A DNA stretch of 64,000 nt from an uncultured Bacilli bacterium (lineage in GTDB: Bacteria; Bacillota_I; Bacilli_A; RF39; UBA660), in NCBI GenBank assembly GCA_934148875.1, contig CAKPDJ010000001.1:5840-69839 (forward strand), read 5' to 3'. The notes below the pieces were generated by a model. That model made no database searches, was not told where the DNA came from, and saw only the letters and a program-made list of their open reading frames with translations. Made by a program: the position numbers and the translations under genes. Positions within the stretch are counted from its first letter, which is position 1; each line of letters starts with the position of its first letter. Shown one piece after another: positions 1 through 64,000 of this stretch.

Positions 1-617
1 CCTGATGAAATATAAATACTGGTTCTTTGATGATTATGACCTAGAAGTGGTAATAAATTTTCCAGATTGAAGTTTTTTAATGTTTTTATTCTTTCTACCG
101 CTTTTTTGAAACTGTCAATATTATCCATATTTTCACAACCATGGTAACTAAATAAATAATTTTTATCCTTTTCTTCTACTATTATCGTTGGTGAAGTAGA
201 TAATGGAGATTTTAATCTTATTATCCTATTTTCTGGTAAGATACAACTAATTTCTATCATATTTAATTTATCAGTAGAACTATAACTTTTGTAGAAACTG
301 CGATAAAAATCGTACTTGTAGATAAAATTACCATTTTCTCTTTGTAGAGTTAATTGAAAAGCTTTTCTATAATCTTCAGTAAGGGTAATACAACTATAGT
401 AATCATAGAATTCAAAGATAGTATTATCTAAATCTTGTATCATGTATATAGTAGCATCATATATAGTATCATCATCATTTGCATCATCAAAACGGTAACT
501 CGTAATTTCAATTGGTTTAGTATTTTCAAAATTACCTAATACTCTTAGAAATTTTTCTAATACTTTTAGTCGTTTATCATCTTGATGAGATAATATTGAT
601 TTAGGAAAAATTATCAT
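1..617 (-). CDS. Hypothetical protein. Its 5' end is in the window (ATG at 615-617) and its 3' end runs off the window start.
   Basis: Manual reverse-strand translation from 617 to 1 has no stop codon (MIIFPKSILSHQDDKRLKVLEKF…FSYHGCENMDNI…). The ORF is absent from the supplied track, probably because it is truncated at the window edge. It lies downstream of the AgcS gene on the same strand. Confidence 0.5.
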   Translation of the reverse strand, partial: MIIFPKSILSHQDDKRLKVLEKFLRVLGNFENTKPIEITSYRFDDANDDDTIYDATIYMIQDLDNTIFEFYDYYSCITLTEDYRKAFQLTLQRENGNFIYKYDFYRSFYKSYSSTDKLNMIEISCILPENRIIRLKSPLSTSPTIIVEEKDKNYLFSYHGCENMDNIDSFKKAVERIKTLKNFNLENLLPLLGHNHQRTSIYISS

Positions 618-645
618 ACTATCACGTCCTTTGTGATGTATTATA

Positions 646-1932
646 CTATTTTTTATTTTTATAATCAATTATTATTTCTCTACGCATTTTTAATAAAGCA
701 TACATATTAATAATAGCTAAAATAGCTACTAGTACATCTACCATACTCCATAATATAGTTGGACTGGTAATACTACCTATCATTAATAGTAATATAGTTA
801 CTATCTTTAATATGTTTATTTGTAGTGGTGATACATTTTTTAGTAGATATTTTAGACTGTTTTCACCATAATAATAACCTGCTATTATGGTAGAATATGC
901 TAAGGATATGACAGATAACATTAAAATAATACTTCCTAAATTACCTAAGTGAAAATTAAGGGCATATTGGGTTAACTCTATACCATTCATGTTAGTAAAA
1001 TTTAAGTTCGTATAGTCGGAAGTTAAAATTAGTAGGGCAGTTGATGTGCATACAATAAAAACAGTAAAATAAATACCTAATATTTGAATTAATCCTAGGC
1101 CTATTTTATTAGTAGAATGTGAGCAAGATGAAGCGATTGAACCAGTACCAATACCTGCCTCTGTTGAAAATATACCTCTTTGCATACCAATGATAAAAGT
1201 AGATAGTATGCCCGTAGTAACTGATTTAATATTAAAGGCACTCATAATAATATTTAATAATACTGATGGTATTTTATCTATATTTATAATAATAATACTG
1301 ATGCTTAATAACACATAACCTATTCCCATAATTGGCACTAGCTTACTAGTAATATTAATTATTCTATCAAGTCCTTTCATAATTGATAGACCTGATACAA
1401 TGGCTATTATGATACCAATAATAACAGTTTCTATATGACAGTATTCATGAACTAACTTACTGATTGTGTTAGCTTGAATGGTCATGAATCCTACAACATA
1501 GGCAAATATTACTAATATTGCATAAATAACTGCTAGTTTTTTATTTTTTAGACCTTTACTTATATAAAATGCTGGTCCCCCTTTATATACATTATTATCT
1601 TTTTCTTGGTATTTTGCCCCTAAATAACTCTCACAAAAAGCATTAACTGATGTGATAATTCCTGATATCCAAATCCAAAAAACAGTACCAGGTCCACCAA
1701 TATAAATAGCTAAGGCAATTCCAGCAAGGGAACCAACTCCTACTCTAGCTGCAAGAGACATAGTTAAACTTTTAAAGGGCGAGATAGGTTCTTTTTCATC
1801 ACTCTTGAAACCTGAAAATAAAGATTTAATTCTAATTTGAGGAAAATGTAGTCTTAAAGTAAAATATAAACCTCCACCCAATAGAAAAACAATAGCTATA
1901 CTCCATAATATGTCAGTTATAATTTTTAGCAT
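646..1932 (-). CDS. Alanine/glycine:cation symporter (AGCS family)
   Basis: 428 aa polytopic membrane protein. The N-terminal region and motifs (FTLRLHFPQIR…, GGPGTVFWIW) are typical of the sodium:alanine symporter family. Confidence 0.85.
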   Translation of the reverse strand: MLKIITDILWSIAIVFLLGGGLYFTLRLHFPQIRIKSLFSGFKSDEKEPISPFKSLTMSLAARVGVGSLAGIALAIYIGGPGTVFWIWISGIITSVNAFCESYLGAKYQEKDNNVYKGGPAFYISKGLKNKKLAVIYAILVIFAYVVGFMTIQANTISKLVHEYCHIETVIIGIIIAIVSGLSIMKGLDRIINITSKLVPIMGIGYVLLSISIIIINIDKIPSVLLNIIMSAFNIKSVTTGILSTFIIGMQRGIFSTEAGIGTGSIASSCSHSTNKIGLGLIQILGIYFTVFIVCTSTALLILTSDYTNLNFTNMNGIELTQYALNFHLGNLGSIILMLSVISLAYSTIIAGYYYGENSLKYLLKNVSPLQINILKIVTILLLMIGSITSPTILWSMVDVLVAILAIINMYALLKMRREIIIDYKNKK

Positions 1933-2005
1933 ATCTTCACCTACTGCTAGTATATGGGAGATAACAGATAAATAATGTCAAAAAAAATACTAAATTACTT
2001 AGTAT

Positions 2006-2359
2006 TTACTTTTTTAGTTGATTAGATATATCGGCTATGGCCCTATCAGGATCTATTAAAAATTTTTCATATAATTTACTATCTTTTCTTAGTGATTCTA
2101 TAATTTTAACATCTTCTTCTGATAAATTGATAATTCTATTATTTCGTTTGGGAAATTCTAATTCCATTCCTATTAGCCATAGAAAATCTACTTCTAAGAA
2201 ATTAGCCAATCTTATTAAGACATCTATAGGTGGAGTTCTTTTACCACTTTCATATAAACATACTTCTTGTTTACTTAGATAAATCCCTTTTCCTAATTCT
2301 TCTTGTGTCATATCACGATCTTCTCTAGTTTCTTTTAGACGCTTTTGAAATACTAACAT
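2006..2359 (-). CDS. XRE-family helix-turn-helix transcriptional regulator
   Basis: HTH_XRE-like segment (MTQEELGKGIYLSKQEVCLYESGKRTPPIDVLIRLANFL). It is divergent from the 2467 gene. Confidence 0.75.
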   Translation of the reverse strand: MLVFQKRLKETREDRDMTQEELGKGIYLSKQEVCLYESGKRTPPIDVLIRLANFLEVDFLWLIGMELEFPKRNNRIINLSEEDVKIIESLRKDSKLYEKFLIDPDRAIADISNQLKK

Positions 2360-2466
2360 ATAATCCCCTTACCTTAAGATAAGTTAATTATATGTAAATT
2401 TAGAAGCGTTATGTTGAAAGTTAACTTATTGTATACTTATTTTTTTATTTACTTACTTTTAGATAT

Positions 2467-3399
2467 GTGTTACAATATCCGGCAATATGTGGTGGTTGTA
2501 TGGATAATTTAACTTATAATATAGATAAAATATTAAAATGTAATAAAGGGCTTAGTAGTGAATTTGGAAAATATTCTAGAATTTATTTTCATACTACGGA
2601 AAACATTATTGGATTTTTGCGATGTTTTGATTTGAAAGACAAGGATATTCTTACTGTAGCAGGTTCAGGGGATCAAATGCTTAATGCTTACTTGATGGGA
2701 GCCAAAAATGTCACTTATTTTGATATTAATCCTTTAGCTTTTGCACAAGTTCAACTTAAAAGAGGGGCCGTTTGCAGTCTAAGTTACGATGAATATTTAG
2801 ATTTCTTTTTTGATAATAATTGTTTAGACTGGCATCTTTTTGAAAAATCACAGGGCTATCTTGATGAAAATACTTTAGAATTATTTAATTATCTTTATAG
2901 TAATTATACACCTCAAGAAATATACAATTCTATATATTATCAAATTCCCTACGATATAGATAATATAAGGAGGATGAATGATTATTTAGATAGAGATAAT
3001 TATGCTAAGCTGGGTATGATTTTAAAAGAAAAAACTCCTACTTTTATTGAATCTGATATTACTCAATTAAAGAGTAAAATTGATCAGTTAAAATTTGATA
3101 TGATACTTTTTTCTAACATTAGTGATAGTATTAATAAAATTTATACTGGTGATGACTTAGAAATACTTAAAAAGTATAAACGCTTGATACATAGCTTCAT
3201 TAAATCATTAAATAGCTTTGGTACTATCCAAGTAGGATACATATATGATTATTATCGTAAAAGACAAGATAGTTTATTTGCATGTAATAGTAAGAGAAAT
3301 TCTATATTTACTAGTGATGAATTTCATGATATAAGTGTTGAATCATATAGATGGCATTCTGATAGTGATAAAGTTATTATTTATCAAAAGACAAAGTAA
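2467..3399 (+). CDS. DUF3419/BtaA-like SAM-dependent methyltransferase-fold protein
   Basis: ILTVAGSGDQMLNAYLMGAKNVTYFDINPLAFAQVQLK resembles Rossmann motif I plus the D-x-N-P-x-Q motif of the DUF3419 family. The true start may be the internal MDNLTYN. Confidence 0.4.
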   Translation: MLQYPAICGGCMDNLTYNIDKILKCNKGLSSEFGKYSRIYFHTTENIIGFLRCFDLKDKDILTVAGSGDQMLNAYLMGAKNVTYFDINPLAFAQVQLKRGAVCSLSYDEYLDFFFDNNCLDWHLFEKSQGYLDENTLELFNYLYSNYTPQEIYNSIYYQIPYDIDNIRRMNDYLDRDNYAKLGMILKEKTPTFIESDITQLKSKIDQLKFDMILFSNISDSINKIYTGDDLEILKKYKRLIHSFIKSLNSFGTIQVGYIYDYYRKRQDSLFACNSKRNSIFTSDEFHDISVESYRWHSDSDKVIIYQKTK

Positions 3400-3423
3400 A
3401 AGACCTCAAATGAGATCTTTTTA
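3399..3423. terminator. Bidirectional hairpin terminator between convergent genes
   Basis: aaagacctca-aa-tgagatcttt is a near-perfect inverted repeat followed by a T-run. It sits between the 2467(+) and 3424(-) genes. Confidence 0.5.
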
Positions 3424-5985
3424 TTATATATTTTCTTCTCTTATAGCTTCTAAGATATTTTCATGTCTTATTTTTCGTGTTGCATAAAGGGTTGAAATAA
3501 TGATTATTAAGAATACCGCTACTATTGAAATTATTATGCTCTTATATGGTATTAGTATACCATCAAAGTCAGTTATATTTTTGAATGATTGATATAGTAA
3601 ATATATAACACCAAAACTTACTGGTAGGGCATAAAGAAGTGATTTTAAACCAAAGAATAAACTTTCAAATAGTAATATTTTATTAAAGCCATGATTTGAT
3701 AAGCCAACACTTCTTAACATAGCAAATTCTTTTCTACGCAAGTGAATACTTGTATTGATTGTATTAAATACACTTGTGACACCTATTAAAGTAACTAAAG
3801 TTATAAATCCATATACTAATAGTTTTACACAGAAAACTAAATTAACAATTAGTTTGTTAGCTTCTTTAACATTATTATATGTATGACTAATTTTGTATTC
3901 TGATGTAAGTTTTTCAATGTCTTCTTCAAGACTTGTATCATTATCAATTTTAAATAGCATACCAGAATCTATTCCATCATTAAAATCAATAATATTACCA
4001 AAATAATTAGTTGGAACGATTACTACTATCATATTACTATATTTTACCATTTCGTTACCAAAGAAACTAAAATCAGCTACATAGTAATCACTTGTTTCAA
4101 ATCTACAATCATAATTATTTTTATTATCGTTCATTACAGTTTCACATAATTTAATATTAGTATTAAATTTAGAAGTATATTTAGGAATACTATAACTTTT
4201 ACGAGTGCTCTTACTGTATCTAATTGTTTCATAGTGATTATATATAATTGGCTTGGTTTCTGTTTGATTAATAGTCTTTAACATGTCTTTATATTCTTTT
4301 TCATCAACTTCTAATAGTAATACATTTTGAATATCAGTATCTGGTAAATTATCCTTTTCCAAACTATAATACTTTTCAGTATAGTAAGATTTATCTAATA
4401 TTGGAGTTGTAGTTACTAAATTACTAATTCTATAATTAAAGTATTTTTTAATATTTTTATTTTTAACAACTTCACTACGGAACTTGGCAATATTTTCACT
4501 ATGAGCTTTGTCTTCATCTTCATATAAGTTTAACATAGCATCGTACGAAGGTAATGTAGTATAATTATTGACTTCAGAAAAAACATAGTTCATAAAACCT
4601 GAAAATGAGATAAATAAAACAATACTGATGAATAAAGATAATACTGTGATACGATATTTTTTCTTGTTTCTTTTCATGTTTTTTAAGGCAATTTCGCCTT
4701 CCATACCAAATATTTTTCTAATTAAACGGGGTGTTTTTACTTTTTTACCTTTTATTTTAATATCATCATTTAAACGAATGGCTTCTATTGGGGTTATTTT
4801 ACTAGCACTTCTAGCTGGTAAGAAAGCTGAAACTATTATAGTAATTATCATAAAAATAATAGGGATAATTATAAATAGTGGATAAGTTACTAGTTTTAAT
4901 TCACTACCAGTACCAAATACGCCTGGTAACATATTATTGATTATTAATAAAACACATCCGATACCAATATATGCGCCTAATATACCTAAGATAATTCCAA
5001 TACTTCCTACTACAAAGGCTTCAAAGAAGATAGTTTTTCTTATCTGTTTTTTTGTTGTTCCAACACTAGATAATAATCCAAACTGTTTTTTTCTTTCCAT
5101 TACACTTATAGCAAAAGAATTATATATAACTATAATACATCCTATTGATAATACTACCAAAATTATTATTAGTGAATTTACAATAGTACTCATAAAATTA
5201 CTATAACGGCTAGAACCGTATAACTCTAATAACGCATCATTTATATCAACTTGATTTTCACTTAAATCTAGTTCTTTAGTCCATTGACTAATGGTACTTC
5301 TTACTTTTTTAACATTATTAAAGTAAATATATGCATCAACTGTGTTGGTTAAATTTTCTTGATAAGTATAGCTAAATAAACCTACATCAAAAAATGATTG
5401 ATAGTAGTCATAGTTAATAATACCAACTACTTTATATTCTTTTTTAGTTTGATTAGTTAATACTACGTCTGTTTCATCAGCTATAGCTAATATGTTGCCA
5501 TCTATAGGGACACCATTTAGTGTTCTAGTGCCTATGTTTAGAGTTATGGTATCACCTAGTTTAATGTTTAAGTCTTCAGGATTTGATATTATTATTTCAT
5601 TTTCATTTTTAGGTAATCTTCCATCTCTTAACTCAATAGTATTTAAAAACTTACTGTTAGCAGCTATTACTTTGAGATATTGATAATAGTAATCATTATT
5701 TGAATCTAATTTAGCATAACCTAGGCTCTCAGTTGTTAAAACTTTATTTACATTATTATTACTTTTAATATGAGATAAATCATCTTGACTTAAATTATAA
5801 ATGATAGCATGTTGGCTTCCTCTTTCTTTCCTTACTAAATCTATCATGTTTTCGCGCATAGTAGACATAAGTAGGCCAATTCCTACCATTAATGAAGTTG
5901 ATAATATTATTCCTATAATAGTAACAACAGTTCTTTTTTTATTCATTTTTAAATGCTTAATCGTTAATTTATTTAAAATATTCAT
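3424..5985 (-). CDS. ABC transporter permease with FtsX-like domains (BceB/MacB-type)
   Basis: 853 aa with an N-terminal TM helix, a large extracytoplasmic domain and FtsX-like TM bundles. It is immediately downstream of the ABC ATPase gene. Confidence 0.8.
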   Translation of the reverse strand: MNILNKLTIKHLKMNKKRTVVTIIGIILSTSLMVGIGLLMSTMRENMIDLVRKERGSQHAIIYNLSQDDLSHIKSNNNVNKVLTTESLGYAKLDSNNDYYYQYLKVIAANSKFLNTIELRDGRLPKNENEIIISNPEDLNIKLGDTITLNIGTRTLNGVPIDGNILAIADETDVVLTNQTKKEYKVVGIINYDYYQSFFDVGLFSYTYQENLTNTVDAYIYFNNVKKVRSTISQWTKELDLSENQVDINDALLELYGSSRYSNFMSTIVNSLIIILVVLSIGCIIVIYNSFAISVMERKKQFGLLSSVGTTKKQIRKTIFFEAFVVGSIGIILGILGAYIGIGCVLLIINNMLPGVFGTGSELKLVTYPLFIIIPIIFMIITIIVSAFLPARSASKITPIEAIRLNDDIKIKGKKVKTPRLIRKIFGMEGEIALKNMKRNKKKYRITVLSLFISIVLFISFSGFMNYVFSEVNNYTTLPSYDAMLNLYEDEDKAHSENIAKFRSEVVKNKNIKKYFNYRISNLVTTTPILDKSYYTEKYYSLEKDNLPDTDIQNVLLLEVDEKEYKDMLKTINQTETKPIIYNHYETIRYSKSTRKSYSIPKYTSKFNTNIKLCETVMNDNKNNYDCRFETSDYYVADFSFFGNEMVKYSNMIVVIVPTNYFGNIIDFNDGIDSGMLFKIDNDTSLEEDIEKLTSEYKISHTYNNVKEANKLIVNLVFCVKLLVYGFITLVTLIGVTSVFNTINTSIHLRRKEFAMLRSVGLSNHGFNKILLFESLFFGLKSLLYALPVSFGVIYLLYQSFKNITDFDGILIPYKSIIISIVAVFLIIIISTLYATRKIRHENILEAIREENI

Positions 5986-5986
5986 A

Positions 5987-6667
5987 TTATTTTACCTTCT
6001 CATCTGATACGATTTTTCCATCATCAATAGTAATAATACGATCAGCATTTAAAGCTAAGTTATAGTCATGAGTAATCATAATAATTGTTTGTTTATATTT
6101 TTCGTTAGACATTTTTAATAGTTCAATGATATCCTGACTAGCTTTGGAATCTAGGTTACCAGTTGGTTCATCAGCAAGTAATAAAGCTGGTCTATTCATT
6201 AGCGCTCTACCTATAGATACACGCTGTTGTTGTCCACCTGATAATTCATTAGGTAAATGACTAACTCTATTTTTTAGACCAAGTATATCTATTAGTTCCT
6301 TTAGATAGTCTTTATCAGGAGTTCTACCATCTAATAGAATTGGTAGAGTTATATTTTCTTCAACATTTAATATAGGTATTAAGTTATAAAACTGATAGAT
6401 TAATCCTACTTGTCTTCTTCTAAAGATAGCTAAGTTATTTTCATTTAATTTGTAAACATTTTCACCATCTATGATAATTTCACCACTAGTTGGATGATCA
6501 ACACCACCAAGTAAGTGAAGTAATGTACTTTTACCACTACCTGATGCACCAACTATAGCTACAAATTCTCCTTTCTCTACGGAAAAGCTAACATTATCTA
6601 GAGCTTTTACTAAGGTGTTGCCTTTTCCATAAGTTTTGCATAAGTTTTTAACTTTTAAAATTTCCAT
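5987..6667 (-). CDS. ABC transporter ATP-binding protein (BceA/MacB-type)
   Basis: Walker A (GASGSGKST), ABC signature (LSGGQQQRVSIGRAL) and Walker B (LLLADEPTGNLD). Confidence 0.9.
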   Translation of the reverse strand: MEILKVKNLCKTYGKGNTLVKALDNVSFSVEKGEFVAIVGASGSGKSTLLHLLGGVDHPTSGEIIIDGENVYKLNENNLAIFRRRQVGLIYQFYNLIPILNVEENITLPILLDGRTPDKDYLKELIDILGLKNRVSHLPNELSGGQQQRVSIGRALMNRPALLLADEPTGNLDSKASQDIIELLKMSNEKYKQTIIMITHDYNLALNADRIITIDDGKIVSDEKVK

Positions 6668-6742
6668 AATTTCCTCCTTGCACCATTAAGTATAGTTATT
6701 TTCTATTACTAATAAGTGACTTTTTTTCTTACAAATTAGTCA

Positions 6743-7756
6743 CTATATATTTTGTTTATAGAATTTAATATTAAAGATAGTGCCATTTTTAGTAGAAGTA
6801 GCTTTAATTTCACCCTTCTCTAAATTAATTACTTTTTTAGCCATATTTAATCCTATGCCAATACTTTCTTTATTACTTTTTCCTTTGTAGAAACGTTCAA
6901 AAATATGGGGTAAATCTTTTGAATCAATTCCTTCGCCATTATCAATTATTTCAATTTCAGTATAGATTGGAGTATCATTACTACGAATAGTAATAGTCCC
7001 ATTTTCTTTGGTGTGTTCATAGGCATTTTTTAAAATATTTATAAAAGCTTCAGTAGTCCAGTTTAAATCAATGTTAATGATAGTTTTTGGGTCATACTCT
7101 AAAATTAGATGTTGATTTTTTAATTCAATGGGAATTTCTAATGGCTCTAGAACTTTTTTAAATAAAATATCTAGACTTATATTAGTAGTTTTAATTTTTT
7201 CACTACCACTATCTAAGCGTGACATTTTTAAAAGTGTTGTTACTAACCATTCAATTCTTTCTAGTTCTCTACGATTTTTAAGTAAAAACTCTTGTTTCTT
7301 GTCGGGAGTTATTTTTTTATCTGAAATTAAAACATCATTTATTACATACATACTAGTAAGTGGTGTTTTTAATTGATGTGAAATATCGGATAGTACTTCT
7401 TCTAAATATTTTTTATCTTTTTGACTTAAATCTGACTGTTCTTTTAATTTAACAGTCATTTTATAAATATCATTTTTTAAATTACTTAAATCTCCTTCTT
7501 CGTAATCTCTAATATCTAGTGAGTAATTATTATTTAAAATATTGTTCATATATTGGGATAACTTTTTAATTCTATTTGATTGTTTATATAGATATATCCA
7601 AATTACTATATAACTAATTAGTAGTGATAAAATAAGTAGTAATAAAGTTTTTGTTGGTAGTGACAATACTTTTACTAAACTAATACTTATCAGAAAAATT
7701 ATTAACTGGATAGTAAATAACTTCTTGTTTTGATTATCTCTAAGCATTATCATCAC
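6743..7756 (-). CDS. Sensor histidine kinase (BceS-like, intramembrane-sensing)
   Basis: Two N-terminal TM helices, an H-box (HQLKTPLTSM) and an HATPase_c region (NAYEHT…IDNGEGI). Confidence 0.8.
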   Translation of the reverse strand: MMIMLRDNQNKKLFTIQLIIFLISISLVKVLSLPTKTLLLLILSLLISYIVIWIYLYKQSNRIKKLSQYMNNILNNNYSLDIRDYEEGDLSNLKNDIYKMTVKLKEQSDLSQKDKKYLEEVLSDISHQLKTPLTSMYVINDVLISDKKITPDKKQEFLLKNRRELERIEWLVTTLLKMSRLDSGSEKIKTTNISLDILFKKVLEPLEIPIELKNQHLILEYDPKTIINIDLNWTTEAFINILKNAYEHTKENGTITIRSNDTPIYTEIEIIDNGEGIDSKDLPHIFERFYKGKSNKESIGIGLNMAKKVINLEKGEIKATSTKNGTIFNIKFYKQNI

Positions 7757-8417
7757 CTAGTTTATATCCTAAACCTCTTACTGTTACTATTATTTTAGGA
7801 TCCGTAGGGTCATCTTCTAGTTTTTCTCTTATTCTTTTAATATAAACAGTTAGAGTATTATCATTTACGTATTCTTCATTAACATCCCAAATGTCTGCTA
7901 ATATTTTTTCTCTAGTAAAAACAACATTAGGATTTAGAAAGAAAGTTAAGACTATTTTATATTCTAGTGCTGTTAGAAAAACATCTTTATTATCTTTTAG
8001 TACTCTAGCACCATTTAAGTCTACTGTTATATTTTTAAAGTGAATAATATTAGTTTCTTTACCTTTTTTTCTTAGGGCATTATTTATTCTAGAAATTAAT
8101 TCTCTAGCTTTAAAAGGTTTGGTTACATAATCATCAGCACCCATGTCTAAACCCATAACGATTGATGTTTCTAAGTCATTCGCTGTTAGAAATATGATAG
8201 GAATATCTTTTATTTTTTTCATTTCTTTGAATAAATCAAAACCATTATAATCTGGTAAATTAATATCTAATAGGCAGATTGAAATATTATTATCCTGATA
8301 GTATTTTAAGGCATCTTTACCGTTATCAGTTTCTATTACTTCAAAATTTTCCTGTTCTAAATAATACTTTAAACCAGTACGAATTGCTTCATCATCTTCA
8401 ATCATTAGTATTTTCAT
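7740..8417 (-). CDS. OmpR-family response regulator (BceR-like)
   Basis: Receiver domain (MKILMIEDDE…DINLPDYNGF) plus a winged-helix C-terminal domain (VRGLGYKL). Confidence 0.9.
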   Translation of the reverse strand: MKILMIEDDEAIRTGLKYYLEQENFEVIETDNGKDALKYYQDNNISICLLDINLPDYNGFDLFKEMKKIKDIPIIFLTANDLETSIVMGLDMGADDYVTKPFKARELISRINNALRKKGKETNIIHFKNITVDLNGARVLKDNKDVFLTALEYKIVLTFFLNPNVVFTREKILADIWDVNEEYVNDNTLTVYIKRIREKLEDDPTDPKIIVTVRGLGYKLGDDNA

Positions 8418-8494
8418 AGTATCCCCTCCTTTTTTTATTATACACTATTATTGTTGAGTATTTTATGACAAAATAGTAAGAAAAAAATACCATA

Positions 8495-8950
8495 TTACTT
8501 ATGGTACTTTTCATTGTTTAATATTTTATAACTACGAAATAACTGTTCTAATAGTAAAATTCTAAATAATTGATGAGGAAATGTCATCTTAGAAAACGAT
8601 AGTTTGAAATTTGATTTAGCTTTTATATCAGGATGAATTCCATACGAACCGCCGATTAGAAAAGTTATATTACTGTTAGTAATTAAGGTTTTATCTATTT
8701 TATCAGCTAGTTCAATTGATGATAATTCTTTTCCTTCTATTTCTAAAGTAATTAAATAATCTTTACTATTAAGATGTTTTTCAATTAGTTCTTTTTCTTT
8801 TTCTAGAGCAATAGTTTCAACATCAATAGTAGAATCTTGTAGTTCTATTAGTTCAATATTTGTGTATTTTTTTAATCTTTTTAAATATTCCTGTTCTGCT
8901 TCTTTTAAATAGGTTTCTTTTAATTTACCTATACATATTATTTTTATCAT
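8495..8950 (-). CDS. rlmH: 23S rRNA (pseudouridine1915-N3)-methyltransferase RlmH
   Basis: 151 aa SPOUT-family protein (MIKIICIGKLK…). It follows yycJ, as in Bacillus. Confidence 0.85.
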   Translation of the reverse strand: MIKIICIGKLKETYLKEAEQEYLKRLKKYTNIELIELQDSTIDVETIALEKEKELIEKHLNSKDYLITLEIEGKELSSIELADKIDKTLITNSNITFLIGGSYGIHPDIKAKSNFKLSFSKMTFPHQLFRILLLEQLFRSYKILNNEKYHK

Positions 8951-8951
8951 G

Positions 8952-9710
8952 TTAAACCTCTATTTCATCAAGTGGTTCATATTGTTTGGCTAGGGTAATT
9001 GGCTTGTATATATTATTTTCAGCGAGTAAGTCTTTGGTAGTATTTAAAGCTAATTCTTCGGTATTATTGTTTTCACTAATGTGAGCAAGAATAATCTGTT
9101 TAGTATTATTGCCTACTGTTTCTAGTAAATATTCTGCTGTTGCGTGGTTTGAAAGGTGACCTTTATCACTAATAACTCTTTGCTTTAGAATGTATGGATA
9201 TGGTCCTTCCATCACCATTTCTTCATCATGATTACTTTCAATTATATATAAATCTCTATTTTTCATTAATGGAATATATTTACGATTGATATAACCAGTA
9301 TCAGTAAGATAAACTAAGGAATGATTATTGTGTTCTATCACAAAACCTACTCCTTCAACATCATGGGATATTCTAATTAAATTAATAGTTAAGTCCTCTA
9401 ATATTAAAGGATTAGTATATAAATGAAGATTATTTTCGGGTATTTTTTTTACTAATTCTGGTTCCATTTCTTCTAGCATGTAAACTTTTAAATTAGTCTT
9501 TTTTACTAGTGATGGTAACCCTTTTATATGATCACTATGGGTATGGGTAATTAGGATGGCATCTATACTTTGTGGTTCTAAATTTATTTTTTCTAATTCA
9601 CTAGCTAGCTGTTGATAACCAATTCCCATATCTATTAGAATTTTAATTTTGTCTGTTTGAATTAGAGTACAGTTACCTTTAGAACCACTTGCTATTACTT
9701 TTACTTTCAT
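8952..9710 (-). CDS. MBL-fold metallo-hydrolase (YycJ/WalJ-like)
   Basis: HTHSDH metal-binding motif in a 252 aa protein positioned between the M23 peptidase gene and rlmH. Confidence 0.8.
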   Translation of the reverse strand: MKVKVIASGSKGNCTLIQTDKIKILIDMGIGYQQLASELEKINLEPQSIDAILITHTHSDHIKGLPSLVKKTNLKVYMLEEMEPELVKKIPENNLHLYTNPLILEDLTINLIRISHDVEGVGFVIEHNNHSLVYLTDTGYINRKYIPLMKNRDLYIIESNHDEEMVMEGPYPYILKQRVISDKGHLSNHATAEYLLETVGNNTKQIILAHISENNNTEELALNTTKDLLAENNIYKPITLAKQYEPLDEIEV

Positions 9711-11260
9711 TAGTAGAATGTATACGGATTTACCGCATAACTTCCTGAACGGAAAGGATAACCACGGTATACACCAAAGTGTAAGTGAACGCCTGTTGCA
9801 AATCCAGTTTTACCCATTGTACCAATTTGATCTCCTGCCATGACAACATCTCCTACTTGTTTAGTTCTTGATGCCATATGAGCATAAGCAGTATAATACC
9901 CGTTACTATGTTTTATAAATATATAATTACCGTTGTAATCATTATATGATGATTCTACAACTATACCATTGTTGGCAGCTTTAATTACATCTCTGTAACT
10001 ACCACCTATATCTAAACCATCATGGTGTTTTCCCCAACGCCATGAGAATGGACTATTAATAGTAGTAGATTTTGTTGGCCAAACCCAACTACCAATACCT
10101 ACTGGTACATCAGGGTCATATCCCCAATGTGTTACTTCATAACGTTTTGTACCTCTGACTATAATTTTGTTTATAGCTGGTGATAACTCTACTTCACTAA
10201 CTGGTAAAGTATCCTGAATTTCACCATTTTTTAAAGTTATTTTCTTTGTTACTAGAGCTAGTCCATCTTGACCATCTTGTTCAACTTTTTCGGTTCCAAC
10301 ATATTGAGTATTATCATCTTTATAAATTACTTCCATCTTTTTTGTTTCTTTAGAAACAGTATGTTTTACTTCAACTAAATCGAATTGAGGGTTGATTAGT
10401 CCTAGTTTAACAACTTGTCCTGGATATAATAAATCTTTATCTGTTTTGAAATTGCTGTTAGCTATTAAAAATTCTTCTGTTGATAATTTATTATTATTAG
10501 AAATTTCTTCTATGGTGTCACCCGCTTGAACAATATATGTTGCTTGATCCTCTGTTGTACCAAATAATAAAAACTTACTTAAATTTTCTGTTGTTTGATA
10601 TATGGTAGCACCAGCTGGTATACGTTCTTTAGTAATCGTTACTGTATTTTCAATATACAATTTTTCAATTAAACTACCTGTTTCATTTTCCTCTAATTGT
10701 TTTTGAGTACCATTTAGGTAGGAATTATAGGAATCACTATCCACAAAAGCTGTGATAGTTTTATTAACAGAATTAGTAAATACTTCTTTATCTAAAACGT
10801 ATAAAACTATATCATCTGTTTTTACTGTTCCTTCTTCTGTTACTTTCTCAATACCATTTATTTTTATTTTATAACCATCAATAGTAAATGAAGACTCACC
10901 CATTATTTTTTCAATTTTATTATAGGTTTCTTCTATTGTTGATACCTTTTCATTATAAGTAATTTCTTTTACTATATCTAAGTCATTTGGAGCATAAACT
11001 TTGCTGACATTATATTTTTCTTTAAGTAACTGTTGCTTATTATCAATATAGTCTTCAAGTTCCTTTTTAGATTCAATAACTCCTATTGATTTTCCAGCTA
11101 GGTAAACCCTATATAGTTGTCTAGGATTATTCCTATTTTCACTAAATCCTAATATTTTAGCAGAAACTGTATTAGGATTACTACTAATTATTAGAATGAG
11201 GCATGATACTAGAAAAGCAAGTACTGTTATTAAAATTTGCTTTTTATTCATTGTTTTCAC
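9710..11260 (-). CDS. Secreted M23-family metallopeptidase with LysM-like region
   Basis: N-terminal signal/TM segment and a C-terminal M23 peptidase motif (HHDGLDIGG…HLHFGVY). Confidence 0.75.
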   Translation of the reverse strand: MKTMNKKQILITVLAFLVSCLILIISSNPNTVSAKILGFSENRNNPRQLYRVYLAGKSIGVIESKKELEDYIDNKQQLLKEKYNVSKVYAPNDLDIVKEITYNEKVSTIEETYNKIEKIMGESSFTIDGYKIKINGIEKVTEEGTVKTDDIVLYVLDKEVFTNSVNKTITAFVDSDSYNSYLNGTQKQLEENETGSLIEKLYIENTVTITKERIPAGATIYQTTENLSKFLLFGTTEDQATYIVQAGDTIEEISNNNKLSTEEFLIANSNFKTDKDLLYPGQVVKLGLINPQFDLVEVKHTVSKETKKMEVIYKDDNTQYVGTEKVEQDGQDGLALVTKKITLKNGEIQDTLPVSEVELSPAINKIIVRGTKRYEVTHWGYDPDVPVGIGSWVWPTKSTTINSPFSWRWGKHHDGLDIGGSYRDVIKAANNGIVVESSYNDYNGNYIFIKHSNGYYTAYAHMASRTKQVGDVVMAGDQIGTMGKTGFATGVHLHFGVYRGYPFRSGSYAVNPYTFY

Positions 11261-12605
11261 CCTTATTATCTTTCATAAAATTTAGGAAGGTACTGGTACT
11301 CTTTCTAAATAGTAAATCTATTTTTCCGGTTGGTCCATTACGGTGTTTTCCTATTATTAATTCACTTAGGCTTGGGTCAGGGGCTTCGCCTATTTCTTTT
11401 GCTGTTTGATAATAGTCATCTCTATATAGTAGAGCAACTATATCGGCATCTTGTTCAATTGATCCTGATTCACGTAAATCGCTCATTTTTGGTCTTTTAT
11501 CTTCTCTTTGTTCAACACCACGTGATAACTGAGCTAAGGCTATTACAGGAATTTTTAATTCCATTGCCATTTTCTTTAAACTTCTTGAAATATCGGTTAT
11601 TTCGGCTTGACGATTATTTCCATAATTACCACCCATAGTTAATAACTGTAAGTGGTCTATTATTACTAAGTCTAATCCACTTTCACCGGTTGCTAAACGA
11701 CGACATTTTGACTTTATATCACCAACAGTTACACCAGCATCATCTGATATAAATAATTTGGCACCAGCAAGTTGGCTTTTAGCTTCAGTAATTCTTTTCC
11801 AATCTTCGTTAACTATATTACCACTAGTTAGTTTAGTTCCTTCTATTTGTCCAAGGGAAGAAATCATACGGGCAGCTAATTGCTCAGCACCCATTTCTAG
11901 TGAAAAGATAGCTACTGTTTTATCAGTATGGGTAGTTACATAGGTAGCTAAATTTAGAGCAAAGGCAGTTTTACCCATGGCTGGACGAGCTGCTAGAATT
12001 ATTAATTGATTTTCGTGAAGTCCTGAAGTTAGTTTATCAAATTCATACCATCCTGTTGGAATACCGGTTATTTCACCTTTTGAAGTAGCCAGTTTCTCTA
12101 AATTAGTTTGAACCTCATTTAGGATTTCTTGAATTGACTTAAACTCTGATGAACGTCTATTTCTAATAATGCCTACAATCTTACTTTCAACTTGGTCTAA
12201 TATATCTGAAACCTCACCCTCATGTTCATAAGCAAGTGTAGCTATTTCAGTTGAGGTATCAATTACACTTCGTAACATATAGTTATCTTCTACTATTTTT
12301 ATATAATATTCTACATTAGCAGCCGTTGGCACCATACTTATTAGTTCAGTTAAATATTCTACTCCACCAGCATCATTCAATTTATTAGATTGATTTAATT
12401 CAGCTGTGATAGTAGTCATATCAATTGGTACTTTTTTATTATGTAAATCAACAATAGCTTGGAAAATTATTTGGTGTTTGTCTAAATAAAACGACTTGGC
12501 AAATAATTTATCGGTAGCTTTTTCGATTGCTAATGGGGATAAAAACATTGCTCCTAGTACAGATTGCTCTGCAACTATATCATTAGGAATTGTTTTTACT
12601 GCCAT
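11244..12605 (-). CDS. dnaB: Replicative DNA helicase DnaB (DnaC in B. subtilis nomenclature)
   Basis: DnaB N-terminal domain and a RecA-like domain with Walker A (ARPAMGKTAFALNLA). Confidence 0.95.
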   Translation of the reverse strand: MAVKTIPNDIVAEQSVLGAMFLSPLAIEKATDKLFAKSFYLDKHQIIFQAIVDLHNKKVPIDMTTITAELNQSNKLNDAGGVEYLTELISMVPTAANVEYYIKIVEDNYMLRSVIDTSTEIATLAYEHEGEVSDILDQVESKIVGIIRNRRSSEFKSIQEILNEVQTNLEKLATSKGEITGIPTGWYEFDKLTSGLHENQLIILAARPAMGKTAFALNLATYVTTHTDKTVAIFSLEMGAEQLAARMISSLGQIEGTKLTSGNIVNEDWKRITEAKSQLAGAKLFISDDAGVTVGDIKSKCRRLATGESGLDLVIIDHLQLLTMGGNYGNNRQAEITDISRSLKKMAMELKIPVIALAQLSRGVEQREDKRPKMSDLRESGSIEQDADIVALLYRDDYYQTAKEIGEAPDPSLSELIIGKHRNGPTGKIDLLFRKSTSTFLNFMKDNKGENNE

Positions 12606-12618
12606 GGTATCACCTACT

Positions 12619-13059
12619 TTACTTTACTAATTGAACTTTTAATTCAGCCTTTACTTCTTTATATAGAGTGACTAATACTTTGTGAAATCCTAATGATTGA
12701 AGTGATGTAACCAACTCTATTTGTTTCTTATCTATTTTGTATCCTTTTTTTAATAATTCTTCTTTTATTTGCTTAGGACTTATACTACCAAAGACCTTAT
12801 CTTTGTCTCCAGTCTTAACTTTAAATACTAAAGTCAATTTTTCTAATTCTTGTTTTAATGTTTCAGCTTCTTTAGTTAATATTAATTCTTCTTCTTTTTT
12901 AGCATCATTTTCTTTTTTGACATTTTCCATGTTTTTTTCTGTTACTTGAATAGCATAACCATTTTTTATTAAGTAGTTTTGAGCATAACCATCTTTAACT
13001 TCTTTAATGTCACCTTTTTTTGCTTGTTTTTTTAGGTCTTTTACAAATATAACTTTCAT
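12619..13059 (-). CDS. rplI: 50S ribosomal protein L9
   Basis: MKVIFVKDLKKQAKKGDIKEVKDGYAQNYL is characteristic of L9. Confidence 0.95.
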   Translation of the reverse strand: MKVIFVKDLKKQAKKGDIKEVKDGYAQNYLIKNGYAIQVTEKNMENVKKENDAKKEEELILTKEAETLKQELEKLTLVFKVKTGDKDKVFGSISPKQIKEELLKKGYKIDKKQIELVTSLQSLGFHKVLVTLYKEVKAELKVQLVK

Positions 13060-13069
13060 AATATCCCTC

Positions 13070-14026
13070 CTAATTCAATAATGTTATCAAATATTCTTCT
13101 ACTTCTTTCAATGTTTTATCTTTAATCTGGGCAGCTGCATCATAGTTGTCTCCTCCACCACCTAGTTTTTCAGCTAGTGAACCAACATTATATGTTCCAT
13201 CACTTCTAGCACTTAGTCCTACACCACCATCAATACGATTACCTATAACAAATGATGCTTCTATTTTATTGAATTGTAGTAATGTGTCTGCTATTTTAGC
13301 CAATTCTTCACGTTTATATTTTAGCTGTTCTGGTGCAACTGATAGTGCATATTTATTGTTTATTACTTTGACTTCAGTAATAACTTTTTGTCTTATTATA
13401 TAATCTTTAATGTCTTGTTTCAAGAAATATTGAACTTTTTTAGGATTTGCACCTTGACTAGCTAAATAATAGGCTGCTTTATATGTTTTACTACTTGTTT
13501 TAACTACAAAATTATTTGTATCTAGAACAATACCTGCTAATATAAAAGTAGATAATTGCGGATTTATTTTTACATTGAATTTATCTATTAAGTTTGCAAC
13601 TATTTCACAGGCACTAGAAGCATTTTCATTAATAACACGAATACTTTCTTTAATAGTTTGGCTGGTTTCTTGGTGATGGTCTAGTATTATAACCTTATTA
13701 AAGTTTTCTAGAATCTTACTATTTTGAAGTAACTCTTGCTTATTAGTGTCTACTATAACTAAAATACTTTTATTATAAAGATATTTTGATATTTCAGTAC
13801 TTGGAATAATATTAATAGTTTTAATTATTTCTTTTAATACTTTACCAACTGCTGGTTCATGTTTTTTATCATCTATAATTATATAACTTGATTTTTTAAA
13901 ATTACTAGCTATGGCTGTTACACCAATACAAGCACCTAGAGCATCTAAATCAAGATTTTTATGAGCTACAATAAAAATATTTTTACTTTTTTTTAATTCT
14001 CTTTTTATTTTGCTTTCTATTCTCAT
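13070..14026 (-). CDS. Stand-alone DHH/DHHA1 phosphoesterase (GdpP-core/NrnA-like)
   Basis: DHH motifs (DLDALGA, ILDHHQ) and a DHHA1 GGGG motif. The ORF-track start at 14038 is TTG; the ATG at 14024-14026 has a GGAG RBS. It occupies the gdpP position upstream of rplI but lacks TM, PAS and GGDEF domains. Confidence 0.8.
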   Translation of the reverse strand: MRIESKIKRELKKSKNIFIVAHKNLDLDALGACIGVTAIASNFKKSSYIIIDDKKHEPAVGKVLKEIIKTINIIPSTEISKYLYNKSILVIVDTNKQELLQNSKILENFNKVIILDHHQETSQTIKESIRVINENASSACEIVANLIDKFNVKINPQLSTFILAGIVLDTNNFVVKTSSKTYKAAYYLASQGANPKKVQYFLKQDIKDYIIRQKVITEVKVINNKYALSVAPEQLKYKREELAKIADTLLQFNKIEASFVIGNRIDGGVGLSARSDGTYNVGSLAEKLGGGGDNYDAAAQIKDKTLKEVEEYLITLLN

Positions 14027-14123
14027 AACTATCTCCAATCCATAAGGTAATTATACTACAAAATAGAGTATCTGTCATTTTTTAATGTATAATTAGAAAA
14101 GAAAAAGATGACTATTAGCCATC

Positions 14124-14339
14124 TTATTTAGTATAAGGTAATAAAGCAATTGCACGAGCACGTTTAATTTGTTCTGCTATATGTCTTTGGTGTTTAGCAC
14201 AAGCTCCTGTAATTCTTCTAGGTAAGATTTTACCTTTATCATTTATATATTTCTTTAAAGTATCTACATCTTTATAGTTAATATCTTTTCCAGTACACAT
14301 GTAACATACTTTTTTCTTTTTTCTATAAAATTCTGCCAT
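14124..14339 (-). CDS. rpsR: 30S ribosomal protein S18
   Basis: CYMCTG…[20 protein letters not shown] is the S18 signature. Confidence 0.95.
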
Positions 14340-14356
14340 TTACTTTTCCTCCTTCT

Positions 14357-14833
14357 TTAGAATGGTAATTCATCATCACTAATCTCAATAGAAGATCCAA
14401 AGTCTGCAAATGGATCATTTGATACATCTGTAGTTGCTGGTTCAGCTGAAGATGCAAAATCATATGGTGTTGCGTTATCATTAAATGCTGGTTGAGCATT
14501 TGAACTAGCTCCATTAGATCTTGAACCTAAAAATTGAACATTATCGGCAACAACTTCTGTTACATATCTCTTTTGTCCATCTTGGCCATCATAACTTCTT
14601 GTTTGAATACGACCTTCGATTGCTACTTGACTACCTTTAGTTAAATAGTTTTTACAATTCTCAGCTTGTTTTCTCCAAACAACGATATTGATGAAATCTG
14701 CTTCTCTTTCTCCACTTTGATTAGTAAATGTTCTATCAACAGCAATACTAAATGATGCTGTTGGGATATTACTACTAGTATATCTTAGTTCTGGGTCTCT
14801 TGTTAATCTTCCGATTAAAATAACTTTATTCAT
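14357..14833 (-). CDS. ssb: Single-stranded DNA-binding protein
   Basis: OB-fold N-terminus (MNKVILIGRLTRDPELRYT) and an acidic C-terminal tail (DDELPF). Confidence 0.95.
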   Translation of the reverse strand: MNKVILIGRLTRDPELRYTSSNIPTASFSIAVDRTFTNQSGEREADFINIVVWRKQAENCKNYLTKGSQVAIEGRIQTRSYDGQDGQKRYVTEVVADNVQFLGSRSNGASSNAQPAFNDNATPYDFASSAEPATTDVSNDPFADFGSSIEISDDELPF

Positions 14834-14846
14834 ATTATTACCTCTC

Positions 14847-15137
14847 TTAGTCTTCTACTCTTACTATTAAGTGACGAAGAATATTTTCATTGATTAATGA
14901 TAAACGATCAAATTCTTTAGTTGCTGTTAAATCTTCAGTCTCAATAGTAAATAAGAAATAATAACCAGTCTTATACTTATTAATTTCATAAGCTAAGTCA
15001 CGTTGTCCCATCTCTTTTAGTTCTAATACTTTAGCGTTATTAGATTCTAATACTGATTTCATATCATTAGCTACTTGTTTAATAGCAGTTTCTTCTAAAT
15101 CAGGTTTTACGATGAACATAATTTCATACTTTCTCAT
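14847..15137 (-). CDS. rpsF: 30S ribosomal protein S6
   Basis: MRKYEIMFIVKPDLEE is the S6 signature. Confidence 0.95.
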   Translation of the reverse strand: MRKYEIMFIVKPDLEETAIKQVANDMKSVLESNNAKVLELKEMGQRDLAYEINKYKTGYYFLFTIETEDLTATKEFDRLSLINENILRHLIVRVED

Positions 15138-15208
15138 TTTCTACACCTCCTCTTGGTCATTTGGCTATTTCTAGCAAGGAGTATTAAAATACTCGCTAGT
15201 AATATATC

Positions 15209-15248
15209 AAAAAAAAGCATTATTGTAAATGCTTTTTGTGTTTTTTTT
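15209..15248. terminator. Hairpin terminator
   Basis: aaagcatt-attgta-aatgcttt stem-loop flanked by an A-run upstream and a T-run downstream. It lies between rpsF and the 15247 gene. Confidence 0.55.
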
Positions 15249-15852
15249 ATGATTTTAGACGATTTAAACTCATTTCTAAATTTAACTGTTCTAAAGTTCT
15301 AGTTGTGGTTGGATTAGCATAGCATAATTCCTCTAATTGTTTCTTTTGTTCTGATGTTTTACCATAACTTCCTTGAACATATATATCGATAAAAGTAGAA
15401 ATATTGTCGCTTATCCATTGTTTATATGAATCTGTTTTACCAGAATACACCATGTCACTAACAAATTTTGAATACTCTTCAGATGTATCAGTTGGAATTA
15501 ATTTTCTTAATATAGTTTCACTATAATTCCATTTTTCTATTAATGTTTTTAAAAACAGAAAAACTAATTTATCTCGCCCTATTCTTACGATTTGGTTTCT
15601 TATTTCAAATTTGCTGGTAAAAGCATTATTATTACCACTCATGTAACCATTTAATACTTCTTTTGCTAATTCCTTTTCTTGATACTCGTTAATATTAGGA
15701 AGTTGTTTTCTAATTGTGGTAGAGATAGAAAAATCTAAGTATTTTGAAATGTCTATAAGCCCTGTTACACCATTAAAATCAGGAATATTAGTAATATCAA
15801 AATTAGGACTTGTATAATCAAACGTTTGTGTATCATTGTACATATTTATCAC
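15247..15852 (-). CDS. Hypothetical protein
   Basis: 201 aa intact ORF with no recognisable motif. It is co-directional with helD and immediately downstream of it. Confidence 0.5.
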   Translation of the reverse strand: MINMYNDTQTFDYTSPNFDITNIPDFNGVTGLIDISKYLDFSISTTIRKQLPNINEYQEKELAKEVLNGYMSGNNNAFTSKFEIRNQIVRIGRDKLVFLFLKTLIEKWNYSETILRKLIPTDTSEEYSKFVSDMVYSGKTDSYKQWISDNISTFIDIYVQGSYGKTSEQKKQLEELCYANPTTTRTLEQLNLEMSLNRLKS

Positions 15853-15891
15853 CTATGATAATTATAACATACTTTTTATTTATACTTATTA

Positions 15892-17931
15892 TTAATTTTG
15901 ATTATAAATTATTAATTGATGTTGACATCTAGTGCAGGCTACATAGTATAAGTATTTTTCTTCTTTAGTATATTTATTATTTTTATCTGTATAAATAATA
16001 ACTGAATCAAATTCTAATCCTTTGGCTGTATAGGCTGGAACTACTATTAGATTTCTGTTAAATTTCTCAGTATTTGTTTCTAATAAACTTAATTCAGAAT
16101 TAGTATCTTTTAATAAATTATATATTTTACTTGCTTCTTCATCTGTTTTAGTAATAATAGCGATTGATTTATAATTTTCCTTTAACTTGGCAATGTCATT
16201 GTTTAAGTCTTCTTTTAAGTTTAATTCTTCTTTAATTAATACTGGTAAGTGATTTTCTTTACGAATTGCGGTAACATAATTAAGACCTAATATTTTGTTT
16301 GTATATTCTATTATTTCTTTACTAGAACGATAGGTTTTAGTTAACTCTAAAAATTTAGTATCTTCATCAAATATTTCTTCTAATTCCTTAAGACTTTCAT
16401 ATTTATAATATGGATTTATAGTTTGATTAACATCGCCTAGAATGGTAAATCCAGCTGTTGGGAAAATACTTTTAATTACTTGATACTGTAGTTTATTATA
16501 ATCTTGAGCCTCATCTATTACGATCTGTTTTATTTTTCCATAATAATTAAAGCCTTGTAATAAACCTTTAATGTATATAAATAAACAAGCATCTTCATAA
16601 GAAATATCTTTATTATTTGTAAACTCTTTTATTTCACTATCAGATAAATATTTGGTATAGCTATTGGTAAAATACTCACTGTAATAAAAATTTTTGTATA
16701 TTTCTTTAATGTTTATTTTTTTGTTTAACCTTTTATATAATTCTGATACTAACTTTTTGTGATTTGTTTTCTTACCATTATAATGAGTATCACATATTTT
16801 GGTAGCTATTACAGGAATAATATCGTAAAATTTTAGATGATTATAACGCTCGCGTAAAAAATAATTTAATTCATCTTTTGTATAGGTAAAATCTCTAGTA
16901 TCTAAATCATCAATAAAACATATTTCATTTCTAAGATTATCAATATAATTCTTTATATCTATAGCTGCTTGGTTGCTTTGTTTATATTTTATTAATTCCT
17001 TATTTATCGTTTTATCTTTATAAAATCTTTCAATAAACTTGGTAAATTCTTCAACATGATGATATTCATTTATATTTGATTCCATAAATTTATTAAATGT
17101 CGTTTGGAGAGTATTATCTTCTCCTAATTCCGGAAGAACATTTGAAATATATTCTGAGAAAACTTGGTTTGGAGAAAAGATTAAAACATTTTGTGAAGAT
17201 AAATTTTTAATTTTATATAGAAGGAATGCTATTCTATGTAGTGCTACACTTGTCTTACCACTTCCGGCAATACCTTGAACAATAAGCGTTTTATCCTCAG
17301 TATTTCTAATTACTTTGTTTTGTTCTTGTTGGATTGTATTAACAATGTTTTTCATTTTATCATTTGAATCTTCTGCTAGAACCTGCTGTAATACATCATC
17401 TTCAATATTGATACTAGTATCAAATATTCCTTTTAGTTTTCCATCTTCTATTTTGTATTGTCTTTTAACTTTTAAATCGCCACTTACTAATCCATCTGGA
17501 GATAAATAACTAGCTTTACCAACTTCATGATCATAAAATAAGCTACATATAGGACTTCGCCAATCGTGAATATAATATTCTAAATCATCCTCAACATGAG
17601 TAATACCAATATATATTTCTTCCTCATTTATGTTATCTCTAAAAATTATCTTACCAAAATACGGATTACCTTGAATTCTAAATAATGTCTGAAAATATTT
17701 ACTTTTTCTTTCCATTTTTAATACTTCAGCATCTGATTCAGCCATCATAAAGCGCATTTCGGCTGGATCCATATCATGTTTTGAGTCCCATATTAATTCT
17801 TTGAATTCTTGAATTTTATCTTCTTTATCATAAAATTCTTGTCCTAATTCTGAAATCTTATTACGAACAATTTTTAGTGTTCTATCTAGGTGGTTTTCTT
17901 CATACATTTTTTCTTTTTGACTTAACTCCAT
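15892..17931 (-). CDS. helD: HelD-like UvrD-family helicase (RNA polymerase recycling factor)
   Basis: Walker A (GIAGSGKTSVALHRIAFLLY), DEAQD and TYRSS motifs, and a C-terminal UvrD_C-like region (KGLEFD…VACTRC). Confidence 0.85.
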   Translation of the reverse strand: MELSQKEKMYEENHLDRTLKIVRNKISELGQEFYDKEDKIQEFKELIWDSKHDMDPAEMRFMMAESDAEVLKMERKSKYFQTLFRIQGNPYFGKIIFRDNINEEEIYIGITHVEDDLEYYIHDWRSPICSLFYDHEVGKASYLSPDGLVSGDLKVKRQYKIEDGKLKGIFDTSINIEDDVLQQVLAEDSNDKMKNIVNTIQQEQNKVIRNTEDKTLIVQGIAGSGKTSVALHRIAFLLYKIKNLSSQNVLIFSPNQVFSEYISNVLPELGEDNTLQTTFNKFMESNINEYHHVEEFTKFIERFYKDKTINKELIKYKQSNQAAIDIKNYIDNLRNEICFIDDLDTRDFTYTKDELNYFLRERYNHLKFYDIIPVIATKICDTHYNGKKTNHKKLVSELYKRLNKKINIKEIYKNFYYSEYFTNSYTKYLSDSEIKEFTNNKDISYEDACLFIYIKGLLQGFNYYGKIKQIVIDEAQDYNKLQYQVIKSIFPTAGFTILGDVNQTINPYYKYESLKELEEIFDEDTKFLELTKTYRSSKEIIEYTNKILGLNYVTAIRKENHLPVLIKEELNLKEDLNNDIAKLKENYKSIAIITKTDEEASKIYNLLKDTNSELSLLETNTEKFNRNLIVVPAYTAKGLEFDSVIIYTDKNNKYTKEEKYLYYVACTRCQHQLIIYNQN

Positions 17932-18057
17932 TTTTACCTCCTTTAAACGCCAAAAAAACGATATTTTTCAATCGTCTATATTTATCCGTAAATACTGGGT
18001 GCAAATTGATAATATCATTTTATCGTTTATTTGTCTAGAATAAAAGAAAAAAACTGA

Positions 18058-18699
18058 TTAATCATCAGCTTTTCCAAATAATCTTAATAAATCGATAAAT
18101 ATATTAATAAAGTCTAAGTATAGTTCAAAGGCTCCTATTACAGCAAGATTATCTTCAGCAAGGAAACCATTTAATCTTTTAATTTTTTGTACATCATAGG
18201 CAATATAACCTAAGAAAATAATGATGCTTATACATGAAATCACTAAATCAAATGTAGAATTTCCTAAGAAAATATTTATAATACTACAAATAATTATACC
18301 TAATAACATCATTAATAGGTAAGTTCCTAATTTACTTAAATCTATTTTAGTGGTTTTACCTATTAGGGCAAACACTAAAAATAATAATGATGTAATACCA
18401 AAAACTAATAATATTGATTCTAGTTTATAAACTATAAATACTGATGAAAATGTTAAACCTGTTAAGAATGTATATAATAAATAACATATTCTAGCTGTTG
18501 TTGGACTCATTTTGTGGATTCTTGCTGATAAAAATATTGCTAGTAATAATTCTACTACCACTAATATCCAGTAGAAACCTCCGCTAAATATTACTGATAA
18601 TGCTGATTCATTTGTGGTTGTATAAATGCCTGTTAAAAATGTCATTAGCATACCTATAAATAACCATAGGAATACTTTTGAATATATTTTATTTTCCAT
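18058..18699 (-). CDS. Bax inhibitor-1/YccA-family membrane protein
   Basis: 213 aa protein with ~7 predicted TM helices and a charged C-terminus (LFGKADD) typical of the BI-1 family. Confidence 0.55.
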   Translation of the reverse strand: MENKIYSKVFLWLFIGMLMTFLTGIYTTTNESALSVIFSGGFYWILVVVELLLAIFLSARIHKMSPTTARICYLLYTFLTGLTFSSVFIVYKLESILLVFGITSLLFLVFALIGKTTKIDLSKLGTYLLMMLLGIIICSIINIFLGNSTFDLVISCISIIIFLGYIAYDVQKIKRLNGFLAEDNLAVIGAFELYLDFINIFIDLLRLFGKADD

Positions 18700-18713
18700 T
18701 ATTTTTCCTCCAT

Positions 18714-19151
18714 TTACATTCTATGTCTATGTTCTTCAACTTTTGATTGTTCTTCAATAGTAATATTATTAGCTGCTAGTACCTCTTTTATTTTAGAAAC
18801 GATATTATAATCTACAATCGCATTAGCAACATATCTATTTTCATTGTCATCAGAAACTTTAGTATATGCTGGTATTATTCCAATAAGTGGATATAACATT
18901 TTTGATATATCACTGACTGTCATTCCATCACTATGTTTTTCTATTATAATAGAATGAATATATGGATAAGTAGTCATTCTGGTAAGACTACCAAGTCCAT
19001 CTGGAGTTAGATAATTTGTTTGATTGTTATTTGAAAATAAATCTTCCATTGTTACTTCTACATTGGCAATAATTTGTTTATTCTCTTTCACGTTCATTGA
19101 TATTGTTTCTGCATTTTCTAGTTGGCTATGTTTGATATTTAATAGTTCCAT
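18714..19151 (-). CDS. Hypothetical protein
   Basis: 145 aa intact ORF between ychF and the BI-1 gene. Confidence 0.5.
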   Translation of the reverse strand: MELLNIKHSQLENAETISMNVKENKQIIANVEVTMEDLFSNNNQTNYLTPDGLGSLTRMTTYPYIHSIIIEKHSDGMTVSDISKMLYPLIGIIPAYTKVSDDNENRYVANAIVDYNIVSKIKEVLAANNITIEEQSKVEEHRHRM

Positions 19152-19162
19152 TTTGTTCTCCT

Positions 19163-20263
19163 TTATACATTAAATCTAAAATAGCATATATCGCCATCTT
19201 GCATTATGTAATCCTTTCCTTCTAGTCTAGCACGTCCTGCCTCTTTTACTTTTAACTCACTTCCGCAAGATATTAAATCATCATATGACATAACTTCGGC
19301 TCTAATAAAGCCTTTTTCAAAATCAGTATGGATAATACCAGCACATTCTTTAGCATTCATTCCTTTTTTGAAAGTCCATGCTCTTACTTCATCTTTTCCT
19401 ACAGTAAAATAGGTTGCTAGTCCTAATAAATCATAGGTTGCTTTAATAAGTTTATCCAAACCACTCATTTCTATTCCTAATGCAGCTAGCATTTCTTGGT
19501 GATCATCATCTTCTAGTTGACTTAGTTCTTCTTCGATTTTTGCACAAACTTTTATTACTTTGGCATTTTCTTTACTAGCATATTCTTTTACCCTTTGAAC
19601 ATAATCATTATCTTTGGTAGCAACTTCGTCTTCATTTATATTAGCCATATAAATAATTGGTTTTAGGGTAAGAAAATTATATGATTTTATAGCATGTAAT
19701 TCTCCTTTAGTAAAATCTACAGTTCTTAATGCCTCATTTTTTTCAAGAGCTAGTTTAGCTTTTGTAAGGGCTTCTAATTCTTGGATATCATCCTTATCTT
19801 TTCCAGCCTTTACTTTTTTTTCTATTTTTTCAATTCTATTACCAATACTTTCTAAATCTGCTAATACTAATTCTAGATTAATAATTTCAATGTCCCTAAT
19901 TGGGTCAACTTCACCTTCTACATGAATAATATCTTTATTATCAAAACATCTTACTACTTCCACAATAGCATCAGTTTCTCTAATATGAGATAGAAATTTA
20001 TTTCCTAAACCTTCACCTTGGCTAGCACCTTTTACTAATCCCGCAATATCAGTAAATTCAAAAGCTGTTGGTATTAATCTAGTTGGGTTGTATAAATCAT
20101 TAAGAATTTCTAATCTTTCATCTGGTACTGTTACTACACCAACATTAGGTTCAATTGTAGCAAAAGGATAATTTGCTGCTAGAATACTTTTCTTGGTAAT
20201 TGCATTAAATAAAGTTGATTTTCCGACGTTTGGAAGTCCTACTATTCCTGCTGTTAATCCCAT
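19163..20263 (-). CDS. ychF: Ribosome-binding ATPase YchF
   Basis: G1 motif [16 protein letters not shown], a TGS domain and the C-terminal YchF domain. Confidence 0.95.
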
Positions 20264-20429
20264 ACTTATACCTCTTTTCTTAGTACATTATATCATTTAT
20301 TTGATAAAAATCATATATTTTTAACGTTTTCACATAATATAACATATTAATTTAGCGGATAAAAGAGTAAAATTTAAAAATTTTATTTACCTTGATCATT
20401 ACCTTTTTCAAAAAATATATTTTCTTATA

Positions 20430-20476
20430 TTAAAAAACAAAGAATAGTAATATTTATTTCTTACTATTCCTTGTTT
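20430..20476 (-). terminator. Strong hairpin terminator for the minus-strand ABC operon
   Basis: 15-bp inverted repeat with one mismatch (aacaaagaatagtaa … ttactattccttgtt). A T-run follows it on the minus strand. Confidence 0.6.
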
Positions 20477-20482
20477 ACTTTT

Positions 20483-21145
20483 TTACTTATTTTTATTTTT
20501 AGTTTCTATTTTTATTTTACCACCATCAAATTTATATATTACATCTGCTAGATTTTCAATATCTTCTTTTATATGACTGGCTAAAATTATTATTTTACCT
20601 TTCTTTCGTTCTTCTTTTAAGATACCACGTAATTTTACTGCTGTTTCTTCCTCTATTCCATTGAATGGTTCATCTAATATCATAACTTCAGGGTCTTCCA
20701 TTAATACTTGAGCAATTCCTAATTTTTGTTTCATTCCTAATGAATATTTACTATATTTTTTATCTTTTTCTTCATATAAATTTACTTTTCGTAATGCTTC
20801 TTCTATTTCGTGCCTACCTATTTTATTTTGAATATTTGCTAACATTTCTAGATTTTCGTAACCTGTTAATTCTTCTATAAAATTTGGTGATTCTATCAGT
20901 GCTCTGGTGTTACTAGGAATCTTTTCTTCTTTAAATATATTAGTTTCATCATATAGAACTTCACCATTAGTTGGTTCATAAAGTGCACATAATATTTTTA
21001 AAAAAACACTTTTTCCACTACCATTTCTTCCAATTAAACCATATATTTTTCCTTTTTCAAAAGTAACTGATATATTATCTAAAATTAGTATTTTTTTGAA
21101 TTCTTTTGATAAATTTTTAACCTCTATTTTCATATTATCCTCCAT
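20483..21145 (-). CDS. ABC transporter ATP-binding protein
   Basis: Walker A (GRNGSGKS), signature (YSLGMKQKLGIAQ) and Walker B (ILDEP). Confidence 0.85.
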   Translation of the reverse strand: MEDNMKIEVKNLSKEFKKILILDNISVTFEKGKIYGLIGRNGSGKSVFLKILCALYEPTNGEVLYDETNIFKEEKIPSNTRALIESPNFIEELTGYENLEMLANIQNKIGRHEIEEALRKVNLYEEKDKKYSKYSLGMKQKLGIAQVLMEDPEVMILDEPFNGIEEETAVKLRGILKEERKKGKIIILASHIKEDIENLADVIYKFDGGKIKIETKNKNK

Positions 21146-22604
21146 TTTCTATATTTTCGAAAATAATTCGTCCCTTTCTTTGAAATAAACCTATAATTAA
21201 TATAATGTTAATTAACATTACTAAAATTAAATAAATAATATTTTGAGTAATAATTGGCTTTGATAATAAAAATAACATTGGAATAAAGAAAACTAATGAT
21301 ATAGTTTTAAATTTTTCTAAACTATAACTAGTAAATAAACACATTACTGCTGTTAGTTCAATAATAGTAGTAAATATTAAATCATTTAAAAAATATTTAA
21401 ATATTAGTAATAGTGATAGTTTAGTGTTAATAGAAAAAATTATATATAGTATTGTGTATGTGATTGATTTTAATGCCATAGTTATCAAAAATACTGATAC
21501 TATTTTTATTATTATTAATTTTATTGGCTTTAATCTCAAGAACCATATTTCATTTTTTAGTTGGGTATCTCTTAATATGATTTTAAATGATATATAAGTA
21601 TATGTAAGCCAACTTATTAAAGAAATTAATAATTTTGGAAGTTCGTCACCATATTTATATGAAATACCTAAAATGTATGTAAATTCATCAGTTCCAAGTT
21701 TAATATTTATACCATTATAAAACCATAGTATAAGTGATACTAATAATATTATATAAATTATTATTAACCATTTTAGTTTACGGATTACTGTATTGAAACT
21801 ATGTTTTATTAGATATAAACTATTTTTGATGGTTTGCATAGTTATTTTAGTTTTTTTGTTGATTAATGTTTCAGTTATTTGTAAGATTAGCATTGATAAT
21901 AGAATATATAAAATATTTATACTTAATTCAAATGGATAAGAAGAATAATTTAATGGTAATAAAAATCTATATATTGAAAATCCAATATCAGTTATTGAGT
22001 TTATTATTAAATCACTTGGAATATTTCCATAATAGAAAATCAGTAACAATAAAGTTGCAATTAAAGTTGTGGTTACTTTTGGAGAAAAGATTTTTGACAT
22101 AGTAATTGTATATATTGAAAATATTTGTATCCATATGTAACACCTTATAAAATACCAAAGGGAATATATAATACTGGATACATTAGGTATCTTTATTGAA
22201 TAATTGAAATTGAAAATATATAGTATTAATACATATATAAATAGAAATAATAGATTGAGGATAAATATGAATGTATTACTGAAAAGGACAGTTCCTATTA
22301 TTTTTTTTGTACAATTATTTTTAGTTTTATTTCTTAGGTGATAGAATTGATTACTAGAAAATAATTGATACAAGTAAACTGTATTAAATAAATATAATAT
22401 AAAAGTTAAAAATAAATAGATGTCATTTGAAAATATTAATATCAATAGTTCATGTAATTGAGAAATATTTATGCCATATGAAATAGCACATAATCCTCCC
22501 TGAAATAGATTAAGTAGGATTAAACATATAATAATTACTTTGAATGGTATCGTCTTTTTAGTATAATTAAACATTTTTCTTTGAAATTTATATTCATCTT
22601 TCAT
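21135..22604 (-). CDS. Polytopic membrane protein, putative ABC-2-type permease
   Basis: 489 aa highly hydrophobic protein. Its 3' end overlaps the ATPase start, which suggests an operon. Confidence 0.5.
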   Translation of the reverse strand: MKDEYKFQRKMFNYTKKTIPFKVIIICLILLNLFQGGLCAISYGINISQLHELLILIFSNDIYLFLTFILYLFNTVYLYQLFSSNQFYHLRNKTKNNCTKKIIGTVLFSNTFIFILNLLFLFIYVLILYIFNFNYSIKIPNVSSIIYSLWYFIRCYIWIQIFSIYTITMSKIFSPKVTTTLIATLLLLIFYYGNIPSDLIINSITDIGFSIYRFLLPLNYSSYPFELSINILYILLSMLILQITETLINKKTKITMQTIKNSLYLIKHSFNTVIRKLKWLIIIYIILLVSLILWFYNGINIKLGTDEFTYILGISYKYGDELPKLLISLISWLTYTYISFKIILRDTQLKNEIWFLRLKPIKLIIIKIVSVFLITMALKSITYTILYIIFSINTKLSLLLIFKYFLNDLIFTTIIELTAVMCLFTSYSLEKFKTISLVFFIPMLFLLSKPIITQNIIYLILVMLINIILIIGLFQRKGRIIFENIENGG

Positions 22605-23514
22605 TTATAGTCACATACCTTTCTTTTTTATGATAAAGTATAAACATTATGAGAGAAGAAATTATAACATAAATAATTGATGTATAAATAATATATTCGA
22701 AGTGATTTATCTCTGAGCCAAATACCCATACTTCTGGTTCGGACAAAGCAATGGCGAATTCGCCCATTTTTAGGTATCTTCCAAATATTCTTCCTAAAAA
22801 AGTTACGATTGTTGTTTGGGTAAATAAATAACATAAATAAACTCCTATTATGTTAACTATAAAATTTTTTGACTTATAAAATATTAAATATGCTGTATTT
22901 ATATAGTAGATACTGTGTAGCATTAAACTAAAAATCATAGTTGAAAAATATGGTAACCATAATGATCTAGCATATTGTCTTTCACTCCAAAAAGTATCAC
23001 CCCATAACTCCATTTCACCAGGTTGATATTGAAATTTGAACTTAGAAATACAACATACAATAAAAAAAGTTATTAGTAGAAATATTGGTAAAATTAAAAT
23101 ACATTTTAATGATTTCTTATAGTGATTTAGAAAATAACGCTTATAACTTTGTCTAGTTAGCTTGTTTTTAAACATACCACTTTTAGTATCTTGATAGAAA
23201 TGCCAGATAGCTGGAACTGCAACAAAAATTATCGCAATCAAACTTAACATCTCGATTGTTGCTTCTCCTCCTACTAATATGTATATAAATAATAGTGGTG
23301 CTGGAGGAATTTTTGAACTATCTAGATTATTTTTTATACTAATACAATTGTCTGGCATTACTGTTTCTTGTTGACATTTATCATATGCTTGTTGTGTTGA
23401 TGATTTTAATTCATAATAATGTTTCATAAAATTATTTAAACCAAAAAGAAACCATATTATTAGTATTAATATTGATATAATTATTAAAATATTATTTTTT
23501 ATGAATTTTTTCAT
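22594..23514 (-). CDS. Membrane protein, function unknown
   Basis: 306 aa protein with multiple TM segments. It is the first gene of the three-gene cluster. Confidence 0.5.
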   Translation of the reverse strand: MKKFIKNNILIIISILILIIWFLFGLNNFMKHYYELKSSTQQAYDKCQQETVMPDNCISIKNNLDSSKIPPAPLLFIYILVGGEATIEMLSLIAIIFVAVPAIWHFYQDTKSGMFKNKLTRQSYKRYFLNHYKKSLKCILILPIFLLITFFIVCCISKFKFQYQPGEMELWGDTFWSERQYARSLWLPYFSTMIFSLMLHSIYYINTAYLIFYKSKNFIVNIIGVYLCYLFTQTTIVTFLGRIFGRYLKMGEFAIALSEPEVWVFGSEINHFEYIIYTSIIYVIISSLIMFILYHKKERYVTINER

Positions 23515-23726
23515 ATTTTACTCCTAAAATAATACAAGAGAGCTATGTAACTTAGTTAAATATCTAATTTAGTATTTATACTTAGTATCACTTGATTATA
23601 GCACTATATATGTATATTATAGACATTCTTTCTATATAAAGACGAAATTGATTATAAAATGTCGTTTTTTGTTGGTATGAATTTAATAATTGGTAATATT
23701 TAAAGCAAAATAACAAAATTTATAAT

Positions 23727-23753
23727 AAAAAGACAGCTTATTAGTTGTCTTTA
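23727..23753 (-). terminator. Hairpin terminator overlapping the stop of the 23751 gene
   Basis: aaagaca-gcttattagt-tgtcttt stem-loop. The A-run on the plus strand corresponds to a T-run after the hairpin on the minus strand. Confidence 0.5.
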
Positions 23754-25364
23754 TATTGTTGGAAATACTCCTTTTCCTAGAGGTAGTCCAGTTAGATACC
23801 AAAGTATGATTATAGCTATCCATACTATACTGATTATTATGCAATATGGCATAATTAATTTTAATGAATTACCAATAGTAATTGGTCTACGTTTATTAGA
23901 ATTGTATATATTCATATATCCTACAAAAATAACAAAGTATGTTAATAATGGTGTAATTCCTTTTGTCATTGAATCTGTAGCTCTTAAAATAAATTGGCTA
24001 AATTCTGGTGAAATGTTGGCTTGCATTAGTTTTGGAACTACTATTGGAGCCAGTATAGTCCATTTTGCTGTTGGAGTTGTATTAAAAATATTAATAATTG
24101 CAATTACGATAATTACTAATATAATCAAAGGAATACCACTAAATTCAAGACTATTTATTAAGTTTGCACCCCATGCTGTTATTATTGTAGCAATGTTTGT
24201 TTTTCTAAATACTGCTATAAATTGAGTAGCAAAAAATACCATTGGTATTAAAATACCCACTTCTGACATTGATTTACTAATATCCACTAATAATTCTTTA
24301 TCATTTTTAATAGTTTTAGCACCTATTCCATAGGCAATACCTGTAACTATAAAGAATAAAGATACCATGTATGTAAAACCATCTTGGAAGTATGAATTAG
24401 TTCCAAATGCTTGTCCTAAATATGTTGATTCTGTCATATCAAGAAGCATACCTGAAAAAGGTAGATTTGGAATTAGTGAATAGATAAAGAATAACAAAAA
24501 TATTACTGCCACTATACTGGCATATTTCATACCTCTTTTTTCATGTATTTCTAAGGCAAGTTTTCTTTGTTCTTCTTCTTCAACATTTTCTATTACAGAG
24601 ATCTCAGTTGTTTTTGATAAATCATTAACATCTCTATATTTTCCTAGTTTAGGAATGGTTATTTTTTCAATTATTAATGTTCCTACAATGGAAAGTATTA
24701 TTGATGATATTATTATTATTATTAAATTAGAAGATAGCGCAACATGGTAACTAGCATCTATTAAGTGTGCAGCTTGTTCAGTAGTAGATATAAGATTAAT
24801 TTCCATACTACCAACAAAAATTGTTGCTCCATATCCAAATGCTACACCACAGAAGGCTGCAATAATTCCCGCTAGTGGATTACGTTTATTTTTTAAAAAT
24901 ACTAAGGCTGAAATAGGTATAAGTATTACATAACCAATATCATTAATTAAACTAGAAATAGTAGCTAAAAATATAATTATAAAAGTTATTTTTTTATTAT
25001 CTATTTTTACTAGAACTCTTTTAATGAAGGCATCTAATAAGCCTGTTGCTTGAATTACTGCTAATCCAATTAATGAAATAAGTAATGTACTTAGTGTAGT
25101 AAAGCTCATGAAATTTTTAGCAGCATTACTAATAATATATTTTAAACCGTTAAATCCAAATAAATTTTCAACAGTCACTAAGGTTGATTCTAACTGACCA
25201 GTGGTTGGATTTAACTTAGAATATGTTGCTTGCATTTCAAAAAGAGAAAATACACCACTTAATAATGTAACTATAAATGTAAGTATTATAAAAGCTGTTA
25301 CGGGATGTAGGTAAAATTTTTTTAATTTGAGTTTATTTTTTTCTTTCATACTACATATCCTCAC
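23751..25364 (-). CDS. AbgT-family transporter (putative)
   Basis: 537 aa polytopic membrane protein. The N-terminal region (KKFYLHPVTAFIILTFIVTLLSGVF) resembles AbgT/p-aminobenzoyl-glutamate transporter-family proteins. Confidence 0.5.
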   Translation of the reverse strand: MRICSMKEKNKLKLKKFYLHPVTAFIILTFIVTLLSGVFSLFEMQATYSKLNPTTGQLESTLVTVENLFGFNGLKYIISNAAKNFMSFTTLSTLLISLIGLAVIQATGLLDAFIKRVLVKIDNKKITFIIIFLATISSLINDIGYVILIPISALVFLKNKRNPLAGIIAAFCGVAFGYGATIFVGSMEINLISTTEQAAHLIDASYHVALSSNLIIIIISSIILSIVGTLIIEKITIPKLGKYRDVNDLSKTTEISVIENVEEEEQRKLALEIHEKRGMKYASIVAVIFLLFFIYSLIPNLPFSGMLLDMTESTYLGQAFGTNSYFQDGFTYMVSLFFIVTGIAYGIGAKTIKNDKELLVDISKSMSEVGILIPMVFFATQFIAVFRKTNIATIITAWGANLINSLEFSGIPLIILVIIVIAIINIFNTTPTAKWTILAPIVVPKLMQANISPEFSQFILRATDSMTKGITPLLTYFVIFVGYMNIYNSNKRRPITIGNSLKLIMPYCIIISIVWIAIIILWYLTGLPLGKGVFPTI

Positions 25365-25548
25365 TATTTATAACTTTTTTTAGTTTGCGGTTAAATTCAA
25401 TTCTAGGTATCATAACAACTCTGCCACAATTACAGCATTCTATTTTAATATCTATACCTAGTCTAATAATTTTCCATTCATTGGCACCACATGGATGGCC
25501 TTTTTTCATTATAACTTTATCGTTTAATTTATATTCTTTATTCTCCAT
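25351..25548 (-). CDS. DUF951 family small protein (YyzM-like)
   Basis: 65 aa (KKGHPCGANEWKIIRLGIDIKIECCNCGRVVMIPR) with four Cys in a ribbon-like arrangement. Confidence 0.7.
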   Translation of the reverse strand: MENKEYKLNDKVIMKKGHPCGANEWKIIRLGIDIKIECCNCGRVVMIPRIEFNRKLKKVINSEDM

Positions 25549-26347
25549 GATGCACCTCTATTTGCGGATAAGGAATTTTTATTTTTTCTTTATCTAATGT
25601 TTCTTTTATTCTCTTTCTCATTATACGTTCTATTTCATAATGTTCCATTGAAATAGTTGGGGCGACAAATCGATATTTTACTGAAGAGGAAGCTAGTTCT
25701 TGAATTCCTAATAATTCAACCTTTCCTTTTAATTTAGGTAGTGTTTTAGTAAGTTCCTCTGCTAATAATTTTAAAACGTTTTCTACTTTATCATTATTCT
25801 CTTCATAGCTTATATCTATATCTACAATAGCTAACGAATTAGCCATACTATAATTTATTACTTCACTTATATTACGATTAGCTATTATTTTTATTTGTCC
25901 TTCATAATTTCTTATTCTAGTTGTTTTTAAGCCTAAATAAATTACTTCTCCTTTAAAGTCACCTATTGAGATTGTATCCCCTATTGCATACTGATTTTCT
26001 AAAATAATAGTAAAACCTGCTATTAAATCTTTAGCTAAATCTTGGAGAGCAAGACCTACTATTATTCCTACTATTCCTAAACCTGCTAAAAATGATGTAA
26101 CATTAATTCCATAAACAGTTAATATGGCTAGAATGAGAAAGATTATAATTAAGTATTTAGTTATACTTTTTAGTAATACCTTAAATGTTTCTGTCTTTTT
26201 ATAATTATAGCTGCTTTTCTCAAATTCTAATTGTTTTTTAGAAATTATTTTATCTATTAGTTTTTTTATAATAATATTTATAATTGTTGCTAAAATTATA
26301 TATATTATTGGTAGATATATTTGAGGTACTAAATATTTTTCAAACAT
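25538..26347 (-). CDS. Small-conductance mechanosensitive channel (MscS family)
   Basis: TM helices followed by an MscS β-domain (TISIGDFKGEVIYLGLKTTRIRNYEGQIKIIANRNI). Confidence 0.8.
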   Translation of the reverse strand: MFEKYLVPQIYLPIIYIILATIINIIIKKLIDKIISKKQLEFEKSSYNYKKTETFKVLLKSITKYLIIIFLILAILTVYGINVTSFLAGLGIVGIIVGLALQDLAKDLIAGFTIILENQYAIGDTISIGDFKGEVIYLGLKTTRIRNYEGQIKIIANRNISEVINYSMANSLAIVDIDISYEENNDKVENVLKLLAEELTKTLPKLKGKVELLGIQELASSSVKYRFVAPTISMEHYEIERIMRKRIKETLDKEKIKIPYPQIEVHHGE

Positions 26348-26356
26348 ATTTCACCA

Positions 26357-27247
26357 TTAATTATCTAGACCAATAATTTCTAAAATTCTATTTAAGTCAT
26401 TTGGATTAACAAAATGAAGTTCAATTCTATTATTTTTTATTTTTACTTTTGTACCAAACTTATCTGATAATTCCTCTTCTATAACTTTGTATTCATTGCG
26501 ATTAGTTTCATGTCTAATCTGAGTATTTTTCTTTTCATAAATATTGTCATGAGAAAGATTTTCTACTTCTCTAACACTTAAGCCATCAACTACTATTTTT
26601 TCTGCTAACTGTTTTACTTTTTCATTATCTTCTATTTTACTTAAAACACGTGCATGGCTCATTGATAATTTATTAGCCATAATCATATCTTTAACTTCTT
26701 CAGGTAATGATAATAAACCTAACATATTAGTAATGTGACTTCTACTTTTTCCTAATCGTTCTGCAAGTTTATCTTGTGTTAATGATAACTCATCTATTAG
26801 TTTCTTGTATGCAATAGCTTCTTCTAATGCATTAAGATTTTCTCTTTGTAGGTTTTCAAGTAAAGCTATTTCCATCATATCTTGGTCTGAAAAATCTCTC
26901 AAAATAGCTGGAATTGTTTCTTTTCCTGCTAAAATTGATGCTTTTACTCTACGTTCTCCTGCTATGATTTCATAACCTTTTATACTTTTTTTGGCAATAA
27001 TTGGCTGGAATACACCATGTTCTTTAATTGAATTAGCCAATTCCTGTAGAGCTGTTTCATCAAAATTTTTTCTTGGCTGGTAAGGATTACTTCTTAATTC
27101 AGATAGTGGTAATTCCACTATTTCTTCATTTGTAGATTCATCCATTATTTTTTCTTCAATTTTTTCATAGTCCATTGGTTCATTATTAAATAATTCCTCT
27201 AGGCCTCTACCTAAAGCTTTTCTTCTAGATGTCTCCATTTCGTGCAA
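26357..27247 (-). CDS. parB: Chromosome partitioning protein ParB/Spo0J
   Basis: ParB box (GRGLEELF) and an HTH (GKSRSHITNMLGLLSLP) that is Spo0J-like. It follows parA. Confidence 0.9.
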   Translation of the reverse strand: MHEMETSRRKALGRGLEELFNNEPMDYEKIEEKIMDESTNEEIVELPLSELRSNPYQPRKNFDETALQELANSIKEHGVFQPIIAKKSIKGYEIIAGERRVKASILAGKETIPAILRDFSDQDMMEIALLENLQRENLNALEEAIAYKKLIDELSLTQDKLAERLGKSRSHITNMLGLLSLPEEVKDMIMANKLSMSHARVLSKIEDNEKVKQLAEKIVVDGLSVREVENLSHDNIYEKKNTQIRHETNRNEYKVIEEELSDKFGTKVKIKNNRIELHFVNPNDLNRILEIIGLDN

Positions 27248-28013
27248 TCACTTCCTTTGCTAAATTTATATAAGCTTCTGTTGCCCTATGTTTTGGGTCA
27301 TAAGCTAATATCGGTTTCCCATGAGAAGGTGCTTCTGTTAATTTTACTAATCTTGGAATTATAGTGTTGTATACTCTTTCTTTAAAAAATCTTCTTATAT
27401 CTTCTACTACCTCTAATCCCAATAATGTTCTTGAATCAAGCATTGTTAGTAAGACACCTTCTATATCTAAATTAGGATTTAGATTTTTCTGTGCTAACAT
27501 TATTGTGTTTAATAATTGAGTAATTCCCTCTAATGCAAAAAATTCACATTGAACTGGTATTATAACTGAATCTGATGCTGTTAATGCATTTGTTGTAATT
27601 AATCCTAATGAAGGAGGACAGTCAATTATAATATAGTTGAATAAGTCTTTAATTGGATCTAAATAAGTTTTTAATTGAGCATTTTTGGCAAATCCTTGAT
27701 TAGTTTTACTTTTTTCAATTAATTCCATATCTAGTCCCGCTAAATTAATGGTTGCTGGTAAAACATATAAATTTTTATATTTTGTTTTAATAATTGCTTC
27801 CGTTATTTCACATTTACCTGTTAATACTTCGTGAACACTGTTTGTTATATCTCCCTTGTTAATTCCTACACCTGTTGTTGTATTACCCTGTGGATCTAAA
27901 TCTATTAATAATACTTTTTTTCCTAAATATGCAAGAGATGCAGAAAGGTTGATACTTGTTGTTGTTTTGCCTACGCCACCTTTTTGATTTACTAATGAAA
28001 TTGTTTTTCCCAT
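27225..28013 (-). CDS. parA: Chromosome partitioning ATPase ParA/Soj
   Basis: Deviant Walker A (KGGVGKTTTSINL). Confidence 0.95.
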   Translation of the reverse strand: MGKTISLVNQKGGVGKTTTSINLSASLAYLGKKVLLIDLDPQGNTTTGVGINKGDITNSVHEVLTGKCEITEAIIKTKYKNLYVLPATINLAGLDMELIEKSKTNQGFAKNAQLKTYLDPIKDLFNYIIIDCPPSLGLITTNALTASDSVIIPVQCEFFALEGITQLLNTIMLAQKNLNPNLDIEGVLLTMLDSRTLLGLEVVEDIRRFFKERVYNTIIPRLVKLTEAPSHGKPILAYDPKHRATEAYINLAKEVIARNGDI

Positions 28014-28080
28014 ACTACCACCTTCTCTTTTGTACTCTTCTATTTTAACAAAAATATATAAATTATGAAATGTTTTTCGA

Positions 28081-28106
28081 AAAAAAAAGTAGAAGTTCTA
28101 CTTTTT
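28081..28106 (-). terminator. Hairpin terminator downstream of parA/upstream region of noc
   Basis: gtagaa-gt-ttctac stem flanked by an A8 run and a T5 run. Confidence 0.5.
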
Positions 28107-29142
28107 AGTTATTTTTATCTATTTTTATAACTACTTGATAGTTGTTTTCAAAGTCTAAATCTTCAGTTGTTATTTTAATTCCTTTATTTTGAATTTTAGC
28201 TATAACACTCTTGATTTCATTAACAGCATCTTCTACAGTATATATTTTTGTTGTTTTTAATAATCTGTCAATATCATTATAATTATATTCTGGTTTTGGT
28301 TCTTTAATTTCTTTGTTTTCTGTTTCAGGCTCATCATCATCAAATTCAGATAATGCTTCTATTATTTCCTTTGTGTCATCTTTAGGAGCTAGTGATAGTG
28401 GAGGAACATCATCATCTTCGATTTCGTTTGATTTATTAGTTATATCAATTGTTGGTTGTTTTGGTTCACTTACTTCTATTTTTGGACCACTTTCTTCTAC
28501 AATTGTAACGCTATCATTAGTTATTGCTGATGGTTGAGATGTTTCACCTTTTAATTCTCTAATTTCATTATCTAGTTCTCTAACTGTCATACGATTATTG
28601 ATTATTTTTCTTAACATATTAATTTGTTCTTGTGGTGTATCTAAGTTTAATAGACTTCTGGCATGGCGTTCAGAAATTTGATCTTTTAGTAGAGCCTCTT
28701 GAATTTCATCAGGTAATGATAACAATCTCATTTTATTAGCTATTGCAGCTTGAGATTTTCCCATAGTACGACCTAGTTCTTCCTGAGTCATTGAATCTAA
28801 TTCAAGAATTTTTTGATATGTTCTTGCTTCTTCTATTGCTGTTAAATCTTTTCTTTGAAGATTTTCTAAAAGGGCTACTTTTGAAGCTTCCTTGTCGTCT
28901 AAATTACGAATTATTGCAGGAATTTTAGTTAAACCTGCCATTGCTGATGCTTTATATCTTCTTTCACCGGCTATTATTTCGTATTTATCTCCTATTTTTC
29001 TGACAATAATTGGCTGAATTACTCCATGTTCTTTGATTGATGCTGATAATTCTCTTAATGCATCTTCATTAAACACTTCACGTGGTTGAAAACGGTTAGG
29101 AATAATGTCATCTAAATATAGTTCTACTACTTCTCTATCCAT
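28105..29142 (-). CDS. noc: Nucleoid occlusion protein Noc (ParB paralogue), atypical
   Basis: PNRFQPR box and a Noc-type HTH (KSQAAIANKMRLLSLP, versus B. subtilis QSTIANKLRLLKLP). It sits at the noc–soj–spo0J position. It has a short N-terminus with no amphipathic helix and a ~70 aa acidic/Pro-rich insertion before the C-terminal domain. Confidence 0.8.
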   Translation of the reverse strand: MDREVVELYLDDIIPNRFQPREVFNEDALRELSASIKEHGVIQPIIVRKIGDKYEIIAGERRYKASAMAGLTKIPAIIRNLDDKEASKVALLENLQRKDLTAIEEARTYQKILELDSMTQEELGRTMGKSQAAIANKMRLLSLPDEIQEALLKDQISERHARSLLNLDTPQEQINMLRKIINNRMTVRELDNEIRELKGETSQPSAITNDSVTIVEESGPKIEVSEPKQPTIDITNKSNEIEDDDVPPLSLAPKDDTKEIIEALSEFDDDEPETENKEIKEPKPEYNYNDIDRLLKTTKIYTVEDAVNEIKSVIAKIQNKGIKITTEDLDFENNYQVVIKIDKNN

Positions 29143-29213
29143 ATATATACCCTCTTTTCATTCTTTCTACTCTTTTATTCTAGGTATATTATATCATATT
29201 TTTGATTTCATAC

Positions 29214-29247
29214 AAGAAAAAAAGCCAAATTTAGATACTTTTGGCTA
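29214..29247 (-). terminator. Hairpin terminator after rsmG
   Basis: agccaaa-tttagatactt-tttggct stem-loop. A T-run follows it on the minus strand. Confidence 0.55.
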
Positions 29248-29265
29248 TATTTTATGTTATTATTA

Positions 29266-29964
29266 TTAATTTTTTTTAATTTTTTCCATTCTTCTAGGGT
29301 AAATTTTATTGGTTTTATTTTCTTTGATAATTAACACTATATTTCTAATACTATCTTCAATTGGCAAATAAAATGTTTCTATTTTTTTTATTTTACTATC
29401 TAATTTTTTTAATATTTCCATACTATTTTCGATTTCTTCTTCAATATTTGCTTTCATTGAAATAAAGAAGCCATTTACTTTTACCATTGGAATACATAAT
29501 TCTGATAACACTTTTAGATTAGCTACTGCTCGTGCTGTTACTATGTCAAATTTTTCACGATTTTCTTTGGCATAATCTTCTGCTCTAGTATGAATTGCTT
29601 CTATATCTTTTAGTTCTAAGTCTTTTATAATTTCATTTAAATAATTTACTCTTTTTTGAAGAGAATCTAGTAAAGTTATTTTTAGATTAGGAAAACAGAT
29701 TTTTAAAACGATTCCTGGAAATCCAGCACCACTACCAACATCACATAAAGTTAAGTCTTGATTCAAATCTATTACTTTACTAATTGTTAGGCTATCATAG
29801 AAATGTTTTAAATATACGTCTTCTTTTTCTGTTATTCTAGTTAGATTCATTTTTTGATTCCATGATATTAATAATTCGTAGAATTCAGCTAATTTTTCTA
29901 GTTGTTGACTGGTTAATGTTATACCTAATTTTTTTGTTTCTTCTATAAATAAATCTAAACTCAT
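29266..29964 (-). CDS. rsmG: 16S rRNA (guanine527-N7)-methyltransferase RsmG
   Basis: SAM-binding motif (LCDVGSGAGFPG) in a 232 aa protein downstream of mnmG. Confidence 0.9.
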   Translation of the reverse strand: MSLDLFIEETKKLGITLTSQQLEKLAEFYELLISWNQKMNLTRITEKEDVYLKHFYDSLTISKVIDLNQDLTLCDVGSGAGFPGIVLKICFPNLKITLLDSLQKRVNYLNEIIKDLELKDIEAIHTRAEDYAKENREKFDIVTARAVANLKVLSELCIPMVKVNGFFISMKANIEEEIENSMEILKKLDSKIKKIETFYLPIEDSIRNIVLIIKENKTNKIYPRRMEKIKKN

Positions 29965-31820
29965 ATTCTTTTTTCCTTTTTTAGATAAACCATTAATATA
30001 GAAATATCAGCAGGATTAACACCACTAATACGAGAAGCTTGAGCAATTGTGGTTGGTCTTACTTGGGCTAATTTTTGTCTTGCCTCACTAGCCAAGTTGT
30101 GAACATTATCATAGTTTATATCTTCTGGAATTTTTACTTTTTCTAGGTCTAGCATTTTTTCGGCTTCTCTATTTGCTTTTACGATGTAACCTTCATATTT
30201 ATCTATTATTTCTACTTGTTCTACTACTTCATCACTGTAATCAATATCTATAAAATGTTTTATATTATCAAAAGTTATTTCTGGTCTTTTTAATAGTTCA
30301 TATAGGGTAATACCGTCTAATAATTTAGTAGAATTAATACTAGCTAAATAGTCATTTGTATCTTTAGTTGGTGTTACTTTATTTTCTTTTAATAAATTGA
30401 GTAGTTCTTGAATTTTAGTTTTCTTTTCTATAAATTTTTGATATCTATCTTCTGATATTAAACCTATTTCGTGACCATATTCTCTTAATCTTAAGTCGGC
30501 ATTATCATGACGAAGCAATAATCTATATTCAGCACGAGATGTTAACATACGATATGGTTCTTTAGTTCCTTTAGTTACTAAATCATCAATTAATACACCA
30601 ATATAAGCTTCATTTCTTTTTAAAATTAATGGTTCTTGATTATGAATCTTACGAGATGCATTGATACCAGCTATTAATCCTTGCCCAGCAGCTTCTTCAT
30701 AACCACTTGTACCGTTTATTTGTCCTGCTGTAAATAAATTTTCAAGTACTTTGGTTTCTAGTGACTGTTTTAATTGTAGAGGGTCTATGGCATCATACTC
30801 GATAGCATAGGCATATTTTAATATTTTAGCATGTTCTAATCCTGGTAAACTATGAACCATTAAGTCTTGAATTTCTTCTGGCATACTAGTTGAAAAACCT
30901 TGAATGTAAATATCATCATAATATAAACTTTCTGGTTCTAGGAATAGTTGATGTCTTTCTTTATCTTTGAAACGAACTACTTTATCCTCTATAGAAGGAC
31001 AATATCTAGGACCAATTCCTTCTACATAGCCACCATACATACTTGATTTTTCTAGGTTATCCATAATAATTTTATGAGTTTCTTTCGTTGTATAGATTAA
31101 ATGACATGGTACTTGGTCTTCTACTTTATAAAGTGGTGTGTTATCAAATGAGAAAGTATGTGGAGTGCTATCACCTGGTTCTAGACTAGTTTTTGAATAA
31201 TCAATACTATTTTTATCTATTCTTTGAGGAGTACCTGTTTTTAATCTTTGAATAGTAAATCCATATTCTCTTAACTTATCACTTAAAAATTTAGAAGGTC
31301 TTTCTCCGTGTGGACCACTAACTGTTTTTTTAGCGCCTCTTAGAATAACTGCTTTTAAATAAGTTCCTGTTGTTAAAACTACTGCTTTGGCATAAATTTT
31401 TTCTCCGGTTTCTAAAACTACACCTTTTACTATGTTATCTTCTACAATTAAGTCTTCTACAAGTGATTCTTTAATTTCTAGATTTTCTTGATTTTTCATA
31501 GTTTCTAACATAGCCTTTGGATAAGTAATTTTATCACCTTGTGCTCTTAGTGCTCTTACTGCTGGTCCTTTTTTTGTATTTAACATTTTAACTTGTAAAC
31601 AACTATGATCAATATTGTTGGCCATTTCACCACCTAAAGCATCTATTTCTCTTACAATAATTCCTTTAGCAGGTCCACCTATTGATGGATTACATGGCAT
31701 ATCGGCAATATTTTTAATATTTCCTGTTACTAATAAAGTTTTATTATGTAGACGAGCTGATGCTAGTGATGCTTCACAACCAGCATGACCTCCACCTACA
31801 ACGATAATATCATATTCCAT
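29961..31820 (-). CDS. mnmG: tRNA uridine 5-carboxymethylaminomethyl modification enzyme MnmG
   Basis: FAD-binding N-terminus (YDIIVVGGGHAGCEA). The ORF-track start at 31859 is GTG; the ATG at 31818-31820 with an upstream GAGGAAG is the more likely start. Confidence 0.95.
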   Translation of the reverse strand: MEYDIIVVGGGHAGCEASLASARLHNKTLLVTGNIKNIADMPCNPSIGGPAKGIIVREIDALGGEMANNIDHSCLQVKMLNTKKGPAVRALRAQGDKITYPKAMLETMKNQENLEIKESLVEDLIVEDNIVKGVVLETGEKIYAKAVVLTTGTYLKAVILRGAKKTVSGPHGERPSKFLSDKLREYGFTIQRLKTGTPQRIDKNSIDYSKTSLEPGDSTPHTFSFDNTPLYKVEDQVPCHLIYTTKETHKIIMDNLEKSSMYGGYVEGIGPRYCPSIEDKVVRFKDKERHQLFLEPESLYYDDIYIQGFSTSMPEEIQDLMVHSLPGLEHAKILKYAYAIEYDAIDPLQLKQSLETKVLENLFTAGQINGTSGYEEAAGQGLIAGINASRKIHNQEPLILKRNEAYIGVLIDDLVTKGTKEPYRMLTSRAEYRLLLRHDNADLRLREYGHEIGLISEDRYQKFIEKKTKIQELLNLLKENKVTPTKDTNDYLASINSTKLLDGITLYELLKRPEITFDNIKHFIDIDYSDEVVEQVEIIDKYEGYIVKANREAEKMLDLEKVKIPEDINYDNVHNLASEARQKLAQVRPTTIAQASRISGVNPADISILMVYLKKEKRI

Positions 31821-31912
31821 TTTGATACACTTCCTCTTTTTTCTGCAATTATTATACACTAGTTTTATATTTTGTGAAATATTTTTTCAAAATAAAAAGA
31901 GACTTAAATCTC

Positions 31913-32209
31913 TTATCTTTTACAAGTTCCTGTTGTATTAGTGCTAAACCAATTACTAAATTGATTTAAATATTCATCTACACCGATTTGTTCTGCTATC
32001 TTTTGTTGACCATCTAAATCATATGTAATACCCTTAGCAGTATAACCAGTAATCTTTTTATCATTGTACATAATTGTTATATTACCTTCATTAGACTTAC
32101 AAACCATTTTTTTTGATGTTGTGTATGTAATACCTATAATTATTGCAGCGATTGCAGCAATAGCTAATACTATACCACCAATTATCATTAATACTTTTTT
32201 CATATACAC
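31913..32209 (-). CDS. Small membrane-anchored protein, function unknown
   Basis: 98 aa protein with an N-terminal TM helix (VLMIIGGIVLAIAAIAAIIIGI). It is inserted between mnmE and mnmG. Confidence 0.45.
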   Translation of the reverse strand: MYMKKVLMIIGGIVLAIAAIAAIIIGITYTTSKKMVCKSNEGNITIMYNDKKITGYTAKGITYDLDGQQKIAEQIGVDEYLNQFSNWFSTNTTGTCKR

Positions 32210-32296
32210 TCCTTATTTATTATACATTTTGATAGTAATTGATAGTAACATAATTTTATTTTCTAGTAAATAGCTTTAAGATTTATTATTAAAATT

Positions 32297-32310
32297 ATTT
32301 CCCGGGAAAT
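32297..32310. promoter_or_regulatory. Noc-binding site (NBS), perfect consensus
   Basis: ATTTCCCGGGAAAT sits inside the 24-bp perfect palindrome 32292-32315 (AAATTATTTCCCGGGAAATAATTT), in the mnmE–small ORF intergenic region. Confidence 0.7.
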
Positions 32311-32363
32311 AATTTTTGAAGTTTAATTATGTTTTTTGTGTTTATATTACACTTTTTATAACT

Positions 32364-33719
32364 TTATTTACCTAAACAAAACTGACTAAACAGTTGGTCG
32401 ATTAATTCTTCGGTATAAGTTTCACCTATTATTTCACCAAGCTTTTCCCAAGCACGCTTAATATCAATTTCTATCATATCAACTGGTACTTCATTTTCTA
32501 TTCCTTTATCAACTTCTTCTAATATACTATTAGCTTCTTTTGCTAGTGAAATTTGTCTTACATTACTTAGATATGTGTAATCTTGCTGTTCTAATTCATT
32601 CAAATTAAATAATTCTACTATTTTTTCTTTTAAGGAATTTATACCGTTTAAATCAATTGTATTTGTATAAACAATATTTTTGTATTTAATATCATCTAAA
32701 TTTATTTTTCTTTCTAAATCACTTTTATTAATAACTACAATTACCTTTTTATCTTTACAAGAAGCTAATATCTTTTTATCTTCTTCTGATAATTTTTCAT
32801 TATTATTTAAAACAATAATAATTAAGTCAGCTTCATTAATTAAACTTAAACTCTTTTCAACACCTATTTTTTCTACAATATCCTCTGTCTCACGGATACC
32901 AGCTGTATCAATAATATTTAAAGATACTCCATTAATCGTTATTGAACCTTCAACAGTATCACGAGTTGTTCCTTCAATATCGGTAACGATAGCTTTTTCC
33001 TCATCTAATAATCTATTTAAAATACTACTCTTTCCTACATTTGGTTTTCCAATAATAATAGTTTTAATACCACTAGTTAAAATTTTACCATTTTCAGATT
33101 CATTAATTATCTTAGCTAACTTTTCTTTTATTTCAGTAATCTTTGGTTTTACTATATCATTAGTCATTACAATTGCATCTTCATATTCTGGATAGTCAAT
33201 ATTTACTTCAATTGAAGCTAATAGTTCTAGTATTTCTTGTCTTAAATTTCTAATAATATTACTAACATAACCATTTAATCCTTTAATTGCAACCTTTCTT
33301 TTAGTTTCATTCTTAGAATTTATTAAATCCATTACTGATTCAGCTTGAGTTAAGTCAATTCTACCATTTAAAAAAGCACGTTTAGTAAATTCACCAGGCT
33401 CAGCTAATCTTGCACCATTATTTAATACCAGTTCTAATACTTTATTTGTAGTAGAAATACCACCATGGCAATTAATTTCGACTATATCTTCGGTAGTGAA
33501 GGTTTTAGGAGATTTCATAACTGATACTAATACTTCATCAATTATTTCATCTTTATCTATAATATGTCCATAATTAATTGTATGTGTATCTACTGTTTCT
33601 AAATTTTTACCTTTAAATATATTATTTACTATTTTTATAGCATCGTTTCCACTTACTCTAATAATAGAAATAGCACCTACTCCTAAAGTAGTTGAAACAG
33701 CGGCAATCGTATCATTCAT
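32364..33719 (-). CDS. mnmE: tRNA modification GTPase MnmE
   Basis: G-domain (GKPNVGKSSILN; DTAGIRE), a C-terminal CxGK motif (FCLGK) and a 5-formyl-THF-binding N-terminal domain. Confidence 0.95.
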   Translation of the reverse strand: MNDTIAAVSTTLGVGAISIIRVSGNDAIKIVNNIFKGKNLETVDTHTINYGHIIDKDEIIDEVLVSVMKSPKTFTTEDIVEINCHGGISTTNKVLELVLNNGARLAEPGEFTKRAFLNGRIDLTQAESVMDLINSKNETKRKVAIKGLNGYVSNIIRNLRQEILELLASIEVNIDYPEYEDAIVMTNDIVKPKITEIKEKLAKIINESENGKILTSGIKTIIIGKPNVGKSSILNRLLDEEKAIVTDIEGTTRDTVEGSITINGVSLNIIDTAGIRETEDIVEKIGVEKSLSLINEADLIIIVLNNNEKLSEEDKKILASCKDKKVIVVINKSDLERKINLDDIKYKNIVYTNTIDLNGINSLKEKIVELFNLNELEQQDYTYLSNVRQISLAKEANSILEEVDKGIENEVPVDMIEIDIKRAWEKLGEIIGETYTEELIDQLFSQFCLGK

Positions 33720-33777
33720 AGTAACACCTCTTCTATATGCAATATACTATCATTCTTTTAATAAAAAGAAAAGAAGA

Positions 33778-34392
33778 TTATTCATCTTCCTTTGGTTTAA
33801 TTACTACATAACGATTAGGTTCTTCGCCTTCACTTTCTGTAGTTACATTTTTATTATCTGCTAGAATAGTATGAATAATTCTTCTTTCATAAGAGTTCAT
33901 TGGATCAAGTTTTGCAGCTACTTTTGACGAAGCTACTTCTCTAGCTGTTCTCTTTGCTAAAGATTCTAGTTTATGTTCACGAGCTAATTTATATTCACCA
34001 ATATCTAAATTAAATGGAAAATATTCACCTATTTCATTATATAAAGTTTGTTTTAATACTAAATTTAAGGATGTTAATGTTCTACCATTTTTTCCAATTA
34101 AAATAGAATTATTATCAGAAATAACTGTTATATTTACTCCATTATCGCGTTTTTTTACTTCTAAATTGCAAGTAAGACCCATGTTAGTAATCAATTCTTT
34201 TAAGTATTCTTTAATATATTCAATTACATCATCATGTCTAATTACTTCTATTTCTACCTTTTTATTAAATAAACCATTTTTTACTTCTACTTCCTTAATA
34301 TATAGGTCTTTTTCTAATTCTTGGAGTGCTACTTTAGCATTATTTATTGCTTCTTCTTTAGTTTTTCCACTATATCTATTTTTTACTAACAT
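33778..34392 (-). CDS. jag: Jag/KhpB RNA-binding protein (KH + R3H domains)
   Basis: 204 aa protein downstream of yidC, with a KH-like and a C-terminal R3H region (YERRIIHTILADNKNVTTESEGEEPNRYVVI). Confidence 0.85.
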   Translation of the reverse strand: MLVKNRYSGKTKEEAINNAKVALQELEKDLYIKEVEVKNGLFNKKVEIEVIRHDDVIEYIKEYLKELITNMGLTCNLEVKKRDNGVNITVISDNNSILIGKNGRTLTSLNLVLKQTLYNEIGEYFPFNLDIGEYKLAREHKLESLAKRTAREVASSKVAAKLDPMNSYERRIIHTILADNKNVTTESEGEEPNRYVVIKPKEDE

Positions 34393-35312
34393 ACTTCTTT
34401 ACTCCTTTTTACAATTAAATTTTGAACTACAGTAAATAAGTTGGTTGTTATCCAATAAATACATAATGCTGCTGGCATAAAGAAGCCCATTACTATAATC
34501 ATGATAGTCATAGTTGTTGACATATTTTTCATTGGACTACTACTAGATTCAGCTGTTGTTTTATTAAGATTAAATGAGAAATATGTAGTTACACCAACTA
34601 ATAAAATTAAAATGATATATAACCAATTTCCTTGACTTAATAAACCAACTGAAGGTGTTGTACCTAATTGTAAGCCTAAAAAGTTTTCCTCAAATAATGC
34701 TGGTACACGATTAATTGCCTCTAAAAATGCTATAAATAATGGTAATTGGATAAATCCATATAGACATCCTGATATAGGATTTATATTATATTTCTTATAA
34801 AGCATAGTCATTTCTTGACTTTTCTTCATAATTGATTCTTGATCTGTTTTATTAGCATACTTCTTTTCTAACTTTTCTAATTCTGGTTGAGCCTTTTTTA
34901 ATAATTCTGATTGCATTGCTGTTTTTTTAGTTACAGGGTATGCAATCAATCTAATGATGATACTTGTAATTATTAAAGCTAAGGCAGCACTTTTTACGTA
35001 TTTAGCAAACCATAATATTACAAATGCTAATGGTTTAACAAATATACTATCCCATAATCCTTCATAACCACCACTATTAATTTTAAATTCACTACATTTA
35101 GGATATTTTGATAAATCTACACCATTATCTTCATATGCCTTAATAGTTTTTTCATTTTCTGGTTGACAAAAAATATTTTCAGTTAAACTCTGCCCTGTCT
35201 CTGGATTCGTAACAACTTTTTTATCACTACCCTTTAATGTTTTTGTACATCCTGTTGTTAATAATAGTAATAAGGCTACTAATATTATTACTTTCTTATT
35301 ATTTTTATTCAT
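34386..35312 (-). CDS. yidC: Membrane protein insertase YidC/SpoIIIJ (lipoprotein type)
   Basis: Lipobox (LLLLTTGCTK) and a 60-kDa inner-membrane insertase core. GGAG RBS. Confidence 0.9.
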   Translation of the reverse strand: MNKNNKKVIILVALLLLLTTGCTKTLKGSDKKVVTNPETGQSLTENIFCQPENEKTIKAYEDNGVDLSKYPKCSEFKINSGGYEGLWDSIFVKPLAFVILWFAKYVKSAALALIITSIIIRLIAYPVTKKTAMQSELLKKAQPELEKLEKKYANKTDQESIMKKSQEMTMLYKKYNINPISGCLYGFIQLPLFIAFLEAINRVPALFEENFLGLQLGTTPSVGLLSQGNWLYIILILLVGVTTYFSFNLNKTTAESSSSPMKNMSTTMTIMIIVMGFFMPAALCIYWITTNLFTVVQNLIVKRSKEVC

Positions 35313-35322
35313 TTAAATCTCC

Positions 35323-35652
35323 TTATCTTATCTTTTTCATTATTTCTATGAAGCTATTTTCTAGTTCTTGATAATTTTCCTCTAAACAACTTCTCTTCAT
35401 TATTATAATATAATCTCGATCTTTTTGATAGATATTTTTGTTATTATCAATGATACTTTTTAACATTCTTTTTAATTTATTTCTAATTACTGCTTTATTT
35501 GATATTTTTTTACCTACTGAAAGACCAAAACGATAATATTCTGACATTTTAGGAGCTGTGTATATAATATAGTAATTATTTTTAAGTAATCTGCCATTAT
35601 GCATGATATATTCAAAATCTTGTGTTTTTTTTATGATATTTATTTTTTTCAT
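35323..35652 (-). CDS. rnpA: RNase P protein component
   Basis: RnpA motif (KKISNKAVIRNKLKRMLK). The ATG at 35650-52 has a GGTGA RBS and is preferred over the track start at 35697. Confidence 0.85.
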   Translation of the reverse strand: MKKINIIKKTQDFEYIMHNGRLLKNNYYIIYTAPKMSEYYRFGLSVGKKISNKAVIRNKLKRMLKSIIDNNKNIYQKDRDYIIIMKRSCLEENYQELENSFIEIMKKIR

Positions 35653-35711
35653 ATCATCACCTATTCTATTCTTATTAAAAAGCAAAAAAAACCACATAAT
35701 TGTGGCATTTT

Positions 35712-35834
35712 TTATTTAGATAATCTTTTACGACCTTTTGCTCTTCTTTTCTTTAATACGTTACCTTTAACTCTTGAAAAAAATCCATGTGCTTTTTTCA
35801 TCTTACGATTATTTGGTTGATAAGTTCTTTTCAT
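35712..35834 (-). CDS. rpmH: 50S ribosomal protein L34
   Basis: Manual translation gives [40 protein letters not shown]. The gene is below the ORF-track size cut-off. Confidence 0.9.
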
Positions 35835-35938
35835 AGTTTCCACCTCCAGACATAAAATCTACATTATTATAATAATAAATATTTGGTTTTGTCAATTATT
35901 TCCTTAAAAAATATTAATTTTAAGCATTTCTAATAAAT

Positions 35939-36115
35939 TTTTCCACACTTTCCACAATCTTGTTTATAACTTTATCAACCCTGTGATTATTTATTTTTTT
36001 ATTTTTGTGGAAAAGTGTGATATATTCAATATATATAAGGGTTATAATTGTGGAAAAAATTGTTGATAAGTTGTGAATAAAAAAAAAGATAAATTTTACT
36101 ATTTATTTTTCCACA
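35939..36115. promoter_or_regulatory. oriC upstream DnaA-box cluster (incA-like part of bipartite origin)
   Basis: At least five DnaA-box matches in both orientations: TTTTCCACA at 35939-47, 35948-56 and 36107-15, its reverse complement TGTGGAAAA at 36006-14 and 36049-57, and TGTTGATAA at 36061-69. Confidence 0.8.
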
Positions 36116-36176
36116 ATTTTAAGTTAGAATAAGACTTGCAATTTGAAATTATCTTTAGTCAGGGGGGATAATAATA

Positions 36177-37586
36177 ATGAATACAAAAATTATTTGGGCT
36201 AATTTTTTAAACGTTATTAAAAATGAATTAAATCCCTTGTCTTTTGAAACTTGGTTTAAAAATACAGAATTATATGAATATAAAGATGGAGTATGTAAGA
36301 TAATAGTTCCAATGGCTATGTATAAAAAGCACTTAGCTACTAAATATTATGAATTAATAGTAGATAATCTTAATAATGTTGTAGGAGATAATGTTGATAT
36401 TGAATTTTATACTAAAGAAGAAATTGATGAACAAGAAAATGAAGACATTGGTAATAATAATATAAATCCTATGTATATCCACAATAATGTTGATAACGTT
36501 ACAGAAAATGTAAGTAATAATAATGTTATTAACAATTTCTGTTCAAATCTTAATAAAAATTATACTTTTGAAAATTTTATAGTAGGGAATACAAATAAAT
36601 TTGCACAAGCTGCAGCATTAGAAGTTGCTGAAAATCCTGGTGTTTTATATAATCCTTTATTTATATATGGAAATAGTGGTCTAGGTAAAACACATTTGAT
36701 GCATGCAATTGGTAATTATATAACTGAACATTCTAATAAAAAGGTTTTATATGTATCAAGTGATCAATTCATTACAGATTTCTTAGGTATAAATAAAAAA
36801 GATGAGCACGGTAAAAACTTTGACTACGTTAGTTATTTTAAAAATAAATATAGAAGTATTGATGTATTAATAGTAGATGATATTCAGTTTTTTCAAGGTG
36901 CGCCGCAAACACAAAATGAATTTTTTAATACATTTACTAAGCTTTATGATGAAAATAAGCAAATAATTATTTCATCAGACCGTTCACCGGATGATTTAAA
37001 ATTACTTGAAGATAGGTTAAGAACTAGATTTTGTTGGGGATTAACGGCAGATATATTTCCACCAGATTTTGATTTAAGAGTAGCTATTATTAAGAAGAAG
37101 ATAATAGGGGAGTCATTAAACAAAAATATACCAGATGATGTGATTGAATATATTGCTTCTAATGTTGGTAGTGATGTTAGACATCTTGAAGGTTCTATTA
37201 CTAGATTGTTGGCATATTCAACTATTATGGGTGGTGCTGAAATAACATTAGATCTAGCAGTAGATGTATTAAAAGATTTTGTAAATAAAGGATACAGTGA
37301 AAAAAACAGTGTTAATAGAATACAAAGAATTGTTGCTGAATATTTTCAGGTATCAGTTGAAGATATGAAATCTAAAAAGAGAAGTGCTAATTTAGCATTT
37401 CCAAGACAAGTAGCAATGTATTTATGCAGGAAACTAACAAATGAATCATTTCCTAAGATAGGAATTGAATTTGGTGGTAAAGATCATTCAACAGTTATGC
37501 ATTCCGTGGAAAAAATAGAAAATGAAATATCAACTAATAAAGAATTAGCTAATATTATAGAAAAATTAAAGAAAGAAATAGTATAG
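36177..37586 (+). CDS. dnaA: Chromosomal replication initiator DnaA
   Basis: AAA+ Walker A (GNSGLGKTHLMHAIGN), C-terminal DNA-binding domain IV and an AGGGGG RBS. Confidence 0.97.
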   Translation: MNTKIIWANFLNVIKNELNPLSFETWFKNTELYEYKDGVCKIIVPMAMYKKHLATKYYELIVDNLNNVVGDNVDIEFYTKEEIDEQENEDIGNNNINPMYIHNNVDNVTENVSNNNVINNFCSNLNKNYTFENFIVGNTNKFAQAAALEVAENPGVLYNPLFIYGNSGLGKTHLMHAIGNYITEHSNKKVLYVSSDQFITDFLGINKKDEHGKNFDYVSYFKNKYRSIDVLIVDDIQFFQGAPQTQNEFFNTFTKLYDENKQIIISSDRSPDDLKLLEDRLRTRFCWGLTADIFPPDFDLRVAIIKKKIIGESLNKNIPDDVIEYIASNVGSDVRHLEGSITRLLAYSTIMGGAEITLDLAVDVLKDFVNKGYSEKNSVNRIQRIVAEYFQVSVEDMKSKKRSANLAFPRQVAMYLCRKLTNESFPKIGIEFGGKDHSTVMHSVEKIENEISTNKELANIIEKLKKEIV

Positions 37587-37588
37587 TG

Positions 37589-37686
37589 TGGATAAAATGT
37601 AAAAATAAAACTTTTTTTCCACAGGTAAAATTTTGAAAAAATATGATAAAATAAGGTTGAATGACAGTTATACACAGTTTCCACAG
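37589..37686. promoter_or_regulatory. oriC dnaA–dnaN intergenic DnaA boxes plus AT-rich unwinding region
   Basis: TGTGGATAA (perfect TTATCCACA on the reverse strand) at ~37589-97, TTTTCCACAG at ~37611-20 and GTTTCCACAG at ~37678-86, followed by an (AATAAT)n AT-rich tract. Confidence 0.75.
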
Positions 37687-37725
37687 TAATAATAATAATA
37701 ACTAATTAAGAAAGAAGGAATATAT

Positions 37726-38847
37726 ATGAAATTAAAAATTAAAAAAGATGTATTATTAGATGGATTAAATAAAGTTTCAAAAGCTTTATCTAGTAGAAAT
37801 TTGGTACCAGTATTATCTGGAATAAAATTTGATTTAACGAATGATGGATTATTATTAACTGCTAGTGATAATGATATTACCATTCAGGTATTTATTGATA
37901 AAACTGATGATATGAATATAGAAAAAGAGGGAAGTATTATTATTCAAGGTAAATATATTCTTGATATAGTACGTAAACTTCCTGATGAATTTATTAATAT
38001 TGAAGTTATTGATGAATTAAAAATAACTATTTATACAGATAATAGTGAATTTAATTTGAATGGTATAAATAAAAGTGAATATCCAAGTATTAATTTAGAT
38101 TTAAGTAAAAATCCATTATCAATTGATAGTAGAACATTTAAAAGTATTATTTATCAAACATCATTTGCTTCTTCAAATGATGAATCAAGACCTATCTTAA
38201 CTGGTATTAACTTTAAGATAGTTGGTAATGTTATGGAATGTAACTCAACTGATTCATATCGTTTATCTAGAAGAATAATAACATTAGAAAATGCTGTTGA
38301 AGATAACTATAATATAGTAATACCTAGTAAAAACTTATTGGAATTTATTAAAATAATGGATGATAGTGATGAAAAATTAGAATTACACATTTTTAATAAC
38401 AAGGTATTAATTAAGTATCAAAATATATTATTTCAATCTAGATTAATTAGTGGTACTTATCCTAATACAGCTAATTTATTACCTGATGAATTTTTATTAG
38501 CTATTAAAGTTAATGTTAATGAATTATATAATGTAATTGATCGTGCTAGTATTTTAACTAGTGATAAAGAAAAGAATATAGTTACATTTGAAATAGATGG
38601 TAATAAGTTATTTGTTAGAAGTAGTTCTGCTGAAATAGGTAGAGTAGAAGAAAAAATGAATATAGAAAAAGATAACGAAGAAAATCTAAGAATATCTTTT
38701 GTTGCCAAATATATGATGGAGGCTTTAAAATCATTTGATGATGAACAAGTAAGCATTTCCTTTGTTGGTGAAGTAAAACCTATTATCTTAAATTCAAATA
38801 AAGATGAAGGATTGACACAATTAGTATTACCAATTAGAACTTATTAA
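37726..38847 (+). CDS. dnaN: DNA polymerase III β sliding clamp
   Basis: 373 aa three-domain clamp directly after dnaA. AGAAGG RBS. Confidence 0.95.
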   Translation: MKLKIKKDVLLDGLNKVSKALSSRNLVPVLSGIKFDLTNDGLLLTASDNDITIQVFIDKTDDMNIEKEGSIIIQGKYILDIVRKLPDEFINIEVIDELKITIYTDNSEFNLNGINKSEYPSINLDLSKNPLSIDSRTFKSIIYQTSFASSNDESRPILTGINFKIVGNVMECNSTDSYRLSRRIITLENAVEDNYNIVIPSKNLLEFIKIMDDSDEKLELHIFNNKVLIKYQNILFQSRLISGTYPNTANLLPDEFLLAIKVNVNELYNVIDRASILTSDKEKNIVTFEIDGNKLFVRSSSAEIGRVEEKMNIEKDNEENLRISFVAKYMMEALKSFDDEQVSISFVGEVKPIILNSNKDEGLTQLVLPIRTY

Positions 38848-38851
38848 GATT

Positions 38852-38888
38852 AAAAAGTGAATTAATTTTCACTTTTTATTTTTTTTTG
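38852..38888 (+). terminator. Intrinsic terminator after dnaN
   Basis: aaaaagtgaa-ttaatt-ttcacttttt stem-loop followed by a T-run. Confidence 0.65.
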
Positions 38889-38968
38889 ATTATGAGACAT
38901 TTTTCGCTAAATTTCGACATGTAGTGTTGGTATAGTATAACTCGCAATTTATTTGCAGGGGGATATTT

Positions 38969-39421
38969 ATGAAAGAATATGAAGTAAATGATGAAACAAT
39001 GGCTATATTAGGAGTTGATGATAATAACTCAAAGGTTTATGAAAATAATAAGGAATATAAAATAGCTAGTAGTAGTTATGAAGTAATGGATTATTCATGT
39101 CAGTATTTTGGTAGTTCTTATTCAGGTAGAGTAGATGGTAGTAAAAGAATATTAGGAGCAAACTATAAATTACCAATTATAGTAGAAGAAAGTTCAGAAA
39201 TGATTTTTTTTCCTATTACTTCACCTGAAAAAAGTGATTGTATATGGATAGCATTAAAATGGTATAAGAGTGTTGAACAAGTGGGTAATACAACATATAT
39301 AATTCTTAAAAATGGCAAGAAAATAAAGACAATTATGTCAAAAAAATCAATAGAAAATCAAGTTATGAGAGCTTCTAGACTTAATTTAATTTTAAATGAG
39401 AGAAAATTAACTAAAATATAG
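38969..39421 (+). CDS. ComK-family competence transcription factor homologue
   Basis: The conserved ComK blocks are present: YEVN…TMAIL, SCQYFGSSYSGR, LPIIVEE, MIFFPITSP, DCIWIAL and ENQV. GGGGG RBS. Confidence 0.7.
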   Translation: MKEYEVNDETMAILGVDDNNSKVYENNKEYKIASSSYEVMDYSCQYFGSSYSGRVDGSKRILGANYKLPIIVEESSEMIFFPITSPEKSDCIWIALKWYKSVEQVGNTTYIILKNGKKIKTIMSKKSIENQVMRASRLNLILNERKLTKI

Positions 39422-39547
39422 CTAAAAAAAGAGATAAAATTCTCTTTTTTTGTGTTTTTAAGCCTGTATTATGTTATAATATATGTGTAGGTATAGGAGT
39501 ACAAAAAGGTACAAAAGGTGATTATATGAGTTTTTTTGAGGTTTTTT

Positions 39548-40663
39548 ATGTATTTATCAAAATTAGAAGTAAGTCAATTTCGTAATTACAAAAAAGAAAC
39601 TATAAAATTATGTGATAAAACAAATATTTTTATAGGAAATAATGCTCAAGGAAAAACAAATATAATAGAAAGTATTTATATACTTGCACTTACAAAATCA
39701 CATCGTTTAGGTTTTGAAAATAATATTATTAAAGATGGTTGTCAGTCAGGTGGTGTTAAAGGATTATTAAGAAATAGTAGTAAATTATTAGAATTAGAAG
39801 TTAAATTTCTTTTAGATAGCAAAAAAGTTTTTGTTAATAATAAAGAGTTAAAAAAAATATCTTCTTATATTTCAAATATGAATGTAATTATGTTTAGTCC
39901 AACTGATTTGGATATAATAAATGGTGCTCCTCAAATTAGAAGAAATCTATTAAATACACAGATTAGCCAATTATATCCTATGTATGTTACTTATTTGAAT
40001 GAATATAATAAAATTTTAAAAACTAGAAATGAATATTTAAAACAAATGTCTATTAATGGACTTACTGATACTAGATATTTGGATATAATAAATGAAAAAT
40101 TAGTTGATAGGGCTGTTCTAATTTATAAATATAGAAAGCAGTATTTAGATCAAGTAAATAATAGAATAGGTAGTATATATAAGAATATTATGAATATTAG
40201 TGGACTTAATATTTTATATGAAAATAGTTTAGAACTAGATAATTTTGATGAAGAAAGTATTAAAAATAAGTTTTTTAATAAACTTAAAACTAATTTTAAA
40301 AGGGAATTATCGCAGGGTATAACTTTATATGGTCCACATCGAGATGATTTTTCGTTTTATATAGATAAACAAAATATGAAATTTTATGCATCGCAAGGTC
40401 AAAAAAGATTAGCTATTATTTCATTTAAACTATCAGAAGTTCAAATATTTGTTGATGAAAAAAATGATAGCCCTATTTTGTTACTAGATGATATTTTTAG
40501 TGAACTTGATATAGAAAAAAGAAATGCCTTAATAAAATATATACCTGATAATATACAAACTATTATTACTACGACTGATTTAAAAAATATTAATAAAAAA
40601 ATTATTAAAAACTCTAAAATTTTTGTGGTTGACCATGGAACTATAAATGAAAAGGCGGGATAA
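39548..40663 (+). CDS. recF: DNA replication/repair protein RecF
   Basis: N-terminus [12 protein letters not shown], Walker A ([13 protein letters not shown]) and a C-terminal signature/Walker B ([11 protein letters not shown]). The start is chosen at the ATG at 39548 with a GAGG RBS; the track start at 39536 adds 4 aa. Confidence 0.9.
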
Positions 40664-40665
40664 AG

Positions 40666-42603
40666 ATGGATATGGAAGAAAAAGTTACAAATCATTATGA
40701 TGCTTCGGATATTCAAGTACTTGAAGGGTTAGAAGCAGTAAGAAAAAGACCTGGTATGTATATTGGTACTACTGATGTAAAAGGTCTACATCATTTAGTA
40801 TGGGAAATTGTAGATAATGCTATAGATGAAGCATTAGCTGGTTATTGTCATAATATTGAGGTAGTTATTAATAAGGATAATTCAATAACTGTTAAGGATG
40901 ATGGTCGTGGTATACCAGTTGATATTCACCCTAAAACAGGTATTTCTACAGTTGAAACAGTTTATACTGTACTTCATGCTGGTGGTAAATTTGGTGGTGG
41001 AGGATACAAAGTATCAGGTGGACTTCATGGTGTTGGTGCTAGTGTCGTTAATGCTCTTAGTAAATGGGTAGAGGTTACTGTCTATAAAAATGGTAAAATA
41101 CATCAAATTCGTTTTGAAAATGGTGGACATACTGTTCAACCATTACATGTAATTGGTGAATGTAGTGAAGATAGAACTGGTACTACAGTTACATTTAAAC
41201 CTGATTCTGAAATATTTGATACAGATATATATGATTATGAGACATTAAAAGTAAGAATTCGTGAATTAGCATTTTTAAATAGAGGATTATCTATCAATAT
41301 AAGGGATGATCGTGATTTAGAAGATACTACTGGTGAAACTTTTCTTTATGAAGGTGGTATTAGTGAATATGTTAGATTTATTAATCAAGAAAAAACACCA
41401 ATTCATCAGGATATAATTCACTTAAGTGGCGAAAAAGATGGGGTATTTTTTGAAGTAGCTATGCAGTATAACACTTCTTATAATACTAATATTTATTCAT
41501 TTGTTAATAATATTAATACTCATGATGGTGGTACACATGAAGATGGTGTTAAAAGAGCTTTATCAAGAGTAATTAATAATTACGCTAGAAAAAATAATAT
41601 GTTAAAAGAAAAAGATGAAAATTTAAAAGAGGATGATGTTAAAGAAGGTCTTACTATGATTATTTCTTGTAAGCATCCAAATCCTCAATTTGAAGGACAA
41701 ACTAAAGGAAGACTTGGTAATTCTGAGGTTAGAAGTTTGGCTGATAGTGTTTTTGCTGAAGGATTTGAAAGATTTTTATTAGAAAATCCTGAAGATGCTA
41801 AGATTATTGTTAATAAGGCATTATTAGCTAGAAATGCTAGAATGGCTGCTAAGAGAGCAAGAGAAGCTACTAGAAAGAGTGATTTAGCTGTTACTAATTT
41901 CTTTGGTAAACTTTCTGATTGTAAGAGTAAGGACCCTAGTGTTTCTGAGATATTTATAGTCGAAGGAGATAGTGCTGGTGGATCTGCTAAAAAGGGTAGA
42001 GATTCAATGACTCAAGCAATATTACCACTTAGAGGTAAAATTTTAAATGTAGAAAAGGCTAGAGTAGATAAAGCACTTAGTAATGAAGAAATTAAGACTA
42101 TTATTACAGCTTTTGGAACAGGAATTGGTGAATATTTTGATTTATCTAAACTTAGATATGACAAAATTATTATTATGACTGATGCCGATGTTGATGGTTC
42201 ACATATTCGTGTATTATTATTAACGTTATTTTATCGTTTCTTTAGACCTATTGTTGAAGCAGGACATGTTTATGCTGCTCAACCACCTTTATATAGAATT
42301 ATGCATGGAAAGACTAGAAAGTATGTACTTAATGATGATGAATTAGCTGCATATTTAAATTCATTACCAGAAAATGTTCGTTCTAAAGCTGAAATAGCTC
42401 GTATGAAAGGTTTAGGAGAAATGGATGCGGAAGAATTAAATGAAACAACTATGGATATTGAGAAGAGAGTTTTAAGAAAGATTACTGTTGATGATTGTGT
42501 AGCAGCTGATGCTATATTTGAAAAATTGATGGGCGATGAAGTAGATCCTAGAAGAAAATTTATAGAAGAAAATGCAGATTATGTTCAAAATCTTGATATT
42601 TAG
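40666..42603 (+). CDS. gyrB: DNA gyrase subunit B
   Basis: GHKL ATPase ([16 protein letters not shown]), Toprim (EGDSAGGSA) and the C-terminal tail. Confidence 0.97.
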
Positions 42604-42614
42604 GGAGGCGTAGT

Positions 42615-45254
42615 ATGGATAATAAAGATGATTTAAATGAATTATTAGCTAGAGCTAGTGAAGAAGATAATAATGCTGATAATGTTGTGGATGATAGTTC
42701 TGATATTAATGATAATAGTTCTCAAGAAGATATTGATATAATTAAATCTAATGGTAATTTTAGTGGATATTTTCATGAAAGAGATAGATTGGATCATAAT
42801 AACATTGTAGATGAAGTTAAAACTTCTTTTATGGAGTATTCAATGAGTGTTATTAAGTCTCGTGCATTACCTGACCTTAGAGATGGTTTAAAGCCTGTTC
42901 ACAGACGTATTTTATGGTCTATGTATGAATCTGGTTATACACCTGATAAACCTCACAGAAAGAGTGCTAAAACAGTCGGAGAAGTTATGGGTAATTATCA
43001 TCCACATGGAGATAGTTCTATTTATGAAGCAATGGTGCGTTTAGCACAAGATTTTAACCAAAGATATATGTTAATTGATGGCCATGGCAATTTTGGTAAT
43101 ATTGAGGGAGATGGCGCAGCAGCAATGCGTTATACTGAGTCAAGACTTGCTAAGATTTCATTGGAATTATTAAGGGATATAAATAAAGATACTGTTGATA
43201 TGGATGACAACTTTGATGCTACAAGAAAAGAACCTAAGGTATTACCTTCTAGATTTCCTAATGTACTTGTTAATGGATCTATGGGTATTGCAGTTGGTAT
43301 GGCTACTAATATTCCACCACATAATTTAGGTGAAGTTATAGATGGTTGTGTTGCATATATTGACAATCCAGATATTGATACTATGGGATTGATGCAGTAT
43401 ATTAAAGGACCAGATTTTCCTACAGGTGGTATTATTTTAGGTAATTCTGGTATTAAAAAGGCTTATGAAACGGGTAGAGGTTCTATTACTATTCGTAGTA
43501 AGGCTACTATTGAAGAAAATGGTAATCATAATCAGATAGTTATTACTGAGGTTCCTTATGGTGTTAATACTATGGAACTTAAAAATAAAGTTGCCGAACT
43601 TGTTCATAATAAAACTATTGAAGGTATTTCTGATTATCATACTGATTTAAAAGACGGTATTAAAATTACTATTACTTTAAAGAAGGATGCTAATGCACAA
43701 GTTATTTTGAATCAGTTATATAAACATACTAATTTTCAAATATCTTATGGTATTATTTTCTTGGTTCTTGATGGACAAACACCTAGAACTTTAGGTATAA
43801 AGGATATTATTTCTAAATATATAGACCATCAAAAAGAAGTAATTATAAGAAGAACTCGTTACGATTTAGGAAAAGCAGAAGAAAGAGTTCATATTTTAGA
43901 GGGATTACGTATAGCGCTTGATAATATTGATGAGGTTGTACATATTATTAGAGCTGCTGAAAGTGATGATGAGGCAAGAAATAATTTGATGTCCAGATTT
44001 GCTTTGGATGATATTCAAGCTAATAGTATTCTAGAAATGAGATTACGTCGTTTAACTGGATTAGAACGTGGAAAAGTTGAAGCTGAGTTAAATGATTTAC
44101 TTGTTAAGATAGCTGATTATAAGGACATTTTAGCTAATGGACAAAGAGTTCTAGATATTATTAAGGAAGAAATGTTGGAAATTAAACGTAAGTATAGTGA
44201 TGATCGTAGGACTCAAATTGATATGACAGCAATTGAATATATTGAAGATGAATCATTAATACCTGTGAATAACATATTAATTACATTAACTAATAAAGGT
44301 TATATTAAGAGAATGCCAGTTGATGCTTATCGTACACAAAATCGTGGTGGAGTTGGAATTAAAGGTATGTCTACTAATGAAGAAGATTTTGTGGAAAAGA
44401 TGATTAATATGGAAACTCATGATTATATCTTCTTCTTTAGTAATAAAGGTAAGGTATATAGGATCAAAGGTTATGAGGTTCCAGAATTTAGCAGACAAAG
44501 TAAAGGACTGCCAATAGTTAATTTATTACCTGTGGAAAAAGGTGAAAGTATTAATTCTATTGTTTCATTGAGTGCTAAAGAACATGAATATAATTACTTT
44601 GTATTTGTTACTAAAAACGGTATTGTTAAACGTACTGATTTAAGTGAATTTGATAATATACGTAGTAGTGGAAAAATAGCAATTACATTAAGAGATGATG
44701 ATGAACTTATTGCTGTACGTAAAACTACTGGGGAAAACGAAGTTATTATTGGTGCTTCTAATGGTAGAATGGTAAGATTTGTGGAAAACGAAATTCGTGT
44801 AATGGGTCGTACTGCTGCTGGTGTTAAGGGAATTGAATTAGGTGATAGTAAAGTTATCGGTGGTGAAATTATTACATCTGATGAACAGGTATTGATAGTT
44901 ACTGAAAAAGGTTATGGTAAAAAAACTCCAATTGATGAATATCGTTTAACTCATCGTGGAAGTAAGGGTGTTAAAGCACTTAACGTAACTGAGAAGAATG
45001 GAATGTTAGTATCATTGAAAGCAGTAACCGGAGAAGAAGACTTAGTTATTATTACAGATAGTGGAATAGTAATGAGAATGTCTATGGATCAAATATCTAC
45101 TTTAGGTAGAGCTACTCAAGGTGTACGTTTAATTAAACTAAAAGATGATCAAAAGGTGGCTACTGTATCAACTATAATAAAAGATGAAACGGATAATGGT
45201 TCAGAAGTTGATAACAGTGAGGTTGTTGAAAATAATGAAAGTGTATCTGAATAG
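42615..45254 (+). CDS. gyrA: DNA gyrase subunit A
   Basis: Active-site region (AAAMRYTE), GyrA-box β-pinwheel repeats and an acidic C-terminal tail. Confidence 0.97.
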   Translation: MDNKDDLNELLARASEEDNNADNVVDDSSDINDNSSQEDIDIIKSNGNFSGYFHERDRLDHNNIVDEVKTSFMEYSMSVIKSRALPDLRDGLKPVHRRILWSMYESGYTPDKPHRKSAKTVGEVMGNYHPHGDSSIYEAMVRLAQDFNQRYMLIDGHGNFGNIEGDGAAAMRYTESRLAKISLELLRDINKDTVDMDDNFDATRKEPKVLPSRFPNVLVNGSMGIAVGMATNIPPHNLGEVIDGCVAYIDNPDIDTMGLMQYIKGPDFPTGGIILGNSGIKKAYETGRGSITIRSKATIEENGNHNQIVITEVPYGVNTMELKNKVAELVHNKTIEGISDYHTDLKDGIKITITLKKDANAQVILNQLYKHTNFQISYGIIFLVLDGQTPRTLGIKDIISKYIDHQKEVIIRRTRYDLGKAEERVHILEGLRIALDNIDEVVHIIRAAESDDEARNNLMSRFALDDIQANSILEMRLRRLTGLERGKVEAELNDLLVKIADYKDILANGQRVLDIIKEEMLEIKRKYSDDRRTQIDMTAIEYIEDESLIPVNNILITLTNKGYIKRMPVDAYRTQNRGGVGIKGMSTNEEDFVEKMINMETHDYIFFFSNKGKVYRIKGYEVPEFSRQSKGLPIVNLLPVEKGESINSIVSLSAKEHEYNYFVFVTKNGIVKRTDLSEFDNIRSSGKIAITLRDDDELIAVRKTTGENEVIIGASNGRMVRFVENEIRVMGRTAAGVKGIELGDSKVIGGEIITSDEQVLIVTEKGYGKKTPIDEYRLTHRGSKGVKALNVTEKNGMLVSLKAVTGEEDLVIITDSGIVMRMSMDQISTLGRATQGVRLIKLKDDQKVATVSTIIKDETDNGSEVDNSEVVENNESVSE

Positions 45255-45265
45255 ATACACTTTTT
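45241..45265 (+). terminator. Hairpin overlapping the gyrA stop codon
   Basis: gtgtatct-gaat-agatacac is a perfect 8-bp stem followed by TTTTT. Confidence 0.55.
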
Positions 45266-45299
45266 AGTTTCACGTGAAACTACTAATTATTTATATTTG

Positions 45300-45339
45300 T
45301 ATAGTTTTCAATTTACTATGTTGAAAACTATATTTTTTT
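45300..45339 (+). terminator. Second terminator-like hairpin after gyrA
   Basis: tatagttttcaa-tttactatg-ttgaaaactata is a perfect 12-bp inverted repeat followed by T7. Confidence 0.55.
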
Positions 45340-45347
45340 ATTAAATT

Positions 45348-45361
45348 ATTTCCCGGGAAAT
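45348..45361. promoter_or_regulatory. Noc-binding site (NBS), perfect consensus
   Basis: ATTTCCCGGGAAAT within the 24-bp palindrome 45343-45366. It lies 12 bp upstream of the first full parS site. Confidence 0.7.
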
Positions 45362-46768
45362 AATTTTCCACAATGTTTCACGTGAAACATTAAACAAGTA
45401 TTTGATTATAGTTATTAAAATTGAAAAATTTTAAATATTAAATTGTATACTGTTAATAAGTAAAATTTTATCAAAATTAAATAGTATTAAGTTTATTGTT
45501 AATAATTATTTAGTTACAATATGTTTAAAAATAATATTTATTATTGTTAGGTTTAGTAATCAATAATTTAATAGATTATTATTTTATGTTTATATTTGTA
45601 TTAGGCGATTGTTTTTTAGTTTCCACAGTGTTTCACGTGAAACATAGATTTCTAATAATATTTTTGTTCTTAAATATTTATTATAGGAGACATTATAAAA
45701 TTTATTATTTACTAAATTTAAATGCATTTGTTATTTTTATTAAAAATTACATTCTATCTAATTTAAATTTTCATAATTTCCACAATGTTTCACGTGAAAC
45801 ATTGATAATTTAATAGTTATTTTTTATTAATCAATCTACAGTTATTATATAATTTTAATTACTATAAGTAATGTTAATATAGTAAACATTATATTGTTGA
45901 TTAGTTTCAATTTTCAATGATGAGTATCATTAAATAAGGTATGTCTATAATAACATAATGAGTTATTATAGATTAACCAATATAGAATATATAATACTTG
46001 AATTTTCCACATGTTTCACGTGAAACATTGTACGAATATTAAAATATAATTTATTATTTATAATAACAATTATTACTAAAGATAAAAGGTTTATTTAATA
46101 TAATTATAGATCAAGCTTTATTGATTAATAAATATTATTGTTTATTATACTTAATAAATTTATTATTAATTGTGTTAATTTGTTTTTTATATTGAATTTA
46201 TATAAATTATAAAATATCCACAATGTTTCACGTGAAACATAGCTTATTTTGTTACATATAATATTAGATTTTTAAAATATTAGTAGTTATTTATTGTATC
46301 AAATATAATTTATAAATTAAATCTAATAAATATAGATGCTTTTTAAATTTATTAAGATGATATGTATTTTATTTATGAAATTTTAGTGTTAATTAATATA
46401 ATTTCCACATGTTTCACGTGAAACATAGATAATTTAACAGTTGTTTTTTAATTAATCTACAATTATTATATAATTTTAATTACTATAAGTAATGTTAATA
46501 TAATAAACATTATATATTGTTGATTAATTTTAAATTTTAATGATAAGTATCATTAAATAAGGTATGTCTATAATAACATAATGAGTTATTATAGATTAAC
46601 CAATATTGAATATATAATACTTGAATTTTCCACATGTTTCACGTGAAACATATGAATATATCTATTAAATAAGATAAATATCTTTAAAAATTAAAAAAAT
46701 AATGTAATGTTTCACGTGAAACATAAAAATAGTTGCTCTTTTTATAAAAATATAATATTATAATTATC

Positions 46769-46847
46769 GTGCAATAAGTATTAATGGAACCAGGTCAGGA
46801 TTGGAAGATAGCAGCCTTAACGTTCTATACTTATGTGCACTTTTTTT
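46769..46847 (+). ncRNA. ffs: Small (4.5S-type) signal recognition particle RNA
   Basis: Conserved domain IV sequence GGAACCAGGTCAGGATTGGAAGATAGCAGCC. The 5' (GTGCAATAAGTA) and 3' (TACTTATGTGCAC) ends pair, and a T7 terminator follows. TATAAT boxes lie at 46751-56 and 46759-64. Confidence 0.7.
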
Positions 46848-46858
46848 ATAGGTGAATT

Positions 46859-47308
46859 ATGAAGGATTATGAAATATTATATATGAAAGAAGCAATAAAA
46901 GAGGCAATGAAAGCTTATAATTCAGGTGAGATACCTGTTGGAGCAGTAATTGTTAAAAACGGTAATATAATTGCTAGAGCACACAATATGAAAGAAACTA
47001 AAATGTGTGCTATTAAGCATGCGGAAATTATTGCCATTGAAAGAGCATGTGCAAAACTTAATAATTGGAGATTAATTGGATGTACTATGTATGTCACAAT
47101 GTTACCTTGTCCTATGTGTGCTAGTGCTATTAATCAATCAAGAATTTGTAATATATATTATGGCACTGTACCTGATTATGCAGAAAAAGAGGCTGTGGAA
47201 AAAATATTGAATGATAAAAATTATGGGTTACCTGTTAAACTTAGTGGTTCAATTTTGGAACAAGATTGTGGAAAACTTTTAAAGCAATTTTTTGTTGAAA
47301 AACGATAA
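46859..47308 (+). CDS. tadA: tRNA-specific adenosine deaminase TadA
   Basis: CDA-fold zinc motifs HAEIIAIE and PCPMCASAI. Confidence 0.9.
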   Translation: MKDYEILYMKEAIKEAMKAYNSGEIPVGAVIVKNGNIIARAHNMKETKMCAIKHAEIIAIERACAKLNNWRLIGCTMYVTMLPCPMCASAINQSRICNIYYGTVPDYAEKEAVEKILNDKNYGLPVKLSGSILEQDCGKLLKQFFVEKR

Positions 47309-47365
47309 TTATAGTTAGAATAAATTAGTTTTAATGGTATAATATAAGTGTTTTGGAGGTGCATT

Positions 47366-49069
47366 ATGTCTTATCAAGCTTTATATAGAAAATATAGACC
47401 ATCTACTTTAGAAGATGTAATTGGCCAAGATGTTGTTATTAAAATTTTAAAAAATGCAATTATTAATAATAAAATTTGCCATGCTTATATGTTTTCAGGA
47501 CCACGTGGGATTGGAAAAACCTCTATTGCGAAAATTTTAGCTAAAACTGTTAACTGTTTAAATTTGGATAATGGTGATGCTTGTGGAAAATGTGAAAATT
47601 GTTTATCTATAAGTAATAATTCTAATCCTGATATTATAGAAATAGATGCGGCTTCTAATAATGGAGTAGATGAGATTCGCGAAATTAAAAGTAAAATTAA
47701 TTTAGTGCCTAATCAATTAAAATATAAAGTGTACATTATTGATGAGGTACATATGTTGTCTATTGGTGCATTTAATGCACTATTAAAAACTTTGGAAGAA
47801 CCACCAGAGCATGTAATTTTTATATTAGCTACAACAGATTTACATAAGGTTCCTGTAACTATCATTTCTAGATGTCAATGTCTTGAATTTCATCGTATTA
47901 GTTGTGATGATATAACAAAAAGACTTAAGTATATATCTGATAAAGAAAATATTAATATTGATGATAGTGTTTTAAAAAGAATAGCTGAATTATCAGATGG
48001 TGGTATGCGTGATGCGGTTGGTATGTTAGATAAGTTAAATGCTTATTCTAATTCAAATATCACAATGGATGATTTTGAAAAAGTAAATGGTATTGTGTCA
48101 TTATCTGAAAGAATAGAATTTTTGGATAATATTATGAATGGTAACATAGATCATGTCATTGAATTTATAGATTACATTTATGATAATGGTAAAGATTTTA
48201 TAGTATTTGTCCAAGATATGATTAATTTATGTAAAGATTTATGTATTTCGTATTATATTGAAAATGAAAAAAAATATGATATTGATTTACTATTATCTTT
48301 TTTAAAATCTTTAAATAATACTTTAAAAAATACAGAATTTTCTTCAAATATTAGAATAACATTAGAAGTTGAGTTGTTATCGTTTATTAATAATCAAATT
48401 CTTAACGATAATAATACAATTATTGATAATAATTCTCAAAAGAAAGAAAAAAATGCTGTTAATGATTTGAAAATTGATAATAATGGAATACAAAACGAAG
48501 TTATTGATAATAGTTATCAACAAATTAATAAAAAAGAGGAAAAAATTATTTCCCGGGAAATAATTAATCCACAATCTGTTGATGATTCAAGTGCTTATCA
48601 GGAAGTAGTTGATATTATTATTAACAATTGTTTTGCTAGAGCCAATAAGAAAAATAAGTTGGACTTTGAAAATAATTGGAATAAGCTTAATGATTATGCT
48701 CTTGATAATGAGTATGGTGCTGTTGCATGTTACATTTCTGATGGCATAGTGAGAGCTGTTGGTGAAAATGAGGTTATTATTTCATTTGCTTATGAATCTA
48801 TGGTTGACAGAGGAGTTAAGATAATTAATAAGATAGAAAATTTATTAGAAAAAATTTATAGTAAACATTATGATGTAGCGTTAATAACGAATGATAAATG
48901 GAACCATGAAAAAGAAATATTTATTTTGAATATGAATAATAAGGTAAAATATGAATATAAAGAATTACCTAATAATAATATAGAAAATAAACCTTCATTA
49001 AAAAGCGATAATTCAATTGCTGAAGAAGCGATTGAATTGTTTGGTGAAGATATGATATCAATAAATTAG
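47366..49069 (+). CDS. dnaX: DNA polymerase III subunit tau/gamma (DnaX)
   Basis: AAA+ clamp-loader N-terminus (YRPSTLEDVIGQD…GPRGIGKTS), a zinc module (CGKCENC) and an SRC motif (TIISRCQ). The ATG at 47366 with a GGAGGTG RBS is preferred over the track's GTG at 47348. The variable linker contains an in-frame NBS palindrome. Confidence 0.9.
   Translation: MSYQALYRKYRPSTLEDVIGQDVVIKILKNAIINNKICHAYMFSGPRGIGKTSIAKILAKTVNCLNLDNGDACGKCENCLSISNNSNPDIIEIDAASNNGVDEIREIKSKINLVPNQLKYKVYIIDEVHMLSIGAFNALLKTLEEPPEHVIFILATTDLHKVPVTIISRCQCLEFHRISCDDITKRLKYISDKENINIDDSVLKRIAELSDGGMRDAVGMLDKLNAYSNSNITMDDFEKVNGIVSLSERIEFLDNIMNGNIDHVIEFIDYIYDNGKDFIVFVQDMINLCKDLCISYYIENEKKYDIDLLLSFLKSLNNTLKNTEFSSNIRITLEVELLSFINNQILNDNNTIIDNNSQKKEKNAVNDLKIDNNGIQNEVIDNSYQQINKKEEKIISREIINPQSVDDSSAYQEVVDIIINNCFARANKKNKLDFENNWNKLNDYALDNEYGAVACYISDGIVRAVGENEVIISFAYESMVDRGVKIINKIENLLEKIYSKHYDVALITNDKWNHEKEIFILNMNNKVKYEYKELPNNNIENKPSLKSDNSIAEEAIELFGEDMISIN
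48548..48561. promoter_or_regulatory. Noc-binding site (NBS) embedded in the dnaX coding sequence
   Basis: ATTTCCCGGGAAAT within the 22-bp palindrome 48544-48565. It translates as …KIISREII… in the poorly conserved DnaX linker and is followed by TTAATCCACAAT. Confidence 0.65.
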
Positions 49070-49084
49070 AAAAGAGGAAAAAAT

Positions 49085-49384
49085 ATGAATATACAAGCAT
49101 TAATGAAACAAGCTCAATCTTTACAAAAAGATATGATGAAAACTAAGGAAGAAATTGATAATATGACTTTTACTGGTACAAGTTCTTTTGTTACTGTAGA
49201 AGTAAAGGGAACTAAAGAAGTATTAAAAGTAACTATTGATAATGAGAATATTACTTCTGATGATAAAGAACTAATAGAAGATATGTTGGTAGTTGCTTTA
49301 AATGATGCTTTTAAACAAATTGACAAAGTTACAGAACAAAAAATGGGTAAATTTAGTAGTATGATGCCTGGTGGATTATTTTAG
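49085..49384 (+). CDS. ybaB: Nucleoid-associated protein YbaB/EbfC
   Basis: 99 aa with the N-terminal MMKQAQSLQKDMMK motif and a C-terminal MPGGLF. It lies between dnaX and recR. Confidence 0.9.
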   Translation: MNIQALMKQAQSLQKDMMKTKEEIDNMTFTGTSSFVTVEVKGTKEVLKVTIDNENITSDDKELIEDMLVVALNDAFKQIDKVTEQKMGKFSSMMPGGLF

Positions 49385-49393
49385 GTGTAGATT

Positions 49394-49990
49394 ATGTATC
49401 CTAGTAGTTTAGAACAATTGATAGATTCTTTTAAATATTTACCTGGAATAGGAGAAAAAACAGCTGAGAGACTTGCTTTTGCTGTTATGGAAATGGATGA
49501 AGAAAGGGTTTCACAATTTTCTGACAGTTTGATGAAAGTTAAAGAAAATATTCATCGTTGTCCTATTTGTAATGGTTTGACTGACAAAGATAAATGTTCA
49601 ATATGTGGTGATAACCTGCGTGATAATAGTGTTTTATGTGTTGTTGAGGACCCTAAATCTGTATTCCTATTTGAAAAATTAGGTTTATATAAAGGTAAAT
49701 ATCATGTACTTAAAGGATTGATTTCTCCAATGGATGGAGTTAATCCTGAAGATATAGAATTAGAGAAGTTGATAGAAAGAGTAAAAAAAGATTCTTTTAA
49801 AGAAATTATTTTAGCATTTAAACCAAGTTTTGAAGGGGAGGCAACTTCCTTATATATTAAAAGAATTTTGGGTGATATGAATCTTTCTATTACTAAAATA
49901 GCTAGTGGTATTCCAATGGGTGCCGATATGGAATACATTGATGCTATGACTTTAGAGAGAGCCTTAATGGATCGTAAAAATGTAGAATAA
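49394..49990 (+). CDS. recR: Recombination protein RecR
   Basis: HhH N-terminus (LPGIGEKTAERLAF), a C4 zinc finger (CPICNG…CSICGD) and a Toprim domain. Confidence 0.95.
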   Translation: MYPSSLEQLIDSFKYLPGIGEKTAERLAFAVMEMDEERVSQFSDSLMKVKENIHRCPICNGLTDKDKCSICGDNLRDNSVLCVVEDPKSVFLFEKLGLYKGKYHVLKGLISPMDGVNPEDIELEKLIERVKKDSFKEIILAFKPSFEGEATSLYIKRILGDMNLSITKIASGIPMGADMEYIDAMTLERALMDRKNVE

Positions 49991-50027
49991 AAAAATTAAT
50001 GGCTCATATTTTTTATTAGGTGATACT

Positions 50028-50213
50028 ATGAAAAAAATATGGGGTTTAATTAAAAAAGTATTTTTTAGTTTTGTAATTTTATATGGCTTTAATACTATTG
50101 GTAGTAATTTTAGTTTAGTAATACCTATAAATTTTATAACAGTTTCGCTAATAACGTTTTTAGGTTTTCCCGCTTTACTATCTTTAGTTTTATTATTAGT
50201 AATAGCATTTTGA
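50028..50213 (+). CDS. Small two-TM membrane protein, possibly BofA-like
   Basis: 61 aa with two hydrophobic helices. It occupies the yaaL/bofA position after recR in Bacillus synteny. The assignment rests on position and topology only. Confidence 0.35.
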   Translation: MKKIWGLIKKVFFSFVILYGFNTIGSNFSLVIPINFITVSLITFLGFPALLSLVLLLVIAF

Positions 50214-50214
50214 G

Positions 50215-51093
50215 GTGATTTATGTGTTGGAAGTTTATAAGGACAAGCAGCCATTATTTTATGATGAAGTAAAAAATAGTATTACGAATAATAAAATAAG
50301 TCATGCTTATATGTTAGAAACAAATAATTATATTTTAAAAGATGATTTGATTTTATCTTTTATAAAAACATTATTTTGTCAAAATCATAATTTAGAACAG
50401 TCAAATTGTTTAGATTGTAATATCTGTCATTTGATAGACAATAATAGTTTATCAGATTTTAAGATTATTGAACCAGATGGAGCTTGGATAAAAAAAGATC
50501 AAATTCTTGGAATAAAAGAAGCATTTAAAACAACTTCATTTGAAAATAGACCAAGAATTTATTGGATTAAAGGAGCAGATAAACTAAATAAACAAGCAGC
50601 TAATTCATTACTTAAATTTTTAGAGGAGCCTGAGGGAAATATTATAGCTATATTAGAAGTTGATAATAGATATAAGGTTTTAGAAACTATTAGAAGCAGA
50701 TGTCAAATATATTCTTTTGTTAATCATGAAAAAAGTAAAGAAATAGAAAATATTGAATTATTGACAGAAATAATTAAAACTTTGGAAAATAAAAAAGAAA
50801 AGGCGATAGCTTATTTGCCTATCACATTAGATAATAATTATTATAATAAAGATTTTTGGAAAAGTCTTTTTCTTGACATGATTAATATTTATGAAAGTGC
50901 CATAAGAAAACAAAATAATTTGAATTTTTCTAATTATGGTGATATTTTGGAGTTAATAATTAGTAAAAATTCGATATCAGGTTTAATTAATAAAGTTAGT
51001 GTTTTATTTGAAATGGTTAATAATTTAAACTATAATTTAAACATGACGATGATGATTGATCAATTTGTTATTAAGTTTAATGGAGGTGAGTAG
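50215..51093 (+). CDS. holB: DNA polymerase III δ' subunit (HolB)
   Basis: Clamp-loader-like AAA+ module with a degenerate P-loop (SHAYMLE), a zinc module (CLDCNIC) and an SRC-like motif (TIRSRCQ). Confidence 0.8.
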   Translation: MIYVLEVYKDKQPLFYDEVKNSITNNKISHAYMLETNNYILKDDLILSFIKTLFCQNHNLEQSNCLDCNICHLIDNNSLSDFKIIEPDGAWIKKDQILGIKEAFKTTSFENRPRIYWIKGADKLNKQAANSLLKFLEEPEGNIIAILEVDNRYKVLETIRSRCQIYSFVNHEKSKEIENIELLTEIIKTLENKKEKAIAYLPITLDNNYYNKDFWKSLFLDMINIYESAIRKQNNLNFSNYGDILELIISKNSISGLINKVSVLFEMVNNLNYNLNMTMMIDQFVIKFNGGE

Positions 51094-51094
51094 A

Positions 51095-51877
51095 GTGCAT
51101 AAAATAGTGGGAGTTATTTTTAATGAAAAAGGAAAAAGTTATTTCTTTTCGTGCAATAGCTTGGAATTAAATAAGGGTGATTATGTTATTGTTGAAACTG
51201 AAAAAGGTTTACAGTATGGACAAGTTGTTGTTCAACCTTATGAAATAAATGAAGAAGATATTGGTTTCCCATTAAAAAATGTAATTCGTATTGCTACTAA
51301 AGAAGATAATAAACAATATGATAAGAATAAAAAAGATGCTTCCCAGGCATTGATTAAGTCTAGAGAATTAGTTGAAGAATTTAATTTGAATATGAGAATT
51401 ATTGATGTCAATTATACCTTTGATAGAAAACAACTTTTATTTAATTTCTTAGCTGATTCAAGAATAGATTTTAGAGAATTAGCCAAAAAGCTTGCTCAAA
51501 TTTATAAAACTCGTATTGAACTTAGACAAATTGGGGTTAGAGATAAGGCTAAAGAAATAGGTGGAATTGGTCCTTGTGGGCGTTTCTTATGTTGTAGTAC
51601 TTTTTTAACGGATTTTAATAGTGTTTCTATTAATATGGCAAAAAATCAAATGTTAGCATTAAATCCTACAAAAATAAATGGTTTATGTGGTAGACTCTTA
51701 TGTTGTTTAAATTATGAAGATGAAGTTTATACTGAAATGAAAAAAGGTATGCCTAATATTGGTCAAACTTTTAAAGACAGTGAAGTAGAAGGCAAAGTTA
51801 TATCTTTAAATTTATTAAAAAGAACTGCTACTATCGAAACTAAGAACAAATCACTAGTTGAGGTTGAAATAAAATAA
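51095..51877 (+). CDS. yaaT: PSP1-domain protein YaaT/RicT
   Basis: Strong match to B. subtilis YaaT (IGPCGRFLCCSTFL…NPTKINGLCGRLLCCLNYE). The proposed start is the GTG at 51095, 4 nt after a GGAGGTG RBS; the track start at 51056 overlaps holB. Confidence 0.8.
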   Translation: MHKIVGVIFNEKGKSYFFSCNSLELNKGDYVIVETEKGLQYGQVVVQPYEINEEDIGFPLKNVIRIATKEDNKQYDKNKKDASQALIKSRELVEEFNLNMRIIDVNYTFDRKQLLFNFLADSRIDFRELAKKLAQIYKTRIELRQIGVRDKAKEIGGIGPCGRFLCCSTFLTDFNSVSINMAKNQMLALNPTKINGLCGRLLCCLNYEDEVYTEMKKGMPNIGQTFKDSEVEGKVISLNLLKRTATIETKNKSLVEVEIK

Positions 51878-52593
51878 TGGAAGTATTACATGATTTAGTC
51901 GGATATAAAAATTTAAAAATATATCAAAATACAGATTGGTTTTTATTTTCTTTAGATTCAGTGCTACTTGCTAATTTTGTAACTCTTAATAAAAATATCA
52001 AGACTATATTTGACTTAGGTTGTGGAAATGCACCTATACCTTTAATTCTTTCAACTAAAACAGATGCACATATTGTTGGGGTTGAAATTCAAAAAGATTG
52101 CTATAAGCTGGCAAAGAAAAGCGTCATATATAATAAGCTTGATAGTCAAATTGAATTAATGAATATTGATATGAAAAACCTAAAAAATATGTATACTAGT
52201 GATAGTGTAGATGTTATTACTTGTAATCCTCCATATTTTAAATATTCTTCTACTAGTAATATTAATGAAGATGAGCATAAAGTAATAGCTAGACATGAGA
52301 AAATGATTACTTTGGATGATATATTGTCACTTGCTAGATATTTGTTAAAAAATAATGGTTGTATTGCTATGGTTCACCGTACTGATAGATTGATAGAAAT
52401 AATTAATGCTTTTCAAAAACATGGATTAGAAGTAAAAAAAATACGATTTGTATATCCTAGAATTAATTCCGAATCAAATATGGTTTTAATTGAGGGTAGA
52501 AAAAATGGTAAGGTTGGGTTAAAATTATTACCTCCACTTTATGTTCATGATAATAATAATTATACTGATGAAGTTATGACTATGTTTCAATAG
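51877..52593 (+). CDS. YabB/TrmN6-like tRNA (adenine-N6)-methyltransferase
   Basis: SAM-binding motif (IFDLGCGNAPIP) and an NPPY catalytic motif (CNPPYF). It is at the yabB position. Confidence 0.7.
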   Translation: MEVLHDLVGYKNLKIYQNTDWFLFSLDSVLLANFVTLNKNIKTIFDLGCGNAPIPLILSTKTDAHIVGVEIQKDCYKLAKKSVIYNKLDSQIELMNIDMKNLKNMYTSDSVDVITCNPPYFKYSSTSNINEDEHKVIARHEKMITLDDILSLARYLLKNNGCIAMVHRTDRLIEIINAFQKHGLEVKKIRFVYPRINSESNMVLIEGRKNGKVGLKLLPPLYVHDNNNYTDEVMTMFQ

Positions 52594-52609
52594 TAGGGAG
52601 ATGTTTATT

Positions 52610-53449
52610 ATGCGTCAAAAAAGTTATGATGATAGTCCTAGTTTATATTTAATTCCTACACCAGTTGGTAATATGGAAGATATAACACTTAGAGCTATTA
52701 ACATTTTAAAGAAAGTTGATTTTTTATTATGTGAAGATACTCGAATTACTGCAGAATTACTTAATAAATTGGATATTAAGAAAAAGTTAGTGCATTCTGA
52801 TGATCATAATGAAGATTCGTTAAAGGAAATGGTTTTATCTAAATTACAAGATGGACTTAACATAGGATTAGTTACTGATAGAGGCACCCCTATTATTAGT
52901 GATCCGGGTTATAAAATAGTAGAATATGTTACAAAAAATGGGTTTAATGTAATAAGTTTACCAGGGCCAACTGCTTTTGTACCTGCTTTAACTATGTCTG
53001 GAATTAATCCAGCACCATTTTTATTTTATGGTTTTTTAAATAGTAAAGAGTCAAAACGTATAAAAGAACTTGAATCTTTAAAAAATTTACCATATACTAT
53101 CATCTTGTATGAAGCTCCTCACAGAATTACTGATATGTTAAAATCATTATTATCAGTATTTGGTAATCGCCAAATAGCTTTATGTAGGGAAATAAGTAAG
53201 AAATACGAAGAAGCCATTCGTGGCACTATTGAAGAAGTGTTAACTGTTTCTGATACATTAAAGGGTGAAATGGTAGTAGTTGTTGAGGGTAATTTAGAAC
53301 AAGAAGATTATTCCTCACTTACTATTCTCGAACATATTAATTTATATTTAGAGGACGGCATGAGTGATAAAGAAGCTATAAAAAAAGTAGCTGTGGAAAG
53401 AGGTATTCCGAAGTCTGTTGTGTATAAGGAGTACCATATAGATAATTAA
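52610..53449 (+). CDS. rsmI: 16S rRNA (cytidine1402-2'-O)-methyltransferase RsmI
   Basis: LYLIPTPVGNMEDITLRA N-terminus typical of RsmI/YabC. The ATG at 52610 is spaced correctly from the GGGAG RBS. Confidence 0.9.
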   Translation: MRQKSYDDSPSLYLIPTPVGNMEDITLRAINILKKVDFLLCEDTRITAELLNKLDIKKKLVHSDDHNEDSLKEMVLSKLQDGLNIGLVTDRGTPIISDPGYKIVEYVTKNGFNVISLPGPTAFVPALTMSGINPAPFLFYGFLNSKESKRIKELESLKNLPYTIILYEAPHRITDMLKSLLSVFGNRQIALCREISKKYEEAIRGTIEEVLTVSDTLKGEMVVVVEGNLEQEDYSSLTILEHINLYLEDGMSDKEAIKKVAVERGIPKSVVYKEYHIDN

Positions 53450-53453
53450 AATT

Positions 53454-53467
53454 ATTTCCCGGGAAAT
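53454..53467. promoter_or_regulatory. Noc-binding site (NBS), perfect consensus
   Basis: ATTTCCCGGGAAAT within the 26-bp palindrome 53448-53473. It starts at the rsmI stop codon, upstream of pth. Confidence 0.7.
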
Positions 53468-53497
53468 AATTTTGGTCTTTTTGTTTATAATAAAGAG

Positions 53498-54067
53498 GTG
53501 AGTAAGTTGAAATTAATAGTTGGTTTAGGTAATCCTGGAAAAGAATATGAAAATACACGTCATAATATTGGTTTTCAGACGATTGATAAGTACGCTAGTA
53601 AATTAGGAGTTGGTATTAACAAATCAAAGTTTAATGGTTTATATGTTGATACAGTAATTAATGGTGAAAAGGTTATATTGTTGAAACCTCAGTCTTATAT
53701 TAATTTAAGTGGTGAAGTTATTCACAAATTTGTGGATTTCTATAAAATACCATTAAATGATATTTTAATTATTAATGATGATCTTGATTTACCTGTGGGA
53801 AACTTAAGAATAAAGAAACAAGGTTCTAGTGGTGGTCATAATGGCCTAAAGAATATTGAACTACATTTAGGTACTCAAGAGTATAAAAGAATAAAAATTG
53901 GTATATCTAATAATAAAAATATAGATACTAAAGATTATGTATTAGGTAAATTATCTACATCTGAAAAACAGAAGTTAGATGAGGTAATTAATATAGTTAT
54001 GAATATACTTGATGATTATTTTAATTTACCTTTTGATACATTGATGTCAAAATATAATCATAAATAG
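53498..54067 (+). CDS. pth: Peptidyl-tRNA hydrolase
   Basis: LIVGLGNPGKEYENTRHNIGF plus a catalytic His. The start is likely the TTG/GTG after a GAGGTGA RBS. Confidence 0.95.
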   Translation: MSKLKLIVGLGNPGKEYENTRHNIGFQTIDKYASKLGVGINKSKFNGLYVDTVINGEKVILLKPQSYINLSGEVIHKFVDFYKIPLNDILIINDDLDLPVGNLRIKKQGSSGGHNGLKNIELHLGTQEYKRIKIGISNNKNIDTKDYVLGKLSTSEKQKLDEVINIVMNILDDYFNLPFDTLMSKYNHK

Positions 54068-54080
54068 AACAGGTGATAAA

Positions 54081-57000
54081 ATGAATATTTTTGATGGCAA
54101 TATTCCAATTAAAAATATTAATAATATTGGCTTAGCTGGTCTTACAGATGAGCTTTTTTGTCGTTATATTAGTACTGTTTATTGTGAAAATGATAAGAGT
54201 ATACTAATTGTTACAGCTAGTTTGTTTGAAGCTAATCAGCTATATGATAGTTTACTTAATTATCAGGATAATGTTTTATTATTTCCAATGGATGATTTTT
54301 TAACTAGTGAGGCTATTGCTACTAGTCCAGATTTGATGGTTAATCGATTAGAAACTTTAAATACTTTATTAAATAAGGAAAAGCAAATTATTGTTACTAA
54401 TTTAATGGGTTATTTAAGATTTTTACCAACGCCAGATGTTTATAAGAACAGTATTTTTACTGTTAAAATTGGTCAAGATTATGATTTAAGTAAATTTGCT
54501 AATCATCTAAATAATATTGGTTATAAGAGAGAGTCTATAGTTACTAAGACTGGTGAATATGCAGTTCGTGGTTTTATTATTGATATTTTTCCTTTAGAAT
54601 ATGATCATCCAATACGTTTTGAATTTTTTGGTGATACTATTGATTCAATTCGTATTTTTGATGAGGATACTCAAAAGTCAATTTCAACTATTAATGATAT
54701 TACTATTTATCCATATAGTGAATTTATTCTTGATAAGGAAATAGATGAAGTTATTAATAAACAAAAATATTTAAAACAATATACAAATGTCTCATCAATA
54801 TTAGATTACATGAATGGTGGAATTGTTTTCTATAAAGATTATCCTCAGCTTACTATTAGTTATCAAAATATTATAAAAGAAACTATTGAATATAGAAATG
54901 AAAAAGATATTGATTTTAATGGCGATTATATGTTTAATCTTAATGAGTTATGTCCTAAATTTTTAAATCATTATCTAACTATAGATAATATTTTAAATGA
55001 TAAGAATATTAGTATTTATTATTTTGATGCTAAAGAAATATCACCTTTTCATGAAAATATAGATGCGATTAATCATTTTATTGATGAACAATTATATCTA
55101 AATAAGTATGTTTTAATATATTTAAAAGAAATACAAATTAAAAATTTTGTTAAAGAGCTTAATAGTAATTATATTATTACTGATGAAAGTAATGTTCAGA
55201 AAAATGTTGTTAATATTATTATTAAACCTTTAAATAAAGGTTATATATATCAAGATTATGTTGTTTTAACGGAACATGAACTATTTAATTATTCATCTGT
55301 TCGCAAAAAATATAAAACTAAATTTAAGTATGCTTCTAAAATAAGAGATATTAATAAGCTACAAATTGGTGATTATGTTGTTCATGCAGTTAATGGAATT
55401 GGTGTTTATAATGGTATTAAAACTCTTAATCATGGTAATTTAGTAAAGGACTATATTGAAGTTATCTATGCTGGTAATGATAAACTTTATATTCCTGTAG
55501 AAAAAATTGATTTAATAAGTAAATATTCTGGTAATGAGGGTACCGTCCCTAAAATTAATAAATTGGGTGGTGCAGACTGGAATAAAATAAAAGCTAGAGT
55601 CAAGAATAGAATTCATGATATTGCTGATAAATTGTTGAAATTATATGCTGAAAGAGAAATGAAAGAAGGGTATGCCTTTTCGTTAGATACAGATATGCAA
55701 AAAGATTTTGATAATAGTTTTGAATATACTGAAACTAAAGATCAGTTACTAGCAATAGACCAAATAAAAAAAGATATGGAATCAAAGCATCCTATGGATA
55801 GACTTCTTTGTGGAGATGTTGGATATGGTAAAACTGAAGTTGCATTTAGGGCTATCTTTAAAGCTGTAATGGATTCTAAACAAGTTTTATATTTATGTCC
55901 AACTACCATTCTTTCTAATCAACAGTATCAAAATGCTTTGGTTCGTTTTAGTAATTTTCCTATTAATATTGGTTTGCTTAATCGTTTTACTACTCCTAAG
56001 GAAAAGAAGAGAATTATTGAGGGACTAAAAGATGGTACTATTGATTTTGTGATAGGAACGCATAGATTACTTAGTAATGATATTAAACCAAAAGACTTAG
56101 GACTTTTAGTTATCGATGAAGAACAGCGATTTGGAGTAACACATAAGGAAAAAATTAAAGAATATAAAACTAATGTTGATGTTTTAACTTTAACGGCTAC
56201 ACCAATACCTAGAACTTTACAGATGTCAATGATTGGTATTAGAAGTTTATCTTTGATTGAAACACCACCAGTAGATCGTTATCCTGTACAAACTTATGTT
56301 ATTGAAGAGAATAATCAGATTATTAAAGATGCTATATATAAAGAATTAAGTAGGAAGGGACAAGTATTTTTACTTTATAATAAGATTGATACTATTGAGA
56401 AAAAAGTTGCTCAAATTCAAAGTTTAGTACCTGAAGCTAGAATTGTTTATGCTCATGGTAGGCTTACTAAAGAAGAGCTTGAAGATAGAATGCAAGCATT
56501 TATTAATTATGAATATGATGTTTTGATATGTACTACTATTATAGAAACTGGTATTGATATTCCTAATGCCAATACATTAATTATTTTAGATGCTGATCAT
56601 TTTGGACTTAGTCAATTGTATCAAATTCGTGGTCGTGTTGGTCGTAGTAATAAGATAGCTTATGCATATTTTATGTATTCTGCTAGTAAAATGCTTAATG
56701 ATGCTGCTGTTAAAAGACTTAATGCTATTAAAGATTTTACCGAATTAGGAAGTGGCTTTTCTATTGCTACACGTGACTTATCTATTCGTGGTGCTGGTGA
56801 TATTTTAGGTAGTGAACAAGCTGGTTTTATTGATACAGTAGGGATTGATTTATATTTAAAAATGCTTCAAGATGAAGTTAGTAGATTGAAGGGAATAACG
56901 CCTAAGGAAGAAATTATTCAAAACGAAAAACCATTACTTGATGTATCTACTCATATTTCTAATACTTATACTGATGATGATGACTTAAAAATTTCTATTC

Positions 57001-57374
57001 ATAAAGAAATTAATACTATAGACTCATTAGATAAGTTAAAGCAAGTTCAATCTGATTTAGAGGATAGATTTGGAAAACTTGATGATACTATTATTATTTA
57101 TATGTATCAGGAATGGTTTGAAAAGATGGCTAAAAATTTAGAAATAGAAAAAGTTACTAATACTAGAAATTCTATCGAATTATTATTTAGCGAGGATATA
57201 AGCAAAAAAATAGATGGGGAAAAGTTATTTATGGATGCATTTAATATTACGCCTATGTTTAGATTTAAAATGCTCCATAATAGATTAATTATAGTACTTG
57301 ATACAATAAAACTTGATAAACATTACATTTATTATTTAGTTGATTTACTTAGTAAAATTGAATTAAAAAAATAA
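54081..57374 (+). CDS. mfd: Transcription-repair coupling factor Mfd
   Basis: 1097 aa with UvrB-homology N-terminal domains, an RNAP-interacting domain, a superfamily-2 translocase (DVGYGKTEVA; DEEQRFGV) and a TRG motif. Confidence 0.95.
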   Translation: MNIFDGNIPIKNINNIGLAGLTDELFCRYISTVYCENDKSILIVTASLFEANQLYDSLLNYQDNVLLFPMDDFLTSEAIATSPDLMVNRLETLNTLLNKEKQIIVTNLMGYLRFLPTPDVYKNSIFTVKIGQDYDLSKFANHLNNIGYKRESIVTKTGEYAVRGFIIDIFPLEYDHPIRFEFFGDTIDSIRIFDEDTQKSISTINDITIYPYSEFILDKEIDEVINKQKYLKQYTNVSSILDYMNGGIVFYKDYPQLTISYQNIIKETIEYRNEKDIDFNGDYMFNLNELCPKFLNHYLTIDNILNDKNISIYYFDAKEISPFHENIDAINHFIDEQLYLNKYVLIYLKEIQIKNFVKELNSNYIITDESNVQKNVVNIIIKPLNKGYIYQDYVVLTEHELFNYSSVRKKYKTKFKYASKIRDINKLQIGDYVVHAVNGIGVYNGIKTLNHGNLVKDYIEVIYAGNDKLYIPVEKIDLISKYSGNEGTVPKINKLGGADWNKIKARVKNRIHDIADKLLKLYAEREMKEGYAFSLDTDMQKDFDNSFEYTETKDQLLAIDQIKKDMESKHPMDRLLCGDVGYGKTEVAFRAIFKAVMDSKQVLYLCPTTILSNQQYQNALVRFSNFPINIGLLNRFTTPKEKKRIIEGLKDGTIDFVIGTHRLLSNDIKPKDLGLLVIDEEQRFGVTHKEKIKEYKTNVDVLTLTATPIPRTLQMSMIGIRSLSLIETPPVDRYPVQTYVIEENNQIIKDAIYKELSRKGQVFLLYNKIDTIEKKVAQIQSLVPEARIVYAHGRLTKEELEDRMQAFINYEYDVLICTTIIETGIDIPNANTLIILDADHFGLSQLYQIRGRVGRSNKIAYAYFMYSASKMLNDAAVKRLNAIKDFTELGSGFSIATRDLSIRGAGDILGSEQAGFIDTVGIDLYLKMLQDEVSRLKGITPKEEIIQNEKPLLDVSTHISNTYTDDDDLKISIHKEINTIDSLDKLKQVQSDLEDRFGKLDDTIIIYMYQEWFEKMAKNLEIEKVTNTRNSIELLFSEDISKKIDGEKLFMDAFNITPMFRFKMLHNRLIIVLDTIKLDKHYIYYLVDLLSKIELKK

Positions 57375-57418
57375 CTACTAATGAACTGAACCAAAAAAGT
57401 TGGACAGTTTATAATTAG

Positions 57419-58912
57419 TTATTTTTTTTCGTATAGATAATAAGTTCTGGTATATTCTTCATATTGTTGAGTATGACTATCTATTAGATTATAGTTTTCT
57501 TTTATAATTTTTAATTCATCTTCTGCCAATTCATTATTGATAATTACATAGTCTGTTTGTTTTTCTTTGATGTATCTTTTTTGTTCATCTGTGTTATTTG
57601 GAAATAGTTCATATATAATATTGTTTCTTTGAAAATAATATTGATTTGGATATGTTTTAGTAGTGAAATAAAAACCACCATCTAAAAATCCATAGTTTAA
57701 TATACTTGAATTTGGTTTAATACTATCTAAAAAGGTGTATTGAGCATAGTATGATTTATTTTTACTTATATATTTTGTATTTGGTGAACGATAATATGAT
57801 ATAAATAAACAGACTATTATAATTATTGGTACTATATATTTTGTATTGTTAAGAATAACATTATTTATTCTTTTATCTTTTATAATTGTAGCAATAAATA
57901 TCAAGCCAAATATCATAAATGGCTGAATTGGTATGGAGTAATATCTAAAATTAGTACCTCCTATAAATATTGTTATTAAAAGTAATAGGGTAGATATTAA
58001 TAGATATATATTATTTTTTGTTTCTTTAAAGAATGTTTTTGTCTTAATAGATAGTACCATTGGAATAATAATTAATATTAAATATTGATAGTATCTAAAA
58101 ATAACGCCTTTAATAGTATTAAAACAATTAATTAGTTTTTGAAGTAATGTGTAATTATTAGCATAGCTATTTATATTGAATAAAAAATAAACATCAATTA
58201 AACTTTTAATTCCATTTTTATGTAGTCCAAAATATATTAACCATGGGATGGTAGTAATAGTAATTCCTAGAGTGAAATATCCAACTTTGCTTATTAAGTT
58301 TTTATAATTCTTATCTATTAGTGATTTTATTAGTACTGTTATACAAAAACCTATGCTAAATCCTAATAATGTATATTTCATCCATAGTAGGATACCGCTT
58401 AATATACCTACTATTATTGTATCTTTGTTACTGATATCTTTATTTTTTAAATATTTAATGTATGTATATATTAATATAGCTAATATTGGAAAACAAAATT
58501 CTTCACAACTACCACCATGAGTGAAACATCTAGTTGGTAGTATTAATAATGCAATGATAGGTATTAATATATAGCTATATTTTTTATCTAAGTAAATTTC
58601 TATTATTTTGCTTACATAATATAAAAATACTGAATATGAAATGACTTCTAGAATGAAGACACCTATAAAACTATTATTTGAAATTAATGAGGCTATTCCA
58701 TACAATAAAAAAAGTAATGGCCCTTTTTGTTCAAATAGGTCTAAATAGGGTATTTTTCCATTAATCATTGACTTACCAACTGTGAAAAAACATTGTGCAT
58801 CATACCAGTCATTTATTCTATATAATGGGGATGATTTAGTACAAATCAATAGAAATGTTATTGAAATTAAAATACAGTATAATATTTTTTTCTTATTCAT
58901 AATAATCACCAC
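57419..58912 (-). CDS. Polytopic membrane protein, possible GT-C-fold glycosyltransferase
   Basis: 497 aa with ~12 TM segments and an acidic first-loop motif (NDWYDAQ). It is convergent with mfd. Confidence 0.4.
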   Translation of the reverse strand: MVIIMNKKKILYCILISITFLLICTKSSPLYRINDWYDAQCFFTVGKSMINGKIPYLDLFEQKGPLLFLLYGIASLISNNSFIGVFILEVISYSVFLYYVSKIIEIYLDKKYSYILIPIIALLILPTRCFTHGGSCEEFCFPILAILIYTYIKYLKNKDISNKDTIIVGILSGILLWMKYTLLGFSIGFCITVLIKSLIDKNYKNLISKVGYFTLGITITTIPWLIYFGLHKNGIKSLIDVYFLFNINSYANNYTLLQKLINCFNTIKGVIFRYYQYLILIIIPMVLSIKTKTFFKETKNNIYLLISTLLLLITIFIGGTNFRYYSIPIQPFMIFGLIFIATIIKDKRINNVILNNTKYIVPIIIIVCLFISYYRSPNTKYISKNKSYYAQYTFLDSIKPNSSILNYGFLDGGFYFTTKTYPNQYYFQRNNIIYELFPNNTDEQKRYIKEKQTDYVIINNELAEDELKIIKENYNLIDSHTQQYEEYTRTYYLYEKK

Positions 58913-59116
58913 TTACTATCTATAATTATACCAATTTTTATTTTATCAGCAAATATATTTGATAGATTACATGATACGTTTTTTATATAGTATATAAGAA
59001 ATTTGATATAATATTGTAGTTATAAAACTAGGTTGAATTATTTAATATTAATAACTATAATAATAATAGATTAATGTAATAAATCTGTTGTGATTTTTGA
59101 GGTTAGGAGAATTATA

Positions 59117-59527
59117 ATGAACCAAAATAATTATTTAAATTACAGGGAAACTATATGTAGATATGCTGAGTTATATTTAGATACTTGTCATGATGATTTT
59201 ATAAATATTAATGATGGTATGATGCAACCTCAAGGAATAGAAGCTAATAAATTTTTAATTTTGTTGGCTCTTTTATATCCTTGTGAAGAAAAAAAGACAA
59301 TTTATTCTATTGATATAAATTTGACAGAGGATAATATAAAAGAATTTGTTGATAAGGAATATTGTAAGATCAATCAAAATTTAATAAAGAAAGATCCTGT
59401 TGAAATTGGAGAACTAATTTTAAATGATGCACAATGTTTTTATGAGAATAAGTATGGGCAGCTTGATAGCAGTAGTTTAGATTCAGCTATAGAAAATTTA
59501 CCTAAAGATTTGACTAATTATTTTTAA
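59117..59527 (+). CDS. Hypothetical protein
   Basis: Intact ORF. The ATG at 59117 follows an AGGAG RBS; the track start at 59090 is upstream of the RBS. Confidence 0.45.
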   Translation: MNQNNYLNYRETICRYAELYLDTCHDDFININDGMMQPQGIEANKFLILLALLYPCEEKKTIYSIDINLTEDNIKEFVDKEYCKINQNLIKKDPVEIGELILNDAQCFYENKYGQLDSSSLDSAIENLPKDLTNYF

Positions 59528-59565
59528 ACTGTTATGATTATCTTGAAAATAAAGGAATTGATATA

Positions 59566-60198
59566 ATGGATAAAGATATTAAAGATATGTTTCGTGAAAA
59601 AAATAAAATTATTTTATTAAATAATTTAAAGTATGATTTGGACAAGAATATTAATAGTTTATTGGAGACTATTATTAATATATTTAATTTAGAGTTTGAT
59701 ACTGCCATTAAGAATATTTTAGCTATAACTGAGGATGCTGGAATTGTTAATGGGGATAAATTTATTACTAATTCTATTAATGAAATGAAGTTAGCTAGTT
59801 ATGAAAAAATAGAAAAATTATTAAATGATAAAAAAGAGACTTTGGAAGAAAGTATTGAAAAATTAGAATTTAATGAAGAGTGTTTAAATGAATATTATGA
59901 AAATATTTTTGATACAACTAAAAATTTTAAGGATAATTTAAATAAATATTGTATAATTAATATTCAAGAAAAAGGTAGTGAACTACTTAATGAATTTATT
60001 TTAGATAAGGTTGATGATGAAAAAGAAACATTAGCTATTAGTCGAATTACTGATTATTTAAAAAACAGATTATATGGTAAATTAGAAACAAAAATTCATA
60101 TGGAGCTAATGTTACGTGATAATAATTTGATTAATAAAGCAAAGGAAAGTTATTTACGTTTTCAAGAGATTTCTAATAAGACAACTAAGTATGCTTAA
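59566..60198 (+). CDS. Hypothetical protein, coiled-coil-rich
   Basis: 210 aa charged and heptad-rich protein with an AAGGA RBS. Confidence 0.45.
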   Translation: MDKDIKDMFREKNKIILLNNLKYDLDKNINSLLETIINIFNLEFDTAIKNILAITEDAGIVNGDKFITNSINEMKLASYEKIEKLLNDKKETLEESIEKLEFNEECLNEYYENIFDTTKNFKDNLNKYCIINIQEKGSELLNEFILDKVDDEKETLAISRITDYLKNRLYGKLETKIHMELMLRDNNLINKAKESYLRFQEISNKTTKYA

Positions 60199-60274
60199 AA
60201 ATATAGATTTTTCTATATTTTTTTGTATATTTTACTAAATTTTTCTAACACTAATGGTAGAAAGAAGGTTATAT

Positions 60275-60787
60275 ATGAAAGCAACTGGAGTTGTAAGAAG
60301 AATTGATGATCTTGGACGTATAGTAATTCCTAAAGAAATACGAAGAAACTTTAAAATAAATGAGGGAGATAGTGTTGAGATATATGTAGACAATAATGGA
60401 ATTATTATTAGAAAATATTCTTTGCTTGATGATATGTTAGAATTAGCTGATTTATTATGTAATACTGTTAATCAACTGTTTGATAAGCAAATTATTATTA
60501 CTGACCGAGATAAAATAATTTCATGTAGTAAAAGTATGAAAGATTATTTGAAACGTGATTTAAGTATTGCTTTGAAGAATAAGATAAATGAACGTGCTGA
60601 GTTTATATCTTCTGATAAAATTCCAATATCTAATAAAAATGATTTAGTAAGTTCTTGTTTTTTAATACCTATTTTAGTTGATAGTGATTCTTTAGGAAGT
60701 GTTATTTTAATTAGTGATAATATAAGTGACGAAGATAAAAATTTAATTAGATTTATTGTTTCAATTTTGGCTAAAAACGTTGAATAG
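60275..60787 (+). CDS. SpoVT/AbrB-family transcriptional regulator (AbrB N-domain + C-terminal GAF-like domain)
   Basis: MKATGVVRRIDDLGRIVIPKEIRRNFKINEGDSVEI is nearly identical to the SpoVT/AbrB swapped-hairpin N-domain. Its 170 aa length matches SpoVT, and mfd lies upstream as in Bacillus. The ATG at 60275 has an AAGAAGG RBS. Confidence 0.75.
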   Translation: MKATGVVRRIDDLGRIVIPKEIRRNFKINEGDSVEIYVDNNGIIIRKYSLLDDMLELADLLCNTVNQLFDKQIIITDRDKIISCSKSMKDYLKRDLSIALKNKINERAEFISSDKIPISNKNDLVSSCFLIPILVDSDSLGSVILISDNISDEDKNLIRFIVSILAKNVE

Positions 60788-60814
60788 TTAATTATTTTGT
60801 GTTATAATCCATTA

Positions 60815-61035
60815 CATAAATGTTTTGAAGGAAAGAGTTATTGGAAATCTATTTAAGAGAGTCTAGTTAGGTGAAAGTAGATATAGAAGAACAATAATAA
60901 ATGGTTCCGGAGCTAATAAATTATGTTTATGATTTATTCGTTACTCGCGTTAAGAGTTTAAGTGTATAGTGTTATGCTATAAATTAAGGTGGTACCGCGA
61001 TTATTCGTCCTTATGGAAGAATAGTCGTTTTTTTT
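60815..61035 (+). promoter_or_regulatory. T-box riboswitch leader (putatively Met-specific) with intrinsic terminator
   Basis: Promoter: -35 TTGAAT at 60780-85 and an extended -10 TGtTATAAT at 60800-08. Conserved T-box sequence AAATTAAGGTGGTACCGCG at 60981-99 overlaps the 5' arm of the terminator (CGATTATTC…GAATAGTCG + T8). A candidate AUG specifier lies at 60901-03. The downstream operon is dut–metG. Confidence 0.7.
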
Positions 61036-61045
61036 GGAGGTAATT

Positions 61046-61525
61046 ATGGCAAGATATTTTGAAAAAATTAGTTTTGAACAGTTTAAAAAGGACATAAGTG
61101 ATGATAAAGAATTATATGAATCATATAATATTCCTAAGAGAAGTACTAAATATAGTGCAGGTTATGATTTTGAATCTTTATTTGATTTTGTTTTAAAACC
61201 AGGTGAAATAAAAAAAATTCCTACTGGTATTAAGGTATGTATGAATAATGATGAGGTTATGTTCCTTTTAGTTAGAAGTAGTCAGGGATTTAAGTATAAT
61301 GTTCGAATGTGTAATCAGGTTGGGGTATTTGAATCTGATTATTATAATAATCTGGATAATGAGGGTCATGCATGGTTAAAGTTACAAAACCATGGTTCTA
61401 AAGATTATGTGGTAAAAAAAGGAGATAAGATTTGCCAGGGTGTTTTTACAAAATTTTTAACAGTAGATAATGAAGAAAATATAGATAATGTTAGAACTAG
61501 TGGTATTGGTTCTACGGGTAGATAG
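61046..61525 (+). CDS. dut: dUTP diphosphatase (dUTPase)
   Basis: dUTPase motifs (RSTKYSAGYDF; RTSGIGSTGR). The ATG at 61046 has a GGAGG RBS; the track start at 61034 is TTG, upstream of the RBS. Confidence 0.8.
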   Translation: MARYFEKISFEQFKKDISDDKELYESYNIPKRSTKYSAGYDFESLFDFVLKPGEIKKIPTGIKVCMNNDEVMFLLVRSSQGFKYNVRMCNQVGVFESDYYNNLDNEGHAWLKLQNHGSKDYVVKKGDKICQGVFTKFLTVDNEENIDNVRTSGIGSTGR

Positions 61526-61535
61526 GAGAGATATT

Positions 61536-63077
61536 ATGGAAAAATATTATATTTCAACAGCTATTGCTTATACATCAGGTAAACCTCATATTGGGAATAC
61601 TTATGAGATTGTGTTAGCAGATAGTATTGCACGCTATAAAAGATTAAAGGGATTTGATGTTTATTTCCAAACAGGAACTGATGAGCATGGGGAAAAGATT
61701 CAAATAAAAGCAGAAGAAAAAGGAATTACTCCCAAAGAATTTGTTGATAGTGTTGCTTCTGAGATTAAAAATATTTGGGATATTATGAATACTAGTTATG
61801 ATAAATTTGTAAGAACTACTGATAAGCATCATGAAGAAATCGTTCAAAAAATATTTAAAAAAATGTATGATAAAGGTGATATTTATTTAGGTAAATATGA
61901 GGGACTTTATTGTACACCTTGTGAATCATTCTTTACAGAAAGTCAGTTAGTTGATGGAAAATGTCCTGATTGTGGTCGTGATGTTGAACCAAAGAGCGAA
62001 GAAGCTTACTTTTTTAGACTTTCTAAATATCAGGATAAATTAATAGAATATATTGAATCTCATCCAGATTTTATTAAACCAGAGTCTAGAAAAAATGAAA
62101 TGATTAATAATTTTATTAAACCAGGTCTTCAAGATTTATGCGTTTCTCGTACTTCTTTTAATTGGGGAATTCCAGTTGATTTTGACCCTAAACATGTTGT
62201 TTATGTATGGCTTGATGCTTTAACTAATTATATTACTAATATTGGTTATGACCCAGATGGAAGTAGTGAAATGTTTAATAAATATTGGCCTGCTGATTTG
62301 CATTTAATAGGAAAAGATATTATTCGTTTTCATACTATTTATTGGCCTTGTTTCTTAATGAGTCTTGATTTACCACTTCCAAAACAGGTTTTTGGTCACC
62401 CATGGTTATTAGTAGGTGATGGTAAAATGAGTAAGTCTAAGGGTAATGTAATTTATGCTGATGATTTAGTAAATGAATTTGGAGTAGATGCTGTTCGTTA
62501 TTATTTACTTCATGAAATTCCTTATCAACAAGATGGTAGTTTAACTTACGATTTACTAATTGAGAGAATTAATAGTGATCTAGCTAATGTTTTGGGTAAT
62601 TTGGTTAATCGTACTATTTCAATGGTTAATAAGTATTTTGATGGAAAAGTTAGTAATAAAAATGTTTTAGATACTTATGATAGTGAGTTAATCTCTATGA
62701 TTCAAAATCTTGATAGTAGAATTGAAAAGAAAATGGATAATTTAGAAATAGGTGCATCACTTGATGAAATATTTGATGTTTTAAGAAGAAGCAACAAATA
62801 TATTGATGAGGCTGAACCTTGGGTTTTAGCAAAGGATGAAAGCAAAAAGGATAGATTAGAGACGGTTTTATATAACTTATTAGAAGCTATTCGTGTATGT
62901 GGCATTTTCTTAAGTCCATATTTACCTGATACAAGTGAAAAAATAAAGACTCAGATTAATAATTCTAGAAATGAATTAACTTACTTAAATGATAATTATT
63001 ACGAAGTTAGTAATCCTGAAGCTTTATTTATGAGAATTGATAAAGATAAAAAATTAGAAGAATTGGGAAAAAAGTAA
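61536..63077 (+). CDS. metG: Methionine–tRNA ligase (short form)
   Basis: HIGH motif (SGKPHIGN), KMSKS motif, and a zinc knuckle (CTPCES…CPDCG). The ATG at 61536 has an AGGAGAG RBS. Confidence 0.95.
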   Translation: MEKYYISTAIAYTSGKPHIGNTYEIVLADSIARYKRLKGFDVYFQTGTDEHGEKIQIKAEEKGITPKEFVDSVASEIKNIWDIMNTSYDKFVRTTDKHHEEIVQKIFKKMYDKGDIYLGKYEGLYCTPCESFFTESQLVDGKCPDCGRDVEPKSEEAYFFRLSKYQDKLIEYIESHPDFIKPESRKNEMINNFIKPGLQDLCVSRTSFNWGIPVDFDPKHVVYVWLDALTNYITNIGYDPDGSSEMFNKYWPADLHLIGKDIIRFHTIYWPCFLMSLDLPLPKQVFGHPWLLVGDGKMSKSKGNVIYADDLVNEFGVDAVRYYLLHEIPYQQDGSLTYDLLIERINSDLANVLGNLVNRTISMVNKYFDGKVSNKNVLDTYDSELISMIQNLDSRIEKKMDNLEIGASLDEIFDVLRRSNKYIDEAEPWVLAKDESKKDRLETVLYNLLEAIRVCGIFLSPYLPDTSEKIKTQINNSRNELTYLNDNYYEVSNPEALFMRIDKDKKLEELGKK

Positions 63078-63168
63078 TCTTTATTGCTATAATTTAAAGT
63101 AATTGATATAAAGTAGTTATAATTATGACTACTTTTTTTTATGTTATAATTACTTTGGAGGTTTTAAT

Positions 63169-63927
63169 ATGTTTATAGATACTCATATGCACATTGGGGA
63201 TGATTTTGGGGTAGGACCAGATTTATATGTTAAAAATGCAAATGATGCTGGTGTCAAAGTGTTGATTGCTTCTTTTTGTGAGAAAGATGATATTATGTTA
63301 TCCACTAAATTTGTGGAAAAATATGAAAATTTATATGCCTGTATTGGTTATCATCCAGAGGTTAGTAACAAAATTGTGGAAAAAGATTATGAAATAATAG
63401 AAGAACTGGTTAAAAATAATCCTAAAATTGTAGCAATTGGGGAAATCGGACTTGATTATCATTGGGATAAGGATAATAAAAAACAACAGAGAGAGGTATT
63501 TTGTAGACAATTAGAGATAGCAGAGAAATTAAAAGTGCCGGTCGTTATTCACAGTCGTGATTCAATTAATGAAACTTATGAAATTCTTAGCAAATATAAA
63601 GTTCGTGGCGTTATTCATTGTTTTAGTGGTAGTTTAGAAATGGCTAAAAAATTTATTGGTTTAGGTTTCTTACTTGGTATTGGTGGAGTAGTGACTTTTA
63701 AAAATAGTAAGTTATTTGAAGTAATAGAAAAATTAGAACTTACTAACATTGTCTTAGAAACAGATAGTCCTTATTTAACTCCAGAACCAAATAGAGGAAA
63801 AATAAATGAATCTAGTAACATTCCGTATATTGCTCAAAAAATAGCAGAAATTAAAAAAGTTTCACTTGATGAAGTACGAGATATAACTACAAGAAATGCT
63901 GCTTTGTTATTTGACTTAGATAATTAG
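63169..63927 (+). CDS. tatD: TatD-family metal-dependent DNase/hydrolase (YabD)
   Basis: MFIDTHMHIGDDF metal-binding start. It follows metG, as in Bacillus. Confidence 0.9.
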   Translation: MFIDTHMHIGDDFGVGPDLYVKNANDAGVKVLIASFCEKDDIMLSTKFVEKYENLYACIGYHPEVSNKIVEKDYEIIEELVKNNPKIVAIGEIGLDYHWDKDNKKQQREVFCRQLEIAEKLKVPVVIHSRDSINETYEILSKYKVRGVIHCFSGSLEMAKKFIGLGFLLGIGGVVTFKNSKLFEVIEKLELTNIVLETDSPYLTPEPNRGKINESSNIPYIAQKIAEIKKVSLDEVRDITTRNAALLFDLDN

Positions 63928-63976
63928 TTATGATATATTTAGCTTATATAATAATCGTACCGGTGTAGGTGATAAT

Positions 63977-64000
63977 ATGAAGAAAAATTCACATTCATTT
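63977..64000 (+). CDS. Start of an unidentified CDS truncated by the window end
   Basis: GGTGA RBS followed by ATG at 63977 (MKKNSHSF…). Only 8 codons are visible. Confidence 0.25.

Follow-up and report, generated by a model that had tools for sequence, protein, structure and literature searches.

A parS array with abutting candidate DnaA boxes near the replication origin of an uncultured gut member of the Bacilli

Organization of the origin region and of the array behind gyrA

The window, i.e. the whole stretch of 64,000 nucleotides that was analysed, belongs to an uncultured Bacilli bacterium whose GyrA shows 85% identity to that of Ca. (Allo)scybalousia. Two clusters of DnaA boxes flank dnaA, and the GC-skew switch is located at dnaA, between the two; both clusters had been cited in the first-pass annotation and proved to be real. 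The predicted DnaA carries the Pfam domain Bac_DnaA_C (E = 1e-32), and its domain IV aligns with the DNA-binding domains of B. subtilis (8btg) and E. coli (1j1v), with the residues DHxTVxH conserved within GGxDH[ST]TVxH. In this genome, the oriC boxes comprise five copies of TTTTCCACA and one each of TTATCCACA, TTATACACA and TTATTCACA; CTTTCCACA and GTTTCCACA, which deviate from TTWTNCACA at position 1, are also present in oriC. The partition genes follow the usual order rsmG-noc-soj-spo0J, the spo0J/soj pair covering 26357-28013. The features of the region surrounding the array are:

26357..27247, minus strand: spo0J/parB, with ParB_N, HTH_ParB and ParB_C domains
27225..28013, minus strand: soj/parA
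28105..29142, minus strand: noc-like ParB paralogue (TIGR04285 score of 288 bits, below the cut-off of 315 bits)
35939..36115, no strand: oriC DnaA-box cluster 5' of dnaA, mostly TTTTCCACA
36177..37586, plus strand: dnaA
37587..37685, no strand: oriC DnaA-box cluster between dnaA and dnaN (box matches)
44264..44788, minus strand: four strict DnaA boxes in the gyrA 3' end (44264, 44390, 44531, 44780; box matches)
46765..46846, plus strand: small SRP RNA gene, right-hand border of the array and sole Rfam family at the array
47194..47590, minus strand: three TTTTCCACA boxes, in tadA (47194, 47267) and the dnaX 5' end (47582; box matches)

Approximately 9 kb from dnaA, a 1.5-kb non-coding stretch between gyrA and the SRP RNA gene contains every parS seen in the 64-kb window, which points to a reorganised origin region in these uncultured, genome-reduced gut Bacilli. 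Eight perfect copies of parS (TGTTTCACGTGAAACA, starting at 45374, 45629, 45786, 46012, 46224, 46410, 46635 and 46708) were found, against 0.01 matches in shuffled sequences. As in chromosomal parS centromeres, the 16-bp palindrome TGTTNCACGTGNAACA is origin-proximal and accompanied by ParB and ParA genes. Within the span of the eight sites (45374-46723), seven are directly preceded, at 0-1 bp and on the plus strand, by the 9-mer [T/A/G]T[T/A]TCCACA, here called a candidate DnaA box. The elements of the array, with parS sites located by motif scan, are:

45266..45281, no strand: degenerate ninth parS AGTTTCACGTGAAACT, right behind the gyrA stop and terminator hairpin, without box
45347..45362, no strand: perfect Noc-binding site (NBS), 16-mer TATTTCCCGGGAAATA with its 14-mer core at 45348-45361, 1 bp ahead of box 1
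45364..45372, plus strand: candidate DnaA box 1, TTTTCCACA, strict consensus, gap 1 to parS 1
45374..45389, no strand: parS 1, perfect
45619..45627, plus strand: candidate DnaA box 2, GTTTCCACA, mismatch at position 1, gap 1
45629..45644, no strand: parS 2, perfect
45776..45784, plus strand: candidate DnaA box 3, ATTTCCACA, gap 1
45786..45801, no strand: parS 3, perfect
46003..46011, plus strand: candidate DnaA box 4, TTTTCCACA, strict, gap 0
46012..46027, no strand: parS 4, perfect
46214..46222, plus strand: candidate DnaA box 5, ATATCCACA, gap 1
46224..46239, no strand: parS 5, perfect
46401..46409, plus strand: candidate DnaA box 6, ATTTCCACA, gap 0, recent duplicate of unit 3
46410..46425, no strand: parS 6, perfect
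46626..46634, plus strand: candidate DnaA box 7, TTTTCCACA, strict, gap 0, recent duplicate of unit 4
46635..46650, no strand: parS 7, perfect
46708..46723, no strand: parS 8, perfect, without box; the orthologous last unit in the relatives L001 and L007 has TTTTCCACA-A

All seven boxes lie on the gyrA-proximal side of their own parS. The first-pass annotation had described an abutting 9-mer at seven of the eight perfect sites, always on one strand and 0 to 1 bp from the palindrome, and direct reading bears this out (P ~1e-20), apart from the start of box 2, for which it gave the start of an 8-mer (45620). The match that it claimed to TTWTNCACA is exact for three of the seven, while the other four deviate by a single mismatch at position 1 (A or G). 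T[AT]TCCACA occurs in the background at 1.6e-4 per position and strand; over 32 opportunities, 0.005 flanks are thus expected by chance, and P(>=7) is 1.5e-20. Units 45769-46030 and 46393-46651 represent a recent duplication (93-96% identical, with a duplicated two-unit block of 623 bp); since two of the seven composites are such duplicates, five rather than seven are independent, and counting independent units only gives P = 6e-15. Pairwise identity among the five independent units is 0.39-0.43 for the spacers (background 0.365), 0.72 for the box and 1.0 for parS, and these units have nothing in common outside the 26-bp core formed by box and parS. At the left end of the array (45347-45389) NBS, DnaA box and parS are contiguous over 43 bp; the NBS sequence of Jalal et al. 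2020 (PMC7383237) was used as reference.

Boxes are also found in the neighbouring coding DNA. The last three of the gyrA boxes (44390, 44531, 44780) read TGTGGAAAA on the coding strand and encode V-E-K/N with the rare codon GTG, and the gyrA-internal boxes are partly conserved in five relatives (L001, L007, L016, L003 and L005). GTG accounts for 5.7% of Val codons overall and for 7 of 11 in the V-E-K/N motifs right of oriC, and six of these seven GTG codons are preceded by T, yielding TGTGGAAAA. Judged by this codon usage, use of the rare codon GTG preserves the boxes in coding DNA near the array, which points to DNA-level selection for boxes. Outside oriC, seven boxes in the 1.27-kb array and seven in gyrA, tadA and dnaX lie within 44264-47590. 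Boxes within the array are 150-250 bp apart, a much looser spacing than in known clusters, and no closely spaced box pairs were found there.

Other roles for the array were considered and rejected. A second origin is ruled out by the GC skew, which switches at dnaA and not at the array; promoter-like matches are as numerous as in shuffled sequences (24 versus 24.7); and the array is without convincing ORF, the Rfam scan giving the SRP RNA at its edge only.

Conservation and variation of the flanking 9-mer

Relatives were located via GyrA, and the motif was not used. In L001 and L011-L013 (GyrA identity 96%) and L007-L009 (97%), all four perfect parS sites are preceded by TTATCCACA, TTATTCACA or TTTTCCACA; in L016 (88%), five of seven parS are preceded by TTATACACA or TTATGCACA; and in L137 and L138 (90%), three to five by TTTTCCACA or TTATGCACA. 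The flanks of relatives are thus exact copies of TTATCCACA, TTATTCACA, TTATACACA, TTATGCACA or TTTTCCACA, with differences confined to the degenerate positions of TTWTNCACA. The arrays of L001 and L007 are approximately 97% alike outside their first unit, too close to inform a substitution-rate test; in unit 1 the left flank has been swapped for unrelated sequence, yet a box abuts parS in both. Boxes also persist in clades whose spacers cannot be aligned. Boxless parS arrays were found in L003 (89%) and L005 (85%) as well as in the majority of lineages whose GyrA is 69-79% identical, and the occurrence of such arrays in close relatives and many lineages indicates that the box flank is dispensable.

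Orientation was described as fixed by the first-pass annotation. This is true within an array and false across clades: among ~60 arrays oriented by tblastn, the boxes of each array are uniformly oriented, and they are gyrA-proximal or tadA-proximal depending on the clade. Box orientation is therefore not tied to oriC or to the direction of replication. In the order of the GyrA neighbour-joining tree, box-bearing loci mostly stand beside loci with the box on the same side, and of the 13 loci in the window's group (GyrA C-terminal identity >=77%), 11 carry their boxes on the gyrA-proximal side.

The genome-collection scan (at least 119 stretches) used a pattern that left box position 5 unconstrained. 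Among the matches listed, the 115 unique low-GC composites have all four bases at this position, with C in 48% versus 8.7% in the background (chi-square P = 7e-51), and A at position 3 in 83%; the enrichment of C at position 5 is also seen in listed hits that are not low-GC. The commonest form among the 180 unique composites listed is the canonical TTATCCACA. These preferences agree with the known affinity hierarchy of DnaA, in which TTATCCACA ranks as the best box and substitutions at positions 3 and 5 are tolerated. Multi-copy abutting composites also occur, among the matches listed, in Pseudomonadota, Terriglobia and Saccharibacteria MAGs. An NBS is often situated just upstream of the box, giving a module of NBS, 1-5 bp, DnaA box, 0-1 bp and parS, although most of the composites listed have no NBS. 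The gap between box and parS is constant at 0-1 bp, whereas NBS and box are separated by anything between 1 and 5 bp.

A motif-blind sample of 236 unique parS sites contained 26 strict boxes with the CACA end facing parS at a gap of 0-1 bp, where 0.2 were expected (gap 0, n=8; gap 1, n=18; 0.10 expected per bin). Unsupervised 6-mer enrichment in parS flanks recovered the box-derived CCACAA (14x) and TCCACA (11x). One other 6-mer, CATACT, ranked higher; it stems from the gyrA terminator hairpin common to strains. The flank is one-sided: among the matches listed, strict boxes never occurred to both the left and the right of parS at one locus, and at sites outside the search pattern boxes with one mismatch occur at 40/187 on the box side of the array and at 3/187 on the opposite side. 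Other geometries were also encountered, namely parS-N4-TTTTCCACA in L187, L189 and L195 and a gap of 2-3 bp in L203. Across lineages, the box variant in oriC and that in the array do not covary; oriC has mostly TTTTCCACA everywhere, and the array boxes vary.

Since the spacers have decayed to background identity while the 9-mer is kept, and since its variation across clades is consensus-like, the 9-mer beside each parS is probably a DnaA box kept by selection, a candidate site for DnaA binding. This reading, first proposed on the window alone, is further supported by the one-sidedness of the flank, by its persistence across clades and by the use of TTTTCCACA, the flank motif, as the dominant variant in the genome's own oriC. 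The likeness of flanks within an array could in part be maintained by short-tract gene conversion from unit to unit.

Possible functions of the box beside parS

We propose that the gyrA-SRP RNA spacer may act at once as a centromere (ParB/Spo0J loading array) and as an oriC-proximal DnaA-box cluster. With the CACA end of the box toward the palindrome and a fixed gap of 0-1 bp, DnaA domain IV would be located roughly one turn of the helix away from the nearer ParB helix-turn-helix (8.5-9.5 bp between the centres of box and half-site), a distance that would place DnaA and ParB on roughly the same DNA face and within contact distance. Each unit would hold one initiator molecule within the ParB/Soj partition complex, DnaA at origin-proximal high-affinity boxes would be within reach of the Soj switch that Spo0J regulates, and the box capacity would be doubled directly after initiation. 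The likeliest outcome would be negative, a restraint of initiation like that by the DnaA-box clusters (DBCs) of B. subtilis, coupled to segregation; the array would then represent an in cis fusion of two functions, that of the DnaA-box clusters and that of Spo0J/Soj, which cooperate genetically in B. subtilis.

From these data we infer that DnaA would occupy the boxes, that ParB would be bound at the same time and that regulation would be affected as outlined; on the sequence evidence, the DNA itself probably provides the link between the initiator and the segregation protein. DBC-like restraint of initiation as the role of the flank is advanced tentatively, as a possibility with somewhat less than an even chance, while the whole statement (a genuine selected DnaA box, a spacer that is both centromere and box cluster, and DBC-like control) stands, on sequence, at about even odds of being correct. 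A datA-like titration by the array can only be conjectured by analogy, and the titration capacity of seven boxes is small; the array boxes are 150-250 bp apart, in contrast to the tight clusters of oriC, datA and B. subtilis, on which DnaA can form cooperative oligomers. Given the fixed gap, the two proteins should either touch or compete directly, and a gap of 0-1 bp could equally signal mutual exclusion of DnaA and ParB, not co-binding. It is doubtful, though conceivable, that DnaA, ParB and, where an NBS is present, Noc sit side by side on a 26-43 bp module coupling initiation, segregation and nucleoid occlusion, with the abutting arrangement a recurrent cis-element that has arisen or persisted in several phyla.

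Among the alternatives, DnaA may bind the box to gate or direct ParB and not for titration, which we regard as unlikely. DnaA bound 0-1 bp from parS could form a one-sided roadblock, CTP-ParB clamps exiting one way and being confined between units; or DnaA-ATP could spread from the strong box onto the parS half-site, occluding ParB loading until DnaA-ATP drops after initiation, which would license segregation as proposed for Caulobacter. The strict gap and the uniform orientation within every array fit such a role, as does the parS half-site TGTTTCACG, which is two mismatches from TTWTNCACA in the same orientation as the flank box. The starts of box and half-site are 9-10 bp apart, however, unlike the 11-bp spacing of the DnaA arrays in E. 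coli oriC, and the differing orientation versus oriC among clades leaves no conserved spreading direction. In Caulobacter, according to a review's summary, DnaA acts at the DnaA boxes of parS and enables segregation (PMC6399470). Roadblocks on DNA affect ParB spreading in vitro, but ParB is reported to bypass them through dimer-dimer recruitment (PMC9242446).

The flank might instead be functionless and hitch-hike with parS by unit duplication and short-tract gene conversion; in the first-pass annotation, the flank was considered a possible relic of unit duplication. Arrays are dynamic: besides the 623-bp block duplicated in the window, closely related lineages differ in the number of sites (8 perfect ones in the window and 4 in L001 and L007; 7 sites in L137 versus 5 in L138), boxless L151, L205 and L162 show recently duplicated units with uniform yet arbitrary flanks, and array L074, from Saccharibacteria, consists of a 56-bp unit repeated in tandem. 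Hitch-hiking, however, predicts arbitrary, lineage-specific flanks, whereas dozens of lineages show a 9-mer within TTWTNCACA, with C at position 5 enriched 5.5-fold over background and the canonical TTATCCACA commonest among the matches listed. The independent window units are alike in the 26-bp core only, with spacers at background identity, the box was retained where the left flank of unit 1 was replaced between L001 and L007, and the same 9-mer occurs in other geometries. Comparative data thus already largely refute this explanation, which we consider very improbable.

Equally discounted, and judged highly improbable, is that the flank is an auxiliary element for ParB or Noc extending a ParB-family footprint, including the third directly repeated parS half-site suggested in the first-pass annotation. 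TTATTCACA and the half-site TGTTTCACG agree at 6/9 positions, an NBS is often just upstream, and the palindrome is extended by A-1/T+1, often CAA/TTG. Yet the flank is one-sided although the palindrome is perfect and bound by a symmetric dimer; most composites lack an NBS, and NBS-box spacing is variable; and the parS arrays of many relatives work without the flank. An indel-free match to the half-site TGTT[T/C]CAC with G at position 2 was not found: at positions 2-3 the flank has TA or TT in place of the GT shared by all eight perfect window parS, position 2 being T in virtually all composites; position 5 takes the purines A and G, unseen in the parS-like sites examined (TGTT[T/C]CAC); and the window's TTTCCAC aligns to TTTCAC only with a 1-nt insertion. 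That another DNA-binding protein of the lineage recognises a DnaA-box-like sequence beside parS is scarcely credible: among the matches listed, 42% of composites have a G just before the box and most have A as the gap base, so that the extended form reads aGTTATNCACAa, and the C6-to-A variants TTATCAACA and TTATTAACA are frequent, but the core preferences fit the known DnaA-box hierarchy and the genome's own oriC boxes, several of which also have A next, and no candidate protein was found.

Returning to a selected DnaA box beside parS, the coordination of initiation and segregation in bacteria is a long-standing question, with known links established via proteins (Soj on DnaA, Spo0J on Soj) or loosely co-located sites (the Caulobacter parS region). 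A conserved high-affinity DnaA box fused to a ParB loading site and arrayed would, if true, constitute a hard-wired link in cis. Its compact substrate of 26 bp (43 bp with the Noc site) makes co-binding, exclusion, clamp loading and roadblocks testable in vitro with B. subtilis proteins, and relatives with and without boxes provide a ready-made natural comparison.

Comparison with known systems

In B. subtilis, parS sites are scattered across the origin domain, whereas those of the window are packed in one 1.5-kb array. The sites themselves are the canonical Firmicute ones, i.e. the universal parS TGTTNCACGTGNAACA and an NBS identical to the B. subtilis ATTTCCCGGGAAAT (PMC7383237).

A functional parallel is proposed here with the DnaA-box clusters of B. 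subtilis, which restrain initiation synergistically with Spo0J/Soj (Okumura et al. 2012, PMC3245932). Both these clusters and the window boxes are origin-proximal, outside oriC and in a Firmicute encoding Soj, Spo0J and Noc. In B. subtilis, however, the clusters and the parS sites are, as far as is known, separate loci, while in the window they form one composite element; the clusters are also tight, whereas the window boxes are isolated, 150-250 bp apart. E. coli datA, named as an analogue in the first-pass annotation, resembles the window solely in the broad principle that additional DnaA boxes lie near the origin but outside oriC. At datA, closely spaced boxes and an IHF site promote DnaA-ATP hydrolysis, an architecture unlike that of the array with its lack of closely spaced pairs, and E. 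coli has, to our knowledge, no ParABS system.

In Vibrio cholerae, ParB2 shares the rctA/parS2 site of chromosome 2 with RctB, the initiator, both proteins binding there (PMC3141006, PMC3688505; review PMC6399470), and direct ParB-DnaA interactions have been reported in Deinococcus and Vibrio (PMC13438810). As predicted for the window, rctA/parS2 is a centromere site that doubles as an initiator platform with replication-segregation cross-talk in cis; RctB is, however, unrelated to DnaA, and rctA/parS2 is a single locus by a plasmid-like origin, versus the composite array of fixed geometry in the window.

The Caulobacter crescentus system, an alphaproteobacterial one as opposed to the Bacilli host of the window, offers a precedent: DnaA binds DnaA boxes in the parS region (Mera, Kalogeraki & Shapiro 2014, as relayed in PMC6399470). 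DnaA motifs inside an origin-near parS region, linking initiation and segregation by DNA sites, are common to both, and in the window boxes abut seven of the eight parS. As far as the Caulobacter geometry is conveyed by that review, the window lineage differs in having the candidate box fused to parS copies at a gap of 0-1 bp with the CACA end inward, in a unit that is repeated three to seven times per array, often with a Noc site.

Organization of the origin region and its parS array

The window spans the origin of replication and its surroundings in an uncultured Bacilli genome of low GC content (about 26%), and the sign of the GC skew flips at about 36 kb. The oriC DnaA-box clusters of the first-pass annotation are real and lie, two in all, on either side of dnaA.

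Features of the origin region (strict box, exact match to TTWTNCACA; NBS, Noc-binding site)
Left of dnaA: rnpA, yidC, jag, mnmE, mnmG, rsmG, a noc-like gene, soj and spo0J
36177-37586: dnaA
Right of dnaA: dnaN, a ComK-family gene, recF, gyrB and gyrA (42615-45254)
44264-44788: four strict boxes within the final 1 kb of gyrA (- strand)
After gyrA: 1.5 kb of non-coding DNA with 16% GC, then the small SRP RNA (46765-46846), tadA and dnaX
45347-45362, A, 45364-45372, A, 45374-45389: NBS 16-mer, box (+ strand) and parS, 43 contiguous bp
47194-47590: three copies of TTTTCCACA, inside tadA and at the 5' end of dnaX (- strand)

The non-coding stretch after gyrA contains eight perfect copies of the ParB (Spo0J) palindrome parS, TGTTTCACGTGAAACA, and one degenerate copy, with 73-255 bp from parS to parS and a chance expectation of 0.01. 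Seven of the eight perfect sites carry [T/A/G]T[T/A]TCCACA just before them on the + strand, with 1 bp in between at four of them and none at the other three; this bears out the one-stranded, DnaA-box-like flank initially described; its agreement with TTWTNCACA is exact in three cases, the other four differing at position 1. The background of T[AT]TCCACA, 1.6e-4 per position, predicts 0.005 such juxtapositions (P about 1.5e-20). The array includes a 623-bp, two-unit duplication (45769-46030 matches 46393-46651 at 93-96% identity), and the five independent composites that remain after discounting it still give a P of about 6e-15. Across the window's + strand, TTTCCACA is confined to the oriC clusters and the parS array.

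Compared pairwise over 48 nt beyond the core, the five independent units show an identity of 0.39 on the left and 0.43 on the right, close to the 0.365 of random 48-mers from the same spacer, while the 11 nt before parS that hold the 9-mer retain 0.72 and parS 1.0. The units are thus old or of independent origin, with only a 26-bp core kept, which speaks against the proposal that the flank is a relic of duplication.

Boxes also occur in coding DNA. In gyrA, tadA and dnaX the coding-strand sequence of most of them is TGTGGAAAA, which specifies V-E-K/N by means of the rare codon GTG. This codon accounts for just 5.7% of the window's valine codons; it is used in 7/11 V-E-K/N motifs right of oriC versus 0/6 left, a sign that selection acts on the DNA motif as such. 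At least two gyrA boxes are kept in the relatives L001, L007, L016, L003 and L005. Further coding TGTGGAAAA/V-E-K/N boxes are found at 63312-63383, in a second small box cluster (63312-63553).

Two other features of the window were recorded. The ComK-family ORF (38969-39421; Pfam PF06338, E = 4e-40), located between dnaN and recF, is syntenic in all relatives examined, with the L001 copy cut to 93 aa, and a competence regulator is surprising in a genome-reduced uncultured gut lineage. An ORF at 61034 is preceded by a T-box leader (60816-61015; Rfam RF00230, 96 bits).

Conservation and phylogenetic distribution of the composite

The nearest GyrA relatives are MAGs titled 'uncultured Bacilli bacterium', 'Tenericutes', 'Mycoplasma sp. 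CAG:776', 'Clostridium sp. CAG:710' and 'Candidatus Scybalousia', the last being Ca. Alloscybalousia at NCBI, placed in Bacilli incertae sedis. Orthologous gyrA-tadA spacers were obtained by exact GyrA look-ups, without use of the motif. Each strain at 96-97% GyrA identity (L001, L007-L009, L011-L013) contains four perfect parS, and all of these follow TTATCCACA, TTATTCACA or TTTTCCACA at 0-1 bp. In L016 (88%) 5/7 parS-like sites follow TTATACACA-A or TTATGCACA-A, L137 and L138 (90%) show TTTTCCACA or TTATGCACA at three to five of their sites, and L003 (89%) and L005 (85%) possess parS without boxes. Comparison of L016, L137/L138 and the 96-97% strains confines the variation of the 9-mer to the W (position 3) and the N (position 5) of TTWTNCACA, with T2, T4 and CACA constant.

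The centromere array is evolutionarily dynamic, differing in copy number and content among close strains. The L001 and L007 arrays are about 97% identical, with the sequence left of unit 1 replaced, such that one version reads TTATTCACA-A-parS and the other NBS-AAT-TTATCCACA-parS, the box being present in both. Perfect parS number eight in the window versus four in L001 and L007, and parS sites seven in L137 versus five in L138. In some lineages (L016, L162, L149, L151, L114, L131), TGTTCCACGTGGAACA or mixed T/C, A/G half-sites replace TGTTTCACGTGAAACA array-wide.

A GyrA-based scan of metagenome contigs added 80 loci of 69-90% identity, which were pooled with the look-up loci and the window to give 236 unique parS. 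Of the strict boxes with their CACA end toward parS, 8 directly abut the palindrome (gap 0) and 18 stand 1 bp away, and the counts drop to 1, 1, 0, 0 and so on as the gap widens, against an expectation of 0.10 per gap bin. A second, weaker geometry has the TT end toward parS at 1-4 bp (9 cases in total); in L187, L189 and L195 it takes the form parS-N4-TTTTCCACA, with the box 3-4 bp past parS. Unsupervised 6-mer enrichment in the 12-nt flanks recovered the box-derived CCACAA (14x), TCCACA (11x) and TTTCCA (8x); the only non-box 6-mer ranked above them, CATACT, stems from a gyrA terminator hairpin common to strains. Most lineages at 69-79% GyrA identity carry up to 11 parS per array and lack boxes, so the composite is clade-restricted and dispensable. 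The box-poor loci L203 (7638-8568), L149 and L162 show TTATCCACA, TTATCAACA or TTATTAACA 1-3 bp from parS.

A motif-directed scan with the pattern TGTTYCACGTGRAACA-N0-1-TGTGNAWAA, one genome per species, matched at least 119 stretches, and about half of the matches listed are low-GC Bacilli MAGs of the window's group, often with 2-5 composites per array. The pattern imposed no base at box position 5; this is C in 48% of the 115 unique low-GC composites listed versus 8.7% in adjacent spacers (chi-square P = 7e-51), and position 3 is A in 83% of them. The canonical high-affinity TTATCCACA is the commonest variant among the 180 unique composites listed. Judged by sequence, these preferences are those expected of DnaA and are predicted neither by base composition nor by a ParB half-site; position 5 also accepts A and G, unlike the parS-like sites examined, which argues against the flank being a third, directly repeated half-site. 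Among non-pattern sites in the matches listed, a one-mismatch box occurs in 40/187 on the array's box side versus 3/187 opposite, and no locus in these matches has strict boxes flanking parS on both sides.

The fixed box orientation that had been proposed is kept within the window array, but orienting arrays by tblastn against gyrA and tadA showed that the side differs between clades, boxes being gyrA-proximal in the window and many lineages and tadA-proximal in others (e.g. L027, L028, L050, L125, L126). In the order of loci in a neighbour-joining tree of the GyrA C-terminal region, loci with boxes mostly adjoin loci with the box on the same side. The window's group (13 loci, 77% identity or more) has proximal boxes in 11/13, the two box-less loci (the L003 and L005 lineages) looking like losses, and separate 'proximal' and 'distal' runs occur elsewhere. 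Orientation is thus stably inherited and independent of replication direction.

Noc-binding sites and composites outside the Bacilli

The first box of the array is preceded by a perfect NBS, TATTTCCCGGGAAATA, with 1-bp spacers throughout the module. The perfect 14-mer NBS ATTTCCCGGGAAAT is found at 32297, 45348, 48548 and 53454 (0.16 expected in 64 kb), and the noc-like gene (28105-29142; 345 aa, longer than usual) scores 288 bits on the Noc model, whose cut-off is 315. In relatives the NBS-box-parS module is present in 2-5 copies per array.

NBS-box-parS modules in relatives
L137: 8276, 8760, 9126
L016: 12936, 13255, 13541
L033: 4025, 4422, 4841
Also in L123, L060, L096, L128, L054 and L105

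The NBS-box gap drifts between 1 and 5 bp while the box-parS gap is constant at 0-1 bp, and the tight constraint is therefore that of box to parS.

Outside the Bacilli, a Pseudomonadota MAG (L052 1709, 4114; L075 7381) has three TTATCCACA-G-parS and Terriglobia L025 (2657, 2771) two composites; these, of the form TTATCCACA-G-parS or TTTT[C/G]CACA-G-parS, lie near mnmG/rsmG/soj. The Saccharibacteria MAG L074, a candidate-phyla-radiation genome, carries a tandem array (5147-6034, 56-bp period) of at least 13 parS, each directly after a DnaA-box-like [C/T]TATTCA[C/T]A at gap 0. In composites that are not low-GC, position 5 is C in 52% versus a 22% background among the matches listed. These cases may represent a general element, or real boxes that happen to lie beside parS in origin regions.

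Putative roles of the composite and comparison with known systems

A one-sided 9-mer at 0-1 bp from parS is conserved across clades whose spacers are unalignable, and it varies as DnaA boxes do, its free positions favouring the canonical box. In the oriC of the window genome, TTTTCCACA occurs five times while TTATCCACA, TTATACACA and TTATTCACA are single, and box usage in the relatives is similar. DnaA domain IV can be aligned with its structurally characterised counterparts from B. subtilis and E. coli, the recognition motif GGxDH[S/T]TVxH being conserved; its base-contacting residues we take to be those of the 1J1V work. From these sequence patterns we infer that DnaA binds the 9-mer next to parS. 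Weak points of this reading are the wide box spacing, the four window boxes imperfect at position 1 and the many relatives without boxes.

The distance between the centre of the box and that of the nearer parS half-site is 8.5-9.5 bp. On geometric grounds, DnaA domain IV and the proximal helix-turn-helix of ParB would then be separated by about one helical turn and sit on much the same face of the DNA. Such a geometry fits either direct contact or direct competition of DnaA and ParB.

By analogy, we tentatively favour, at less than even confidence, a role like that of the B. subtilis DnaA-box clusters (DBC), in which initiator molecules would be held at origin-proximal boxes within the ParB/Soj complex. 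The array would then merge two regulators that work synergistically in B. subtilis, DnaA-box clusters and Spo0J/Soj (Okumura et al., PMC3245932). The main functional rival is that the box gates, or is a roadblock for, ParB loading, nearer to the Caulobacter model (review PMC6399470); the half-sites of parS, TGTTTCACG, differ from TTWTNCACA at only two positions and are oriented like the flank box, so that a strong box could nucleate DnaA-ATP onto parS. Formally, parS is an inverted pair of weak DnaA boxes.

An initiator at the centromere is already known for Caulobacter DnaA and Vibrio RctB (review PMC6399470), and direct ParB-DnaA contacts are reported in Deinococcus and Vibrio (PMC13438810). 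Our literature search returned no description of an arrayed fixed-geometry DnaA-box/parS composite or of an NBS-box-parS module, and the novelty therefore lies in the arrangement. If DnaA binds the flank, the window would share with Caulobacter and Vibrio the initiator at the centromere, set here in a fixed-geometry box/parS array.
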